DNA from: Bacteroidetes bacterium 2013_40CM_41_45
Lineage (GTDB): Bacteria; Bacteroidota; Bacteroidia; AKYH767-A; 2013-40CM-41-45
Length of the DNA stretch: 64,000 nucleotides
Assembly (NCBI GenBank): GCA_002215675.1
Contig: NGFH01000011.1
Span: 9,007-73,006 of the forward strand
Direction of reading: 5' to 3'
Position 1 is the first letter of the stretch. Each line of letters begins with the position of its first letter. Under the pieces are notes generated by a model that saw nothing but the letters and a program-made list of their open reading frames with translations, had not been told where the DNA came from and did not search any database. Below, in pieces: positions 1 through 64,000 of this stretch. Position numbers and translations under genes: made by a program.

Positions 1-1
1 A

Positions 2-832
2 CAGCTTGCTGACATACGCAAACAACATGTGCCGATTGAAATAAAGCTTTATGACGGAAAGAAAAACCAGATATATTACAAAGATTCGCTTCTGCTTACA
101 AAGCTGCGCTATTACCCTTTTTTCCAACTGGGTGTGATAGCGCTTTTTATTATAGTCTCCTATTTGGCTTTCAGCAATTCACGCAGGGCAGAACAAAACC
201 AGGTTTGGGTAGGTATGGCGAAAGAAACTGCCCATCAGCTTGGCACTCCGCTTTCATCGTTGCTCGCATGGCTTGATTTGTTGAAGATGAAAGGTGTGAG
301 TATGGAATACCTGAGTGAAATTGAAAAAGATATCGGGCGGTTGAATACCATCACCGAGCGTTTTTCAAAAATCGGTTCGCCACCTGCGCTAAGGAAAGAA
401 AACCTTGCAGAAGTCATCCGCAGATCGGTAAACTACATCCGTACCCGTTCTTCGGGGAAAGTTTCTTTTGAAATAAATGCAGAGGATGAATCACAGACCG
501 TTGCGAGTGTGAATTCTCCTTTGCTTGAATGGGTTTTTGAAAACGTGCTGAAGAATGCCATTGATGCCATGAACGGGGAAGGAAAAATTACAGTAAGTGT
601 TACAGACCAGTTGCAGTTTGTGTACATCGATATTTCTGATACGGGCAAAGGAATTCCGCGCTCTGCGTTTAGCACGGTATTCAAACCCGGGTACACGACA
701 AAGAGCCGCGGCTGGGGATTGGGACTGTCGTTAAGCAAACGTATTATCGAGGATTACCATAACGGCCAGATTTTTGTGAAGTCATCAGAGCCGAATGTGA
801 AAACAACATTTCGCATTGTGCTGAGAAAATAA
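2..832 (+). CDS. Two-component sensor histidine kinase, 5' end outside window
   Basis: TM helix, H-box ETAHQLGTPLS, N-box NVLKNAIDAM, G1 DTGKGI, G2 GWGLGLS; frame open from base 2. Confidence 0.93.
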   Translation, partial: QLADIRKQHVPIEIKLYDGKKNQIYYKDSLLLTKLRYYPFFQLGVIALFIIVSYLAFSNSRRAEQNQVWVGMAKETAHQLGTPLSSLLAWLDLLKMKGVSMEYLSEIEKDIGRLNTITERFSKIGSPPALRKENLAEVIRRSVNYIRTRSSGKVSFEINAEDESQTVASVNSPLLEWVFENVLKNAIDAMNGEGKITVSVTDQLQFVYIDISDTGKGIPRSAFSTVFKPGYTTKSRGWGLGLSLSKRIIEDYHNGQIFVKSSEPNVKTTFRIVLRK

Positions 833-833
833 A

Positions 834-1961
834 GTGGCTGGTATTTATATTCACATTCCCTTTTGCCGGAAAGCATGCACCTATTGCAATTTTTTCTTTT
901 CGGTTTCATTGAATCAAAAAAGTAACCTTATTGATGGGCTCATTAAGGAAATTGAATTACAAAAAAATTATTTAGCAGGAGAATATATTACTTCAATTTA
1001 TTTTGGAGGAGGCACACCATCTCTCATGGACGCATCGGTTATCCGGCAAATCCTGGACGGTATTGAAAGTAATTTTACGGTGGTGAAAGATGCCGAGATA
1101 ACTCTTGAAGCAAATCCTGATGACCTTACCGGAAGCCGGCTGCACGATTTTGCGGAAGCATTTATTAATAGATTGAGTATTGGTGTACAATCATTTTCGG
1201 ATGCAGATTTAAAATTCATGAACCGCACGCACACGGCTGCTGACGCAGTTCGCGCGGTGAAAGCAGCGCAGGATAGCGGGTTCAGCAACATTTCTATTGA
1301 CTTGATTTACGGAACTCCCGGGATGAGCATGGAACAATGGAAAAAAAATCTCGACATTGCTTTCACGCTCGATGTTCCGCACCTTTCGTGTTACTGCCTT
1401 ACGGTAGAAGAAAAGACAAAACTTTTTCAGCTTATCCGCGATAAAAAAATTCCTGACGTGGATGAGCAGTCATCGTCAGAGCAATTCAGTTTACTGATGG
1501 ATAAAGCCGCAGCAAACGGTTATGAGCATTACGAAATTTCAAATTTTTGCAGGGATGAAATATATTCCCGCCACAATACATCGTACTGGAAAGGAGAAAA
1601 ATATCTCGGCATAGGGCCATCGGCACATTCTTATAATGTAGATTCAAGACAATGGAATGTTTCCAGTATTTCCGGCTACATTGACTCTATTGAAAAGGGA
1701 ATTATTCCTTCAGAGAAAGAAGTACTAACGGCTTCACAAAAATTCAATGAATATGTTATGACACGATTGCGTACGCAATGGGGCATCGATTCTGAAGTAA
1801 TCCTTAAGCAATTTGGAGAAAAATATGCCTCTCACGTTCTTGAGAAAACAAAAAAATATCTTGAAGACAAATTGATAGAAAAAAAAGAGAATGTTTTCAG
1901 GTTAACGCGGGAAGGAAAATTTTTTGCCGACCGGATTGCATCAGAAATTTTTTCTGATTAA
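834..1961 (+). CDS. hemW: Radical SAM heme chaperone HemW (HemN-like)
   Basis: YIHIPFC..CxYCxF motif, YFGGGTPS, EITLEANPDD, YEISNF, HNxxYW. Confidence 0.92.
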   Translation: MAGIYIHIPFCRKACTYCNFFFSVSLNQKSNLIDGLIKEIELQKNYLAGEYITSIYFGGGTPSLMDASVIRQILDGIESNFTVVKDAEITLEANPDDLTGSRLHDFAEAFINRLSIGVQSFSDADLKFMNRTHTAADAVRAVKAAQDSGFSNISIDLIYGTPGMSMEQWKKNLDIAFTLDVPHLSCYCLTVEEKTKLFQLIRDKKIPDVDEQSSSEQFSLLMDKAAANGYEHYEISNFCRDEIYSRHNTSYWKGEKYLGIGPSAHSYNVDSRQWNVSSISGYIDSIEKGIIPSEKEVLTASQKFNEYVMTRLRTQWGIDSEVILKQFGEKYASHVLEKTKKYLEDKLIEKKENVFRLTREGKFFADRIASEIFSD

Positions 1962-2635
1962 TCCTTTCCCCCAACAACAATTATAAATTCTCCTTTCAAC
2001 GTTTTGCTTTTGAAATATTCAAGCACTTCTGTTAGAGAGCCGCGAACGGTTTCTTCGTAAACCTTTGTCAGCTCACGGGAAACAGATGTTTTTCTTTCTG
2101 CACCAAAAGCTTCGCAAAATTGTTCCAGCGTTTTGATAAGACGGTGAGGCGATTCATAAAAAATCATGGTGCGGGTTTCTTCTTTGAGCTCGTTCAAGCG
2201 GGTTGCCCTTCCTTTTTTGTGAGGTAAAAATCCTTCAAAGCAAAACCTGGTGCATGGCAACCCTGAGATTATAAGAGCCGGAACAAAAGCTGTTGCCCCC
2301 GGAAGGCATTCTATATGAACATCTTTTTCAATACATGAACGCACCAATAAAAATCCTGCGTCAGAAATTCCGGGTGTGCCTGCATCACTCACCAGTGCTA
2401 TAGTTTGCCCGGATAAAAGCATCTCGATGATCTTAGGAGTCGTCCCATGCTCGTTATGCTGATGGTAGGCAATTGTTTTTTTGTCAATGGAAAAATGCTT
2501 GAGAAGGTTGGAAGTTGTCCTGGTGTCTTCAGCAAGAATTACATCTGCCTGCTTTAATACTTCAATGGCGCGAAGAGTAATGTCTCCAAGATTCCCGATA
2601 GGAGTAGGGACGAGAATTAATTTTCCTGGAGACAT
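1958..2635 (-). CDS. rsmI: 16S rRNA (cytidine1402-2'-O)-methyltransferase
   Basis: VPTPIGNLGDITLRA, AEDTR, VSDAGTPGISD, FYESPHR, RELTK. Confidence 0.95.
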   Translation of the reverse strand: MSPGKLILVPTPIGNLGDITLRAIEVLKQADVILAEDTRTTSNLLKHFSIDKKTIAYHQHNEHGTTPKIIEMLLSGQTIALVSDAGTPGISDAGFLLVRSCIEKDVHIECLPGATAFVPALIISGLPCTRFCFEGFLPHKKGRATRLNELKEETRTMIFYESPHRLIKTLEQFCEAFGAERKTSVSRELTKVYEETVRGSLTEVLEYFKSKTLKGEFIIVVGGKD

Positions 2636-2680
2636 GGTTAGCGCGTGTTCCTCTCTTTTGGAGAGAGGTTAGGGGTGGGG

Positions 2681-3976
2681 CTATAATTCCGAAACAAAAT
2701 CCCGTATCAGGCGAAAAAGGTTATCATATTTCGTGAGGGGCAATGTTTCAGCACGGTCATAAATGTCATGATAAGCGCTAATGCCACCAAGTGTGTATAT
2801 GAAAAAGCATTTTACTCCCTTCTCGGTAAACCAATAGTGGTCACTGTTCCGCGCCTTGCCGCGCTGCCCGATATTGCTGAAATATTTTTTGTCCTTATTT
2901 ATTTTTTCAAGCATTTTGAATTGTGTAGGATGCTCCGTAGCATTTACTACCATGATTCCTTCATCGCCCGTCCCAACCAAGTCAAGATTGATCAAAAATT
3001 TAATCCGGTTCAGAGGAATCATCGGGTTATTAACAAAATATTCCGAGCCGAGTAACCCCGCTTCCTCACCTGCAAATGCAACAAAAGCAATTTTACACTT
3101 GGGGCGGTTTTGTTCTGACGAATAATATTTTACAAAATCAAGCATCATGGAAATGCCGCTCGCATTGTCATTGGCACCGGGGAAATAAACGCTGTCGCCC
3201 ATCATTCCAAGGTGGTCATAGTGCCCTGTGATGACAATAAATGAATCTTCTGGAGTAGTGCCGTTAAAGTATCCTGCAAGGTTCTGTGTGCTGAATTCAG
3301 GGATCAGCTTGCTGGTAACATCATAAGAGATATTCTTGATCCCCTTATTCAGAAATTCTTTCTTCACTGTAAATATTGCGTACGGCATTGCGGACTTTGA
3401 AACACTCCAGGTAAGTTTCTTATGCTCAACAATAACGAGGCACGATGGTGTTTTTCCAAGTTGCTTCCAGAATACACCACTCACCATAAATTTTACCATT
3501 TGTTTCTCTTCATCCTTGCAGCCGGCAGTGTCGAGTATGAAAACACTTTCCTTTACAAATGCCTCATCGCTGAATTGCTTTACTTGAGAAGCATCACTGA
3601 AAAAATCTTTATCGACAAATACAACTTTTTTATTCTTTCCGCTTCCGCTGCCCGACATTTCTTCAACTAAATAATCTTTCCCGGGCACCAAAGTTTTTCC
3701 GTCAATGGAGAAAGAAATTTTCTGTGGGAAAGTGTTCACCGGAAAATCAAATTGCTGCATGTATTGTCTGCCTAACGGTTTCAGTTGTGATTTCTGGAAC
3801 TGCGCGGCAATGTATTGTGCAGCATATTGCTGCGATTTTGCTACGTAACCTCTTCCCATCATAGCCGGAGAAGTGAGCTCCTTGATTTGGGAGCGCGCAT
3901 ACTGTATATCCTGTGCGTTTGTTGCGCAACACAAAAGGCAAAAGAAAACCAGAGAAAGTATTTTTCTTATTGTCAT
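2681..3976 (-). CDS. M28 family aminopeptidase, exported
   Basis: Signal peptide; GHYDHLG, GANDNASG, AGEEAGLLGS, NLDLVG, SDHY, YH motifs. Confidence 0.9.
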   Translation of the reverse strand: MTIRKILSLVFFCLLCCATNAQDIQYARSQIKELTSPAMMGRGYVAKSQQYAAQYIAAQFQKSQLKPLGRQYMQQFDFPVNTFPQKISFSIDGKTLVPGKDYLVEEMSGSGSGKNKKVVFVDKDFFSDASQVKQFSDEAFVKESVFILDTAGCKDEEKQMVKFMVSGVFWKQLGKTPSCLVIVEHKKLTWSVSKSAMPYAIFTVKKEFLNKGIKNISYDVTSKLIPEFSTQNLAGYFNGTTPEDSFIVITGHYDHLGMMGDSVYFPGANDNASGISMMLDFVKYYSSEQNRPKCKIAFVAFAGEEAGLLGSEYFVNNPMIPLNRIKFLINLDLVGTGDEGIMVVNATEHPTQFKMLEKINKDKKYFSNIGQRGKARNSDHYWFTEKGVKCFFIYTLGGISAYHDIYDRAETLPLTKYDNLFRLIRDFVSEL

Positions 3977-3994
3977 AAATAGATGTTTAAATTT

Positions 3995-4606
3995 TCAGAC
4001 GAACCTGCGCTCTACCAGGCTTGTGAAATGGAAATAAGCATTCCCTTCTTTGTCCCACGAGTATTTAGAAGCATATTCTGCATCCAGGATGCTGGTTGCT
4101 TCAGCCAGTGAAGTGGCAGTATCAATTTTATCTATGCAGCGCTGGTATGCTTCAGTCTCGTTATTAAAAAGCTCGCGGATGAACAGGAATTTCTCATTGA
4201 CTCCTATTGCCTGCTTCATGCTTGCAATTTTGCGGTGCTGCATAACGCCTGCTATGCTCATTTCATCCTGGTGAAAAGCAATCTTTTCATGCAATGGAAT
4301 TTCGTCTTCATGTGCCTGTTTCAGGGGATGCGAAATTCTTTCTCCCGTAGGTAAGTCAATAGAAGAAACTTCTGCTTTAATTTTTTCCTGCGTTGAATCA
4401 GCAGGACTTTCAGTTCCCACGGTCAGAATCGATTCATACAGCTCACGGATGCGTTGCAGCAATAGGTCTCTTTCTACCGCCGGGAGTGTTATCCTGTTTT
4501 CGTGCAGTATTTTCCGCAGGGAACCAATAGCTTCGAGGAGCTTTTCAATAGGGACATTCATGTTTGAATTCATTGTTAAAATCTTTAATTCAGAGCAAGC
4601 GTTCAA
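3995..4606 (-). CDS. Conserved hypothetical protein (start probably near 4573 or 4561)
   Basis: ORF with C-terminal IGVNEKFLFIRELF..LVERRF, a pattern I recall from Bacteroidota hypotheticals. Confidence 0.7.
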   Translation of the reverse strand: MNACSELKILTMNSNMNVPIEKLLEAIGSLRKILHENRITLPAVERDLLLQRIRELYESILTVGTESPADSTQEKIKAEVSSIDLPTGERISHPLKQAHEDEIPLHEKIAFHQDEMSIAGVMQHRKIASMKQAIGVNEKFLFIRELFNNETEAYQRCIDKIDTATSLAEATSILDAEYASKYSWDKEGNAYFHFTSLVERRFV

Positions 4607-4610
4607 TATT

Positions 4611-4618
4611 TACATTTG
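4611..4618 (+). promoter_or_regulatory. Bacteroidota sigma-A -7 element upstream of tdk
   Basis: TACATTTG matches TAnnTTTG about 100 bp before the tdk start. Confidence 0.5.
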
Positions 4619-4720
4619 CCTGCAAAGGCAAAAATAGTTATAAGTTATATGCTATACGTTATACGGAACGGAATCCGCATAATCTACCCGTATTGCATAT
4701 AAGGTGTAACATAACGTAAA

Positions 4721-5299
4721 ATGGAACAGGAAAATTATAGGGAAAATTCACGCAAAGGATGGATTGAAGTTATCTCCGGTTCCATGTTTTCGGGTAAGAC
4801 GGAAGAGCTGATCCGCAGGTTAAGACGCGCCCGCATTGCAAAGCAAAAGGTGGAGATTTATAAGCCTTCTTTGGATAAGCGTTATCATGAAAAGAATATC
4901 GTATCGCATGATTCGCGTGAGCTGCAGGGTGTTCCAGTGGAGTCATCACAGCAGATTCTTTTACATGCGGGAGGAACAGAAGTCATCGGTATTGACGAAG
5001 CGCAATTCTTTGATGACGGATTAGCCGATGTTTGCGAAGCCCTTGCAAATAAAGGCATGCGGGTTATCGTTGCAGGGCTGGATATGGATTATCTCGGCAA
5101 ACCCTTCGGACCGGTGCCGCAGTTGCTTGCCGTTGCAGAGTACGTTACTAAAGTTCATGCGATCTGCATCCGCTGCGGAAACTTAGCGCATTATTCCTTC
5201 CGCACGGCTGATAGTCCTTCACGGATTTTGCTTGGTGAACAGGAAAGTTACTTACCGCTGTGCCGTTCATGTTTTAATGAGGAGATGGAAAAAAAGTAA
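4721..5299 (+). CDS. tdk: Thymidine kinase
   Basis: GSMFSGKTEEL, IGIDEAQFF, VAGLDMD, zinc cysteines CIRC/CRSC. Confidence 0.96.
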   Translation: MEQENYRENSRKGWIEVISGSMFSGKTEELIRRLRRARIAKQKVEIYKPSLDKRYHEKNIVSHDSRELQGVPVESSQQILLHAGGTEVIGIDEAQFFDDGLADVCEALANKGMRVIVAGLDMDYLGKPFGPVPQLLAVAEYVTKVHAICIRCGNLAHYSFRTADSPSRILLGEQESYLPLCRSCFNEEMEKK

Positions 5300-5335
5300 T
5301 TACCAAAAAGCAAATAGCCAATTACCAACGGCTCA

Positions 5336-7837
5336 ATGAAGTACACCATACAAGATATCGCTAAAGTTGTAAGGGGCAAACTGCACCTGCAGGACGAAGT
5401 CGCTATTGAAATCGAGCATCTTCTTACTGACAGCCGTAAAATAATTTCTCCCGGTACTTCTTTATTCTTTGCAATCATAGGTGTGCGGCATGACGGGCAC
5501 CGTTTTATTGACGAGCTTGTCCGCAGCGGAGTAAAGAATTTCGTTGTCTCTCACTATTCAGGAAAAAAATATGCTTCGTCCGGCTGCAACTTTATTGTGG
5601 TTGATGATGCGCTTGTCGCTATGCAGCGGCTTGCTGCGCATCACCGCATGCAGTTTGACATTCCCGTTATCGGTATTACGGGTAGCAACGGCAAAACCAT
5701 TATCAAAGAGTGGCTATATCTTTTGCTCCGCAACGAATACAATATTGTCCGAAGCCCAAAGAGTTATAACTCGCAGGTTGGTGTTCCGCTTTCGGTGTGG
5801 CAGATGAATGAAAACCATACGCTCGGCATTTTTGAAGCAGGTATTTCAAAAGCGGGCGAAATGGAAAAGCTTGCGACTATTATCCAACCTTTACTGGGAA
5901 TTTTTTCAAACATCGGGCAAGCGCATGACGAGAACTTTAAAGACCACTCCCGGAAAATCCTCGAGAAGCTTCGCCTGTTCTCTTCGGCAGAAAAAATTAT
6001 TTACTGTAAAGATTATTTAGAAATCGTCAATGAAATTCCGCATGCTGATTTTCTTAAAGCAGGAGTAAAGTTTTTTTCATGGTCGAAAAAATCGAAGGCA
6101 GATTTGCAGGTTACCAAAACAACACGGCAGGGAAGTGAGACCATCATACAAGCAATATATGATAACCGCTTTTGTGAGATAGCCATTCCCTTCACCGATG
6201 AAGCATCGGTAGAAAACAGTGTGCATTGCTGGGCTGTCATGCTGCACTTTGGCTATGAACAGGGTCTGATTGCCGAGCGCATGCAACTGCTGACACCTGT
6301 CGCTATGCGCCTTGAACTCAAAGAAGGTATCAACAACTGCTCGGTGATCAACGATAGCTACAATTCCGACTTAGGCTCATTGAGCATTGCACTCGACTTC
6401 CTCAACCAGCAGCAGCAGCATCCCAAAAGGACCATAATCCTTTCAGACATATTACAGAGCGGAAAAAATGAAGAGCAGTTGTATAAGGAAGTATCATCAC
6501 TGCTTAAAAGCAAAAACGTGCATCGCCTTATTGGTATCGGGGAAAGTATTTCTCGCCAGGAAAATAATTTTTCAGTCGACAAAAAGTTTTACGCCAACAC
6601 GGATGATTTTATTTCCGACTTCGCTTCACTGCGTTTCACCGATGAAACAGTGCTGCTCAAAGGCGCGCGCCCGTTCGGTTTTGAACGCATCAGCAAACTC
6701 CTCCAGCAAAAGAGCCACGAAACGGTTTTCGAAATAAACCTCAACGCCATCACCCATAACTTTAACTATTTCCGTTCGCGGCTGAAGCCGTCAACAAAAA
6801 TTATGTGCATGGTAAAGGCGTTTTCCTACGGCAGCGGCAGCTACGAGATTGCCAGCATGTTGCAGTACAATAAAGCTGACTACCTTGCCGTAGCGTATAC
6901 CGATGAAGGCGTAGAGCTGCGTAAAGCCGGAATCTCCATGCCCATCATGGTTATGAACCCGGAGCTGCAGGGCTTCGAGACCATGCTTACTTACCGCCTC
7001 GAGCCGGAGATTTACAACTTCCGTTTGCTCAACCGCCTTAGCGAAGTGCTTATTAAAATGCTGCCTGCTAAAGCTTCGTTTCCTGTTCACGTCAAGGTAG
7101 ACACCGGCATGCATCGTTTGGGCTTCAACAAGGAAGAGCTCAACGAGCTTATTGTGCGGCTCAAGAACGTAAAGCGCATCAAAGTGCAGTCCGTCTTCTC
7201 GCACCTGGTGGCAAGCGAAGATGCCGCGCAAGATGATTTTACCCAGCATCAAATTCACGAGTTCGATTTTATGTGCAAAGAAATCACGCGACAGCTTGGC
7301 TATCCGGTTACTCGGCATCTGCTCAACTCGGCAGGAAGCGTGCGTTTTGCTGAGGCGCAGTACGATATGGTGCGGCTCGGCATCGGGCTGCACGGCATTG
7401 CCGCCACGCCAGCCGAGCAAAAGCACCTGCTCAATACGGGCACGCTTAAGACCACCATTTCGCAAATCAAAAATGTGCCAGCCGGTGACAGCATCGGCTA
7501 CAACCGCATGTCCGTGGTAAAGCGTGACTCGCAGATTGCCACCGTGGCTATCGGTTATGCCGATGGGCTGGACAGGCGGCTCGGCTACGGCAAGGGAAAA
7601 ATGATGGTGATGCCTGCCGATGGTGCCGAAGGCGCGTTTGCTCCCACCATCGGAAGCATCTGCATGGACATGACCATGCTCGATGTCACCGATGTGCCCG
7701 CCCGCGAAGGCGATGAAGTCATTGTGCTGGGCGATGCCTACTCAGTCATCGACATGTCGCGCGACTTAAACACCATCCCCTACGAAATCCTCTGCAGCAT
7801 CTCGCAACGAGTGAAGCGAGTGTATTTTCATGAGTGA
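5336..7837 (+). CDS. alr: Bifunctional MurF-like ligase / alanine racemase
   Basis: N-half GITGSNGKT, INDSYN, VLLKGAR; C-half MVKAFSYGSG (PLP lysine), VDTGMHRLG, IGYADG, ICMDM. Confidence 0.93.
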   Translation: MKYTIQDIAKVVRGKLHLQDEVAIEIEHLLTDSRKIISPGTSLFFAIIGVRHDGHRFIDELVRSGVKNFVVSHYSGKKYASSGCNFIVVDDALVAMQRLAAHHRMQFDIPVIGITGSNGKTIIKEWLYLLLRNEYNIVRSPKSYNSQVGVPLSVWQMNENHTLGIFEAGISKAGEMEKLATIIQPLLGIFSNIGQAHDENFKDHSRKILEKLRLFSSAEKIIYCKDYLEIVNEIPHADFLKAGVKFFSWSKKSKADLQVTKTTRQGSETIIQAIYDNRFCEIAIPFTDEASVENSVHCWAVMLHFGYEQGLIAERMQLLTPVAMRLELKEGINNCSVINDSYNSDLGSLSIALDFLNQQQQHPKRTIILSDILQSGKNEEQLYKEVSSLLKSKNVHRLIGIGESISRQENNFSVDKKFYANTDDFISDFASLRFTDETVLLKGARPFGFERISKLLQQKSHETVFEINLNAITHNFNYFRSRLKPSTKIMCMVKAFSYGSGSYEIASMLQYNKADYLAVAYTDEGVELRKAGISMPIMVMNPELQGFETMLTYRLEPEIYNFRLLNRLSEVLIKMLPAKASFPVHVKVDTGMHRLGFNKEELNELIVRLKNVKRIKVQSVFSHLVASEDAAQDDFTQHQIHEFDFMCKEITRQLGYPVTRHLLNSAGSVRFAEAQYDMVRLGIGLHGIAATPAEQKHLLNTGTLKTTISQIKNVPAGDSIGYNRMSVVKRDSQIATVAIGYADGLDRRLGYGKGKMMVMPADGAEGAFAPTIGSICMDMTMLDVTDVPAREGDEVIVLGDAYSVIDMSRDLNTIPYEILCSISQRVKRVYFHE

Positions 7838-8051
7838 AAAATATTAAGGAAGCAACCTTCTGTAACTCTCACTTCCTCTCGTCCCGCTTTCCGTTCGCAG
7901 GAGCTCACTTCAATCGGGCTTAGTTATCATCTTCTGGAATTCTTACGAACTTTTTGTGTTGCATGTCTCCAACGACTTTAAGGACTCTAGCGACACAATT
8001 ATTAGTGTCTCACAAAACCTACGCGCAGCATTGTCAAGAAAAAAACCATAT

Positions 8052-8250
8052 CACCCCTACGGGGTTTCATATTCAAAGGACAAGGCGTTACTATAAATAT
8101 GTCGCCCCTTCGGGGCTTAATAACTCAAATGCAACAATAAAATTTTCAAGCTCGAAGGGCTGAAATGTTAGTAGCCCCGCCCTTTAGGGCGGGGTAAACA
8201 ATCCCACAAAACCATCCCCTCTCCTAGTAGGAGAGGGGTTAGGGAGTGAG
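8052..8250. repeat. Cluster of short GC-rich palindromes (REP-like or IS200/IS605-end-like)
   Basis: CACCCCTACGGGGT, GCCCCTTCGGGGC, AGCCCCGCCCTTTAGGGCGGGGT, CCCCTCTCCTAGTAGGAGAGGGG; related hairpins near 2648-2680 and 32853-32886. Confidence 0.6.
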
Positions 8251-8325
8251 GTATTTGAAAGGGGCTGTAAAAATAAAGTGCAACATATTTGCACTTTATG
8301 TGTTCTGTTTTGTTATTATTGCAAA

Positions 8326-8982
8326 ATGGTATTATCAAGAAAAGAAAAACAATCGTATCTCCCGGAAAATTTATTCTTTCTGCGCAAACAGAAAGGCAAA
8401 ACACTTGAAGAGATGGCAGAACTGCTTTCGCTCAAAGGAAAATCTTCCTATAAAGCATACGAAGACGGACGTGCATTGCCGGACATACATAAGCTGTTAA
8501 AGCTTGCGTCATTTTTTGATGTTGCTGTAGCCGACCTGGTTTACCAGGATATTGAAAATTTTAAAGACAAAAAAATTGAAGACCAAACACTGTTTGAAGT
8601 TCTGAAAGTACCGGTTAAAGCTGCAGCAGGTTATGCACGAAGCTTTGGCGATAGTTCTTATATCAAAAGATTAGAGACGATAAAAATTCCTTATAAACCA
8701 TATGGTATCGCAAGAGCGTTTGGTATATCGGGAGATTCCATGGAGCCTGAAATTCCTAATGGCGTAACAGTAATAGGAGTTAAAATTAACAGTAGAGAAA
8801 TTCGCGACAACCAATCATACGTTGTCGTAACTACCGAAGGAGTTCAGTGTAAAAAAATCAGAGTCGACAAGAAGAATAGTATTATCTACTTAATCTCAAG
8901 AAATGAAAACTATCCACCAACTCATATGAGTACAAATGATGTAAGTGAAATCTGGGAAGTATGGAAAATCTTATACACCTAA
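8326..8982 (+). CDS. XRE-family HTH / S24 peptidase (CI/LexA-like) repressor
   Basis: NLFFLRKQKGKTLEEMAELL..YEDGRALP HTH; VKAAAG cleavage-type motif; FGISGDSMEP serine; CKKI lysine. Confidence 0.88.
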   Translation: MVLSRKEKQSYLPENLFFLRKQKGKTLEEMAELLSLKGKSSYKAYEDGRALPDIHKLLKLASFFDVAVADLVYQDIENFKDKKIEDQTLFEVLKVPVKAAAGYARSFGDSSYIKRLETIKIPYKPYGIARAFGISGDSMEPEIPNGVTVIGVKINSREIRDNQSYVVVTTEGVQCKKIRVDKKNSIIYLISRNENYPPTHMSTNDVSEIWEVWKILYT

Positions 8983-9070
8983 ACTCTGACAGGAAATGTG
9001 TTGGAATAATCCCGAAGGGATTCTCCGGCTGCTGCAATCACTCACTCCGCAGGAGTGAAATGTTGTTAAT

Positions 9071-10045
9071 TTATTCATCTATTCTACGAAATAAACCTTC
9101 ATTCAATGCACCATTTCTACTTTGCCGGAATTCCATGTACTTCAGAAATATAGTGGAATAATCATTATAATTCTTGAATGTATTTTGTGCTAAGGTTTCT
9201 TCAGGTAACTCTAGAGCTAAAAAATGATATTCATTAATCTCATCTGTTGTCTTATTGATTTTCCAACAAGACGTTCCAAAAATAATATAGCGATAAGCCT
9301 CAGAAGAACTTAGGTATATATTTTTATATCCTAAATGAACCATGCAGATACAGAAATTATCAAGGAGCGATTTTAAATTCTTAATTTTTGTCTCTTGCCA
9401 GAAAAGCTTGAACAGTTCATATTCGGTTCTAAATATTAACCATTTCAAAGGGATAGAATATTTCCCCTCTATAAAACACGCCAAGAAAAAAATTTCTTGA
9501 AAGTTGGAATTAATAATTGCTTGAAAGATACTGTGCTGTCTAAGTAAGCCGTATAAATCTATTACTCTGCCTTTAGACTTGAAAAAATTCTCCACATCCT
9601 TTCCAATGAGATTGACAAATTGTAATCCTTTTACCTTTTTTACATAAGCTTTACTTTTATCTTTAATGATGTCTTCAAAAAAGGAAAAATAATCTTTCAG
9701 TCCAACTGTTTGCCAGACAATGTGATCCTTATGAACTAATGAATCATCACCTTCAATTGGAGTAACATTTAAGTTTTGTAAATACTTAGGTCCTTTCTTT
9801 TTCTTGTTAGGTTTTTTGCTTTGTGCAATATGGCGGTCTATGTAAGAATCTAAAAACTTATCATTTTTACTAATTGCGCTTGCTTGATTTGTAAATAGAG
9901 TTGTTATTTCTACTCCAACTTTTTTATTATTACTCTTATCAATTAGTATAAAATCAGGAGTTTCATCCTCTATAAGAGCGGCTGCAATTGACTCTTTCGT
10001 ATAAACGCTAAAAAGTATTTCTTTTTCGTCATTTTTTTTGCTCAT
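9071..10045 (-). CDS. Hypothetical protein with a PD-(D/E)XK-like N-terminal motif
   Basis: 324-aa AT-rich ORF; ETPDFIL...VGVEITTL. Confidence 0.6.
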   Translation of the reverse strand: MSKKNDEKEILFSVYTKESIAAALIEDETPDFILIDKSNNKKVGVEITTLFTNQASAISKNDKFLDSYIDRHIAQSKKPNKKKKGPKYLQNLNVTPIEGDDSLVHKDHIVWQTVGLKDYFSFFEDIIKDKSKAYVKKVKGLQFVNLIGKDVENFFKSKGRVIDLYGLLRQHSIFQAIINSNFQEIFFLACFIEGKYSIPLKWLIFRTEYELFKLFWQETKIKNLKSLLDNFCICMVHLGYKNIYLSSSEAYRYIIFGTSCWKINKTTDEINEYHFLALELPEETLAQNTFKNYNDYSTIFLKYMEFRQSRNGALNEGLFRRIDE

Positions 10046-10072
10046 ACCAATGCAAGTAGTACTATTCCAAGA

Positions 10073-10690
10073 CTAAAGGCTGGGGGTATTTCGTAAAAAA
10101 GATATATCAGAGAGAAACGCATGAAATTTACTGATCAATTGGAAAATCTGGAGATTCAGTTGCATTAGTTCACCATGATTAATGGATTCAATAATTTCTA
10201 ACTGAAATTTTGCGTCAGAATCTTTATGTGCAATAACATTATGTCTAATGTACTTTATCGTCTTTTCATTAGTTTTTCTGAACTCACGTAAATCATAAAG
10301 TATCTTTTGGAATGTTTCATCTTCTTGTTTGGTTTTAATCATTGATGAAATTGCCTCATGAAATTCTTTATTCATTAAGCTTGTAATTCCATTCATGAAT
10401 TCATAAAGTGTCAGTGCAAATACACGCGAGTTAAAATTAAGTTCCCAAGATAGATCCGCATGAAAATAGCGTTTCAAAATCACACCAAAATCCATTTGAG
10501 AAATCAGTGTAAACTGTGCAACGTTTAATAGTGCAATTTTTTTTGCATCGCTATTCAATTCATATTCTTTACGTTTCCCTTTTATTGAGTTCAGAGTTAA
10601 CAGTGCTTGCTCCATGCTACGGTCGGAAGATTGTTCTATTTGCTTTACAAGATCCTCTGGCATAACGTCTGTAAGCTTATTCGATATCAT
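10073..10690 (-). CDS. Hypothetical helical protein, possible HEPN RNase
   Basis: All-alpha composition; IRHNVIAH fits Rx4-6H near the C-terminus. Confidence 0.55.
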   Translation of the reverse strand: MISNKLTDVMPEDLVKQIEQSSDRSMEQALLTLNSIKGKRKEYELNSDAKKIALLNVAQFTLISQMDFGVILKRYFHADLSWELNFNSRVFALTLYEFMNGITSLMNKEFHEAISSMIKTKQEDETFQKILYDLREFRKTNEKTIKYIRHNVIAHKDSDAKFQLEIIESINHGELMQLNLQIFQLISKFHAFLSDISFLRNTPSL

Positions 10691-10739
10691 TTTGTTAGAG
10701 TAAAACTTTATTTACCAAAAATACCGTTTCTCCCAAAAC

Positions 10740-10765
10740 AAAAAAGCCTCGAATGCGAGGCTTTA
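10740..10765. terminator. Intrinsic terminator after hicB
   Basis: AAAGCCTCG-AATG-CGAGGCTTT hairpin with an A-run (U-tract on the minus strand). Confidence 0.65.
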
Positions 10766-10794
10766 AACATTTCACTTTTCGGAGTGAGTTGGTC

Positions 10795-11187
10795 TTAATT
10801 AATGGTTAGATGAATCTCGCTTAGCTCTTTTCCTATTTCGTTTAACCCTTCAATTATTTTTTCTGTTTGTTGTGTAGAAGGTTTTTTTCTGCCCTGCACA
10901 TATTGAGAAAGTAATGTAGGATTCATGCCTATTCTTTCAGCAAGAAACTTTGCATTAATCACACGATAGTATTGAAAGAACTGTTTCAAATCTATTTCCA
11001 AAGCAATTTGTTTCGGAGATATTTTTCTTCCCTCATCTTCAAAATAAAAGTTAAGAGCTTCAAGAATATTTTTCTTGAGTTCTGCAAATGTTTTTCCGGT
11101 TGTGTAAACTTCGTGGTCTTGAGCAAAAGCTGAAAAACCAGTACGCGTTTTTTCAACTATTACCTTTATGTTTTTGTCTTTTATCAC
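10795..11187 (-). CDS. hicB: HicB-like antitoxin with C-terminal XRE HTH
   Basis: VIVEKTRTGFSAF..TTGKTFAELKKNILEAL N-domain; LAERIGMNPTLLSQYVQG HTH; overlaps hicA stop. Confidence 0.8.
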   Translation of the reverse strand: MIKDKNIKVIVEKTRTGFSAFAQDHEVYTTGKTFAELKKNILEALNFYFEDEGRKISPKQIALEIDLKQFFQYYRVINAKFLAERIGMNPTLLSQYVQGRKKPSTQQTEKIIEGLNEIGKELSEIHLTIN

Positions 11188-11369
11188 CTTTTGATATTAG
11201 CCATTTTTAAAATCTTTTTTTCTAATCCTTTGCCGACTTCTTGTGAGCCGTGCAATGGGAACACTATTATTTTCCCAGACGCATGTTTCATTTTTACATG
11301 CGAACCTTTTTGCGATACCGGAGTCCAACCATGTTGAATTAGCAGCCGGTACAGTTCATTGGATTTCAT
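11184..11369 (-). CDS. hicA: HicA mRNA interferase toxin
   Basis: 61 aa; GW..SQKGSHVKMKH..VFPLHG..GKGLEKKILK. Confidence 0.9.
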   Translation of the reverse strand: MKSNELYRLLIQHGWTPVSQKGSHVKMKHASGKIIVFPLHGSQEVGKGLEKKILKMANIKR

Positions 11370-11485
11370 GTTTCAGTGATTTCTGTTTTTTTGTTTTGAG
11401 TTTTCATAACCATAAGATTTTCATTAATCTGTCACTCCCACCCGACAGACAATGGGTGCATATATACTTACCGCATATATTTCTG

Positions 11486-11508
11486 CAAAGGTAAATAATT
11501 ATTTACCT
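11486..11508 (-). promoter_or_regulatory. hicAB promoter -7 box overlapped by a perfect 20-bp palindrome (probable operator)
   Basis: AGGTAAATAA|TTATTTACCT at 11489-11508; minus-strand TACCTTTG at 11486-11493. Confidence 0.7.
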
Positions 11509-11680
11509 GAAGTCAAGAAAAATCTTTCTTTTTTATAGGGTTTATAGCCTTCCAGTACCTAAACCCGATTGAGGGAGCTCCGCGACCTGAAAGCGGGCAG
11601 GGAGGGGGTGAGAATTACCTCCGGTTTGTTTCCAAAAAATTATCATTTCTCCTCGTATTTTGTGGAACGTAAATTTATTC

Positions 11681-11688
11681 TACATTTG
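11681..11688 (+). promoter_or_regulatory. -7 element of the rplM operon promoter
   Basis: TACATTTG 45 bp upstream of the rplM start. Confidence 0.65.
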
Positions 11689-11733
11689 CGTCCCCTTTAA
11701 AAAATCAGTCATCAATCAATAAGAAGTAAAAAA

Positions 11734-12180
11734 GTGGCTAAAATCAGTTATAAAACCGTTTCGGCTAATAATAAAACGGTAGACAAAAAGTGGCTTTTAG
11801 TGGATGTTGCCGGGCAACCGCTGGGAAGAATCACTTCATTTATAGCAGGTCGCCTGCGCGGCAAGCATAAAACCAACTATACTCCTCATGTGGATTGCGG
11901 GGATAATGTGGTGGTTATTAATGCCGAAAAAGTAAAGCTTACGGGAAAAAAAATGTCGGACAAACAGTATATTTCCTATACCGGCTATCCGGGCGGTCAG
12001 CGTTTTGCAACGCCTAAAGAGCTTCTGCAAAAACACCCCGAAAGAATTATTGAATATGCCGTGAAAGGAATGCTTCCCAAGAATCGTTTGGGGCGCGTAA
12101 TGTTCACCAACCTGCATGTTTATACCGGCACCGAGCATCCTCATGCCGCTCAAAAACCGGAAACGGTTTCTCCCAACTAA
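11734..12180 (+). CDS. rplM: 50S ribosomal protein L13
   Basis: LGR..LRGKHK..YTPHVDCGD..VKGMLPKN..HPHAAQKP. Confidence 0.98.
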   Translation: MAKISYKTVSANNKTVDKKWLLVDVAGQPLGRITSFIAGRLRGKHKTNYTPHVDCGDNVVVINAEKVKLTGKKMSDKQYISYTGYPGGQRFATPKELLQKHPERIIEYAVKGMLPKNRLGRVMFTNLHVYTGTEHPHAAQKPETVSPN

Positions 12181-12202
12181 TCTTCATATTAAAAAATTAT
12201 AA

Positions 12203-12634
12203 ATGGAAGTAACAAGTAAAATACAAGGAACCAGGTCCACCACAAAGGATGGAATAGTTCACACCATAGGAAGAAGAAAAACTTCAGTCGCCCGCGTTTA
12301 CGTTAAGAGCGGTGGCGGACAAATTACCGTCAACCAAAAGGACTACAAAAATTATTTCCCTACTCCGCAGCTTCAGAATATTCTGAACCAGGCGCAGCAG
12401 ACTGTAAATGTTGCCGAGCAGTACGATGTAACCGTTACTGTTGAAGGCGGTGGCATCACCGGGCAGGCAGAGGCAATCCGCCTCGGCATAAGCCGCGCAC
12501 TGGTCATCATTAATCCTGAAAACAAACCGGCACTTAAATCAAAAGGATTCATTACACGCGACTCACGCATGGTGGAACGCAAAAAGCCGGGACAGAAAAA
12601 AGCACGCAAGCGCTTCCAGTTCAGCAAACGTTAA
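12203..12634 (+). CDS. rpsI: 30S ribosomal protein S9
   Basis: GRRKTSVARV..GGGITGQAEAIRLG..RDSRMVERKK..QFSKR. Confidence 0.98.
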   Translation: MEVTSKIQGTRSTTKDGIVHTIGRRKTSVARVYVKSGGGQITVNQKDYKNYFPTPQLQNILNQAQQTVNVAEQYDVTVTVEGGGITGQAEAIRLGISRALVIINPENKPALKSKGFITRDSRMVERKKPGQKKARKRFQFSKR

Positions 12635-12685
12635 TCTTCAAAATTTATATTAACCAGAAACAAGAAACCAGTAACCCGAAACCTA

Positions 12686-13570
12686 ATGCCCATAGTTGAA
12701 TACCAAACCCTGCTTGATTCCGGAGCGCACTTCGGACATATGAAAAGCAAATGGAACCCTCGCATGGCTCCTTACATTTTTATGGAAGCCAAAGGAATCC
12801 ATATCATAGACCTGAATAAAACCATCGCCAAGATGGAAGAAGCAGCTGCTGCATTAAAGCAGATTGCCAAGTCGGGAAAGAAAATATTATTCGTTGCCAC
12901 CAAGAAGCAGGCAAAGGATGTGATGACTGCAAGCGCCCAGAAAACAGGAATGCCTTACATCACCGAGCGCTGGCCGGGCGGAATGCTTACCAATTTCTCC
13001 ACCATCCGCAAGTCGGTGAAGAAGATGAACAGCATTGAGAAAATGAAAACAGACGGAACGTTTGACAACATCTCCAAGAAAGAGCGCCTTCAGCTGACAC
13101 GTATGAAACTGAAAATGGAAAAGTTCCTTGGAAGCATTTCAGACTTGAACCGTCTTCCGGCTGCATTGTTTGTGGTCGACATCAAGAAAGAACACATTGC
13201 AATTGCTGAGGCGAGAAAGCTTAACATACCTACCATTGCGATTACCGATACCAATACGGACCCGACCACTGTTGATTTCCCAATCCCGGCAAACGATGAT
13301 GCAACCAAAGGCATTACGGTGATTGTTGAAGCGCTCTCCAGGGCGATTGAAGAAGGTCTTGCTGAAAGAAAGACAGACCGGGAAATGGATAAAGACCGTG
13401 AAGGAGGAGAAGAGGGGGAAACAACAGACGCAATGAAAGAATTTGTTGTGGATGAGGACGAAGAAGTTGTAAAAGTAGTTGCTCCGAAAAAAGCACCCCG
13501 TGGCGCTAACCTACGTCCCCGTAGAGGCGGAAGTGCCGGTGGCGCAAGGAAACCGGGAGGGAATAATTGA
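12686..13570 (+). CDS. rpsB: 30S ribosomal protein S2
   Basis: GAHFGH..WNPRM..HIIDL..RWPGGMLTN..DTN.DP..IPANDDA. Confidence 0.98.
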   Translation: MPIVEYQTLLDSGAHFGHMKSKWNPRMAPYIFMEAKGIHIIDLNKTIAKMEEAAAALKQIAKSGKKILFVATKKQAKDVMTASAQKTGMPYITERWPGGMLTNFSTIRKSVKKMNSIEKMKTDGTFDNISKKERLQLTRMKLKMEKFLGSISDLNRLPAALFVVDIKKEHIAIAEARKLNIPTIAITDTNTDPTTVDFPIPANDDATKGITVIVEALSRAIEEGLAERKTDREMDKDREGGEEGETTDAMKEFVVDEDEEVVKVVAPKKAPRGANLRPRRGGSAGGARKPGGNN

Positions 13571-13665
13571 TTAGTTAATTAAGGTAACTAAGTTAATTGA
13601 GGTAATTAGGGAAAAGATTTTTAACTTAATTGACTTAATTATCTCAATCAACTCAATTAACTTCT
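13571..13665. repeat. Imperfect 9-10-bp-period repeats arranged as a long inverted repeat
   Basis: AGTTAATTAAGGTAACTAAGTTAATTGAGGTAATT mirrored by TTAATTGACTTAATTATCTCAATCAACTCAATTAACT. Confidence 0.65.
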
Positions 13666-13702
13666 AAATTAGAATTACTAAAGTAAAATAGAAAGAACAT
13701 AC

Positions 13703-14539
13703 ATGAGTACATTAACCATAACATCAGCCGATGTAAATAAGCTGCGCCAGCAAACCGGTGCCGGCATGATGGATTGCAAAAAGGCGCTGATGGAAGCCAA
13801 CGGTGACTTTGAAGCCGCTATTGACTACCTGCGCAAAAAAGGACAGAAGGTTGCTGCAAACCGTTCGGACAAAGAAGCAAAAGAAGGATATGTTTACGCA
13901 CGCACCACCGCAGACGGAAAACGCGGAGCTATTATCATGATCAACTGCGAAACCGATTTTGTTGCCAAGAACGATGACTTTATAAAATTGGGAGAGTCTA
14001 TTCTCAACGTTGCTTTGGAAAAAAATCCGAAGAGTGTTGACGATTTGAAAGCCCAGGTTCTTGATGGAAAAACCATTACAGATTTGCTCTTCGACCAGAT
14101 TGGAAAAATTGGGGAGAAGATTGAGCTTTCAAAATATGAATCGCTGGAAGCGGCTAAAGTGGTTGTGTACAATCACCCGGGAAACAGGCTTTCTACTGTT
14201 GTAGCGTTTAATGCTGTTTCAGTCAGTGACGAAACAGGAAAAGATGTTGCTATGCAAGTGGCAGCAATGGCTCCCGTTGCTGTTGACAAAGACGATGTTG
14301 ACAAAACCATGCTGGAGCGCGAATTGGAAATAGGCAGGGAGCAGGCGCGCAACGAAGGCAAACCTGAAGCAATGATTGAAAAAATTGCACAGGGAAAACT
14401 GAACAAGTTTTACAACGAGAGCACGTTGCTGAACCAGACCTTTATCAAAGACGAAAAGAAAACGATTCGCCAGTTGCTGAAGGACACTGACCCGGCATTG
14501 ACGGTAACAGCATTCAGGAGATATAAGTTAGGAAACTAA
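13703..14539 (+). CDS. tsf: Elongation factor Ts
   Basis: LRQQTGAGMMDCKKAL, NCETDFVAKN, AMQVAAM. Confidence 0.98.
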   Translation: MSTLTITSADVNKLRQQTGAGMMDCKKALMEANGDFEAAIDYLRKKGQKVAANRSDKEAKEGYVYARTTADGKRGAIIMINCETDFVAKNDDFIKLGESILNVALEKNPKSVDDLKAQVLDGKTITDLLFDQIGKIGEKIELSKYESLEAAKVVVYNHPGNRLSTVVAFNAVSVSDETGKDVAMQVAAMAPVAVDKDDVDKTMLERELEIGREQARNEGKPEAMIEKIAQGKLNKFYNESTLLNQTFIKDEKKTIRQLLKDTDPALTVTAFRRYKLGN

Positions 14540-14561
14540 GAATAGAAAAGAGAGAGACAAA

Positions 14562-15104
14562 ATGTTCTCTCTTTTTTTTTGTAGTTTTCGTGCGGAAAAA
14601 CGCAAGGTGACGAACATAGATATACTTGTAGACAAGATTATTCCTTATCCCGCTGACCATTCGCACCGAAATGGATTCAATAATGAGCCAATCATTGACG
14701 GACTCTCTTCTGAAGAGAAAATTCAAGTTGAGAATGCTCTTTTAAATAAGCTAAACGAACATCCACAGGACCTTCTTATTGTTGAGGCTTTGGCTTACAT
14801 GAAATCTGAAAAATCTCTTAAACGACTTCATGGACTTTTAGAAGAAGCAAAAAGAGTTCAGGCTAAAATAATTATTGCATCTTGCATATATGAAATATCA
14901 AAGGAAGACAGAATGCGAGAAATAGTATACGAGGGAGCAAAGACAATTACAGAAAAATATAGCTTAATAGGAATGCTCTATTACATGGCAAAAATGAGAG
15001 ACACAAGAATTAATGAGCTTATTGTAGAACATTCAAAGAGCGCTGACTATTTGATTTCATACAATGCAAAAAGATATCTTGGATTGTTCAATAAAGTCCT
15101 ATAA
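14562..15104 (+). CDS. Hypothetical helical (HEAT-like) protein between tsf and pyrH; start uncertain
   Basis: About 165-180-aa AT-rich ORF, no recognised motif. Confidence 0.55.
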   Translation: MFSLFFCSFRAEKRKVTNIDILVDKIIPYPADHSHRNGFNNEPIIDGLSSEEKIQVENALLNKLNEHPQDLLIVEALAYMKSEKSLKRLHGLLEEAKRVQAKIIIASCIYEISKEDRMREIVYEGAKTITEKYSLIGMLYYMAKMRDTRINELIVEHSKSADYLISYNAKRYLGLFNKVL

Positions 15105-15133
15105 CATATAACTAATAACGTATAATCTAACAC

Positions 15134-15847
15134 ATGAAATACAAACGCATCCTTCTCAAACTCAGCGGTGAATCGCTCATGGGCGATAAGCAATTTGGTA
15201 TTGACAATAAAAAATTATCGGAGTATGCCGAAGAAATAAAAGCGGTAGTTGATAAGGGAGTGCAGGTTGCTGTTGTTATAGGAGGAGGAAATATTTTTCG
15301 TGGAGTTCAGCCGGACAGCGATGGCGAAGTGATTGACCGCGTTCAGGGCGATTACATGGGAATGCTTGCCACAGTAATCAACAGCATGGCGTTGCAGAGT
15401 GCGCTGGAACACATAGGCATTAACACCCGGTTGCAGTCAGCCATAAAGATGGAGCAGATTTGCGAGCCGTACATCAAGCGAAGAGCTGTAAGGCATTTGG
15501 AAAAGGGTAGGGTAGTCATCTTCGGTGCTGGAACAGGTAATCCGTATTTCACAACCGACACGGCTGCATCGCTGCGCGCAATAGAAATAAGCGCTGATGT
15601 GATTCTGAAAGGCACACGCGTAGACGGTATTTATTCTGCCGACCCTGAAAAAGATTCTTCAGCCACAAAATATTCTACCATCACTTTTGACGAGGTTTAT
15701 AAAAAAGGGCTTCGTGTTATGGACCTTACTGCCTTCACACTTTGTAATGAAAACAAGCTGCCTATTATTGTTTTCGATATGAATAAAAAGAACAACCTGG
15801 TGAAAGTAATAAGTGGTGAACAGGTAGGAACCTTGGTGGAAGTATAG
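15134..15847 (+). CDS. pyrH: UMP kinase
   Basis: [43 protein letters not shown]. Confidence 0.98.
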
Positions 15848-15882
15848 TCCCTAAAAAATTGGTAGTGTTTCAGTTTAAATAG

Positions 15883-15980
15883 CTTAGTGAAACTTAGTGA
15901 CTTAGTGACTTAGTGTCTTTGTGGCTAATCTTTTAATGTTTCTTGCCACCAAGTCACAAAGACACCAAGAAAGCACAAAG
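15883..15980. repeat. 8-bp tandem repeats (CTTAGTGA) with an inverted counterpart
   Basis: CTTAGTGA-CTTAGTGA-CTTAGTGT-CTTTGTGGC followed by GCCACCAAGTCACAAAGACACCAAG. Confidence 0.7.
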
Positions 15981-16019
15981 AAAAAAATCAAAGTCCATTA
16001 TCTAAATGATGCGCTTTAT

Positions 16020-17927
16020 TTATATCTGCTCACTCAACTCCAGCCACCTGAAAGATTTTTCATCCAGCAAATTAATCACCTCTTGGTACCTTTTACCCCA
16101 CTGTGTCAGTTCATCATTCCCGCCCAAACCTGAGTTCAATTTCTCATTCAGCTCTTGTTTTTCCTCTTCCAATGCAGCCATCTCTTTCTCCAACAGCTCC
16201 AATTCAAACTTTTCCTTGAAGCTCAGTTTTCTTTTCTCCTCTGCTTTTTTCTCCGCAATCTTTACGGCAGACTTTTCATTTTTCTGCTTCTGCTCCTCAG
16301 CTTTCTCCTGTGCCTCTTTCTTTTCCCTCCATTCAGAATACGTTCCGTTAAAGTCAGCCACCTTACCGTCTCCTTCAAAAACAAAAAGATGGTCCACCAG
16401 CTTATTCATAAAATAGCGGTCGTGTGAAACAACCAGCAGGCAACCCTTATAATTCAGGAGAAATTCTTCAAGGATATTCAGTGTAATTAAATCAAGGTCA
16501 TTGGTAGGCTCGTCCAGTATAAGGAAGTTCGGATTTTTTATCAGCACGGTCAGCAGATACAACCTTCTTTTTTCTCCACCGCTCAGCTTCGACACAAATG
16601 TATATTGCATCTCAGGCGCAAACTGAAACCTCGTCAGGAAAGACGAAGCCGTCACCTTTGATCCGTCTGCCATAGTAATTACATCGGCAATTTCCTTCAC
16701 CACTTCAATCACTCGCTTGTCATCCTTCAGCTTTATTCCCTGCTGGGAATAGTAACCGAAGATGACCGTATCGCCCACATTTATCTTTCCTGAATCAGCC
16801 GGTTCAAGTCCGGTGATAAGATTGAGGAACGTAGTTTTCCCCGAACCATTCTGTCCAACGATACCAATCCGTTCGCCCGTTTTAAAAGTATAATCGAAGC
16901 CCTTCAGTAGTTTCAAATCACCATAACCCTTATACACCTTTTTCATTTCAAGCACTTTGCCGCCAATGCGGTTCATCTTAATGTCCAGTGAAAGCGTTTC
17001 CTCCTTCTTCTTTCCCCCGGCCTTCTCCTTTAAATCCTCAAACGCTTCAAGCCTGGCTTTGCTCTTAGTACGTCTCGCCTTCGGCATCCTGCGAACCCAT
17101 TCCAGCTCTGTGCGCATAAGGTTACGTGCCTTATCCGTTTCGCGACTTTCATTGAATTCCCGTTCAGCTTTCTTCTTAACAAAATAAGAATAATTGCCCT
17201 GGTAGGAATATAAATCCCCGTTTTCAATTTCAATTATTTCATCACATAAATTATCGAGAAAGTAACGGTCGTGAGTGACTAAGAGCAATGTCATGGACGA
17301 TTGCGAAAGAAACTCCTCCAGCCATTCCACCATGTCAATATCCAGGTGGTTGGTCGGCTCATCGAGCAAAAGAAAATCTGGCTGGTCAATCAGCGCATGC
17401 GCCAGCGCAAGCCGTTTTATCTGTCCGCCCGAAAGCTCTTTTATCTTTTGGTCGAAATTATGAATGCGAAAAGTAGAAAGCACTTGCTTGATGCGCGATT
17501 CATAATCCCATGCATTCGATTCATCCATGCGCGCAGTCGCCAGCTCAAGTTCGGTTTGAAGTTTGAAGTTTGAGGTTTGAGGTTGATGGTCCCTGCTCAT
17601 CTCGTATTCAGCAAGGCAGCGTTCGTATTCGCGAACGACTTTGAGAATTGGAAGGTCAGAATGAAAAGCCGATTCAAACACCGTGCTCTCAGGCGGAAAT
17701 ACAGGATTCTGGTCCAGGTACGAAACGCGAATATCCTTTCTAAGCGTCACCTTGCCACGGTCAGGTACATCCTGCCCCACCAGTATCTTCATCAGCGTGC
17801 TTTTGCCGGTGCCGTTTTTAGCAACCAGCGCCACCTTCTGCCCCTGCTCTATTCCAAAGCTGATGCCCTCAAACAAAATTTTCTCCCCATAATTTTTTGA
17901 CAGATTTTCAACTGAAAGCAGATTCAT
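16020..17927 (-). CDS. ABC-F family ATPase (Uup-like)
   Basis: Two ABC domains (NGTGKST/LSGGQ/LLDEPTNHLD; NGSGKTT/LSGGE/LDEPTNDLD), no TM, coiled-coil C-terminus; start at MNLLSVENL. Confidence 0.93.
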   Translation of the reverse strand: MNLLSVENLSKNYGEKILFEGISFGIEQGQKVALVAKNGTGKSTLMKILVGQDVPDRGKVTLRKDIRVSYLDQNPVFPPESTVFESAFHSDLPILKVVREYERCLAEYEMSRDHQPQTSNFKLQTELELATARMDESNAWDYESRIKQVLSTFRIHNFDQKIKELSGGQIKRLALAHALIDQPDFLLLDEPTNHLDIDMVEWLEEFLSQSSMTLLLVTHDRYFLDNLCDEIIEIENGDLYSYQGNYSYFVKKKAEREFNESRETDKARNLMRTELEWVRRMPKARRTKSKARLEAFEDLKEKAGGKKKEETLSLDIKMNRIGGKVLEMKKVYKGYGDLKLLKGFDYTFKTGERIGIVGQNGSGKTTFLNLITGLEPADSGKINVGDTVIFGYYSQQGIKLKDDKRVIEVVKEIADVITMADGSKVTASSFLTRFQFAPEMQYTFVSKLSGGEKRRLYLLTVLIKNPNFLILDEPTNDLDLITLNILEEFLLNYKGCLLVVSHDRYFMNKLVDHLFVFEGDGKVADFNGTYSEWREKKEAQEKAEEQKQKNEKSAVKIAEKKAEEKRKLSFKEKFELELLEKEMAALEEEKQELNEKLNSGLGGNDELTQWGKRYQEVINLLDEKSFRWLELSEQI

Positions 17928-17960
17928 GTGGTGAAGATATACTTCGCAAAAAAACCAGAA

Positions 17961-17984
17961 AGCCCACCATTTAAATGGTGGGCT
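17961..17984 (-). terminator. Intrinsic terminator after the tRNA-3'-like scar
   Basis: AGCCCACCATTT-AAATGGTGGGCT hairpin followed on the minus strand by TTCTGGTTTTTTT. Confidence 0.6.
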
Positions 17985-17994
17985 GGTGTTTGTT

Positions 17995-18108
17995 GCTCCC
18001 CCTATAATACGATTCTCGAACCAATTCAAGCACGATTTGTTGAAAATTTATGAATTAAAACCATTTTTGGAGGTGCGAATGATAGATTTCCCTCGTGTTG
18101 GTTATTAA
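17995..18108 (+). repeat. att-like junction copy 1 (tRNA 3' remnant plus headless recombinase-tail-like peptide)
   Basis: Direct repeat of 32978-33085; minus strand reads GGTTCGAGA..GGGGGAGCA; plus strand encodes APPIIRFSNQFKHDLLKIYELKPFLEVRMIDF. Confidence 0.6.
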
Positions 18109-18413
18109 ACTACAAGTTTGTATCCCACGCCCACAACCGTATAAATTGTATCCTCGCCAAGTTTTTTTCGGATGTGCCGTATATAAACATCAATGGAACG
18201 GGCGCCTGATTTTATTTCACGATTCCAGATAGCATTGGAAATTTCGCTACGGGTAAAAACTTTTCCCGGCTTTGATGCAAGGAGAATGAGCAATTCAAAT
18301 TCTTTACGTGGAAATGTGAATGATTTTTCGTCTTTAAAAACAAGGTAACTTTCTTTGTCAACAAAAAATTTACCGTTCTGTACTTGTCCGTTCATGCCGA
18401 TAATATCTTTCAT
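18105..18413 (-). CDS. Stand-alone OmpR/PhoB winged-helix DNA-binding protein, no receiver domain
   Basis: KEFELL..LASKPGKVFTR..RSIDVYI..IRKKLG..TVVGVGYK; homologous to the C-half of 32132..32821. Confidence 0.8.
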   Translation of the reverse strand: MKDIIGMNGQVQNGKFFVDKESYLVFKDEKSFTFPRKEFELLILLASKPGKVFTRSEISNAIWNREIKSGARSIDVYIRHIRKKLGEDTIYTVVGVGYKLVV

Positions 18414-18602
18414 ACAGAATCGAAAAATATTCTAAGAGCGTAAACACAAGTTTAAGTAAATGTAAAACTTGTATTAAAAGTAGGGGCGCGTCAAGGGTAC
18501 TGTGAGTTTAAATTTTAACGTAAATTTAATATGTCAATGCTTAAATCTAAAAAAACCCCCCGCAAGGGAGCGGGACGGTTGGGGAAAAGGCAAAAAGAAA
18601 AA

Positions 18603-19349
18603 TTACCGGATAACTGATATTCTTGTTGATTGTGTTTCACCCCCTGAATTAATATGGACTATATATAATCCGCTTTCAAATTGCGACAGGTTAAGATTAA
18701 CTTTATGGGGGCCGGACAGATATTCTGAGGGGTTGGTTTCATAAATTGTTTTCCCTGTAATGTCATGTACCGAAATAGTGAGCTGGCTTTTCACAGCAAG
18801 AGAAAATTCAATCACAGCATTTTCGGTTACAGGGTTAGGATAAACACGTGTTACGATTTTATTATAATCTGCATCCGCGATTCCGCTGGGAATACAATCG
18901 ACTATTTTCACGGAACATACATCGCCATTCAAATAAGCAATCACAGAACTTAAATCAGAGGCGCAAAACTGCGCGCCTGTAAGATTGGTAAAGCGAACTT
19001 TTACCAGGGGCGTATCGTTCGTAATTGTTTGCAGACTGTATGAAGTATAATAGAGTGTGGTGTCAATCGCAAGGTTCGAGGTAATTTGTAAATAACCTGC
19101 CAGCTTTATAATAGTGTCAAAAACGAAATCTGTTGTATTATACTTCATAGAAAAGTCAACTGCATTAATCGTATCATTTGATATAAAGTAAACGGGAAAC
19201 TCAACATACCCACTTGCTTCAATTGCGTTTGACAAATCAAATACCACGGAATCCTGGGCATCTATAGTATTTATATCTCTTGATGCATCCTGAGCAAAAG
19301 TGACGCTTCCGGTAAAAAGAATTATCAATGCGAGTATATATTTTTTCAT
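18603..19349 (-). CDS. Secreted single cohesin-like domain + T9SS type-A CTD
   Basis: Signal peptide MKKYILAL; domain aligns with the last domain of 19484..22675; VYPNPV..DITGK..SGLYIV CTD. Confidence 0.75.
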   Translation of the reverse strand: MKKYILALIILFTGSVTFAQDASRDINTIDAQDSVVFDLSNAIEASGYVEFPVYFISNDTINAVDFSMKYNTTDFVFDTIIKLAGYLQITSNLAIDTTLYYTSYSLQTITNDTPLVKVRFTNLTGAQFCASDLSSVIAYLNGDVCSVKIVDCIPSGIADADYNKIVTRVYPNPVTENAVIEFSLAVKSQLTISVHDITGKTIYETNPSEYLSGPHKVNLNLSQFESGLYIVHINSGGETQSTRISVIR

Positions 19350-19440
19350 GTGATTTGATTTTGATGTTGCAAAACTGCACGGATTAATCACAACGGGTGT
19401 AATCCGTGAATTATGATTGTATTAACTTTATGTAACAACA

Positions 19441-19468
19441 AAGCCCACCGTTTAAACGATGGGCTTTG
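19441..19468. terminator. Hairpin/terminator after the 1063-aa gene
   Basis: AAGCCCACCGTTT-AAACGATGGGCTT, same family as hairpins at 17961 and 32941. Confidence 0.55.
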
Positions 19469-19483
19469 CTTATACAGGAATTT

Positions 19484-22400
19484 TTACTTTTGAATTACAA
19501 CTTTTTTGACGGATATAAAGTTCTCGCTTGAAACTTTGAGCATGTAAACACCGCTTGACAGATTTGCAGTATTGATTTCACGCTTTTGGTTTGCATATAT
19601 CAGGGTGTTTGCAGCCACTTCGCTTCCCGACATATCGAGCAATTGTACGTTTGCATCTTCAGATACTATAACATTCAGCATGTCGGTTGCAGGATTCGGG
19701 AAGAGGGTAACCATGTTGTCCGTGTTCAGACCTAAAGCAACACCAACTCTTTCTCCGTTAACGTAAGCTTCGAGAGAATTTAAATCGGCCGTTGTGATTT
19801 GTCCTGTTGTATTGAAGCGGACAGAAAGCACCGGCTTGCTTGTTTCATATTTCTGCAAGCTGTACGATGTGAAGCGGAAGGTCTTGTCATTTGCATTATA
19901 GTTTGCCAATGACTCGATGTGGCCGGTATGGTCAATAACAGAGTTCAGTGAAAGCTTCGACTCGTTAAACTTCATTGCAAAGTCAAGAGCATTAACATCG
20001 CTGCCGTACTGAATTGAAACAGGAACATCAACATAACCATTTCCTACAACTGCTTTGGTGATATCAAATATTACACGGTCGGTGCCGTTTTCGCGGAACA
20101 AATTGTTTGGCAATGCAGTAGCAAAGTTGCCGTTCACGTCTCCTAACAGAATGCCTTTGTAAGTTTCGGTTACAAGAATGGCGCAGTTGCCGGATGTGTC
20201 AGCGCTTGAAGAGGGCAGCGAAACACAGAACGGAACCTGTGGAACCCTGAATTTAGAATATCCAACTCCATCATCAAAAGGATACGTGGTAGATATAAGG
20301 TATCCCGTGTTGGTATTGACTGTTGTGTTATCAATAAACAGCCAATCTTTTGATAGTGGTCCGAGCGGATTACCCGAAGCATCGTAGTTCCAATCCTGCC
20401 TGTATTCAGGGAGAATCAAAACGGTTCTCTGGTTGATTTGCGAAAGGTCGCCTGCGCTTACAACTCCGTCAGTATTCACATCCATAGCAATCATCTGGAA
20501 CACGGTAGGAAGGAATGCCAGGTCATTAACCAACACCCTCCTGGTAAGGAATGCATCGAAGCCGTTTACAACAGGCTGAACGCTGGTGGCAGGCGTGATG
20601 TCTTTCTTGATGCTGATTTTGGGTCCGTTATTTATATCATAAACAAAATCACCATTTACATCGGGCTGCACAGCAACTGCAGATTGATTTCCGCAAGCAT
20701 TGTCCGTACCATAAATATTTGTAATCAAATGCTGGCTCGGGATAGCGGAATTATATGTGATTGGACTGTTGTTGAACCAGAACCTGAGCTTTCCACCAAA
20801 AGAAGTATCGCGGAAGGTTGAATAAGTGCCCAGGTCAGCCGGAACTGATGCTACACCTGTGATATAACTTTCCTGCAATGATTGAATGGATATATGGGTT
20901 GTATCAACATTGGCAAAACTTCCTGTCTTGGTAAACTCAACACAGAAAATATTTCCTACTCCGTGAAATTCAGAGTTTGCGGGAGCACTGCCGTTAAAGA
21001 ACAATGAAATGTAGACAAGCCCGTTTGCTGCGTCAACGTTATTGATGACATCAACGTGAGAAGGATTGACCAAATCATTATCTACAGTAACAACACCGGT
21101 GGGGGTAACTTTAGTATTGTCATAATGCATAACCACATCGTATCCTATAACATTATTTACAGTATCACGTGCTTCCACAGATAAACAGAAATTGCTGGGA
21201 ACACAAGTATTGCTTGCAGAAACAACTCCATAAGCAAGTGCATTCGGGTCAGAGACGGTGATGGTTACAATAGCAGAGGTTGCCTGTGCATTATTATTAT
21301 CAGTTGCTCTTGCCTTTAATTGACGTGAACCAAAAGGCGCACCGCTTACCCAGCTGAAATTGAAAGGACCGGGAGCAAGTACGGTTCCCACAACAACATT
21401 ATCAACCAGGAATTCTACCTGGGCAACTGTGCCATCGGGGTCGTTTGCATTAGTGGTAATGTTTACAGCTGCGGGAGCAACATATGGAGTTCCGTTGGCG
21501 GGAGCAGTAATGCTGATGGTAGGTGCAATGTTATTGCCAACTGTAAAATTAATCTGGCCTGAAGTAGTCTGGCCAAAACTATTGTCAGTAGCTACTGCTG
21601 TAAAATTATGTGAGCCAACGCTTGTACCTGTAACAACAAAATTATAGTTAGGTCCGCCGGTTGTTAAAGAATCATACGGTGTGCCGTCACGTTTCAAAAC
21701 AACTTTAGAAATAGTGCCGTCAGCATCGGTAGCATTAACTGTAACATTAATGGTTGCAGGGAAAATATAACTGGAATTATTAGCGGGAGCAGTAATGCTT
21801 ACCACCGGAGGAGTGTTGGGCACGCCATAGGTTCCTGTAAGGAAAGGCTGAGTAATTTCAGAGCCAACAGGACTTGAAGCCACGTAATTCTGAACTCCTG
21901 CACTTGGGGTTCCAATCTGAGCATTCAATTCAAAATGGAAAATTCCGGTAGTTGTAAACTGTCCGATTAATATGCGATTAGCAGCAGTAGGACCAACTGC
22001 GCCACCTAACGCAGCAACTGAGCCATTAGCTGTACTGAAGAATTGCGGTCCGGCTACAGTGTTGGTAGCATCCAGAATTCCAAGGTCACCGTTACCCGTA
22101 TTGTTGATACCAACAAACGTAACAGCAACAGGAGAGCCGGGAATCATACCATCATTAGCTAACAAGCTGGCGGTATTACCAATGTTGATGGGCCCTGTAG
22201 TTGACGGGTCATTGTTCTGAAGAATAGGTCCGCCAATTCCTGAAGCAGGGATATTACCCGGTGAACCATCCGTATCTTCCGTTTTAAATACACCAACTCT
22301 TCCACCTGCAGCTCCGCCAACTGAAAAATAAGAATCGAGCAAGGCAGCGCTCTTACGCATATTAGCAGCACTTGCCGTTGGAGAGGTTGCTCCCGAATTT

Positions 22401-22675
22401 TCGTCATTGAAGAATTTAGTAGTTGTATTCACCAACAACGTGTGGCCCGGTACTCCATACAATGCCTGGAAGTTATAGCCCGGAAGCATTACTGCCCATA
22501 ACCTATAGGTAACTGAACCAACAGGAAGAACACCACTGCCATTAGCTGCGCTTCCAATGGAGTCAGCTGCGGTTGATACGTAGTATTTTTCTACTACGAT
22601 ATTTGTAAGCCCTTGTTGGGCGCCGGCCATTGCCGCAATCAGGAAAAGGGCAAAGCCAATTAAAATCTTTTTCAT
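19484..22675 (-). CDS. Large T9SS cargo: novel N-domain + 2 Ig-like (Big) + cohesin-like + dockerin-like + cohesin-like + CTD
   Basis: Signal peptide; P.VSITAPAN..DADGTI/DPDGTV..ATDN Big repeats; MDVNTDGVVSAGD EF-hand; LFPNPA..SGVYML CTD. Confidence 0.8.
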   Translation of the reverse strand: MKKILIGFALFLIAAMAGAQQGLTNIVVEKYYVSTAADSIGSAANGSGVLPVGSVTYRLWAVMLPGYNFQALYGVPGHTLLVNTTTKFFNDENSGATSPTASAANMRKSAALLDSYFSVGGAAGGRVGVFKTEDTDGSPGNIPASGIGGPILQNNDPSTTGPINIGNTASLLANDGMIPGSPVAVTFVGINNTGNGDLGILDATNTVAGPQFFSTANGSVAALGGAVGPTAANRILIGQFTTTGIFHFELNAQIGTPSAGVQNYVASSPVGSEITQPFLTGTYGVPNTPPVVSITAPANNSSYIFPATINVTVNATDADGTISKVVLKRDGTPYDSLTTGGPNYNFVVTGTSVGSHNFTAVATDNSFGQTTSGQINFTVGNNIAPTISITAPANGTPYVAPAAVNITTNANDPDGTVAQVEFLVDNVVVGTVLAPGPFNFSWVSGAPFGSRQLKARATDNNNAQATSAIVTITVSDPNALAYGVVSASNTCVPSNFCLSVEARDTVNNVIGYDVVMHYDNTKVTPTGVVTVDNDLVNPSHVDVINNVDAANGLVYISLFFNGSAPANSEFHGVGNIFCVEFTKTGSFANVDTTHISIQSLQESYITGVASVPADLGTYSTFRDTSFGGKLRFWFNNSPITYNSAIPSQHLITNIYGTDNACGNQSAVAVQPDVNGDFVYDINNGPKISIKKDITPATSVQPVVNGFDAFLTRRVLVNDLAFLPTVFQMIAMDVNTDGVVSAGDLSQINQRTVLILPEYRQDWNYDASGNPLGPLSKDWLFIDNTTVNTNTGYLISTTYPFDDGVGYSKFRVPQVPFCVSLPSSSADTSGNCAILVTETYKGILLGDVNGNFATALPNNLFRENGTDRVIFDITKAVVGNGYVDVPVSIQYGSDVNALDFAMKFNESKLSLNSVIDHTGHIESLANYNANDKTFRFTSYSLQKYETSKPVLSVRFNTTGQITTADLNSLEAYVNGERVGVALGLNTDNMVTLFPNPATDMLNVIVSEDANVQLLDMSGSEVAANTLIYANQKREINTANLSSGVYMLKVSSENFISVKKVVIQK

Positions 22676-22722
22676 ATTATTTCTTGTTTTATATTTGTTA
22701 AGATTTATTTTTCATTTTATTG

Positions 22723-22757
22723 ATTAGAGATATGATGTCGTATATCATATCTCTAAT
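22723..22757. other. Long intergenic hairpin (terminator or mRNA processing/stability element)
   Basis: ATTAGAGATATGAT-GTCGTAT-ATCATATCTCTAAT, 14-bp perfect stem. Confidence 0.6.
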
Positions 22758-22768
22758 TTTTTTTGTGA

Positions 22769-24460
22769 CTATTGGCAAGATTGATTGAACTGTCCGAGTA
22801 ACTGGAGGAAGTCAACATTATTTGTAACGCCATCACCGTTAAGGTCTGTTGGGCAAGGTTGAAGCCCGGTAACAGCATTTAATAATGTAGTGTATGTCCA
22901 GCCCGATAACCAGTTTTGGCCACTGCTTGCAAATGCACCTCTATAGGGAGCAGCAGTGTAGAATCCATCAGCAGGAGCAGAAGGACAACCCGCAGTTGAA
23001 AGTGCAGGATTGGGAATTGCATCAATTCTGTGAGAGATAGCATTGGTTGTATTGTTTACCGTGAAGGTGTAATCAAAACCCGGAACAGTTAAAACAGCGA
23101 TGTTTTTATCTGTGGTATAAAACTGCGCCGTGTCAGATGTAACTACATTTGCCGGATTGCTGCCAACTGTAATAGGATTTGTAACGTTGACCAGGGTATT
23201 ACATTTAAACTTTAAGCTGTTTGTAGAATTGCCGCCTGTGTTTGCCCAGTTGTGATATGCTTCACTGGGAACTCCGTTGACTGTTGCCGCAACAGCATTT
23301 CTGGTACCGAGGGATTTCACCATGTTGAATCCGTTTTTCCAAAAAGCGAAAACAGAATTATAAACTTCGCCTTCGGTCATTTCTTTAGCATTCATTGCCG
23401 CAATTGAACTATTATCACTGGTAAGCACTGTTTTGCTGTTTCCAATCATGGTCGTATTGTAAATAACAGGATGCGAACGCGGAAGCAGGCAGGATTTTTG
23501 GTCGTCAGCATCAGCTTCTATTCCGTTATCAGAGTCAACACTCGAGGTGTTGTCTGTCTTCAGAACAAATATGAATTGCGCTCTTCCTCTCCAGCCGTCA
23601 TCGTAGTCAAGGTTATCATCATTACCGAACAAGAATGAGCAGTACTTAAGGTCTACGGTTCCGCCCCAAAGTTCAATTGCGTCATCACCAGAGGAAACAA
23701 TCTCGAGATGCTCAATCGTGGTGCCACGTCCAACAGAACCTAAAGACAATCCGTTAAGCTCACCGCCAACCTGCAAGATTGCACCGGCATGGCGAATAGA
23801 AACATAACGAAGAATTCCTGAGTTATCATTATCATCAAACTGTGCAGGAGTTACACCAAACTGGTCTTTGCTGTTAGAAGAAGCAAATCCTTCAAATGTG
23901 CCAATGCCATCCGCAACGCAGAGGCGGCCATCGCCAACACCAGGTTGAAAAGGACCGTTAGCGGCAAAAGTCAGGTTGTTGCTTGCTTTTCCTGCAATCG
24001 TAACACCTCCCCATTTACTAATATTGGAAATGGGATATGTACCATCTAAATTATCTGCTTCTGCGGTAAAAACAATCTGGCAGGTACCAGAACCACTGGC
24101 AAAAACTTTACCGCCTACTTCAACACTGAGTGTGGTTGCCGAGTCAGCCGTAGAATACTGTCTTCCTTTGATTACTGTACCCGGCTGGATGGTTAATGAT
24201 TTTCCGCTGGGCACGTAAATCTTTTTGTCGAGTATCCATGTGTGCGCACAATCGAAGATGGTGTTAGCGGCAGTAAGCTCGCCATCACCGGCGCCACCGT
24301 TAGTGGCCAGCGTAGATACAAGAACTGTTGGTCTGGATGATACCGGCGTGGGACATCCGCAATCTGTACCAAGGTTTGTCTGGGCAAAACCGAGGGACAC
24401 AGATGCAACGGCAAGAGCTGCCGATGCAACTAAATTGGTAAGAGTTTTTTTTGTTTTCAT
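22769..24460 (-). CDS. Secreted right-handed beta-helix-type protein with a C-terminal dockerin-like motif
   Basis: LTIQPGTVIKG, WGGVTIAGKA, DNSGILRYVSIRHAG, ELNGLSLGSVGRGT, DDAIELWGG, YRGAF..W..GWT; ends CPTDLNGDGVTNNVDFLQLLGQF; start at MKTKKTL. Confidence 0.78.
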   Translation of the reverse strand: MKTKKTLTNLVASAALAVASVSLGFAQTNLGTDCGCPTPVSSRPTVLVSTLATNGGAGDGELTAANTIFDCAHTWILDKKIYVPSGKSLTIQPGTVIKGRQYSTADSATTLSVEVGGKVFASGSGTCQIVFTAEADNLDGTYPISNISKWGGVTIAGKASNNLTFAANGPFQPGVGDGRLCVADGIGTFEGFASSNSKDQFGVTPAQFDDNDNSGILRYVSIRHAGAILQVGGELNGLSLGSVGRGTTIEHLEIVSSGDDAIELWGGTVDLKYCSFLFGNDDNLDYDDGWRGRAQFIFVLKTDNTSSVDSDNGIEADADDQKSCLLPRSHPVIYNTTMIGNSKTVLTSDNSSIAAMNAKEMTEGEVYNSVFAFWKNGFNMVKSLGTRNAVAATVNGVPSEAYHNWANTGGNSTNSLKFKCNTLVNVTNPITVGSNPANVVTSDTAQFYTTDKNIAVLTVPGFDYTFTVNNTTNAISHRIDAIPNPALSTAGCPSAPADGFYTAAPYRGAFASSGQNWLSGWTYTTLLNAVTGLQPCPTDLNGDGVTNNVDFLQLLGQFNQSCQ

Positions 24461-24723
24461 TTTTTTAAGTTTTGTTTTTTTAAATCCACCCTTATTGGTG
24501 GACGATGCAAATAACATGCAGCAGGTTCACAGGATGATTAAAGTGAAGTCACTAAATCATTATAAATAGATGTACCGAATGTTACCATGATGTTAAGTGC
24601 TCTTAACATCATCTTTATATGCTGAAAGCTACGGCTGATGAGGGTTTCAGCCCTTCGTAAGAAAGTTTTGTGAATTCCCGCTGCTTGAAGCGAGGCATAA
24701 AAAACCGGTATATACCGGTGCAA

Positions 24724-25464
24724 TTAATCTTTTACGCAGCGAATACTGAAACCGTAATTCTTAGAACATTTAGAGCGAAACACATTGGCATTTTTGTAAT
24801 CGAGATAGCGGTACCATGCATCGTTTGTGTTGCTTTTCTCTGTGGCAGTCCACCAGAAACCTGTTGAGAACAATCCGGGAGTTCCCCATCTGCTGTCATC
24901 CAGGCGGCAGCTTCCTGCAAGTGCGGAGAACCCGCTTTCGTTCGTTGACCAGACATCTCCATAAGCGTGCCAGTTATCAGGTAATTCTATTTTAAGTTTT
25001 TCTGCTTCATGAGTTCCGCGCCAGCTTACATTGTCTGCATCATTGCTGCTCATACCCAGGAAGCGTTCCAATGCTTTCCATTCATCATCTGTCGGAATAT
25101 GCCAGCCGGCAGGAGCAAGATTTGAAGTGTCGTTCACAGTAAACCAGTTGTAGAGCAATCCGGGAGAAGACGCATCTTTTTCATACAAACAATATGCTCC
25201 GGAGCTTTGCGTCCAATCAATGGAATCTTGTCCGATATTTATTTGAAATCTGTTGCGGTATTTTTTCACTTTCAGATTCTCAGCCATCCACCATTGGTTC
25301 CCGATTTTGACGGTCTTGTAAATATTTCCTTCAATATCCGTCATAGTTCCGGTCTCATGAACAATGGGAGTATTTGCTTCTTCTTTTTTGCAACCGGAGC
25401 TGAACAAGAAAAGCAGCGCTGCTATACTTATGCTTTGAGAAAACGTTCTGTTAAAGATATTCAT
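24724..25464 (-). CDS. FISUMP (Fibrobacter succinogenes major paralogous) domain lipoprotein
   Basis: Lipobox SSGC-KKEE; DIEGNIYKTVKIGNQWWMAENL, GLLYNW, PAGWHIPT, GFSIRCVKD. Confidence 0.9.
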   Translation of the reverse strand: MNIFNRTFSQSISIAALLFLFSSGCKKEEANTPIVHETGTMTDIEGNIYKTVKIGNQWWMAENLKVKKYRNRFQINIGQDSIDWTQSSGAYCLYEKDASSPGLLYNWFTVNDTSNLAPAGWHIPTDDEWKALERFLGMSSNDADNVSWRGTHEAEKLKIELPDNWHAYGDVWSTNESGFSALAGSCRLDDSRWGTPGLFSTGFWWTATEKSNTNDAWYRYLDYKNANVFRSKCSKNYGFSIRCVKD

Positions 25465-25502
25465 ACTGATTTATATTCAATGTTGATTCAGTACCCGTGC
25501 AA

Positions 25503-26846
25503 TTATTTTTTCAAAAACATTTTGCTTTCAGAAGCATCTCCTGTAAAAATGCGGAAGAGATGTACTCCTGTATTCAATGTTGAAATATCTACTTTTATAG
25601 TGCCCTTGGCTGCGCCAAGATTTTTCTCGAGCATCAGTTTTCCCAACGCATCATAGATAAAATATTTTACTTCCTTATCGTTGTCAGGTGAAATATGAAA
25701 TGTAAGGTCTGAATGTGCGGGATTGGGATAAAGGTTAAACCGTTTTGTTGCGTCATTCAGTGAAGGACAGACCACACTTATGTCGCGGTCGTTACAGTAG
25801 CCGGGATAACAGCAAAGTGATGAAATGTTGAAGTTGGCATTAGTGTTGTAATTGCAGGCGAGCGCATCCATGCAGCCGAAAACGATTCGTGTGCGGCATG
25901 AATCGGAATTGTTGCAGGCATAGGTGGGACTGTATTCAAGAAAATTCGGGTCAGTACATCCGCATACAGGAGGATACATAAGGTAAGGAGAAAGTTTGAA
26001 TGAATCGCTGTTGACTTCTCCCTCTGCAAATTTTGAAACGTATTTCACAGGTAATGCAGACCCGGGTTCGAACACTTCAACATTGAGCTCAAAAGAAATA
26101 TCACCGTGTGTTGTTAATTGAGCTACTAACACACTGTTATCAGATGCAACAGGGCCCCGCACTCCAACGGTCTGGCGAAGAACTGCATGATTACTGACGA
26201 ATTCTGAGCGAACACTGTCCTGGCCAAACATGGTTGTATCATTTCCAAAAGCATCGGCAAAACCGTCTACGCCCCACTGCCCTGCTATTATGCTGTCCGT
26301 CACTAAACTGTCGTGAATCAAACCATCTTCCTGTGTCAATGGAATTCCTGCCGCCGCATCATTATTCATTAACAATTCTGTTATTCCTGAGCTGCCCCCG
26401 TCATTGCCCGGATGCAGTATTGTTCCATTGGAATCTTTTATTTTTTGTATACCATAATGTTTCTTCGTAGCCCTTCCAAGAGTAAGCCACGTGTCAAGAG
26501 CTACTGTGTTGTGCAACAATTTCGTATTATCAATGTCTTTGCCGAAACTCATTCCTCTGTCCCTATTATTAAAAAAATTCTCGGTGCTTTTTATTTTAAG
26601 CGCGTGCAGCGTGTCCCCGTAAATTGCTCTCAGGCGTGAACCTGGCACCAGATTAATATACACTCTATATGTTTTTGAGCCTGCCTTAAGATTCAAGTCA
26701 GGAATTCCGGCTGAACCATCTGTGTCGGTAGAATCATTTCCATCTGAGATATAATATGTCTCCACCGTTACACTAGTGACTTGTGCGCGAAGAGAGACAG
26801 GAAAAATCAGTGCTGCAAGCAGGCAAAGCAGAAGAAAGTTTTTCAT
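25503..26846 (-). CDS. T9SS cargo with the novel N-domain, Cys-rich GCTDP/GCMD repeats and CTD
   Basis: VETYYISD..TYRVY..FFNN..LDTWLTLG..VLVAQLTT.G..SFELN; LYPNPA CTD. Confidence 0.8.
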   Translation of the reverse strand: MKNFLLLCLLAALIFPVSLRAQVTSVTVETYYISDGNDSTDTDGSAGIPDLNLKAGSKTYRVYINLVPGSRLRAIYGDTLHALKIKSTENFFNNRDRGMSFGKDIDNTKLLHNTVALDTWLTLGRATKKHYGIQKIKDSNGTILHPGNDGGSSGITELLMNNDAAAGIPLTQEDGLIHDSLVTDSIIAGQWGVDGFADAFGNDTTMFGQDSVRSEFVSNHAVLRQTVGVRGPVASDNSVLVAQLTTHGDISFELNVEVFEPGSALPVKYVSKFAEGEVNSDSFKLSPYLMYPPVCGCTDPNFLEYSPTYACNNSDSCRTRIVFGCMDALACNYNTNANFNISSLCCYPGYCNDRDISVVCPSLNDATKRFNLYPNPAHSDLTFHISPDNDKEVKYFIYDALGKLMLEKNLGAAKGTIKVDISTLNTGVHLFRIFTGDASESKMFLKK

Positions 26847-26864
26847 GACAATATTTTTTTATGA

Positions 26865-29800
26865 TTAAAGTTTGTAAGAGAAACTAAGAATGTAATTGGT
26901 GCCATAGGTGTATTTATCAAAGACAACATCAGAACCTTTATAAGAACGGATAACAGAAGAATTAAAAACATCACGCACGGTCAGGCTTGTGCCGAAATGT
27001 TTGCCAAGCTTTTTTGTAACCTTAACATCCAGTAAATGCCTGGGTTGCTCATACACATCAGGAATGTTCGGATTATCAGAGGTAATTACCAATCGCTCTC
27101 CCTGTACATTATAGCTTACGGCAACAGACAACCCCAGGCTGTCTGAATTATAAGCAAGTATTCCGTTAATGACGTAAGGCGCCTGGCCGTACATGGTCCT
27201 TGTCAGTGTGTCTATGGGAATATATTGCCTGATGCCGCCGGGAAAATCTATTCTGCTTCGCACGAATTTTGTCTCAGACCTTATCAAGGCTACGTTCGCC
27301 CTTAGCTCGAGATGTGCGGGTAATGTCTTTCGTCCCTCCAATTCAATTCCCATTACATGCGACTTGTCAACATTCTGCCATGTTAATCCGACCGACTTTA
27401 CTAATTCGATATGATTTTTGAAATCCTTATAAAATAAACTCATAGATATATTGTCTCCTGACTTGAAATATGACTCTACACGCATATCATAATTTTTTAT
27501 GCGGACTGATTTGAGCTCAGAATTTCCGAAAACAAATTCTCTGAATTCGTAGTCAAGCAGAGCCACATCAGAAAGTTCGCGTAAGCCCGGTCGGGCAACG
27601 GTTTCACTATAATTCAATCTCAAATTTATTTGCGTGGTATCACTGTCTTTCAATTTATAAATTACGTTGGCGCTCGGCAAATAACTTGTTTCGTTCAGCG
27701 TTCCCGGATTGATTAGCGGATAAGAAGAAGAATAATCCCTTCGCGGGTCATTGGCAGCATAACCAAGTGAATCAAATTTGTAAACGTCAGTGAAAAGGTC
27801 AGCGGCTTCAACTCGTAGCCCTCCTAAAAAACGCAAGCGAGGAATGATAGCGTAATCAACCAAAGCGAATCCTGCACCAATCTCACTCTTTCCGAAAGTA
27901 TGGTATGCGGGGTTATCGTTAAGCTCATAGTAATCGTCAATCGTGCTGCGCAGATAACCGTTAACATCGGTGTAATTGCGAATTTCAAATTTACTTAGGT
28001 CGAAGAATGCATCAAGGTCATTATTAGTCAAAACGGAATTACCTTTGAAAGCAAGGCGATAATCATATTGGTCGCTCACCTTGTCATTCTTCTGATACGC
28101 TCCGCCAAATTTTATTTTTCTTGCTACGCCCGGTTTTTTATCAAGGGGAAATTCTATTGACATTCTTGAGTCAAAAAGATTATCGGATAAATACCTGTAA
28201 TACCTGTGTACACCGTCACGGATGGCAGGGTCAACTTCATAGGTATGAGAGTTTATTAAATACCAGTATTGTATGTTTTTAAAATCAGGGGCGCTGCTTT
28301 TTCCGTTGGTATAGGATGCATCCGTCTCAATTTTTATTTTCGTTCCCGGCAAATAATTCTCTGCCTTGAACTGATAAACCAATTGCCTGCGCTGCTCATA
28401 AAACTGGCTTTTCGTTAATACATAACTATTTGACGACACATCTGTTGTATCCAAAGAGCCAAGAGCGCTGTTGATACCTGTGAAGTTCGGCATAAACAGC
28501 AACGACACGCTATTGTTCGGGTTAAGTTTGTATGCCAAATTCACCAACGCACTCCAACCGTTTGTTTCCTTGCCTGCTTCCTGATGCGCAGTAGATGACA
28601 GACTGCCATCTGCCCTTAACCTGTTTACCCTGGAATCGGGGTCATATGTAATGGAACTTCCGTAACGATATCCAAAAAGAAAACCCAGCGGCTTTCCAAG
28701 TAATGTTGTCTGGTTGCCGATACTGAAACTCTGCGAGAAATTTAAGGGAGCTTTCCGCGATTGTGTATTCCAATTGTCAGGAAAAGATTTGCCTGTCTGC
28801 GGCACTTCTGCATTGATAGTATTAAAAGCCTGCGATTTATATGTGCCACCCAGGTAAAGAGCTACAGCGTTTTGGTAGGCGGTATTATCATTAATTAACG
28901 CAGGAGGCAAAAGCCCGAGTTGGACAAGCCCCAATCTGAAATAAGTATCTCCATTGTTGTTATCCTGCGACCAGTTTTCCTGTGTTACTCCCAACGAATT
29001 AAAATACGGGCCCAATCCTAACGCCACGAATTCCTGGTACTGTGTGGGGGTAGGAAAATTTTTTGCAAAGTCAGTATGAGTTCGGTCGCGGAGATTGTTG
29101 TCGTAGCCAAGCCAATCTGTTGAGCTGCGCTGCGAAGTGATTACATCTTTAAACGTGCTTTGGTTATTATATCCTAAAGACGTTTCGACATTTACGGAAA
29201 GCTGTTCAGGATAATCTTTTGTCTCAACAGAAATATATGCACCTGCAAAATCACCGGGCAAATCAGGGCTTGCTGTTTTGGTAATGATGACATTGTCTAC
29301 CAAACTTGCCGGAAATAAATCGAGCTTAATGTTATTAGTGAAAGGGTCAAGCGTTGGTATGCGTGAACCATTGATAGATGTCTTCACATACCGGTCGCCA
29401 ATGCCGCGCACGGTGATAAAGCTTCCGTTGGTGGAAACACCTGTTACACGTGTTACAGCAGCGGTCACGTTGGCATCACCAGTTTTGCGTATGGTTTCAG
29501 AAGAAATGTAATCGAAAGTTGTGGCAGATTTCTTCTTTACATTTTCAATAAAATATTCTTTCGACTTTACCGCTTTTGCCGCAATCTCTACTTCTTTGAT
29601 TGCCTGTGCCGATGATTTAAGTACAAAATTTTTAACTATGACTTCTCCTTTTCCGGGATGAACTGATTCCTCTATAACCTGGTAACCGACATACGTTATC
29701 AATATAGTCTGCGCTGTTGAATCAGATACTTTCAGCGAATAATTTCCATCGAAGTCAGTAACGGTTCCTACCGAGCGGTTTGCGTTGAGCACAATAGCAA

Positions 29801-29957
29801 CACCAATCAGTGTTTCCCCGTTTTCATCGGTTATTTTTCCCCGTATGGTTCCCTGCGAAAAAACGAAGCTGCACAGAAGCAAGCCGATGGCAGTTAAAAA
29901 AAATGATAACTTCAATTTATTCATTGCTTGTACCGATGGGAATTTGATTTTAAGCAA
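26865..29957 (-). CDS. TonB-dependent outer-membrane receptor with CarboxypepD-like N-domain
   Basis: GTIRGKITD..TDFDGNY; plug VRGIGDRY..LDLFP..KTASPDLPGDFAG; barrel ending in FSYKL. Confidence 0.92.
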   Translation of the reverse strand: MLKIKFPSVQAMNKLKLSFFLTAIGLLLCSFVFSQGTIRGKITDENGETLIGVAIVLNANRSVGTVTDFDGNYSLKVSDSTAQTILITYVGYQVIEESVHPGKGEVIVKNFVLKSSAQAIKEVEIAAKAVKSKEYFIENVKKKSATTFDYISSETIRKTGDANVTAAVTRVTGVSTNGSFITVRGIGDRYVKTSINGSRIPTLDPFTNNIKLDLFPASLVDNVIITKTASPDLPGDFAGAYISVETKDYPEQLSVNVETSLGYNNQSTFKDVITSQRSSTDWLGYDNNLRDRTHTDFAKNFPTPTQYQEFVALGLGPYFNSLGVTQENWSQDNNNGDTYFRLGLVQLGLLPPALINDNTAYQNAVALYLGGTYKSQAFNTINAEVPQTGKSFPDNWNTQSRKAPLNFSQSFSIGNQTTLLGKPLGFLFGYRYGSSITYDPDSRVNRLRADGSLSSTAHQEAGKETNGWSALVNLAYKLNPNNSVSLLFMPNFTGINSALGSLDTTDVSSNSYVLTKSQFYEQRRQLVYQFKAENYLPGTKIKIETDASYTNGKSSAPDFKNIQYWYLINSHTYEVDPAIRDGVHRYYRYLSDNLFDSRMSIEFPLDKKPGVARKIKFGGAYQKNDKVSDQYDYRLAFKGNSVLTNNDLDAFFDLSKFEIRNYTDVNGYLRSTIDDYYELNDNPAYHTFGKSEIGAGFALVDYAIIPRLRFLGGLRVEAADLFTDVYKFDSLGYAANDPRRDYSSSYPLINPGTLNETSYLPSANVIYKLKDSDTTQINLRLNYSETVARPGLRELSDVALLDYEFREFVFGNSELKSVRIKNYDMRVESYFKSGDNISMSLFYKDFKNHIELVKSVGLTWQNVDKSHVMGIELEGRKTLPAHLELRANVALIRSETKFVRSRIDFPGGIRQYIPIDTLTRTMYGQAPYVINGILAYNSDSLGLSVAVSYNVQGERLVITSDNPNIPDVYEQPRHLLDVKVTKKLGKHFGTSLTVRDVFNSSVIRSYKGSDVVFDKYTYGTNYILSFSYKL

Positions 29958-29968
29958 TGGAGTCGCAA

Positions 29969-31090
29969 TTAATTCTTTACAAATTTTTGATGAGAAATCA
30001 TTCCGTCAACAATTGTCTCGATAAAATATATTCCGCTTTTTAGAGATGAAATGTCAATACGCTCTTTGCGTTTCTCTTCATCTGCGGCAACGTTTTTATT
30101 CAAAACCATTTTTCCCGCCATATCATAAATTCTCAATGCTCCCTGCAGGTATTGTCTCGTAGAATTATTCATTGCAACCATTACAAAATCTTCTGCAGGG
30201 TTAGGGTAAACAGAAATCATTGAAGATGGAGACGAAGAATTCTGCTCATGGACATCCGTCCATATAGAATCAGAATTAAAAATCAAACACGGTAACTGAA
30301 CTTCGTTGCCGACAGGATTTTCAGCAACAAAATTTTGTACACCGCCCGATGGAGTTCCTACTTGAATATTCAACTTAAATGAAAAAATTCCCTTTGTGGT
30401 AAACTGGCCAATCAATACTCTATTAATTACTGTGTCGGGGCCTTTGGAACCCCCCAGTGCAGCCCATGAAGCATTGGTGGTTGAGAGAAGATTTCCATTG
30501 GTAGTATTGTCAAATACGTTAAGCTCGGGACCAGAAAACCCTACGAATGTTACAGACAATGGAATGGCGGCCGTAGCAATTAAACCATCCTGAGTTGTGA
30601 GAGGAATGCCGATTGCAGAAGCAGTGTTTTGCAGAAGCGGGCCGGGAGTAGTAGTATTGTTCACCACCGTTGCAACGCCATCGTCTTCACTCTTAAGAAT
30701 TCCGAAATTGGAAGCACAGCCTGCTCCAACCGAAAACCATGAATCGAGCATTACAGTGTTGGCACGCGCCTGTGTTTTGGTATAAGTCGGTGAAGTGGTG
30801 CCCCTATCCTCATTGTTAAAAAACATCGTGGTTGTTTCAAGGCGAAGCTCATGGCCGGGAACTCCATAAACCGCCTGGAAATTGTAACCCTGGAGCAGGT
30901 TAGCATAAACTCTGTACGTGACGGAACCTGCCGGCAAAGTACCGGGAGCAAGAGATATGAAATCATTCCCGATTGAATCGTTGGCATCGGAGATATAGTA
31001 AACTTCAACTTCAACACATTCAAGTCCGCTTTGTGCGCGCGCAAATGAAGCAAAGAGAGCAAGGCAAAAAAGTAAAGTGATTTTTTTCAT
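29969..31090 (-). CDS. T9SS cargo: novel domain + CTD
   Basis: GSVTYRVY..FQAVYGVPGHELR..FFNNED..LDSWFSVG..NRVLIGQFTT; VYPNPA..SGIYFI CTD. Confidence 0.82.
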   Translation of the reverse strand: MKKITLLFCLALFASFARAQSGLECVEVEVYYISDANDSIGNDFISLAPGTLPAGSVTYRVYANLLQGYNFQAVYGVPGHELRLETTTMFFNNEDRGTTSPTYTKTQARANTVMLDSWFSVGAGCASNFGILKSEDDGVATVVNNTTTPGPLLQNTASAIGIPLTTQDGLIATAAIPLSVTFVGFSGPELNVFDNTTNGNLLSTTNASWAALGGSKGPDTVINRVLIGQFTTKGIFSFKLNIQVGTPSGGVQNFVAENPVGNEVQLPCLIFNSDSIWTDVHEQNSSSPSSMISVYPNPAEDFVMVAMNNSTRQYLQGALRIYDMAGKMVLNKNVAADEEKRKERIDISSLKSGIYFIETIVDGMISHQKFVKN

Positions 31091-31124
31091 GTCAGTGGTT
31101 TAGATTAATGATTATGGTTAATAG

Positions 31125-31961
31125 TTAATTGTTTTTTGATGGAACTTTTTTCGGAAGAGGATAAATTAATTCGTCAAATTGAATTTCATTTCCAACAGGA
31201 TTTCGTGCGACATAATTTTCAACTCCGCCTGATGGAGTTCCAATCTGGATATTCAACTCGAAAGAAAATTCACCATCGGTCGTCATCTGTGCTATCAGCA
31301 CCCTGTTTTGCGGATGGGGTCCGATGGCTCCGCCAAACGAAGCCCATGAGCCGTTATCAGTGGAAAAAACTCGTCCTTTGGATTTTGTATTTGTGTTTTT
31401 AAACATGTCAAGTAAAGTGCTGTCGATACCAAACAATGTAACAACCGACAGAGGATAAGCAGGGGAAAGTCCGTCACGAACTTTTATCGGAATGCCGGCC
31501 AAAGAATTTTCGTTTTGTAAAAGGCCATCCTTATTTATCATCGCACCGGACGTGTCATCCGATTTCAGCAAGGCATAATAATTTTCAGCAGCAGCCCCTA
31601 CAGACAACCACGAATCAAGCATTACAGTGCTCTCTTCTAATTTTTTTCGGGGGATATTATTCGCAATAGCAGCACCGTATTCTTCATTGTTAAAGAATGA
31701 AGTTGTAGTTGCAATCCTAAGCTCATGCCCGGGCACACCATAAGCCGCCTGGAACCTGTACGTGGGCAACATATCAACATAAATTCTGTAGGTGACCGAA
31801 CCAACAGGAAGATATCCTCCCTTGACAGCTTTGGCGTCATTCGCATCGGAAACATAATATTTCTCGACAATAATTTTTTCAAGCCCATGCGTTGCCTGGG
31901 CAAAAATTCCAATGCTGAAACAAGATATGAATACTAAAAAAAGGAGCCAGTTTCTTTTCAT
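31125..31961 (-). CDS. Exported protein made only of the novel domain, no CTD
   Basis: Signal peptide; VEKYYVSD..GSVTYRIY..YGVPGHELR..LDSWLSVG..NRVLIAQMTT..GTPSGGVENYVA. Confidence 0.82.
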   Translation of the reverse strand: MKRNWLLFLVFISCFSIGIFAQATHGLEKIIVEKYYVSDANDAKAVKGGYLPVGSVTYRIYVDMLPTYRFQAAYGVPGHELRIATTTSFFNNEEYGAAIANNIPRKKLEESTVMLDSWLSVGAAAENYYALLKSDDTSGAMINKDGLLQNENSLAGIPIKVRDGLSPAYPLSVVTLFGIDSTLLDMFKNTNTKSKGRVFSTDNGSWASFGGAIGPHPQNRVLIAQMTTDGEFSFELNIQIGTPSGGVENYVARNPVGNEIQFDELIYPLPKKVPSKNN

Positions 31962-32006
31962 ACCGGATTTGATTCATTGCAAAAAAAGACTTGGCAATTC
32001 AATACC

Positions 32007-32078
32007 AAATTACGCAAGCGTTAAATTTATATTATGCGATTAGCACAGACTTTACACCATATTAACTATTTGTTAATA
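32007..32078. promoter_or_regulatory. 11-bp-period boxes (Pho-box-like) in the divergent promoter region
   Basis: TTTACA 32051, TTAACT 32062, TTAATA 32073; opposite-sense set at 32007, 32018, 32029. Confidence 0.5.
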
Positions 32079-32131
32079 CAGGTATCAGCGTAGTTTTATC
32101 TGCACTCCGCAGTTTTGTAAAAACAAAAACA

Positions 32132-32821
32132 ATGAACGCCTGGAACAACGATATTAAAATCCTGATTGTTGACGATGAACCCGATATTCTTGAGTTTGTC
32201 GGATATAATTTAAAGAAGGAAGGATACAAAGTGTCTTATGCGCCAACGGGGCAAAAGGCGCTTACGCTTGCATCGGAGGAATTATTCGATTTGATTATTC
32301 TCGACATCATGATGCCTTTTGTGGATGGCATTGAAGTTTGCCGCCAGCTCCGCCAGCACGAAAATCAAAAAAATGTTCTCATCGCTTTTCTCACCGCGCG
32401 CAACGAGGACTTCTCGCAGATTGCCGGGTTCGATGCCGGTGCAGACGATTATATTGCCAAGCCGATCAAGCCGAGGGTGCTGGTAAGCCGCATCAAAGCG
32501 TTGCTCCGCAGGCAGCACCACAGGCATCTTTCGCAACCGTCAGCCGAAATAGGCGGACTCACCGTTGATGCAGAGCGTTATGTAGTCGTAAAAAAAGGAC
32601 AGGATATTAACCTGCCCAAAAAAGAATTTGAGCTGGTCTCGTTGCTTTCATCAAAACCGGGCCGAGTGTTTTCGCGTGATGAAATCCTGAACAAGATATG
32701 GGGAGATGATGTTGTTGTTGGAGACCGAACGATTGATGTGCATATCAACAAAGTGCGTGAAAAGCTTGGCGCAGAATATATCCGCACCGTAAAAGGAGTA
32801 GGGTATAAATTTGATTTCTGA
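32132..32821 (+). CDS. OmpR/PhoB-family response regulator, no adjacent kinase
   Basis: ILIVDDE, LDIMMP..DG, FLTAR, GADDYIAKP, winged helix RTIDVH..GVGYKF. Confidence 0.92.
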   Translation: MNAWNNDIKILIVDDEPDILEFVGYNLKKEGYKVSYAPTGQKALTLASEELFDLIILDIMMPFVDGIEVCRQLRQHENQKNVLIAFLTARNEDFSQIAGFDAGADDYIAKPIKPRVLVSRIKALLRRQHHRHLSQPSAEIGGLTVDAERYVVVKKGQDINLPKKEFELVSLLSSKPGRVFSRDEILNKIWGDDVVVGDRTIDVHINKVREKLGAEYIRTVKGVGYKFDF

Positions 32822-32940
32822 TTTTATCCCATTTTCCAAGTCTTTTTTTTAATCCTTCTCCTAAAGAGAAGGATTTTAGAATGAGGTTTTTTGTAGTCAA
32901 CTATTAAAAACTAGTTGAAAGTGTGCTTTTTTTTAAAAAG

Positions 32941-32968
32941 TAAGCCCATCGTTTAAGCGATGGGCTTA
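32941..32968. terminator. Hairpin next to att-like copy 2
   Basis: TAAGCCCATCG-TTTAAG-CGATGGGCTTA. Confidence 0.6.
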
Positions 32969-32977
32969 TCTGAGTTT

Positions 32978-33085
32978 GCTCCCCCAAAGATACAGTTCTC
33001 GAACCAATTCAAGCAAGATTTGAGGAAAATTTATGATTTGAAGCCATTTGTAGAAGTGCGAATGATAGATTTCCGCTCCTGTTAG
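32978..33085 (+). repeat. att-like junction copy 2
   Basis: Diverged direct repeat of 17995-18108; encodes APPKIQFSNQFKQDLRKIYDLKPFVEVRMIDF. Confidence 0.6.
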
Positions 33086-33197
33086 CAATAGATTGGCGCT
33101 TTGTATGGGAAGTATCCACCGGAATTAAATAGGTTTCTTTAATCTGCACTGGGTTAAGAACTTCTTCTATTTGTAGGATTGAATTATTTCCTTGCTT

Positions 33198-35384
33198 TCA
33201 GACTTTATCGCTTACCTTTATTTCTTCCCCGTTAGTTTTTTCTCCACAATAAGGACACACCATCCAAAGTTTTTCTAACTGACTGAAACATTTGCGGCAA
33301 GTAATTATTTTCTCAACCACGGACTTAATAGGTATGCTTGTTTTAACAGTAAATGTTTCGGGAATTTCTTTTAAGAAGCTGGATTCATTTCCTTTCTCAG
33401 TAATTAAAAAAAGTTTGTCTTTTGCTCTCGTAATAGCAACATAAAACAATCGCCTTTCTTCCTCCATTAGCAAATCGTGATTTGCTTTTTTTATAACTTG
33501 AAAAATTCTGTCCTCTAACCAAATATCAGGAAAACCCCCGTAACCTTCTGTCAAACCAAGAATAAAAACAACTTTTGCCTCAAGCCCTTTTGCTGCATGT
33601 ATAGTTTTTGACTGGACTTTTATGTTTTCATCTTTGAAACGAAAGAAGTACGGTAAATACATTTTACTTCTCCGGTAGAGAAATAAAATGTCTTCACTTG
33701 TCAAACCATCGTCTAAAAGTTCTCTCACTTTGTCAAAGCAGAATTGAATGTTTTCTTCTTCGCTGTTACCAGCATAAACAACAATTTTATGTTCTGATTT
33801 TTTGGAGGCATGTATTTCTTTATCAACTTTGAATTTATTGTGTCTGATTACCTCGTTGCTTGCATCAACAATGTTTTGCGTGCTGCGATAGTTCAAATTC
33901 AGTTTTATAACTTTAGAATTTGGGAAGTGTTTTTCAAAATCAATAATGTAGCTAACGTTAGAACCCCTGAAGCCGTAAATGCTTTGCCAATCGTCGCCAA
34001 CGCAAAAAAGTTGTGTCTGGTCAGTGAGTAAAAGTTTAATTAATTCAACTTGCAAATTATTTACATCTTGAAACTCGTCAACCAAAATATATTGGTACTT
34101 GTTTTTGAATTTGTTAGCGATGTCGGAGTGATTTTGAAATAGAGAAGTACTTCTTAAAATCAAATCATTGAAGTCAAGATAAGATTTATCCGTGCAGTAG
34201 TGAATGTATTTCTCAACGATTGGAATTGCCAATTCGTAAAAATGTCGCACCCTTTCATGTTGGTCTTTTCTTGCGTTTTCCAGAACAGTTTTCAAATCAA
34301 TGTTCTCAACTTTAATCATGTCTGTGATGCGCATAATTTGAGTAACAAAGTCCTTTAAATCTTCGTGGTAGCCATTAAATTCCTCTTTGTATGTTAGTGA
34401 AACAATTTTGTTATAATTGGCAGGCAACCGATTTTTTACAACACTGTCCAAAGTGTGATTAAACAAAGCAGAACTTTTAGTCATACTTTCAAAAGTTTTC
34501 ACCAAAAGAAGATTCCCTTTTTGAAATTGCTCCTCCTTATCTTTAGTTGAAAAACTTTTATCGCTCACATGTTCAATGTAAAGATTTGCCTCAGGAATAA
34601 AGAAGTCAGGATGAAAAGAAAAGTCTTTTACATTTAACAAAGGTTCATACTCGTATTTGATGCTATGCCTGTAGAGCCAGTCGGCAATAAACTGCTCCGA
34701 TTTGGAACGAACTTTTGTTCCGTCAAGAGTTGTAAAATATTTGCCATCCTTGGGCAAAAATTTCTTGTCTTTATTTTCTAAATGAATTTTGTCAATGATA
34801 TAATCTAAAATGTATCGTTTTAGGCGCAGCAAAAATTCTGTGTCTTCACATTGTTCAATCAAAAGTTTGTGAACTACTTCAAACACTGTTTCTGGGGCAA
34901 CATGCTTTGAAAGTTCATCTTCTTCATCTCGTTTTTCATCTCCTATAATTCTAAACTTGTTGTCAAACTCGTTTACTCCATAGTTCCTTAAAATGCTGTA
35001 ACAAAAGCTGTGAAAAGTCCTTATGGTTAAGCCGTCAATCCATTTGTATTTTTTCTGCTGAAAAAATCTCTCTTTGTCTTTATCCGCTTTGCTCATTCGT
35101 TTGTCAACCAATATGCTTTCGTATTGCTGGGTGGTGTCAGCCGAAATGATTAGGCGGTCAATCATTTCGTTGGTTGCGTTTTTTGTGAATGTGATTGCAA
35201 GAACACTCCCAGGGCTGACGCCTTTTTCCTCAATCAAGTAAATGAGTTTTTGCAAAAGCGTTTTTGTCTTACCTGAACCTGCACCAGCCAAAACCAAAAT
35301 GCGTTTATCCTCACTGACAACTGCTTCTCGCTGTTTGTCATTAAGGGTACTTAAATCTGTTTTAGTTGAAATCAATGTCGTCAA
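33198..35384 (-). CDS. UvrD/helicase IV-like SF1 helicase with inserted nuclease-like domain and C-terminal zinc ribbon
   Basis: LAGAGSGKT, RTFHS, LVDEFQD, VGDDWQSIYGFRG, NYRS, EERRLFYVAITRA; insert RSKSE..IADWL..YEYE..PDF..IEH; CRKC..CPYC. Confidence 0.9.
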   Translation of the reverse strand: MTTLISTKTDLSTLNDKQREAVVSEDKRILVLAGAGSGKTKTLLQKLIYLIEEKGVSPGSVLAITFTKNATNEMIDRLIISADTTQQYESILVDKRMSKADKDKERFFQQKKYKWIDGLTIRTFHSFCYSILRNYGVNEFDNKFRIIGDEKRDEEDELSKHVAPETVFEVVHKLLIEQCEDTEFLLRLKRYILDYIIDKIHLENKDKKFLPKDGKYFTTLDGTKVRSKSEQFIADWLYRHSIKYEYEPLLNVKDFSFHPDFFIPEANLYIEHVSDKSFSTKDKEEQFQKGNLLLVKTFESMTKSSALFNHTLDSVVKNRLPANYNKIVSLTYKEEFNGYHEDLKDFVTQIMRITDMIKVENIDLKTVLENARKDQHERVRHFYELAIPIVEKYIHYCTDKSYLDFNDLILRSTSLFQNHSDIANKFKNKYQYILVDEFQDVNNLQVELIKLLLTDQTQLFCVGDDWQSIYGFRGSNVSYIIDFEKHFPNSKVIKLNLNYRSTQNIVDASNEVIRHNKFKVDKEIHASKKSEHKIVVYAGNSEEENIQFCFDKVRELLDDGLTSEDILFLYRRSKMYLPYFFRFKDENIKVQSKTIHAAKGLEAKVVFILGLTEGYGGFPDIWLEDRIFQVIKKANHDLLMEEERRLFYVAITRAKDKLFLITEKGNESSFLKEIPETFTVKTSIPIKSVVEKIITCRKCFSQLEKLWMVCPYCGEKTNGEEIKVSDKV

Positions 35385-35454
35385 ATTACTATTGGACTGT
35401 CAAAGTAATGCTTTTTTGCTTGCGCTCAAATAATAAATCTTTTGTCAAAGTCGC

Positions 35455-36555
35455 CTATGCTTTTGGTTTTACTTGCAAGTTAACAGTAACGTCAGGCATC
35501 TTGGTAATTTTAGCTGTTGGCTGTAGTTCATAAGAAACATAGTGCTCCAATGTAATTTTTATTATGCTGCCGTTTTTTAACGTTTGCTGGTTCGAAATTT
35601 CTTTCGATGATTCAATAGGTTCTGATAGATTCAGTTGTTCATCTTCCTTGCTCTTTATTGCAAAATTTCTTTGATTTGTAATATAATTCTCTACAACTAA
35701 CGCAAAATCAATCGAAGCCGCTCTATCAAACTCCATTTTCTGTTGCGTTAAAGATTCATGATGGCTAAAACTTATGCTGCTAAAAGTTATGTATCCTGAA
35801 TCGTGTTTGAAAAATTTAAAAGGATAGTTTAAAAAATTAAGTTTTACTCTTCTCTCGAATGCTTGCTGAGGCATTTCGCTCTCAGGTTTTAACAATATAT
35901 TTTTTTGCTGTGACCATACTCTCAAAATATGATTCCTGATATTTATTAAAAGTTTTACAAAATTAGGCCCCTCTTTTGGTTCTGGTTCGTTAAGTGAATA
36001 GAGTTTAAGGTGTTCAGGATACTGTTGCTCTTTTGTAAATTGAACTGATAAATTTAAAGAGGTATTTTTTAGCGGTTGTCCTGAAGGAGAAAAAAATTTG
36101 GGGTTCTCAAACATAAAACCACTCAACATTGAATGAAAATATTGAACATAAAGTGAAATAAATCTTCCAGGCTTTCCCCATTCATCTTCATTAAGGTCTC
36201 TTACAATAAAGATGTCAATATTCTTGTTTTTAGCATACTGAATGGCACCTTCCTCATAACCTTTCGTTGTAAAAATTGCACCTTTGTTAGCGTTCAGGTC
36301 TTCAACAGATGCAAACAGAGTATCAATTACTTGCCTGTCAACCTTTTCTTTCCATCGCTTGCATTCAATAATAGTTTTTAATGTGTGCAACTTCGTCTTC
36401 TGAATTACTCGGACATCTACTTGTCGTTTTGCACCCGACTTTCCTATTTCTGTTACATTATGTTTGACAGATAGTTCATCTGACTCTCGATAGAGTTCCG
36501 CTACAAACTTTTCAAAGTCTTTCCAATCAATTAACTGACTTAAAAATGAATTCAT
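35455..36555 (-). CDS. Mrr-like (restriction endonuclease fold) protein
   Basis: WKDFEKFVAEL..GKSGAKRQVDV..IIECKRW..GAIFTTKGY..GA. Confidence 0.82.
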   Translation of the reverse strand: MNSFLSQLIDWKDFEKFVAELYRESDELSVKHNVTEIGKSGAKRQVDVRVIQKTKLHTLKTIIECKRWKEKVDRQVIDTLFASVEDLNANKGAIFTTKGYEEGAIQYAKNKNIDIFIVRDLNEDEWGKPGRFISLYVQYFHSMLSGFMFENPKFFSPSGQPLKNTSLNLSVQFTKEQQYPEHLKLYSLNEPEPKEGPNFVKLLINIRNHILRVWSQQKNILLKPESEMPQQAFERRVKLNFLNYPFKFFKHDSGYITFSSISFSHHESLTQQKMEFDRAASIDFALVVENYITNQRNFAIKSKEDEQLNLSEPIESSKEISNQQTLKNGSIIKITLEHYVSYELQPTAKITKMPDVTVNLQVKPKA

Positions 36556-36562
36556 TGCAATC

Positions 36563-37903
36563 TCATTTTTGCTGTACCTTCCACAAAAAATAAACAGGAT
36601 TTAATACTGCTTTGCTTCTATCAGCACTAACATCTGACCAAGTTTTGTATGTCTGAATAAGCCCCCCTGAACCCATAAATGTTGACAGAAGTTTTAAATA
36701 ATCTATACCGGACGAATATAAAGTTAATGCAGCAGTCATTAGGAATAACGGAGAAACAATACCGTGTGCATTAAATTTCTTTCTTGCACTTTCCATTTCA
36801 ACATTAAGTTTTCTCATTAACGAGGCTATTTCGCTGTCAATTTTAAATTTGAATTCCGCATTATTATCCGTACTTTTCATAGTTTTTAAAACCAACTCGA
36901 ATAAGAACGCGCGAAAATCATTAAATGCTTCAGGCTTTTGATTTCTTACATCAAACAATCGTTTCGCAGGAATTCCTTTTACATATGGAATTATGCAGTC
37001 GTAGACGGAAGTATCTGCGACTATATCAGTTGATCTTCCATTTGAAACAGCATAATTTTTCGCAGTGAGATAATCAACATTTCTATAAAAAAGAACAGGA
37101 GTTTGGAGGCGTTGAGCATTTGTAATTGTTTCTAACACGACAGAAATGTCTTTACAGTATTCATTCTTTACCAGTTCAAGCAGGTCTTGTTTTCCGTATG
37201 CAAATAATTCTTCTTTCGTTAATTGCTGATAAGGTGTCATGAAATCGTAGAAGACGCCATTCGTAAGTTTATCAGAATTGAAAATGTGCGGTGGAATGTA
37301 CTGTCCCATCTGTCTAATCTCTCCCCAAAGTCCTTCATAGATTATTTCAAGTTGCGTCAAGTCATCATTAGGATTGTCATTTAAACGAGAAGGTTTTTTT
37401 ATCATTAAAGAACTTTGTTCAAACGCATTTAAAACCTCAGGAATTGAAACAAGTAGTTTACTATCATTGTCAAAGAGTCCCGTTTTGTTTGGCATTATGT
37501 TGTCGCCTGAAAAAAGAAAGTACCCGCCTTCGATGCTGTCTTTCCGCTCTTTTAAAAGAGGTACTAATTTCTGTAGTTGATATTTTTTAAAAGCATCATT
37601 TTTGTCAGAATTTATTATTTGCAATATAGGGTCATTGATAATCAACTCATCGTAATACCAAATCAAATTAGATGCTATAGCAAATACCCATTTGCTATCT
37701 GGCAAATGGACTCGAAAAAGATTTGGATTGGATTTTAGGTAATGAAAAAGGGCAACGTCTCTGTCGACAGATGTTTTTTTATAGTCCTCACAAAACGAAT
37801 AAAAGACTTCGTCAGAAAGATTATTTGGTTCTTGAGATAGATTAGAAAGTTCATACTTTTCTATTAAATCAAAAATGAACGATGACTTTGATAAATCTTT
37901 CAT
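36563..37903 (-). CDS. Hypothetical protein with hydrophobic C-terminal helices
   Basis: 446-aa ORF, 7 bp upstream of the Mrr-like gene, AT-rich. Confidence 0.7.
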   Translation of the reverse strand: MKDLSKSSFIFDLIEKYELSNLSQEPNNLSDEVFYSFCEDYKKTSVDRDVALFHYLKSNPNLFRVHLPDSKWVFAIASNLIWYYDELIINDPILQIINSDKNDAFKKYQLQKLVPLLKERKDSIEGGYFLFSGDNIMPNKTGLFDNDSKLLVSIPEVLNAFEQSSLMIKKPSRLNDNPNDDLTQLEIIYEGLWGEIRQMGQYIPPHIFNSDKLTNGVFYDFMTPYQQLTKEELFAYGKQDLLELVKNEYCKDISVVLETITNAQRLQTPVLFYRNVDYLTAKNYAVSNGRSTDIVADTSVYDCIIPYVKGIPAKRLFDVRNQKPEAFNDFRAFLFELVLKTMKSTDNNAEFKFKIDSEIASLMRKLNVEMESARKKFNAHGIVSPLFLMTAALTLYSSGIDYLKLLSTFMGSGGLIQTYKTWSDVSADRSKAVLNPVYFLWKVQQK

Positions 37904-38052
37904 TTCAATCCCTAAATAATGTTAGTTTTTAAAAAGCAAGTTTCAAATATAGAAATTCAATCAGTAATTCTCCGATATTAAACTATTCAAGGTTGAAATC
38001 GAGCAAGCACGCTGAGAAGGACGAGATAAAACCTTTTTTAAGGACTAAAAAC

Positions 38053-38090
38053 ATTAGGGTTTTCCCTAAATCGTATTAGGGTTTTCCCTA
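38053..38090. promoter_or_regulatory. Tandem palindromic operator-like site
   Basis: ATTAGGGTTTTCCCTA exactly twice (38053, 38075), 22-bp period. Confidence 0.55.
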
Positions 38091-38269
38091 GTATTTATTT
38101 TCCGGTAATTTCTTAAAATCGGCTGAAGCCTTCTAGTGACGATTGTTTCAGGGATTATCTTGCGATTTCTATTTCCGGAAGCCCCTGCCGGAATTTTTAG
38201 CCGTATGTAATTCCTGAATACATTCATACGCGCAAAATAATCTACCTAACTTGCTAGACGAGATAAGCA

Positions 38270-38911
38270 ATGAAAATCAAGACGGACTGTTCGATTAGTT
38301 TCGTATTGCGTAACATGAGTCATCGGATAATAAACAGCTCGAACAATTTTATTATGAAATATGCCATGAATCTTAATGAAAATCACGGTTATGTTTTATA
38401 CCATAAATATTTGCTATCTATACCTGCACATGGTGACTTAGCGCATCAAAACAGCAACATTACACAACGTGTAAAAATGGTGCATTTTGAAGAAGTGACT
38501 TATGCTGAAACGGGAGATGAGTTTACTGATTTGCCAAGATTGCGTTATTCTGCAGATGGCTTTATGGATAACGCCCCCACTCTGCGCAATACTTTCGGAG
38601 CTGATCTGGTCGTATTGCTCACTGAGACTATGGGCGGTTGCGGATTGGCATATACCCAAAGTACTACACCTATTTCCGGTTTCACGCCCAATGCCTTCGC
38701 TTTTGTAAGACGCTCTTGTGCAGCGGATAATCTCAGCTTTCCCTATGAGATGGGACATAACATCGGTGCAAAGCATGACTGCGTTGCGAGCCCCAATAAT
38801 GACATTAACTATGGCATCTTTACTGCAAAGAGCAAAATTAAACCTTACATAAAAAACTATCTCAACAAGCCGCTCGATAAAGAAATGCACATGGGTATTT
38901 TGGAGGAGTGA
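38270..38911 (+). pseudogene. Fragment of a reprolysin-like (M12) metalloprotease
   Basis: GADLVVLL..GCGLAY..SFPYEMGHNIGAKHD; first zinc His replaced by Tyr; no signal peptide or prodomain; ends soon after the motif. Confidence 0.65.
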
Positions 38912-38979
38912 AAAAATAAATAAATATAAAACGGAGGCTGCCGAAAATCCGGAGAAGAGTAGGCGAAAAAAATAATACA

Positions 38980-40173
38980 ATGAAAAACAACAGCATCATT
39001 GCCGTAGCAATTTTATTTTCAGCAATCAATCTAAAAGCACAAAGTTATTTCGGAGGCAGCGATATATTTAGAATCGGAAATACTGGTTCTAGAACTATTA
39101 ACAATGCTACCGATGTAATTACAGTCGGTTTAGTAAGTGTCGACTTAACTAAAACATCAGGGCTTTTTAAAGAAGATGCATCAGCGGGTGTTTTAGTGAA
39201 AGCTACAATTAGTGGATACGATAAACCAACAAGGACTAATCAAGCCACTACAATTGAAAGATTATATTTAGTTGACGTCACTAACTATCAAACAGGACAA
39301 ATATCATTACCCATTGAAGGAACTTTATTTGATAATTTTCAACTGACTTATGAAAAAAATGTATACACAAAAGTTGAATTAGAAATAACTCTATTAAAGA
39401 AGAGAAAAAGCACTGACTTTAGTTTCGTTTTAAAAAATGTTGCTAAGCTGACTCAATCTCTACCATTTCCTACTAATCCATTTGACCCCATTGTAAAAAC
39501 CTTTGCTGGAACAATTACTGATATGTTAAACCCTCAAAATGACGCTGAAAATAATATCAGGGAACGCATCCCAACAGGAACAATAAGCCTTAACTTTTTA
39601 CCTAACTCTCAATTTGCAACTACAACTGGAATTTTTGCAGTTATTTTCGGTTCACAACCTCCATTGGAGGCTGGTTATATTGATATAAAAAAACCAACTG
39701 ATTATATATTTTCTTTTCAATCCTCTCCAAAGAGAGCAATATTAATTTCTACTAAAGATGCTCCAATATCTTCGACTGAACTCAAAAACGATAATGTAAT
39801 GTTTTTCATTGAAGCGTATTCATCAAATGTTGACAAAGCACAAATTATAAAAACAAGTTTTAAGAAACCTGAGTTAGCATCTATAATTACTTCGAATGAA
39901 ATTCAAAATGAAATAGCCAGTTTTAATTGGTATCCTAAAACAGGAAACACTTTTAACTCTGCTTTACAAACGGCACTTAAAGAATTTAACAAATCAAATG
40001 GTGAAATGCCATTCATAAAACCCGGGGACATGAACAATGAACTAGTCAATATTGGTTCCACTGAATTACTCATGATAGATTATATTCAAACTATCAAGCA
40101 AAGAAAGGAACTTGGATTAGCAGCGAATAAGTTAAATGATATTGCGACACCAGGTGATTATTTGCTCAAATGA
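38980..40173 (+). CDS. Secreted hypothetical protein
   Basis: Signal peptide ending LKA-Q; 397 aa; no recognised domain. Confidence 0.75.
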   Translation: MKNNSIIAVAILFSAINLKAQSYFGGSDIFRIGNTGSRTINNATDVITVGLVSVDLTKTSGLFKEDASAGVLVKATISGYDKPTRTNQATTIERLYLVDVTNYQTGQISLPIEGTLFDNFQLTYEKNVYTKVELEITLLKKRKSTDFSFVLKNVAKLTQSLPFPTNPFDPIVKTFAGTITDMLNPQNDAENNIRERIPTGTISLNFLPNSQFATTTGIFAVIFGSQPPLEAGYIDIKKPTDYIFSFQSSPKRAILISTKDAPISSTELKNDNVMFFIEAYSSNVDKAQIIKTSFKKPELASIITSNEIQNEIASFNWYPKTGNTFNSALQTALKEFNKSNGEMPFIKPGDMNNELVNIGSTELLMIDYIQTIKQRKELGLAANKLNDIATPGDYLLK

Positions 40174-40238
40174 TAAACCAACATCAATTGAAATGCAATA
40201 TTTGTTTTTACTAATATTATCAAACAAAACAAAAAACA

Positions 40239-40322
40239 CATTGCATACTTGTGCCTTAAACCAAAATGGCTCCGCTTTTCTACCTTCAACATCCCGCAAA
40301 GAATTGAGGAGAAAAGTTTTAT
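40239..40322 (+). repeat. ~85-bp diverged direct repeat, copy 1 (copy 2 at 42484-42568)
   Basis: CATTGCATACTT..TTAAACCAAA..CTCCGCTTTT..ATCCCGCAAAGAATTGA.GAGAAAAGTTTT in both copies. Confidence 0.75.
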
Positions 40323-40375
40323 ATGATGAAACACTAAGGACAAAAAAATATCTCAGCAAACCGCTTGATAACAAA

Positions 40376-40669
40376 ATGCTCATGAATATTTTGGATGATA
40401 AAATATTTAAAAACCCTGCCGGGGAAACGATTGGCTGCAGCCATCCGCTTGGCGGCTGCCACATCGGTGCAGATGCCAATGGAGGAGTGGTAGATGAGTT
40501 CGGTCATGTGTTTGACTCAGGCAAAACAGGACAAGCAAGACCTTTTCACGAAGGGCTTTACATTGCAGACGCATCTGTAATTCCTTCTGCGCTCGGTGTG
40601 AATCCTTCATTATCCATCACTGCTGTTTGCTGGCATTTTGTCGGTAACATCAGAAAGGAATTATATTAA
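40376..40669 (+). pseudogene. C-terminal fragment of a GMC oxidoreductase (cholesterol oxidase-like)
   Basis: SHPLGGC..GVVDEFGHV..GLYIADASVIPSALGVNPSLSITA; FAD-binding N-terminus missing. Confidence 0.8.
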
Positions 40670-40803
40670 CCATTGATAAACTAATTATAACTACCATGTT
40701 CTATGATTTAGGTTTTAAATTAAGAGTGAGAAATCAATTCCTTACGTAAAAAAGATAATTGGAAAATATTATTTCAGGTTTAATGAAAATAAAAAATAAA
40801 ACC

Positions 40804-42345
40804 ATGAAAAAAATTCTAATCCAGCTCTTCGTCATATTATGCGTAGCTGAAGTATCTTTTGCTCAACAAAACAAAATTGATTCTTTGCTAGCTCTCCTCA
40901 AAAAAGATAAAGAAGACACGAGTAAAGTAAGCCACCTTAACTCTCTTGGACGGGCACTTATGTACAGTAACCCCGACACTTCCATTGTGCTTGCTGAGCA
41001 AGCATTGCAAATATTAAGCTCTACATCCTTTCATAGAGAGGAGGGGGCGATTAAAAGCCTCTTTGCCCAAACCTACAGCAACCATGGCATTTACAATCAC
41101 ATCAAAGGCGATTACCTCAAAGCACTTGACTATTATCTGAAAGCATTAAAGATAGATGAAGAATTGAGTAACAAAACCGGCATAGTAAAAGAACTCAATA
41201 ATATCGGAATTGTGTATTGGAATCAAAGTGATTACCCAAAAGCACTTGACTATTACTTAAAAGCATTGAAAATAGATGAAGAACTTGGAGATGAAAATGG
41301 CATTGCATCAGGCCTTGGCAATATCGGAATTGTCTATTCATACCAAGCAGATTATCCCAAAGCACTTGACTATTACCTGAAGGCATTGCAAATGGAAGAA
41401 AAACTTGGAGATGAAAATAAAATTGCAATAGTCCTCAGCAATATCGGAAATGTCTATTCTAACCAAGCCGATTATCCCAAAGCCCTTGACTATTATTTAA
41501 AGATATTGAAAATATCGGAAAAACTTGAAGATAGACAATTAGAACCAAACGCCCTCAGCAACATTGGAATTGTCTACTATAAGAAAGGCAATTACCCCCA
41601 AGCACTTAACTATTTTTTTAAAGCCTTGAAAATAGTAGAAAAACTTGGAGATAAGAATAAAATTGCAGCAGTCTTGGGTAATATCGGTACGCTTTATACC
41701 AAAACCGGAAAATTTAAAGAAGCGAATGTGAAGCTGAAAAAAGCAATTGAGCTTGACGATAGCATTGGAGCAAAAAATGATTTAAGGCAATTAGAAGAAT
41801 CCCTCTCGCAACTTTATGATACCACTGGTAGGTACAAGCTGGCATTGGAACATTACAAAAAGGCAATGGTTTTAAAGGATACGATTTTTAATCAAGAGAA
41901 AACTGAAGAAATCACCCGCAAGGAAATGCAATATCATTTTGACAAAATGCTGGATTCATTAAAATTAGTTCAAGTAAAAAAAGAAGCAGCAGAGCAAGAA
42001 GCTAAACGGATAAAAGAGGAGACAGATAGAAAAACTTATTTAACAATTTTCATTGGGATTTTAGTTACGACAATATTAGTATTTCGTTATAGACGCAGGC
42101 AAAAAAAGTATAGTTTTTTGTTCTTTTCATTTACTCTGCATCAAGCTATTAAGATGTTAGGTCGATTTGCTTTACTCTTGTTGTTTAAACTTATAGAGCT
42201 TGTAGTTCATAAACCAATTGGAGAAGCTACACACGAAAATGCTTTATTTTTATTTATCGCTTTAGTTTTTTTAGTTGGACTTCCATTAGCTATCTTTTAT
42301 CCACGCATAGAAAAGTGGTTAATTATTATGCCTCGTAACCGATAG
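40804..42345 (+). CDS. Exported TPR-repeat protein with a C-terminal multi-TM anchor
   Basis: Signal peptide; 40-aa repeats NIGIVY..DYPKALDYYLKAL; about three hydrophobic helices at the C-terminus. Confidence 0.88.
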   Translation: MKKILIQLFVILCVAEVSFAQQNKIDSLLALLKKDKEDTSKVSHLNSLGRALMYSNPDTSIVLAEQALQILSSTSFHREEGAIKSLFAQTYSNHGIYNHIKGDYLKALDYYLKALKIDEELSNKTGIVKELNNIGIVYWNQSDYPKALDYYLKALKIDEELGDENGIASGLGNIGIVYSYQADYPKALDYYLKALQMEEKLGDENKIAIVLSNIGNVYSNQADYPKALDYYLKILKISEKLEDRQLEPNALSNIGIVYYKKGNYPQALNYFFKALKIVEKLGDKNKIAAVLGNIGTLYTKTGKFKEANVKLKKAIELDDSIGAKNDLRQLEESLSQLYDTTGRYKLALEHYKKAMVLKDTIFNQEKTEEITRKEMQYHFDKMLDSLKLVQVKKEAAEQEAKRIKEETDRKTYLTIFIGILVTTILVFRYRRRQKKYSFLFFSFTLHQAIKMLGRFALLLLFKLIELVVHKPIGEATHENALFLFIALVFLVGLPLAIFYPRIEKWLIIMPRNR

Positions 42346-42684
42346 TTATTGCTATGAACCGATATGCTAACAATCCCGCAAAGCAGCAAACCCCGAAAGT
42401 TTGCATACAAATAATATGACGGTATTGCATAAACGTATTTCACCTTTTTTCCTGATGGCAGGGAACAAAGAAAACTAAAAATACATTGCATACTTTTGTC
42501 TTAAACCAAACCGCCTCCGCTTTTTTGACTTCAGTATCCCGCAAAGAATTGAAGAGAAAAGTTTTTAATAGGATGAAACAAAAATTCGTGAATCAATTTT
42601 ACAAGGGTGAAGTTATGGAACGCAATGACTTACCCACGAAACTTTGCCCAGCAGGGATAGAAGTCCTAATAGAACAGTAACAAT

Positions 42685-43314
42685 TTGTCTATGCGATTCA
42701 AATTAAATCACCGTTATTTACTTAGAAAAGTTGTTACCTCCTTAAAATTTTTATGTGGAGTAGATAACAACGATAAAGTCAATCGCACTAACTTATGGGC
42801 AATGATTTCGACTATTTCAACACTGGTGTTGTTGATAATTGCGTATAATCAATTACGTGAAGTCAACGAAACAACCTCTGCTGAGTTTGCACATAAAATA
42901 AAAAATGATTTATATAGCCAACATAAAATAAGATTAATTACTTTGTTTGATTTTAGAGTTTTAATATTCAAATCTGACTCAATTGAAAATGTATGGTTCG
43001 AACTTGACTCAACTAAATATAAAAATTTACCTAGCTTAGATAAATCAAAAAATATTCCTCTGAAGTATAATATTTTAGAGATAGATGAACTTCTTCAAGA
43101 TTTTGAAGACCTATCGTTTTATGAAAAAAAGAAACAAATAAAAATTGATTATATCTATAATCAATATGCTTATTACATCGAAACAATATGGGAAGACCCG
43201 CAAATTCAAAAATATATTAAATGGCAGAGAAGTCAAGCACATAATGGGTATTGTTACATTACTTTAGAAAATATGTACACTAAGATCAAAGCAATGTCAG
43301 ACAAGGAACCTTAA
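42685..43314 (+). CDS. Hypothetical membrane-anchored protein (DUF4760-like)
   Basis: One TM (ISTLVLLIIAYNQL) then helical domain with LL..FEDL..Y..K.I. Confidence 0.55.
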   Translation: MSMRFKLNHRYLLRKVVTSLKFLCGVDNNDKVNRTNLWAMISTISTLVLLIIAYNQLREVNETTSAEFAHKIKNDLYSQHKIRLITLFDFRVLIFKSDSIENVWFELDSTKYKNLPSLDKSKNIPLKYNILEIDELLQDFEDLSFYEKKKQIKIDYIYNQYAYYIETIWEDPQIQKYIKWQRSQAHNGYCYITLENMYTKIKAMSDKEP

Positions 43315-43388
43315 TAAATTCTCATAGAGAATAATAAGAATAATTTATTCGCAAGCACAAGAGTCGCCATATACTATCTATTTGCAAG

Positions 43389-44396
43389 ATGTTAGAAAAC
43401 CCTCAAACCTTAATTAATATAGGCAATAATTCGATAAATGATTTTTTGGAAAACTCTGAGCGACTTCCAGATGCAATTTATATTCCATTCTTAAATAGAT
43501 ACAACAACCTTAATGAACTTCTTTTATCACTGAATTGGTTTGATAGAGAAATAATAATTTTAGTTTCGGACGAAAACGAAACAACTCAAATCGACACTAC
43601 TAAAAATTATAAAGTCAGTTTTGTTAACTGTTCAAAATTTGAAGTAACAGGAAAAATAAAAAAACTTCGAACTTTTAAGACAGTAAGTTTTCATCACGAC
43701 ATTGATGATTGGGACTTACCTATTAAAAGAAACTTTGCATTGTTACATGCAATTCAAAATGGGTTTGACAGTATACTTTTAATTGATGATGATATTGATG
43801 GCATAACTAAGAGAATTATCAATAAGGGAATGATAGCTTTAGAGTCAAATAATATTTCAGGATGTTTAGTAGAAGGATTTCCTGACACATCTGTAATAGG
43901 TCACATTGAACAGAAATACGGAGAGCCTTATTACCCTTTTCTTAGTGGAAATTTTTTATTTATTAATCCTAATAAAACTGATGGCTTTTTTCCCTTGATA
44001 TATAATGAGGACTGGTTATTTATGATTCCTTCAATAAATCAAAAGAAGATTTCAGCAGTTGATATGATTTTCCAAAAAAGCTACGACCCATTTGATGATA
44101 TTTGCCGAATAAAATTGCAAGAATTTGGAGAAGTGATTGCAGAGGGACTTTTTGAATTGATAAGCCAACAAAAGTTTGAAGATAGATACAGTGAGAAGTT
44201 TTGGAATGAATATTTGAATTACAGAAAATCGTACGTTGAAGAACTTTTACAACAAGCGGACAAAAAATATGTTCCTTTCATTAAAGAATCTTTAACAACT
44301 TCTGAAAAGATAAAAGCAAATAATTGCATTGACTTTATTAAAAATTGGGAAGAAGATATTTTAACTTTCAAAAAAATAAAGAATAATGAAGGATAA
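43389..44396 (+). CDS. Divergent GT-A fold glycosyltransferase-like protein
   Basis: IYIPFLNR, KRNFALLHA, LLIDDDID (DxD), FPDTSV, FPLIYNEDW. Confidence 0.7.
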   Translation: MLENPQTLINIGNNSINDFLENSERLPDAIYIPFLNRYNNLNELLLSLNWFDREIIILVSDENETTQIDTTKNYKVSFVNCSKFEVTGKIKKLRTFKTVSFHHDIDDWDLPIKRNFALLHAIQNGFDSILLIDDDIDGITKRIINKGMIALESNNISGCLVEGFPDTSVIGHIEQKYGEPYYPFLSGNFLFINPNKTDGFFPLIYNEDWLFMIPSINQKKISAVDMIFQKSYDPFDDICRIKLQEFGEVIAEGLFELISQQKFEDRYSEKFWNEYLNYRKSYVEELLQQADKKYVPFIKESLTTSEKIKANNCIDFIKNWEEDILTFKKIKNNEG

Positions 44397-45207
44397 AAAA
44401 GTAAACCTAAAAACCGTTGACGGTTTTTCTATTGCAGGGGTTCACACTGTCTCAGAAAGTAAATCCTTAATTCTTTGGCTTCATGGAATTACTGTAAACA
44501 AGGATGAATACTTGAATCTTTTTAAAGATGGTGCTGAATTCGTTGGTGAAAGCGGAGTAGATTCTTTGAGAATAGATTTCCGGGGGCACGGAAAAAGTAG
44601 TGGCAAGTCAATGGACTTTACAGTGACTGGACAAATGATTGACATTGATTCCGCAATTCAATATTTGAAAACTTTTTACAAGACAGAAAAATTAAACTTG
44701 CATTTAGTTGGTTGCAGTTTTGGCGCCCCTCCTTCAATTTTTACAGCAGTAAAACAGCCCGAAATTGTAAAATCAATTACTCTCATTGCCCCTGTTCTTT
44801 CTTATGAACGAACGTTTCTAAAACCTGAAACTGAATGGGCAGCTTCAATCTTTAACGCAAATACAATTGCCAAACTCTATAAGTCAAACAAGATTTACTT
44901 TGACAAAGATTTCCCTACAAGCATGACATTCTACAAGGAGATGCAATTGATAAAACCTGAAATGTTAATTGGAGAGGTTAAGCAAACCGTGACAATCATT
45001 CATGGTGATTCTGATTCAATAGTTCCTTACAAAGTTTCAAAAGATTTGTCAATGAAATTTCAAAACATAAATCTCATTTCAATTTCTGAAATGGACCACG
45101 GCTTTAATGACATGAATGATGAAATCGGTAATAGTGAGAAGTCATTAAGAAACAGAAAAACGATTTACGATATTATAAAAAAAACAGTGCTGAATGAATC
45201 AAAATGA
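44386..45207 (+). CDS. Alpha/beta hydrolase
   Basis: LWLHG, DFRGHGKS, GCSFG nucleophile elbow, IHGDSDSIVP, MDHGF. Confidence 0.9.
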   Translation: MKDKKVNLKTVDGFSIAGVHTVSESKSLILWLHGITVNKDEYLNLFKDGAEFVGESGVDSLRIDFRGHGKSSGKSMDFTVTGQMIDIDSAIQYLKTFYKTEKLNLHLVGCSFGAPPSIFTAVKQPEIVKSITLIAPVLSYERTFLKPETEWAASIFNANTIAKLYKSNKIYFDKDFPTSMTFYKEMQLIKPEMLIGEVKQTVTIIHGDSDSIVPYKVSKDLSMKFQNINLISISEMDHGFNDMNDEIGNSEKSLRNRKTIYDIIKKTVLNESK

Positions 45208-45832
45208 TATTATAAAAATTGGTGATTGCCAAATTTCAACTTCTGCAACTATTCATTCGGGTTCTGTAATCGGAAAAAAATTCAGAAGATTTTTGGATGG
45301 TGAGTTTGAAGATGAATTAAAAACTATCATTAGCGATAATGTTTTTGTTGGCTATCACTGCATCATAGGAAATGGAAGTGAAGTAGGGAACGATTCAATC
45401 ATTGACGACAAATCCGTTTTAGAATCCAGAGTAAAAGTTGGAGTAAAGAATTTAATTATTTATAGCGCTCAAATTTGTTGTGACGTTATCATTGGGAATA
45501 ATTGTGTCATCGGAGGTTTCATCGGAGAAAGAACTAAAGTTGGGAATGATTGTAGAATATTTGGAAGCATTGTTCACTCACAACATGAGCCATTGAATGA
45601 TTGGGATGGCGATGATTCAATAGAAGAAGCTCCTGTAATTTTTGATAAAGTTTTTATCGGGTTCAAAGCAATTATTTCAGCTCCTGTAAAAATCGGGCCT
45701 AAGGCTTATGTCTGTGCGGGTAGTATTGTTACACATGATGTTCCTGAAGGATACATTGCTCATGGTGCGAATAAACTTACTCATTTTCGCCAATGGAAAG
45801 GAACACTAAAAGATTCCAATATCTTCAAGTAG
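45194..45832 (+). CDS. Hexapeptide-repeat (left-handed beta-helix) acyltransferase
   Basis: IGNGSEVGNDSII-type repeats, VKIGPKAYVCAGSIVTHDVP. Confidence 0.88.
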   Translation: MNQNDIIKIGDCQISTSATIHSGSVIGKKFRRFLDGEFEDELKTIISDNVFVGYHCIIGNGSEVGNDSIIDDKSVLESRVKVGVKNLIIYSAQICCDVIIGNNCVIGGFIGERTKVGNDCRIFGSIVHSQHEPLNDWDGDDSIEEAPVIFDKVFIGFKAIISAPVKIGPKAYVCAGSIVTHDVPEGYIAHGANKLTHFRQWKGTLKDSNIFK

Positions 45833-45833
45833 T

Positions 45834-46724
45834 ATGGAAAATATTATTGGAAGTATTGAAAAGGCAAAATTTATCATATATATTTTTGCCTTTATACTGA
45901 CGATCATTGAAGTAATTCAAATTATTCGAAGAGTTATTCATAAAAGACCAACAAGACATCTCAGAAAAGTTTGGGGAATAAAGGACAAAGAAGATGTTAT
46001 TCTCGTTTGTTCAGAATTAGAGGATCCGGAAGAGCAACAAATTGTAAAAGATAAACTAGAGGATGAACAAGGAGAATTTATTTACAATCGCAAGTATGGA
46101 GATTTGGATGCATACTTTGAAGTGGTTTATACTTTACTGAAACTCTACCCGAATCTAAAGTTGAGAATTTTATCATGTGGAGAAGCAGCAAAAATAAAAT
46201 TGGAGTATGACAAAACCTTAATATTGATTGGCGGTCCTGATTACAATACTACAACACGAGAATTTTTACAATATGCTAAAATTTATTATAGGAGCCCCGA
46301 TTGTGAAGAACAATCTACAGAATATCCCAATCAGATTGTTCTGTTTCATAAACGTACCCAAAAAGAATTGTGTGGTAATATCGCAAGAAAAGATTTTGGA
46401 TATTTTGAACGAATAAGGAATCCACATAATCCTAAAAAACATTTAATATTGATTGGAGGATGTCATACCATTGGGGTTACAGGAGCAATAAAATCCTTTT
46501 CCCTAGTTCCGAATGAGCAGGGTGAAATAAAAAATTATGTTTTAAGTAATTCAAAGAAGGTTGCTAAACTCATTTCAAAAAGGTCAGATTTTGCAGTTAT
46601 AATTCAAGCGGAAAAAACCAATCAAACAATTCACACTCCCGATGTAAAGGAGGAAATGATATTCACAGAGACGAAAAAAAATTGGTATAGCTTTATTACA
46701 TCAAAATTTACAAAGAAAAAATAA
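45834..46724 (+). CDS. N-terminal TM protein with an uncharacterised soluble domain
   Basis: TM FIIYIFAFILTIIEVI; YGDLDA, LILIGGPDYN, RNPHNP, GGCHTIGVTGA motifs. Confidence 0.72.
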   Translation: MENIIGSIEKAKFIIYIFAFILTIIEVIQIIRRVIHKRPTRHLRKVWGIKDKEDVILVCSELEDPEEQQIVKDKLEDEQGEFIYNRKYGDLDAYFEVVYTLLKLYPNLKLRILSCGEAAKIKLEYDKTLILIGGPDYNTTTREFLQYAKIYYRSPDCEEQSTEYPNQIVLFHKRTQKELCGNIARKDFGYFERIRNPHNPKKHLILIGGCHTIGVTGAIKSFSLVPNEQGEIKNYVLSNSKKVAKLISKRSDFAVIIQAEKTNQTIHTPDVKEEMIFTETKKNWYSFITSKFTKKK

Positions 46725-46959
46725 CACCGCTGAGCATAGTTTCGTGTGCAGGACATTGCGTTAGCCAACTATGACGTTATAACCCGTTCGGTAGTATTTG
46801 TAATACTGCGGACTAACAAAATCATCTGTTCAAAAAATCCCAAGGGGACATACTATGTCGCCATGTATGTGAAGAATTATTTTATAAGTCACGTTATTTA
46901 TTCTATCCTAGACTGGAGTAAATGCATTAGGAATTCATATTGGACCTATTCACGCAGAA

Positions 46960-47376
46960 TTGAGAATTCACGATAATAAACCGTATCTCATTGAGATCGG
47001 TGCTAGAGCGATTGGTGGTGTTTGCGGGAGGGCTCATACATGCTGCATAGGAGAAAACTATTACGAAATTGTTTTGAAGAATATTCTGGGTGAAAAAACG
47101 AGCTTTGGAAAGAATTTAGAGGTGATTCCTTCCGGTGTCATGATGCTTCCCGTACCTAAGGAAGGCATTGTAAAAGATATTTCAGGACTTGAAAAAGCTA
47201 AAAAAATTGAAGGTATTGTAGATGTCTTGATTTTAACAAAAAAAGGAGACAAAATCCAGGCTTTCCCTAAACAAAGCTGTTATTTAGGATTCATAATAGC
47301 TATTGGAAAAACAACAGGGGATACAATAAAAGCATTGCAAAATTCTTATGATAATATTCAAATTGATATTGATTAA
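46960..47376 (+). pseudogene. C-terminal fragment of an ATP-grasp (L-amino acid ligase-like) enzyme
   Basis: PYLIEIGARAIGG..GVMMLPVP..G.V..ISG..YLGFIIA; N-terminal domains absent. Confidence 0.7.
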
Positions 47377-47872
47377 ATTTACAATCAGAGAGCGGGCAAT
47401 AGTGATGTTTACATAATAAAAACAGACAGTAATGGTTATCCGCGTTGATATTATGCGTCTTCATGAATTTTATTTTAAGACGCATTAACCGATATCAATT
47501 GATACTATAAATATGTTTTGTTCCATTACCATTACTTTAATTTCCCGTATTGATTTTTTCATTGCTTATTCCTTTTTCGTCTACTCTTTGTCCGGATTTT
47601 CGGCTTCTTCCTTTTATTTTTTCCATAATTTCTGAAAAGCGGCCGAAGCCCTTTATTAGCAGCAGGTTCAAAGGCTTTATCCAGCCTCCATTTTTTGGGA
47701 AGGGTATGTCAGAATTTTAGCAATTTTAATTCCTGAATATATTTAACCTGCGTAAGAAATTGCCTGACTAACAGTGTAAGTAGTAAAAATTAAAACTGGA
47801 TGTTTAATTTGTAACATGAATAGAGTAACGGATAATAAATAGTTATCCATTATTCACATAGCTGTCTTGCTG

Positions 47873-47990
47873 TCAAACTATCTTCCCCTTTATCGCTTTC
47901 GCCACCGCTTCCGATTTGGAATGTACCTGCAGCTTTTTGTAAATATTTTTGATATGCACATTCACCGTATCAATGCTGATGGTGCATTGG
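47873..47990 (-). pseudogene. LuxR/NarL HTH C-terminal relic
   Basis: Minus strand translates to CTISIDTVNVHIKNIYKKLQVHSKSEAVAKAIKGKIV*; not in the ORF track. Confidence 0.75.
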
Positions 47991-48305
47991 AGTTCACATG
48001 TAAAAATCGTTAGGCTGTCCGAAAGGACTTATAAAAGAACAGCTAGAAGAATTGGACAAAACAAAGATGAGAGCAAAAATTTTATTCAATTCAGGAAAAA
48101 ATATTAATCTGGATAAAATTTTTCCAAGATTAACCTAAGAGATAACAGCCACTTTTATTTTCATCACAAATATTTGACCACTCATCAAGAGTTATTTATA
48201 ATTCACGGACAGTATTTGAGCTTTTATCAAAAAGTATCAAAGGAACTTATTAACATACGGCTTGTCACGGCATATTTTATTTAATGTTGTCACCCTTTCG
48301 AGTTT

Positions 48306-49760
48306 ATGGACATCATCAATCGAGCTTTCTGCGTTTTAAAGAAAAATTTTTTCTTTCTTGTTTTTCTTGTCCTTGTTATACCTGTCGATGCACAGACTTC
48401 TCGTCCAACTTTTTCCTTGTCACCAGAATTAACAGAAAAATACTCTGCAAAAATTAATAAGAAGGTTTTATCATTTGACGGACAGACGACATCCCGCACA
48501 AAAAAATCTTTTAAAAAATTTCAAAGACAAGAAAAGCGGCTTCACAAAAAACTTTGCAAAGTAAATCCAGAACTGGCGGATAAATTATTTTCATACCCTG
48601 TTGATCCATTGTATTATCAGAAGGATGCTTTCAATTCATCTTCCCATACAAAACTGAAGAGTGGGCCGAAAGAATATGACTCTTATTGGGATACGCTAAA
48701 ATCTTCTTCTGCATTTCTTAACAAAGCGCAGGCGAATAATGGTAAGTTATCTTCAATTATGGAGACGAATAAAAATATTTTGAATTGCGATAACAAACTT
48801 AACCAAGCAAATAAGCTTCAGAATTATTTCAGGCAAAGGAAAACGCTCCTGAATAAATCACTTAAAGATTACCCGTCACTGAAAAGGAATTTGCTGGGTA
48901 TTGACAAGGTTAACTATTACTATGGTCAGTACCTGAAGGAATTTAAAAATCGCCTGAAGATTGAAAGCAAGTTTGAATCACTCTTCAAGGAAGGTCTCAG
49001 TGGCATCAGTGATTTTTCAAAATTCATGAGTGCAAACGGTGAACTTTCAAAGTTTTCTAAAATTCCTGCGGATTGGGGAAAAAGCACTGAAGGATTACAG
49101 ACAAATGCATCTGTAGAAAAGATGCTGGAGGAAAGCACAAAGGCATTAGGGGGTATTGTGGCCAAAGATGCAATTGCAGCCAAGGTGAGGGAAGGTACAA
49201 ATGCCATTGGCAAAATGAAAAGCGGTAGTTATGGAAATGCAACGAATGCAGCGGATATCCCTGACTTTAAGCCAAACCCAATGAAGACAAAGCGATTTGC
49301 TGACAGGCTTGAATACAGTACCGATATTCAATTCAAGAAAACGAGCACTTATTTTCCTGCTACTGGAAATTTTGGGTTCCTTGCAGGTTACAAATTGAAT
49401 CCCAAATTCTCTATTGGCGCAGGAGGAACTTACAATCTCGGTTTAGGAAAAAACTGGAATGACATTCATTTTTCTCATGAAGGAATAGGTATAAGAACAT
49501 ATTCTGATTATCAAATAAAGGCGTCCGTTTATCTAAGCGCGGGATATGAGAAAAATGCAACGATAGCAACTGCATCTCAAAAAGAAAAAGGACAAAATTC
49601 ATTTAACTGGTATGACAGTGCGTTGATTGGATTGAAGATCAAACCAAAAGTTTTTGGTAAAGCCTCTCCTTCTGCAAGTCTGCAGTATGATTTTTTGCAT
49701 GACGAACACGCCCCAGCCTCGCCTGCTTTTATTTATAGGTTAGGATGGACACTAAAATAA
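48306..49760 (+). CDS. Exported hypothetical protein (helical N-half, beta-strand-rich C-half) directly upstream of the Rhs gene
   Basis: Signal peptide; FKPNPMKTKRF..RLE; alternating aromatic strands ending YRLGWTLK; 21 bp from the Rhs start. Confidence 0.78.
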   Translation: MDIINRAFCVLKKNFFFLVFLVLVIPVDAQTSRPTFSLSPELTEKYSAKINKKVLSFDGQTTSRTKKSFKKFQRQEKRLHKKLCKVNPELADKLFSYPVDPLYYQKDAFNSSSHTKLKSGPKEYDSYWDTLKSSSAFLNKAQANNGKLSSIMETNKNILNCDNKLNQANKLQNYFRQRKTLLNKSLKDYPSLKRNLLGIDKVNYYYGQYLKEFKNRLKIESKFESLFKEGLSGISDFSKFMSANGELSKFSKIPADWGKSTEGLQTNASVEKMLEESTKALGGIVAKDAIAAKVREGTNAIGKMKSGSYGNATNAADIPDFKPNPMKTKRFADRLEYSTDIQFKKTSTYFPATGNFGFLAGYKLNPKFSIGAGGTYNLGLGKNWNDIHFSHEGIGIRTYSDYQIKASVYLSAGYEKNATIATASQKEKGQNSFNWYDSALIGLKIKPKVFGKASPSASLQYDFLHDEHAPASPAFIYRLGWTLK

Positions 49761-49781
49761 TAAACTCTAAAACTTCCCTTT

Positions 49782-52700
49782 ATGAAACATTTTCTGTTAA
49801 TTGCTTTCTCTGTATTTACATTGAACAATTTGATTTTTGCTCAACAAGGCGATGAACAACCATTTTTGCAGGACTATTCATCTCAAGTCAAAAGCGATGA
49901 TGTTGATGGCATTGACCTTAGTACAGGTACCGTGAATCCAGGTATTCCTTTGTTGTCTGTTAAACTGAACAGCGAGTATTCTGAAAACATTTCCCTTAAT
50001 TATACCAAGGGACAAGGTATAAGAGTTTACGACTTTTCAGGTGTTGCTGGATTGGGATGGGACATTAAAGCGGGAGGAGTCCTTACCAGGGAAGTAAGAG
50101 GATATACGAGAGATGAAAAAATACCTATGCAAAATCCGTTAGCTGGGGATGTTGACAAGGATTGCGGATGGCTTTATAATCCTTCTGACGTACCAGATTA
50201 TAACGCGGACTACAGTTTGTTGGGAACTACAGCGGGACAGGCCGTTGAAGGTTCGTACATGTTGAACCCTTCTGACCCGAATGATGTACCTGATGCTTCA
50301 GATGTGCTCAGACAATTTTTTAGCGGCATATACAATAATGGAAACATTCATCATTATGCCAATATTGATTCCGAACCTGATATATTTCATTTTTCATTTG
50401 GGAATTATTCGGGTAAATTCGTTTTTGATCCTAGTGGAACTCCCGTTTTAATCCCCGCGCAGGATATTAAAATTGAACCGGCAATTGGTCCTAACGGATC
50501 GTCATATAACGGAACTCCTGCTTGGATTTTTACAACACCTGATGGCCAAAAGTATGTGTTCTATAATACTGATGATTACAGAGAGAAAACAACAACGAAG
50601 CGGTTTGCAAGCACGAATTTTTGTTATCCTAATCAAACACCTAAAAGAACGTTAGAATATTATTCGACCTGGCATCTGTCAAAAATTATCGACACGCACG
50701 GTAAAGAAATGACTTTTACTTATGGCACTGGATACACCTTTAAGGTTACTCAAGCCCAGCAAAATAAGTATGATTGGATTACAGGCAACAAATATTTAGG
50801 ACCCCATGCTTCTGCTCATCCTGAGGAAGATGTTGATGTGCCTGCTTCAAATGTACCGGAATTGAATATTACAACAGTTAAGTTGCTGACCCTTATTACT
50901 ACTGATGCAGAAAATCTCACATTCGTCTATTCAAATGACAGAATAGATTTAGCTGCTCCTAAATTAACAAATATTGATGAGACCGGAGGCATGAACAAGC
51001 ATTATCAATTTAATTACACTTATGAGTTTAATGATTGCGGTCCTAATCATGACCAAATCTGCCCGCCTCAAGACCCTGGCAGTAGTCCGGAAAATTATTT
51101 TGTTTATCGCCCTTATCAATATTTAAAGCTGGCATCACTTGAAGAAATTCCAACCAGCGCGCAATCATCAAATCCGACTTGGAGTTTTGAATACAAGCCC
51201 TTTAATGAATATACAATTTGGCATTCACAGCAGACCCCGCAAAGATATTGGTATTGCAGATGTTATAGTAATAATCTTGTACGTAACACTCGCAATTTGG
51301 GAGAAGATTACTGGGGATTTTTTAAAGGCCTTCATTGGTATATTTCTCCAGGCTCTCAATCATATGGAGATGAGGTTTGCATTACTGAGATCGGACCTGC
51401 AGGGCAATTAATTCCACCCGGACCGAGTGGCTCAGGATTAGACGGAACGAACAGAAATCCAGATGAAGAGGAATTCCGAATTTATACTTGGGATGGCTCT
51501 ACCTACATTTGGGCAAGCAACCAGATTAATTCTTCAAATGAAGATTCGTATACCCTTTCCAGGACGCCATACAATCAGCAAGGCATTTTAACAAAGATAA
51601 CTTTACCGACCGGAGGTGTAATTGATTATGAATATGAAACTAATACCTATTATGACAATTCCTCTTCTACCAGCAAAACATTTGGAGGACTTAGAGTAAA
51701 ACGAATTAAAACTTCTACCTCGGCTCAGGATTCTCCCATCATAAAGGAATTTAAATATACTACGGAAACCGATCCTAACAAATCAAGCGGAGAGGTTGTC
51801 CCTTTGAGGAGAAATTGGGATAATGTGATATTCTGCAAACATTATGACGATACTCATATTTCTAATTCATACTCAACGTATTATTTCCGCGAGTCGCAAT
51901 CTCACCGAGCACAGCCGAGAGACCTGATTCGTTATACCAGAGTAGAAGTCGTAACCATTGGAACGAATAGTACCGGCAACGGAAAAGTCGTCTATAAAAT
52001 GACAGGATATTCTTCCAATCCCGATGTGCCATGCGACAGGTTTGAATTTAACCATATTAATACCGCTGTGACACCGCCCCAGGTATGCAGCTGGACATCT
52101 TACACGGATGACAGGGATAATGATGCAGGAGCTCCGAATGGTGATATGAGTTTCGAGCGCGGGTTAATCACAAAGATTGAATTCTACAACCAGGCACAGG
52201 AAAAAATCAAGGAAATTGAAAATGAGTATGAATTTGCCCCTTCAAACTTTACTCCTGTAGAGGTTAAAGCCTGCAAGGTAAATACAAAATTTATTTACAA
52301 CTCAATTTATAGTGGGTCAACCCCGTTAAATTGGTCCTTCGACCCTCCTCCCTTCAATGTTGAATATTATAAACATATTTCTAAATGGTTTTATCTGAAA
52401 AAAACCACAGAGCGCAATTATTCAATGGACGCTGATGCAAGCATTAATGCGAATAATTTTCTGACACTTCAAACCAATTATTTTTATGACAATTCAGTGC
52501 ATAAGCTGGTGACCCGGATAGAAAAAATAAATTCGGATAATAAAAAAACGATTATTCAGTATAAATATCCACAGGATTTTAATGTTGCTTACAATACCCA
52601 AAATGATGTAATGTCTTCATGCCTTTGGCTACTGGTGAACAGGCATATTCATAACATTCCTGTTGCTACTCATGTTTTCAAGGAACTTGTCAGTTCAACC

Positions 52701-55700
52701 ACTTGCAATAATCTGTACAGCAGTAAGTTTACAATTTTAAAGCAACTATCTGGCAGCATTATAGTGCCATTTAAAGATTACATACTTGAGACCGCTGATG
52801 CAGTTGATGTTGGTGCAACGTCATTTGTATTACCTCATGCTCCGATGACAACCGCATATAATTTTGTTTTTGATAACAAATATAAATCTAAAGTGGAATA
52901 TGATTACGATGCCCTGGGATATTTAACCAGTTCCAAAATTACTAATGGAATGTCATCGTCTGTAATTACAGACGCTAATCATAATCATGTACTGGCCAAA
53001 TTTTCAAACGCAAAGTATTCAGCGTCCGAAGTCGGAAATGAGTGTAGCTTTTTAAGTTTTGAAAGCGGCTCAAATAGTGACCAGTGGGGTTTAAGCGCTA
53101 CTTCAAATAGCACCGACGCTCATACAGGAAGTGTTTCCAGATTGCAGGCAGGAGGTGTCACATTTGGCCCAACGAAAGATTTTCGTCCGGATAATCAGTA
53201 TCAAAAATATAAATTCTCGTGTTGGATTAAAACCAGTGCCAACTATCCTTCGAGTGGAGGGAAATTAATAATTCATTCAAAGCATGATGATAATAATCAG
53301 ACTGCATATCCTAATGTAACCGGAAACTGGATAGAAGTTCCTTTTGGGAATACAAATAACAAATGGAAATATTTTGAAGCTGTTATTGACTTAGGAGCGG
53401 TAAGGAATCTTGCAAACATGGCTACCACTGACCCTGCACTTCGGATTCGCTGCTATACAGTTAATGATAATGCTACTAACTCATTCCTTATTGATGACAT
53501 TAGATTTCAACCTGTATTATCTTCCTGTATCAGCTACACATACAATGATTTTTACAAAACAAGCGAGAGCGATAATAACAGCCTACCGACTTATATAGAA
53601 TACGATGCCTTCAACAGGCCCGCATGGGTATACGATCAGGACAGAAACATTATCAAGCACTTCGACTATGGTGTCGGTACTTCCCTTACTTCTAATTATT
53701 CTATAACCGATAATATTTTAGTTGCCGGAGCTTCCGCGAGCAGCATCCTGAACCAATCATTAACTCCGCAACAGTGTCGCAGAACAACTACATACGCTGA
53801 TGGATTAGGGCGGCCATTACAGACTATTGCTAAGCAGCAGTCTCCCGGATTATATGATATCGTGTCACCACATGCTTATGATGAATTCGGAAGAGAATCA
53901 AAAAAATATCTCTCTTATGTAGATGCAAGCTATGATGGTTTGTTTAAAACAAACGTCCTTTCTAATCAAGCATACTTTTACCAGAATGCTTATGCTGTGG
54001 AACATACTACATCTGCATTCACACAGGCCATTTATGAAGCATCTCCGCTCAACAGAATTTTAAAACAGGGGAATGTTGGTTCCACCTGGCAACCAAACTC
54101 CAGTTACACGACATCCGATCATGCTCTAAAATTCAGATATCAGACTAATGACGAAAATGAGGTGTTAAAGTGGGGCATTAGCGGAAATAATATATCCGCA
54201 ATAAATATAGTATCGCTTATTCCTTATGTCTGGACCCCAATATTTTATCCCGCTAATACTCTATTTAAAACTGTAAGTTATGATGAGAATGGAACAGAAT
54301 CAATTGAGTATAAGGATTTGGAGGGAAAATTAATTTGTAAAAAAACTAAAGTTGCTTCGAGCGTAAATGCTTCGGGAGAAAGAATAACATTTGATTTTAC
54401 AGGCCCACAAAATACCAATGCTAATCCCCCTTCTCTTCCAAATGAATACTATTCTTCATATTATGTGTACGATGGATTTGGCCGTTTGATTTATGAAATA
54501 TCTCCGGCAACCATTCATCTTCTGTCGCAAAATAATTATGGGTATTTCTTTTCTACCGACTTTATTATGTTCCCCAGTGCAGAGCCATTTTTTAATCAAA
54601 ATCTTTATGCTTATAAATACGATGCCCGTGGCAGGTTGATTGAAAAGAAAATTCCGGGACAAACAGAATGGAATTATTTTGTTTATAACAAAATCGATCA
54701 ACTTGTTTTGTCCCAGACTCCTAAGCAAAATTCAGATCTTGAATGGACTTTTTCAAAATATGATGCCCTGGGAAGGGTTGTAATGACAGGTACCTATAAC
54801 AACGGTGATCCAAGAGAGAACATTCAGGCATCCGTGGATAATGAAACTATATTGTGGGAAGAGAGAAGCAATGGCAACGGAAATATTCTGGGCTATACCG
54901 ATAATACTTTCCCACAGAGTATGATTGAACAGCTTACCGTAAATTATTATGATGACTACGATTTTGATATTCAGAGTAGGACGTATGAGACTGATTTCAC
55001 AGGTGTTGCGGCTACGGTGCGTACTTTTGGATTGCTTACGGGAAACCTTACTAAAATTATTATGTCACCATCGGATGAACATCTTCTCCGTGTGAATTAT
55101 TATGATAGCCGAGACAGGTTAATACAACAACATAAGCAACAGGTTAACCAATCCTTGGACAGGATCAGTAATCTGTATGACTTTGCAGGGCAGTTGCTTT
55201 CATCCAAACGCACATACTCTCATTCTAACAGTGACCCTAAAGTTATTATTTCCAACACTTTTTCGTATGACCATGCCGGCAGAAGGGTTAATACCTACCT
55301 GAAAGTAGATGATGACCCGCAATACGTCATGTCTAATCGAAACTATAATGCTCTTGGACAGCTCATTCAGAAAAATCTTCATTTCGATCCGCAAACCGGA
55401 GATTATATGCAAAGCATTGACTATCGTTATAACATTCGTGGATGGTTAACAAAAATTAACAACGCGGCATGCTATGAAGATTTTGATGACAATTTCGGCA
55501 ATGATGTATTTGGTGAGGAACTATATTATGATGACATAACAAACATCAGCATTTCCAATTCTTCATGCCCGGTTCCGGTTCCGCAATTCAACGGCAACAT
55601 TTCTGCAATGAAGTGGAAAGCCAAAGGGTTGGAGTCAGAGCCGTATGACATCAATCAAAATATGTATGTCTATCGTTATGATAATTTAAACAGGATGACA

Positions 55701-58115
55701 GCCGGCTATTATGTCGCTTCGAGCCCGAATTTTCTGAACCAGGATATTTTTGACAGGCAGATTAATTATTTTAATGAAGTAGTTACGTATGGCGCTTCGG
55801 GAAATATTATGCATCTCACACGTAATGGAGGAGATCCGGAAACCCAGTCGTATGATGTAATGGATGACCTGTCATATACGTATGCCGGCTACCAGGCGCA
55901 GAAAGTGGAGGATGCGGCAACTCCTCAGCTAAGCTATGCCGGGTTTACGGATGGAAGCAACGGAGGGGACGATTATACTTATGATGCCAGCGGTAATTTG
56001 ACCAATGACGCTAATAAAGATTTAACCGTGAATTATAACTCGCTGAATTTACCGTACTCTGAAGAGAGTTTTGCCTCCGGAGATTACATTACCAGTACCT
56101 ATGATGCCGGCGGGCGAAAAATTCACCAGGAACTTTTGACCAGCACGGCTGTACTTAATAACTTTCCGCCTGTTGTAACAGATTATGTAGACGGAATTGA
56201 ATATGAAGATAATCAGCTGAAGCAAATTATGACAGAAGAAGGACGCGTGCGTCCATCTACTGCTGCCGATGCAATACAGGGATATAAGTACGATTACTTT
56301 TTGAAAGACCATCTCGGAAGCGTGCGGGCAGTTCTTTCTCACGATGCTTTAGTGAGACAATATTACGCTACGATGGAAACGCAAAATGCGCAGGCCGAAG
56401 AAGCGTTATTTTATAACATTCCCACAACGCGTTCAAGTGCTCCTGCAGGCTATCCACCTGATTTTTCATATTCACCAAACTTAAAAGTGAGTGGGTTAAA
56501 TGCAGCCCAGGGCAAAACAATAGGGCATGCAAAAGTTCTAAGGATACTGGTGGGAGACAGTCTTAGCATAAGCGCCAAATATTTTTTCACAGATTCCCTC
56601 ACTTCTACTTCAAGCACCAGGACGCTGAGCGATATCCTTACCCAGTTAGGCAATATATTTCTCATCAATCCATCGGTAAGCGTTGCAGGGAATGAGATAA
56701 CTGCGAGGCAGCAGTGGGCAAGCTCTACCTTTACGGAGAATTCTGATGTTACAAGTTTTCTTTCTTCTACATTTACAAATGCAAGCAGTGCCAGCCCTCA
56801 TACTCCCCAGGCATATCTTATTTGGTTATTTTATACCGATGATTTTACATTTGTTCCCTCTATGAGCGGAATAAAACAAGTAGAGGCTGCTTCGCGAAAC
56901 CAGCTTGGCAACCTTGCCATATCAAATCTGGTTGCACAGGAAAAAGGGTATTGCTATATTTATGTTGCTAACGAAAGCGCTGTGACGGTTGATTTTGATA
57001 ACCTTAGCATTATTCAATCGGCAAGCCATTTGGTTGAGATAAACGACTATTACCCTTACGGGTTATTAAACCCCTGGCTCTCTGTAACGCCCGATGTTTC
57101 CATAGCAAACAACCGCAAGTTCCAGGGCAAGCAATTAATATCTGATGTAAATACCAGTTCAGATGAATTTGGCTGGCGGCAATATGACCCCTTGGTTGCA
57201 AGATGGCATGCTACCGACCCGGCAGAGCAGTTTGCAAATCCTTATCTTGCAATGGGGAATACGCCAACATCATTCGTGGATTATGATGGAGCGCAGGGAG
57301 GTTCTGGCGGTACTAGTGGCACTACTGATTTGGAGCACAGTGGATATTCTTATGGTTCAGCATCGGATTTGGGTTATAATAGTGGGTATGATATGTATAT
57401 GGCTATGCATTATGGTGGGGGTTGGGGTAGTGGTTACATGACATCGTCTGGAGGTACTGGATTGGGTATAGGAGCTGATGGGAAGGGTGTGACCTTTACC
57501 CGCTATGGCGTTACCTCCGGAGATGGTACGGTATATGGCACATGGGATGCTGAAACAGCTTCTAAAATTGATGGTGCGCTGGCAAATTTTGCTTTGTTTA
57601 GGGATTATAATTACCAGATTGCTCAATTTCCTACAACAGGAGAAGCGGCAGCGAATGCTGATTCATATTCGGGAAATAGATATAGGACTGGAGAAGGGGC
57701 TACTGTTTCAGCAAATCAATCATGGGCACATTCATTAAGTGAGATTGGTTTTGGTATGCGCTTAACAGGTGATTTATATGGTTATGCAGCCAGGGGATTA
57801 AATGCAGCGACAATGAGAGCGATTTTTAATGTCGCTCGTGGGGTTACTGGTGCAGGAGTTGTTGCTGGTGCTGTGTCTGGTATTATACCTGTAGTCACGA
57901 ACCCGTCATCATTAGGTAGCTGGGCAAGAGCTAGTGTTCAAATAGGAGCCATGGGGCTCACCGGAGTTCCCTATGTTGGTATTGGGCTTGCAGTAGGCGT
58001 AGAAGTTGCCAATGAAGCAGGAATGTTTGGCCTTTATAATTGGGCTGATCAATATAGAATTGCTGCACCCTCTCCATTTAATCCAAACTTTGCCGTTTAC
58101 CACGTGCACCATTAA
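49782..58115 (+). CDS. Rhs/YD-repeat polymorphic toxin (DUF6443 region, Rhs core, hydrophobic C-terminal toxin)
   Basis: Signal peptide; YADGLGRPLQT..YDEFGRE; YD repeats; KDHLGSVR; DYYPYG; RQYDP..RW..DP..NPY..GN.P..VDYDG. Confidence 0.93.
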   Translation: MKHFLLIAFSVFTLNNLIFAQQGDEQPFLQDYSSQVKSDDVDGIDLSTGTVNPGIPLLSVKLNSEYSENISLNYTKGQGIRVYDFSGVAGLGWDIKAGGVLTREVRGYTRDEKIPMQNPLAGDVDKDCGWLYNPSDVPDYNADYSLLGTTAGQAVEGSYMLNPSDPNDVPDASDVLRQFFSGIYNNGNIHHYANIDSEPDIFHFSFGNYSGKFVFDPSGTPVLIPAQDIKIEPAIGPNGSSYNGTPAWIFTTPDGQKYVFYNTDDYREKTTTKRFASTNFCYPNQTPKRTLEYYSTWHLSKIIDTHGKEMTFTYGTGYTFKVTQAQQNKYDWITGNKYLGPHASAHPEEDVDVPASNVPELNITTVKLLTLITTDAENLTFVYSNDRIDLAAPKLTNIDETGGMNKHYQFNYTYEFNDCGPNHDQICPPQDPGSSPENYFVYRPYQYLKLASLEEIPTSAQSSNPTWSFEYKPFNEYTIWHSQQTPQRYWYCRCYSNNLVRNTRNLGEDYWGFFKGLHWYISPGSQSYGDEVCITEIGPAGQLIPPGPSGSGLDGTNRNPDEEEFRIYTWDGSTYIWASNQINSSNEDSYTLSRTPYNQQGILTKITLPTGGVIDYEYETNTYYDNSSSTSKTFGGLRVKRIKTSTSAQDSPIIKEFKYTTETDPNKSSGEVVPLRRNWDNVIFCKHYDDTHISNSYSTYYFRESQSHRAQPRDLIRYTRVEVVTIGTNSTGNGKVVYKMTGYSSNPDVPCDRFEFNHINTAVTPPQVCSWTSYTDDRDNDAGAPNGDMSFERGLITKIEFYNQAQEKIKEIENEYEFAPSNFTPVEVKACKVNTKFIYNSIYSGSTPLNWSFDPPPFNVEYYKHISKWFYLKKTTERNYSMDADASINANNFLTLQTNYFYDNSVHKLVTRIEKINSDNKKTIIQYKYPQDFNVAYNTQNDVMSSCLWLLVNRHIHNIPVATHVFKELVSSTTCNNLYSSKFTILKQLSGSIIVPFKDYILETADAVDVGATSFVLPHAPMTTAYNFVFDNKYKSKVEYDYDALGYLTSSKITNGMSSSVITDANHNHVLAKFSNAKYSASEVGNECSFLSFESGSNSDQWGLSATSNSTDAHTGSVSRLQAGGVTFGPTKDFRPDNQYQKYKFSCWIKTSANYPSSGGKLIIHSKHDDNNQTAYPNVTGNWIEVPFGNTNNKWKYFEAVIDLGAVRNLANMATTDPALRIRCYTVNDNATNSFLIDDIRFQPVLSSCISYTYNDFYKTSESDNNSLPTYIEYDAFNRPAWVYDQDRNIIKHFDYGVGTSLTSNYSITDNILVAGASASSILNQSLTPQQCRRTTTYADGLGRPLQTIAKQQSPGLYDIVSPHAYDEFGRESKKYLSYVDASYDGLFKTNVLSNQAYFYQNAYAVEHTTSAFTQAIYEASPLNRILKQGNVGSTWQPNSSYTTSDHALKFRYQTNDENEVLKWGISGNNISAINIVSLIPYVWTPIFYPANTLFKTVSYDENGTESIEYKDLEGKLICKKTKVASSVNASGERITFDFTGPQNTNANPPSLPNEYYSSYYVYDGFGRLIYEISPATIHLLSQNNYGYFFSTDFIMFPSAEPFFNQNLYAYKYDARGRLIEKKIPGQTEWNYFVYNKIDQLVLSQTPKQNSDLEWTFSKYDALGRVVMTGTYNNGDPRENIQASVDNETILWEERSNGNGNILGYTDNTFPQSMIEQLTVNYYDDYDFDIQSRTYETDFTGVAATVRTFGLLTGNLTKIIMSPSDEHLLRVNYYDSRDRLIQQHKQQVNQSLDRISNLYDFAGQLLSSKRTYSHSNSDPKVIISNTFSYDHAGRRVNTYLKVDDDPQYVMSNRNYNALGQLIQKNLHFDPQTGDYMQSIDYRYNIRGWLTKINNAACYEDFDDNFGNDVFGEELYYDDITNISISNSSCPVPVPQFNGNISAMKWKAKGLESEPYDINQNMYVYRYDNLNRMTAGYYVASSPNFLNQDIFDRQINYFNEVVTYGASGNIMHLTRNGGDPETQSYDVMDDLSYTYAGYQAQKVEDAATPQLSYAGFTDGSNGGDDYTYDASGNLTNDANKDLTVNYNSLNLPYSEESFASGDYITSTYDAGGRKIHQELLTSTAVLNNFPPVVTDYVDGIEYEDNQLKQIMTEEGRVRPSTAADAIQGYKYDYFLKDHLGSVRAVLSHDALVRQYYATMETQNAQAEEALFYNIPTTRSSAPAGYPPDFSYSPNLKVSGLNAAQGKTIGHAKVLRILVGDSLSISAKYFFTDSLTSTSSTRTLSDILTQLGNIFLINPSVSVAGNEITARQQWASSTFTENSDVTSFLSSTFTNASSASPHTPQAYLIWLFYTDDFTFVPSMSGIKQVEAASRNQLGNLAISNLVAQEKGYCYIYVANESAVTVDFDNLSIIQSASHLVEINDYYPYGLLNPWLSVTPDVSIANNRKFQGKQLISDVNTSSDEFGWRQYDPLVARWHATDPAEQFANPYLAMGNTPTSFVDYDGAQGGSGGTSGTTDLEHSGYSYGSASDLGYNSGYDMYMAMHYGGGWGSGYMTSSGGTGLGIGADGKGVTFTRYGVTSGDGTVYGTWDAETASKIDGALANFALFRDYNYQIAQFPTTGEAAANADSYSGNRYRTGEGATVSANQSWAHSLSEIGFGMRLTGDLYGYAARGLNAATMRAIFNVARGVTGAGVVAGAVSGIIPVVTNPSSLGSWARASVQIGAMGLTGVPYVGIGLAVGVEVANEAGMFGLYNWADQYRIAAPSPFNPNFAVYHVHH

Positions 58116-58125
58116 AATTAAAAGT

Positions 58126-58515
58126 ATGATAGATTATATATACTATAAGTTTTACAAATTTTATAATCGAAATGAAGGTCAAATAGTAGGTGCGATAATG
58201 GCAATGGCGATATGTGGTGGGTTGGCTAGTGTCAACCTTATAACGGTAATAGTCTTTTTGCAAGCCATTAAAGTATTGCCAATTTTTGATATTACAAAAT
58301 TTTTCGCCATTATAACGACCTTGTTCTTTTTCTTATTAGGATATTTTGTTTTCCTCAGAAAAAAGAAGTACATTGAAATTGCCAACAGATTTAAAAATGA
58401 GACATTCCTTGAAAGGCAAGACGGGCGTACCAAAGTGTTGCTGTATGTTTTTGCATCGGGTATTGCTTTTGTTTTGGCGGCAGTTTTTAGGTATAATGTA
58501 GTTCATCCATATTAA
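58126..58515 (+). CDS. Putative membrane immunity protein of the main Rhs toxin
   Basis: Small 3-TM protein starting 10 bp after the toxin stop; paralogue of 61273..61665. Confidence 0.75.
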   Translation: MIDYIYYKFYKFYNRNEGQIVGAIMAMAICGGLASVNLITVIVFLQAIKVLPIFDITKFFAIITTLFFFLLGYFVFLRKKKYIEIANRFKNETFLERQDGRTKVLLYVFASGIAFVLAAVFRYNVVHPY

Positions 58516-58547
58516 ATATGATAGCTAAAATTAATTCTCATAAACAT

Positions 58548-58578
58548 AAAAGCCCGATAAAAAAATCGGGCTTTTTAA
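58548..58578 (+). terminator. Intrinsic terminator after the immunity gene
   Basis: AAAAGCCCGAT-AAAAAA-ATCGGGCTTTT. Confidence 0.7.
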
Positions 58579-58595
58579 TAGGCAATTTATCAATT

Positions 58596-59567
58596 ATGAT
58601 TACAGATGTGAATACCAGTTCAGACGAATTTGGATGGAGGCAATATGACCCGTTGATTGCAAGATGGCATGCTACCGACCCGGCAGAGCAATTTGCAAAT
58701 CCTTATCTTGCTATGGGAAATTCTCCAACATCATTCGTGGATTATGATGGAGCGCAGGGAGGTTCTGGCGGTACTAGTGGCACTACTGATTTGGAGCACA
58801 GTGGATATTCTTATGGTTCAGCATCGGATTTGGGTTATAATAGTGGGTATGATATGTATATGGCTATGCATTATGGTGGGGGTTGGGGTAGTGGTTACAT
58901 GACATCGTCTGGAGGCACTGGATTGGGTATAGGAGCTGATGGGAAAGGTGTGACATTTACTCGATATGGTGTTACTTCAGGAGACGGTACAGAATATAGT
59001 ACATGGGATGTAAATACTGCCCAGGATATTAAAGCTGCACTCACAGATTATGCGATGCAGTCAGGAAATTATGGTTATTCGTTACCACCCGTTTCTATAG
59101 AAGATTTAAGAATCAATCCCGGAGCCACACAGCAATGGGCTTATGATAATATTCCGGAATATGCTGGAAATAGTAGCCAGTGTCCAAATTGTTTAGATCC
59201 GGCGACTGTGAATAGGAATTGGCTTCATAGCTATATGGGACCTAACAATCCTCTAACCTATTCTAGAAGACCAGACTATTCAACGCCTCCAGTTACTCTG
59301 TCAGAAATACCAGCAATTGTACATGATAAATATTATGATTCACATAATGCCGCCGGATCAATGGATGTATTACTTAATCAGGCAGTTATTTCAGCTGATT
59401 GGAGATTTGTCGGATCGGAGTTAAGTTTGGCAATAAATCCATTTTTAGATATGAGTACGCGCTTGGAGGGATTTGCTTCCGGAGCGGTTCTTGGGACAGT
59501 TGCATTACCGAAAACTATATATAATTTCAGTACTATAAATGCGCGAATACGATATCACAAATATTAA
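58596..59567 (+). CDS. Orphan Rhs-CT cassette 1, phospholipase A2-like tip
   Basis: Near-identical copy of core/linker 57143-57550, then YMGPNNP..PV..IVHDKYYD..ADWRF. Confidence 0.78.
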   Translation: MITDVNTSSDEFGWRQYDPLIARWHATDPAEQFANPYLAMGNSPTSFVDYDGAQGGSGGTSGTTDLEHSGYSYGSASDLGYNSGYDMYMAMHYGGGWGSGYMTSSGGTGLGIGADGKGVTFTRYGVTSGDGTEYSTWDVNTAQDIKAALTDYAMQSGNYGYSLPPVSIEDLRINPGATQQWAYDNIPEYAGNSSQCPNCLDPATVNRNWLHSYMGPNNPLTYSRRPDYSTPPVTLSEIPAIVHDKYYDSHNAAGSMDVLLNQAVISADWRFVGSELSLAINPFLDMSTRLEGFASGAVLGTVALPKTIYNFSTINARIRYHKY

Positions 59568-59598
59568 CAGTATTTATAACGAATCAGATATAAGCTAA

Positions 59599-60066
59599 AT
59601 GTCAAAAAAAGGGAAAATACTTTTAGTGGTTATTGCTATTACCTTAGTATTTATCATAGTTAGGTTCGCTGGCATGATTGCCCCGGGAAGTTATCCATAC
59701 GCTGAAAGGTATGAGATAGAAATGCCGGAGGACTCATTGATACAATTGATAGAAACATTTAAAAGTGAAAATCCGGAGTATATTGTTCCACCTGAGGCGC
59801 AGCTTAAAGACGGAAGAAGTGGCGATTCCGATTATTGGTATCATATTTATTTTTATTACAGAGAAAAAAATCAAATCGTACATACATGGGTAAGAGCATC
59901 AGAGAAGCATTCAACTACTTTTGCATTTGATGCCGTTAATGATGGTTTGGTTCTTGGCAGATGGAAAACAGTTAACGATGACTTTGGCTTTTTTGAAAAT
60001 AGAAAAGTGAAAAAAGAGTTTGAAGATCGTATTTTAGAAAATGTGAAACGAATTAGTGTTAAATAA
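59599..60066 (+). CDS. Putative immunity protein of cassette 1 (N-terminal anchor)
   Basis: Follows the orphan CT; one TM/signal segment plus soluble domain. Confidence 0.7.
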   Translation: MSKKGKILLVVIAITLVFIIVRFAGMIAPGSYPYAERYEIEMPEDSLIQLIETFKSENPEYIVPPEAQLKDGRSGDSDYWYHIYFYYREKNQIVHTWVRASEKHSTTFAFDAVNDGLVLGRWKTVNDDFGFFENRKVKKEFEDRILENVKRISVK

Positions 60067-60070
60067 ATTC

Positions 60071-60165
60071 GGTAACGTATCAATCTATCACCTGATGAGA
60101 ATTTGAAATAAAAAGAGAGAAGATGAAAAGCGGACGGTAAAAATACTGTCCGCTTTGTTTTTTAC
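60071..60165 (+). repeat. IS1-type left-end module, copy 1
   Basis: GGTAACGTATCAATCTATCACCTGATGAGAATTTGAAATAAAAA plus AAAGCGGAC..GTCCGCTTT hairpin. Confidence 0.7.
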
Positions 60166-60213
60166 TTTTATAAGCAATTTAAATTAATTGATATTTTTTA
60201 CCACTATAATTCC

Positions 60214-61269
60214 ATGACCAACAACTGCAAGTTCCAGGGCAAGCGGCTCATAGCAGATGTGAATACCAGTTCAGATGAATTTGGCTGGCGGCAATATGAC
60301 CCCTTGGTTGGACGGTGGCATGCTACCGACCCGGCAGAGCAGTTTGCAAATCCTTATCTTGCAATGGGGAATACGCCAACATCATTCGTGGATTATGATG
60401 GAGCGCAGGGAGGTTCTGGCGGTACTAGTGGCACTACTGATTTGGAGCACAGTGGATATTCTTATGGTTCAGCATCGGATTTGGGTTATAATAGTGGGTA
60501 TGATATGTATATGGCTATGCATTATGGTGGGGGTTGGGGTAGTGGGTACATGACATCATACGGAGGATTTGCACCTCAAATTGCAGATGCAATTAATGGC
60601 GGTGGAACCGGCTGGAACATTAATCACTTACTAATGGAAGCTGGTGGAGATGCTGCGTTTTTTGATAATCCTAGCTCCGTGACTGGTGTAAGTATGAATG
60701 GCAATTCTATGATTATCTCTACAAGAGATTACTCAGTGGGTGACCTTGGATATAAACAAGGATATAGTCTGGTTGGAGATGGTAATTATTACGAATCCGA
60801 AATGGGAGGAGTATGTATGGCAGGAAGAGAGCATAACATTTCAGTTAATATAGGCAATATTAGCTTGGGCGATATTGGGTATTCCCTTGCTAACATAGGT
60901 TTTGGTATGCGTTTGACAGCTGACTTATATGGTAATGCCGCTAAAGGACTGGAAGCATCAAGAATAATCGCTGCAATTGGTACTGGAGCTACTTATGTTG
61001 GATACGCAGGAGTAGTTTTAGGGGCAGGAGCAGCTGTAATGGAAGTTGCAAATGATCCGTATTCTTTGGATAGTTACGCAAGGGCAGGTGTTCAGGTAGG
61101 AGCGTTAGCTGTGGCTCCAGTTCCATACGTTGGAATTGGCCTTTCAATAGGTATAGAGGTTGCACATGCTGCAGGGGCATTTGACGGGTTCTATAATTGG
61201 GCTGGTCAATATAGCGTCTCTTATCCATCTCCCATTCTAGGTTGGGCTGTGTACCATAAACACAAATAA
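60214..61269 (+). CDS. Orphan Rhs-CT cassette 2, paralogue of the main toxin tip
   Basis: Core copy up to GSGYMTS, then IGFGMRLT.DLYG..VPYVGIGL..YNWA shared with the main CT. Confidence 0.82.
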   Translation: MTNNCKFQGKRLIADVNTSSDEFGWRQYDPLVGRWHATDPAEQFANPYLAMGNTPTSFVDYDGAQGGSGGTSGTTDLEHSGYSYGSASDLGYNSGYDMYMAMHYGGGWGSGYMTSYGGFAPQIADAINGGGTGWNINHLLMEAGGDAAFFDNPSSVTGVSMNGNSMIISTRDYSVGDLGYKQGYSLVGDGNYYESEMGGVCMAGREHNISVNIGNISLGDIGYSLANIGFGMRLTADLYGNAAKGLEASRIIAAIGTGATYVGYAGVVLGAGAAVMEVANDPYSLDSYARAGVQVGALAVAPVPYVGIGLSIGIEVAHAAGAFDGFYNWAGQYSVSYPSPILGWAVYHKHK

Positions 61270-61272
61270 GCT

Positions 61273-61665
61273 ATGATTGATTATTTATTTTATAGGATAC
61301 ATAAAATTTTTTATAGTGCTCATGGTCAAACAAGAGGTGCTGTATTGGCAATGATGACCTTTTGCCTTATAATTTTTATTAACCTGTTAACGATATTGAA
61401 TTTTCTTGAAGCTTTTCGGATTTTGCCGGTTTTAGGTTTAGCTAAGTACCATGCGTACGTCATTGTCCTTTTCTTGTTCATTCCAGGGTATTTTGTTTTT
61501 ATTAGAAAGAAAAGATACGTTGAAATTGAAAACAGATTTAAAACTGAAAGCCATAGAGACAAGGAAGACGGGCGTAGTAAAGTGATGATATATATTCTTG
61601 TATCAGGAATCGCTTTTTTTATAGCAGCGGTGTTAAGGTATAATGTGATTCATCATCGTTTGTAG
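61273..61665 (+). CDS. Putative membrane immunity protein of cassette 2
   Basis: Paralogue of 58126..58515 (MIDY..GYFVF.RKK.Y.EI.NRFK.E..DGR.KV). Confidence 0.78.
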   Translation: MIDYLFYRIHKIFYSAHGQTRGAVLAMMTFCLIIFINLLTILNFLEAFRILPVLGLAKYHAYVIVLFLFIPGYFVFIRKKRYVEIENRFKTESHRDKEDGRSKVMIYILVSGIAFFIAAVLRYNVIHHRL

Positions 61666-61731
61666 ATTATTACGGAGCAAAGGGAGGAAACGGCGGCGCC
61701 TATAATAATAGTTATACAGATGGAGGCTCTT

Positions 61732-61840
61732 GGTAATGTATCAATCTATCACCTGATGAGAATTTGAAATAAAAAAGGAGAAAAAATTATCGAAATATGA
61801 AGAAGCGGATGACAAATATGTTGTCCGCTTTTTTTTTACT
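61732..61840 (+). repeat. IS1-type left-end module, copy 2
   Basis: GGTAATGTATCAATCTATCACCTGATGAGAATTTGAAATAAAAAAGG plus AAGCGGATGACA..TGTTGTCCGCTT hairpin. Confidence 0.72.
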
Positions 61841-61887
61841 TTTATAAGCTATTTAAATTAATTGATATTTTTTACCACTATATTTCC

Positions 61888-62090
61888 ATGGCAAACAACC
61901 GCAAGTTCAAGAGCAAGCGGCTTATAGCAGATGTGAATACCAGTTCAGATGAATTTGGCTGGCGGCAATATGACCCCTTGGTTGCAAGATGGCATGCTAC
62001 CGACCCTGCAGAGCAATTTGCAAATCCTTATCTTGCTATGGGAAATTCTCCAACATCATTCGTGGATTATGATGGAGCGCAGGGAGGTTC
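61888..62090 (+). pseudogene. Orphan Rhs core copy truncated by an IS end
   Basis: Core to VDYDGAQGGS, then an abrupt junction to GGTAATG at 62091. Confidence 0.8.
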
Positions 62091-62917
62091 GGTAATGTTT
62101 CAATCTGTCACCTGATGAGAATTTGAAATAAAAAAGGAGAAAAAATTCTTGAAATGCAAAGAAGCGGATGACAAATATGTTGTCCGTTTTTGTTTTGTAC
62201 GTTTATACGTCATCTAACTCATTGAAAATTTCTTTTATGTTTCAAAGTATCACCCATGCCATGCAGCAATGTAAATATTGCGAAGCGGAATGTGTTAAAA
62301 AAGGATTTCAGAAAAATGGAAATCAAAAATTGCGATGCGTAAGATGCAAAAGATACCAGCTTGCCCATTATACAAATAGGGCCTGGCTGAATAATGTGAA
62401 TGAGACCATCTCTACTCTTGTAAAAGAAAGCTGCGGTATCAGAAGCATCGGGCGAATTCTAAAAATTAGTCCGGCAACAGTGATAAAAAGAATCAAAATA
62501 ATTGCTGCTTCCATTGGGAAACCCGTAATTTCCCTGGGAAAGAAATATGAGTTGGATGAGATGAGAACGTTCGTGCGAAAAAAGACAAATACTTATTGGA
62601 TAGCATACGCGATAGAAAAAGGTACTAAAAGTATTATCGATTTTAAAGTCGGAAGAAGAACATTGAAAACGCTGGGAAGCGTTGTAGATACGCTGAAGTT
62701 GGCAAAGGCAGAAAGAATTTATACAGATTCACTCAATTTATACCATTCCCTGATAAGAAAAGAAATTCATTGCAAAAGAAGATTTACAATCAATCATATT
62801 GAGCGAATGAATCTAACATTACGCACGCATTTAAAGCGATTAAACCGCAGAACCATATGTTATTCTCGCAATGCACTGATGCTCGAAGCGTGCCTGAAAA
62901 TTTATTTCTGGAGTTAA
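62091..62917 (+). mobile_element. IS1-family element: left end plus transposase; right IR not found
   Basis: Begins GGTAATG, like IS1 termini; leads into an InsAB-type ORF. Confidence 0.72.
62261..62917 (+). CDS. IS1-family transposase (single in-frame InsAB)
   Basis: CKYC..KG..CVRC zinc finger; GIRSIGRILKIS HTH; ELDEM, YTD, NHIERMNLTLR..LKRL.RRT DDE motifs. Confidence 0.9.
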   Translation: MQQCKYCEAECVKKGFQKNGNQKLRCVRCKRYQLAHYTNRAWLNNVNETISTLVKESCGIRSIGRILKISPATVIKRIKIIAASIGKPVISLGKKYELDEMRTFVRKKTNTYWIAYAIEKGTKSIIDFKVGRRTLKTLGSVVDTLKLAKAERIYTDSLNLYHSLIRKEIHCKRRFTINHIERMNLTLRTHLKRLNRRTICYSRNALMLEACLKIYFWS

Positions 62918-63118
62918 AGTTTCCTTATTTTAGGACTTGTCATTTCCAATTTAAGAAAGGGGCTTGGGAAAAAGTATTTTCCCCGCAAGATTGCGTGTGG
63001 TGGTACAGTGTACAGACCACACGCAATCTTGCTGTACGGTTATCCCTTTTGTTTGGGCTGCAACTATGCAGGGCAGAAAAGCATCTTTTAATTGTAACAT
63101 TCCACTAAACAAAATGTG

Positions 63119-64000
63119 ATGAATAAAAGCATTTACACTTACCCAATAAGAATTCTGGCGTTATTAAGTTTTATTATCGTATTTCCGGCTGTTGTTAACG
63201 CTCAGTGGAGTGTGCCTGTCAACCTTTCTCCTAATGCTGTTTCAGCGGGATTAAATGAAAGCATGGGTTCCTGCATTGGCGTTAGCGGTGATACGGTTCA
63301 TGTTGTTTGGGGCGACCGCTTCAACACAACGCATGGCGCAATCTATTACACACACACTCTTGATTCGGGCTTTACATGGAGTGTTCCCGTTGCTATTTCA
63401 GATACAAACGGCAATGCTTGGAATGCTGCAATAGCTGTCAATGGTTCTAACGTGCATGTTGTCTGGAGAGAAATTGATACGCTGAACAATCATCGCTCCT
63501 CGCATTACATCCATTCTTTAGACGGAGGAAACACATGGGGAACAAGCATGACCATTGATTCCGTTGTTGCTGACTGGCCCGCTGTTACAGTGTCGGGCAA
63601 CCATGTTTATGTTGCTAATGATATTGTTACTTCCGCTGTTCCTTACAACACCGAAATATTTTTCCTGAGGTCTTTAGATAATGGCGCAACATGGAGCCCG
63701 CATCAGCAGATAACTTTTGCTTCAGGTCGTTCGGAAGATGAAGCTATCAATGCTGAAGGTTCTCATATATTCATGTCGTGGAATGATAACCGGAGCGGGC
63801 AGATGCAAATCTTCTATAAACATTCCGGAGATTACGGAGCAACATGGGACCCGGAGGTTGCGGTAATTCCTCCCAGTGGTTATGGCACGATGGTAAGTGT
63901 TGACAATGCAAGCATTGACGTAATAGCGGCTGGCGCTCCTTCAGGTCATTATCAAATACTTTTAGCGCAGTCGACTGACACAGGTGCAAGTTGGAGTACG
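63119..64000 (+). CDS. Secreted BNR/Asp-box (sialidase-like beta-propeller) protein, runs off the window
   Basis: MNKSIYTYPIRILALLSFIIVFPAVVNAQW signal peptide; repeated S.D.G.TW (LDSGFTW, SLDGGNTW, SLDNGATW, STDTGASW) with VHVVW. Confidence 0.85.
   Translation, partial: MNKSIYTYPIRILALLSFIIVFPAVVNAQWSVPVNLSPNAVSAGLNESMGSCIGVSGDTVHVVWGDRFNTTHGAIYYTHTLDSGFTWSVPVAISDTNGNAWNAAIAVNGSNVHVVWREIDTLNNHRSSHYIHSLDGGNTWGTSMTIDSVVADWPAVTVSGNHVYVANDIVTSAVPYNTEIFFLRSLDNGATWSPHQQITFASGRSEDEAINAEGSHIFMSWNDNRSGQMQIFYKHSGDYGATWDPEVAVIPPSGYGTMVSVDNASIDVIAAGAPSGHYQILLAQSTDTGASWST

What the first reader, a model, noticed from the sequence alone, without database searches (positions are those of the whole stretch)
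57098..62917. Rhs toxin/immunity cassette array punctuated by IS1 left ends and capped by an apparently one-ended IS1 transposase
Seen: a ~100-bp module starting GGTAA(T/C)GT(A/T)TCAATCT(A/G)TCACCTGATGAG occurs at 60071, 61732 and 62091, always in the same orientation. The first two copies precede orphan Rhs cassettes. The third cuts an Rhs core after GAQGGS and runs into an intact single-frame IS1 transposase. An IR-like sub-copy (ATGTTTCAAAGTATCACC, 62237) lies just before the transposase ATG, and I see no matching inverted end after the stop. Known: IS1 termini begin GGT(A/G)ATG, IS1 makes adjacent deletions and rearrangements, and Rhs orphan arrays are normally shuffled by homologous recombination. 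Inference: a domesticated one-ended transposase may build, prune or capture toxin-immunity cassettes in an integron-like way.
Basis: partly seen in the sequence, partly recalled or inferred. Interest (0 to 1): 0.85.

Follow-up and report, generated by a model that had tools for sequence, protein, structure and literature searches.

The report
Rhs toxin array with IS1 joints
A bacterial toxin-gene array is divided up by left-end pieces of one unusual jumping gene, and relatives of that jumping gene sit beside the same kind of toxin gene in many other soil bacteria, so it may help build or reshuffle toxin cassettes.

Summary
A left-end module occurs at 60071, 61732 and 62091, all on the + strand, and nowhere else in the 3.38-Mb genome. 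The third copy starts the genome's only IS1-family transposase gene. An internal direct sub-copy lies at 62237, and I found no inverted right end.

The pattern is general. Across 39 genome loci and 64 metagenome loci with related transposases (37-59% identity), 68 of 68 Rhs core ends lie on the transposase's strand. Where at least 4 kb of upstream sequence is held, 40 of 53 loci have an Rhs end, at a median of about 1.5 kb.

The lineage shares an atypical anatomy:
- two direct copies of an IS1-type end about 154 bp apart, around a terminator;
- an ORF that stays open to the right boundary;
- no right inverted repeat and no target duplication;
- dN/dS of 0.05-0.09;
- usually one copy per genome.

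Transposase-less left-end modules also precede orphan cassettes in at least three other genomes. In one, the intact gene lies 100 kb away.

The element is still mobile: it has an empty site at rplT, and some copies are not Rhs-linked. So "domesticated" and "integron-like" are not shown. I rate it a new variant of a known kind, interest about 0.7.

The parts
49782..58115 (+). Main Rhs/YD-repeat toxin gene (2777 aa). The conserved core end lies at about 57048-57290 and the C-terminal toxin part runs from about 57300.
   Evidence: ORF. TIGR03696 Rhs_assc_core at residues 2423-2503. DUF6443 and an RHS repeat.
58126..58515 (+). Putative immunity gene of the main toxin (129 aa, membrane-like).
   Evidence: ORF frame. 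Weak Bfi1-family match below cut-off. About 75% nucleotide identity to 61273-61665 (D3-D5).
58596..59567 (+). Orphan cassette 1: a 5'-truncated Rhs core end plus a different toxin part. No module lies upstream; a hairpin at 58548-58575 precedes it.
   Evidence: repeat family D1; tail match; hairpin.
59599..60066 (+). Putative immunity gene of orphan 1 (155 aa).
   Evidence: ORF; no family match.
60071..60213 (+). Module copy 1, a transposase-less IS1 left end. It has the end repeat at 60071-60092, a terminator-like hairpin at 60127-60156 followed by a T run, and a leader reaching the orphan's ATG. It starts 4 bp after the immunity gene's stop codon.
60214..61269 (+). Orphan cassette 2 (351 aa): an Rhs core end starting at the position equivalent to 57094 of the main gene, plus a toxin part related to that of the main gene.
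   Evidence: (D1, D6, D9).
61273..61665 (+). Putative immunity gene of orphan 2 (130 aa), a homologue of 58126-58515.
61666..61731 (+). Scrap of a different Rhs core end plus linker (reads DYYGAKGGNGG...GGSW), cut by module copy 2. Its stop codon is the TAA inside the module's first letters.
61732..61887 (+). Module copy 2, with a terminator-like hairpin at 61799-61834. It is 92% identical to copy 3 over 106 bp.
61888..62090 (+). Orphan 3 stub: 67 codons of Rhs core end, cut five codons after the conserved D-x-D-G motif.
62091..62911 (+). The intact IS1-family element. Outer end repeat 62091-62112; terminator-like hairpin 62160-62191; inner direct repeat 62233-62254; transposase ORF 62261-62917. 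The conserved sequence ends at the TGG of ...KIYFW (62909-62911); the last codon and the stop lie beyond it.
   Evidence: Right boundary by comparison with 37 related loci.
62985..63032 (.). Perfect 17-bp inverted repeat 74 bp after the element's right boundary. Its role is unknown.
   Evidence: inverted repeat I6.

Best explanation
The window holds an Rhs/YD polymorphic-toxin locus: a main gene, three 5'-truncated orphan cassettes and their immunity genes. The later cassette boundaries are formed by left-end modules of an IS1-family element, and the single intact copy of that element closes the array. The element belongs to a Bacteroidota lineage of IS1-family elements that lives mainly at Rhs toxin-immunity loci and has an atypical, effectively one-ended build.

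Shown:
- The left end is precise and starts GGTA(A/G)TG.
- It is repeated directly about 154 bp further in, just before the transposase start, with an intrinsic-terminator hairpin between the two repeats.
- The transposase frame stays open to the right boundary.
- No right inverted repeat and no target duplication can be found.
- The gene is under strong purifying selection and is usually present once per genome.
- About three quarters of copies lie about 1.5 kb downstream of an Rhs core end, that is, just after one toxin part plus one immunity gene. They are always on the same strand.
- Copies without a transposase share the exact left end but stop at different points on the right. They lie a few bp after immunity-gene stop codons and just before 5'-truncated Rhs fragments.

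Inferred mechanism: the transposase places the left end immediately 3' of a co-directional gene. The right side is joined imprecisely, either by one-ended copying or by later deletion. This fuses the element's terminator, leader and start codon to whatever Rhs core remnant lies downstream. The module thereby both marks and expresses an orphan cassette. Repeated events, from several element lineages, build up the array. Deletions starting at the left end prune cassettes, which explains the stub cut after GAQGGS. The directly repeated modules then give RecA or the transposase sites at which cassettes can be lost, duplicated or looped out.
For: Window and own genome:
- Three modules on the + strand and only in this array. 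There is one IS1-family gene and one Rhs locus in 3.38 Mb.
- On the + strand of 58000-63200, all three terminator-like hairpins lie in the three modules.
- All three copies align up to a shared CCATG at the ORF start.

Family assignment:
- NF033558 at 143 bits against a cut-off of 100 and PF03400.
- Four Zn-finger cysteines and D100, D157 and E182 are kept in 22-23 of 23 intact proteins.

Anatomy across the lineage:
- The pair of direct repeats with a hairpin between them is seen in at least 22 loci. The strict end motif lies at -158 to -206 in 23 of 47 metagenome loci.
- No right-end copy in 16 of 16 loci (all z at most 2.5) and no terminal inverted repeats in 29 loci.
- The conserved protein end ...ACLKIYFW is followed at once by unrelated sequence and tails of 0 to 37 residues in 37 loci and the window.
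- The 92% identical copies L032 and L034 diverge right after that TGG, and the contigs of L031 and L034 start exactly at GGTAGTG.

Rhs link:
- 24 of 39 genome loci and 31 of 64 metagenome loci hold Rhs core ends.
- 68 of 68 such ends are on the transposase's strand, at a median distance of 1528 and 1484 bp.
- With at least 4 kb upstream, 19 of 25 and 21 of 28 loci have one.
- Rhs-linked copies occur in every subclade of the transposase tree.
- In a complete 6.5-Mb genome, the only copy lies 1.6 kb after the last orphan of the five-member array.

Selection: dN/dS is 0.05-0.09, and two copies in one genome differ by dS 0.36.

Modules at cassette joints elsewhere:
- G042 orphan island: each of four modules lies 3 to 28 bp after an immunity ORF or overlaps its end, and 65-177 bp before the next orphan ORF. 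One orphan ORF starts with the transposase's first four codons. End repeats of other sequence types precede two further orphans. The intact gene lies 100 kb away.
- L015.
- L042 and L047, where modules are 93-96% identical and lie 6 to 23 bp after immunity ORFs, while the orphans they flank are 73% identical.

Fixed left end, variable right end: G042 copies of 50, 52, 67, 138, 193 and 200 bp and the full element all start at the same letter.

Left end and upstream ORFs: the left end abuts or truncates a co-directional ORF in 16 of 24 primary and 11 of 14 solo cases. Six of these ORFs stop at the TAG or TAA inside the end motif.
Against: - The link is not obligate in either direction. 13 of 53 loci with at least 4 kb upstream have no Rhs end. 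These contexts include a histidine kinase, thrS-infC-rpmI-rplT and an S41 peptidase.
- Orphan arrays without modules or a transposase exist: G024, and array 1 of G042. Orphan 1 of the window has no module.
- In the window, module and Rhs core end are adjacent in both solo copies. The pair could therefore have been copied together by ordinary unequal recombination.
- The window's modules (about 85-92% identical) are less alike than the adjacent core ends (96-98%).
- 8 of 31 full-length genes carry stops or frameshifts.
- No junction variant, circle or depth step was seen. The only public data are contigs, which cannot show these.
- A cryptic right end inside the last codons cannot be excluded. 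Two transposase-less copies in L042 and L047 keep exactly the last 40 codons.
- The loci are not all independent: some metagenome contigs duplicate genome-bin contigs (for example L107 and L038).
- No control with other insertion-sequence families in the same genomes was run.
Confidence: 0.5

Rival explanations
1. Ordinary insertion-sequence scars. An IS1-family element landed by chance, or through a taste for A+T-rich, dispensable, horizontally acquired DNA, in the Rhs array. Its left end was then spread passively with the Rhs core end by tandem duplication and unequal crossing-over. Neither the modules nor the transposase has a role in the array.
For: - The element is a normal mobile insertion at rplT compared with five relatives, and it sits at non-Rhs sites in 13 of 53 loci.
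- Arrays exist without it.
- In the window both solo modules are followed by the same core-end fragment, so module plus core end could be a single duplicated unit.
- Some genes are decayed.
- The array is A+T-rich (GC 0.37-0.41). The preference of IS1 for A+T-rich targets is recalled, not tested.
Against: - 68 of 68 Rhs ends are co-oriented and the spacing is tight at about 1.5 kb, in two collections and in every subclade.
- The chance of lying within 3 kb downstream of one of 9 core ends in a 6.5-Mb genome is about 0.2% (my arithmetic).
- The gene is mostly single-copy under dN/dS 0.05-0.09, with dS 0.36 between copies in one genome. This is unlike a proliferating insertion sequence.
- In L042, modules are more alike (93-96%) than the cassettes they flank (73-88%).
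- End repeats of several sequence types sit in one orphan island.
- A+T preference does not explain the strand bias.
Confidence: 0.25
2. A true integron-like system. The transposase is a dedicated cassette recombinase that recognises the single-end sites at cassette joints. It excises, captures and re-inserts toxin-immunity cassettes at the expressed Rhs gene.
For: - One recombinase gene lies next to an array whose cassettes each start with the same site: 2 of 3 orphan boundaries in the window and 5 of 5 in the G042 island.
- All sites are in direct orientation. In the 39 genome loci, 13 extra end motifs lie within about 2 kb of the transposase on the + strand and none on the - strand (my tally). 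In the 47 full-length metagenome loci the counts within 2.5 kb are 6 on the + strand and 2 on the - strand.
- The inner and outer repeats match each other within an element but differ between elements, as expected for sites bound by the element's own protein.
- Modules act at a distance from the gene in G042.
- An analogous recombinase-linked immunity array with integron-like repeats is described for Bacteroidales (rAID-1; passages of 10.1101/471110).
Against: - No excision product or alternative joint was seen, although the data are unsuitable.
- The right ends of modules are variable, not a defined second site.
- Many arrays lack modules, and the element also inserts at housekeeping operons.
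- DDE transposases are not known to carry out conservative site-specific cassette exchange (recalled).
- The most common arrangement is a single cassette followed by the element, not an array.
Confidence: 0.17
3. The modules persist mainly as regulatory cassettes. Each supplies a terminator that insulates the upstream cassette, plus a promoter, leader and start codon that express the next orphan and, above all, its immunity gene. The transposase's N-terminal zinc-finger and helix-turn-helix part would bind the repeats as a repressor, as InsA does in IS1 (recalled). Mobility would then be incidental.
For: - Every module carries a strong terminator-like hairpin followed by a T run. The same holds in most related leaders.
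- Orphan ORFs start at the position of the transposase start. In the window this is the shared CCATG. In G042 one orphan begins with the transposase's first four codons.
- The inner repeat lies 10-29 bp before the start codon, where a repressor would act.
Against: - No expression data exist. No RNA run holds the region, and that blank says nothing either way.
- Promoter scans use a sigma-70 consensus that does not fit Bacteroidota.
- This reading does not explain why the element reaches Rhs loci in the first place, or the conserved catalytic residues.
Confidence: 0.12

Closest known systems
IS1 family insertion sequences (type element: IS1 of enterobacteria)
   Same: The transposase matches the family models over their full length. 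It has an N-terminal CxxC...CxxC finger and conserved acidic residues. The left terminus begins GGT-purine-purine-TG. Adjacent deletions starting at an end (recalled for IS1) would explain the cut Rhs stubs and the missing target duplications.
   Different: There is a single ORF without a frameshift. Two direct copies of the left end flank a terminator. No right inverted repeat and no 8-9 bp duplication were found. The ORF is open at the right boundary. There is usually one copy per genome, under purifying selection, with strong co-oriented linkage to Rhs loci.
H-repeat (H-rpt) elements inside Escherichia coli Rhs elements
   Same: An insertion-sequence-like element that is a recurrent resident of Rhs loci, next to the C-terminal tips and orphans. 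A passage in PMC3032704 says these tips have been listed as insertion sequences because of the H-repeat, and that no transposition has been observed.
   Different: H-rpt belongs to another transposase family (ISAs1-like; recalled) and another phylum. I saw no report of left-end modules at each cassette joint, or of a conserved one-ended build.
rAID-1 recombinase-associated immunity arrays of Bacteroidales, and integrons
   Same: [quoted passage not shown]
   Different: Those arrays use a XerD-family tyrosine recombinase and hold immunity genes only. Here the enzyme is a DDE transposase, the cassettes hold a toxin part plus an immunity gene, and the repeated site is a transposon end with a variable right side. 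The figures and supplements of that paper could not be seen.
One-ended mobilisation by elements such as ISEcp1, IS91/ISCR or Tn3-family one-ended transposition (recalled; only search listings seen)
   Same: Copies share one exact end and stop at variable points on the other side.
   Different: The transposase families and chemistry are unrelated. Here the variable side lies inside the element, so copies lose the transposase. It does not lie beyond the element, so copies do not carry neighbouring genes.
Orphan arrays formed by sequential displacement and homologous recombination (Rhs in Salmonella, PMC3967940; Vibrio cholerae T6SS arrays, PMC5361080; only listing lines and abstract openings seen)
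   Same: A main gene is followed by 5'-truncated orphans that keep homology to its core end.
   Different: As far as I saw, those models need no mobile-element joint. Here a transposon end lies at the joint and supplies a terminator and a start codon.

Membership tests
IS1 family insertion sequence | Transposase matches the family's protein models | tested here: met
   PF03400 at E 1.6e-20. NF033558 at 143.1 bits, cut-off 100, profile positions 1-199 of 199.
IS1 family insertion sequence | N-terminal zinc finger, and conserved acidic residues in the catalytic part | tested here: met
   C5, C8, C27 and C30 in 23 of 23 intact proteins. D100 in 23 of 23, D157 in 22 of 23, E182 in 23 of 23. That these three form the catalytic triad is inferred.
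IS1 family insertion sequence | Terminal inverted repeats at both ends | tested here: not met
   The left end is IS1-like. No inverted match was found in 29 loci and the window. In 16 loci all z were at most 2.5. Position-weight-matrix scan.
IS1 family insertion sequence | Target duplication of 8-9 bp | tested here: not met
   I compared the flanks of 13 loci by eye and found no duplication. The empty-site comparison at rplT gives the left joint exactly, but the right joint is unclear.
IS1 family insertion sequence | Evidence of mobility | tested here: met
   The element is present after the rplT stop codon in L021 and absent from the same place in five relatives. Partial copies of 98-99% identity lie at two other places in that genome.
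IS1 family insertion sequence | Two overlapping frames joined by a -1 frameshift | tested here: not met
   There is one continuous ORF. Single-ORF members of the family exist (recalled).
Integron-like or rAID-like cassette array | Site-specific (tyrosine) recombinase next to the array | tested here: not met
   The adjacent enzyme is a DDE transposase.
Integron-like or rAID-like cassette array | The same recombination site at every cassette boundary | tested here: inconclusive
   Window: 2 of 3 orphan boundaries. G042 island: 5 of 5. G042 array 1: 0 of 3. G024: 0 of 2.
Integron-like or rAID-like cassette array | Cassettes excised and re-inserted | not testable with these tools
   Only contigs of public runs were available, and they break at the repeats.
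Rhs/YD polymorphic toxin locus with orphans | RHS repeats and the Rhs-associated core end in the main protein | tested here: met
   TIGR03696 at 37.2 bits, cut-off 32.5. RHS_repeat and DUF6443.
Rhs/YD polymorphic toxin locus with orphans | Orphans keep a 5'-truncated copy of the core end, followed by a different C-terminal part and a small ORF | tested here: met
   Four core ends, 96-98% identical over 300 nt (the fourth is cut short) (D1). ORFs.
Rhs/YD polymorphic toxin locus with orphans | Toxin activity and cognate immunity | not testable with these tools
   The C-terminal parts have no family match. Two immunity candidates weakly match the Bfi1 family, below cut-off.
MITE (miniature inverted-repeat element) | Two terminal inverted repeats and a target duplication | tested here: not met
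   The solo modules have one defined end only. L042 and L047 copies keep the last 40 codons of the transposase but show no inverted repeat.

The most novel reading that the evidence does not exclude
A transposase-based counterpart of the integron. A lineage of IS1-family DDE transposases in Bacteroidota uses single, directly repeated left-end sites as cassette joints. Each site carries a terminator, a leader and a start codon. Through these sites the transposase captures, expresses, prunes and reshuffles Rhs toxin-immunity cassettes. The sites also work at a distance from the gene.
Probability: 0.22. Interest if true: 0.85.

Novelty: new variant of a known kind. Interest (0 to 1): 0.7.

Why it matters
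How orphan toxin-immunity cassettes are acquired, kept expressed and exchanged is usually put down to homologous recombination alone. Here a defined, conserved mobile element sits at the joints, across several families of Bacteroidota. Its anatomy departs from the textbook insertion sequence: one recognisable end, repeated in tandem, an ORF open at the other boundary, one copy per genome, and purifying selection.

If the transposase acts on these joints, this would be a new way for bacteria to diversify their weapons, and a new mode of action for a DDE transposase. The question becomes directly testable with a small set of sites and one protein. If the transposase does not act on them, the finding is still a clear case of an insertion-sequence lineage tied to one kind of host locus, and that tie needs explaining.

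Tried and rejected
- Right inverted repeat. I looked in three ways: seed-and-extend between the flanks of 29 loci and the window, local alignment against shuffles in 16 loci, and a position weight matrix on both strands. Nothing was found. Candidates I read by eye at about 63093-63108 and at 62912-62924 were no better than chance.
- Third direct copy after the right boundary. I saw hints in L015 (z 3.6), L031/L032 and by eye in the window at about 62942. The matrix does not support it as a general feature, so I dropped it.
- 'Mini-element' reading of window copies 1 and 2 (left end plus retained right end). Alignment of their 3' parts to the transposase's 3' end gave z 0.1 and 0.6, so it is rejected for the window. 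It does hold in L042 and L047.
- Exact 29-letter module pattern in metagenome contigs: 0 matches.
- Public runs. Nine soil-metagenome runs hold the stretch, and none is on record as RNA ('no RNA holder listed'). Contigs of four runs laid on 56500-63400 are identical to the window, break at the repeats and show no joints. Contigs cannot show rare variants, so this says nothing either way.
- Rfam. Nothing reaches a gathering score in 57000-63400. The weak hits are the terminator hairpins.
- Pfam on genes next to related elements added little.
- Flanks of the 98% solo module L080. Only the right flank is conserved in relatives, so no empty site could be defined.
- Literature. The searches, and a term search in PMC3482391 (first 300,000 characters), found no description of an IS1-family element tied to Rhs arrays. 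Subscription journals and supplementary files were not searchable.
- Not done: a control census with other insertion-sequence families, structure prediction, and complex prediction.

Full report
**What is in the window.**

The region is the 3' end of a 2777-residue Rhs/YD protein gene (49782-58115), followed by an orphan array. The main protein has DUF6443, an RHS repeat and the Rhs-associated core end at residues 2423-2503. The conserved core end recurs four times on the + strand, 96-98% identical over 300 nt; the fourth copy is cut short (family D1). The layout is as follows.
- Main toxin part and a 129-residue immunity candidate (58126-58515).
- Orphan 1 (58596-59567) with its immunity candidate (59599-60066).
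- Module copy 1 (60071).
- Orphan 2 (60214-61269) with an immunity candidate (61273-61665) that is homologous to the first.
- A 66-bp scrap of a different Rhs core end (61666-61731).
- Module copy 2 (61732).
- A 67-codon Rhs stub (61888-62090).
- Module copy 3 (62091), running into an intact transposase gene (62261-62917).

**Checking the observation.**

The three modules are real and all lie on the + strand. A DNA search of the whole 3.38-Mb, 99.5%-complete genome finds them nowhere else. That genome holds a single IS1-family transposase gene and a single Rhs locus of this type. The 18-letter core gives 4 matches with up to 3 mismatches, against 0.09 expected. No inverted partner was found after the stop.

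- Homology between copies runs to a shared CCATG at the ORF start, about 145-165 bp.
- Copy 2 precedes only a stub.
- Copy 2 itself cuts an Rhs remnant, whose stop codon is the TAA inside the module's first letters.

On the + strand of 58000-63200, the only three terminator-like hairpins are one in each module.

**What the gene is.**

The protein matches NCBIfam NF033558 (IS1 family transposase) at 143 bits against a cut-off of 100, over the whole profile. It also matches PF03400. In an alignment of 23 intact relatives, the four zinc-finger cysteines and D100, D157 and E182 are kept in 22-23 of 23. It looks like a working DDE transposase.

**Relatives and their build.**

A scan of species-representative genomes gave 39 loci (42-56% identity over the near-full-length matches). 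All are Bacteroidota: Chitinophagaceae, Sphingobacteriaceae, Cyclobacteriaceae, Flammeovirgaceae and others. A scan of metagenome contigs gave 64 more. Across them the 5' leader has one plan.
- An outer repeat beginning GGTA(A/G)TG lies 156-206 bp before the start codon.
- A G+C-rich hairpin with a T run follows.
- A near-identical inner repeat lies 10-29 bp before the start codon, with a typical spacing of about 154 bp.
- The two repeats match each other within an element but differ between elements.

At the other side, the protein ends in a conserved ...ACLKIYFW. In 37 loci and the window the sequence becomes unrelated immediately after that TGG. The ORF then runs on for 0-37 residues until a chance stop. 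Copies that are 92% identical (L032, L034) diverge at that same point. Two contigs begin exactly at GGTAGTG. Neither inverted nor direct copies of the repeat could be shown at the right side: in 16 loci all z were at most 2.5. I saw no target duplications in the 13 loci whose flanks I compared.

**Link to Rhs.**

A profile of the window's Rhs core end finds such ends in 24 of 39 genome loci and 31 of 64 metagenome loci.
- All 68 hits are on the transposase's strand, none on the other.
- Where at least 4 kb upstream is held, 19 of 25 and 21 of 28 loci have one.
- The nearest upstream core end stops at a median of 1528 and 1484 bp before the transposase start, mostly 1.2-1.9 kb. That is one toxin part plus one immunity gene.
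- Rhs-linked copies occur in every subclade of the transposase tree, and the unlinked ones are nested among them.
- In five genomes searched whole, four hold one copy and one holds three.
- In a complete 6.5-Mb chromosome, the single copy lies 1.6 kb after the last orphan of the five-member array, not at the solitary Rhs genes.
- In G045, two of three copies each follow a different Rhs gene.

By my arithmetic, the chance of lying within 3 kb downstream of one of nine core ends in 6.5 Mb, on the right strand, is about 0.2%.

Caveats:
- Some metagenome contigs duplicate genome-bin contigs.
- Related genomes are not independent.
- I ran no control with other insertion-sequence families.

**Selection and mobility.**

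dN/dS is 0.05-0.09 for the four pairs that are not saturated. Two copies within one genome differ by dS 0.36, so they are old, separately maintained genes rather than fresh transposition products. Eight of 31 full-length genes carry stops or frameshifts.

The element is nevertheless mobile. In L021 it sits immediately after the stop codon of rplT. Five relatives have only a short spacer with a terminator there. Other non-Rhs neighbours include a histidine kinase, a response-regulator system and an S41 peptidase.

**Modules at cassette joints in other genomes.**

G042 is the genome whose intact element sits at rplT. There the module has six more copies.
- Four copies (78-87% identical) lie in an Rhs orphan island about 100 kb away. 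Each lies 3-28 bp after an immunity ORF, or overlaps its end, and 65-177 bp before the next orphan ORF.
- One orphan ORF begins with the transposase's own first four codons fused to Rhs core sequence.
- End repeats of other sequence types precede two further orphans of the island.
- Two copies (98-99% identical) follow homologous immunity-like genes elsewhere.
- All copies start at the same letter and stop after 50, 52, 67, 138, 193 or 200 bp. The left end is fixed and the right end varies.

In L015 a complete transposase-less module precedes an Rhs stub that the intact element then cuts, as in the window. In L042 and L047, three and more modules (93-96% identical) each lie 6-23 bp after an immunity ORF, while the orphans they flank are only 73% identical. 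Two of these copies keep just the last 40 codons of the transposase.

Overall, the left end abuts or truncates a co-directional ORF in 16 of 24 primary and 11 of 14 solo cases. Six ORFs stop at the TAG or TAA inside the end motif.

Against generality: array 1 of G042 and the array of G024 have no modules, and G024 has no transposase.

**How it most likely works.**

What is shown:
- the anatomy;
- the strand-specific association;
- the purifying selection;
- the insertion polymorphism;
- the fixed-left, variable-right copies at cassette joints.

What is inferred:
- The transposase places the left end just 3' of a co-directional gene, most often an immunity gene.
- The right side is joined imprecisely, by one-ended copying or by later deletion.
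- As a result, the element's terminator, leader and start codon become fused to the resident Rhs remnant, which thereby becomes, or stays, an expressed orphan.
- Deletions starting at the left end (a known habit of IS1; recalled) would give the stubs cut shortly after the core motif (the window twice, L015 and L011) and would erase target duplications.
- The direct repeats of modules then offer substrates for loss, duplication or looping-out of cassettes, followed by homologous re-entry through the conserved core end.

I put about 0.5 on this package as a whole. I put much more (about 0.85) on its descriptive core: an Rhs-associated, atypically ended IS1 lineage whose left ends punctuate orphan arrays.

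**Rivals.**

- Passive scars plus duplication (0.25). This fits the window alone. It does not fit the strand bias, the spacing, the selection, the mixed module types in one island, or modules being more alike than the cassettes they flank.
- A true integron-like recombinase (0.17). This fits the array logic and the action at a distance. It lacks any observed excision, a defined second site, and universality.
- A mainly regulatory role for the modules (0.12). This is compatible with the others and is testable by transcript mapping.

**Comparison with what is known.**

The gene is a member of the IS1 family by its protein. The element fails the family's end features: inverted repeats, target duplication and the frameshift.

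The nearest precedents are listed below.
- The H-repeat elements inside E. coli Rhs loci (passage in PMC3032704).
- The recombinase-associated immunity arrays of Bacteroidales with integron-like repeats (passages of 10.1101/471110).
- One-ended mobilisation by unrelated elements (recalled).

My searches found no description of this association. They cover only open-access full texts and preprints, and supplements were closed.

**Verdict.**

I rate it a new variant of a known kind, with interest 0.7.

Noticed in passing
L025:6694-6787; also L016:~2150-2290, L040:~6720-6860, L030:~6700-6800: In several Cyclobacteriaceae loci, a shared element of about 90 bp lies 45-90 bp after the transposase's right boundary. 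In L025 it matches the Rfam Flavo-1 RNA motif (RF01705) at 37.5 bits, below the gathering score of 42. It might be a repeat that the element lands beside, or a part of the element in that subclade. It is absent from the window.
   Followed up: partly
window 62985-63032: A perfect 17-bp inverted repeat with a 14-nt loop lies 74 bp after the element's right boundary. No T run follows it. Its role is unknown.
   Followed up: no
window 58126-58515 and 61273-61665: The two homologous immunity candidates weakly match the Bfi1 family immunity model (NF053699, 29 and 37.5 bits, cut-off 100). The matching toxin parts share a glycine-rich, membrane-like C-terminal stretch. None of the three toxin parts has a Pfam match.
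   Followed up: partly
L093 (G042:C1:2264000-2278000): An orphan-only Rhs island: five orphan cassettes with no full-length Rhs gene in the 3.4 kb held upstream. Each orphan is preceded by an IS1-type end repeat, and the repeats are of at least three sequence types.
   Followed up: partly
L080 and L081 (G042:C1:~720490 and ~2344283): Two solo modules, 98-99% identical to the module of the intact element, lie 8 and 12 bp after the stop codons of two homologous genes for lipoprotein-like, immunity-like proteins (271 and 235 aa). This suggests recent events at non-Rhs toxin or defence loci.
   Followed up: partly
L011, L012, L015, L017, L038, L045 left junctions: In six junctions, a co-directional upstream ORF of 174-527 codons reads into the element and stops at the TAG or TAA contained in the terminal GGTA(A/G)TG. 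The same happens at window copy 2 (61732).
   Followed up: partly
window 63116-64000: The next gene encodes a signal-peptide protein with repeated S-x-D-x-G-x-T-W motifs (BNR/sialidase-like by eye). It seems unrelated to the array. I did not run it against any library.
   Followed up: no
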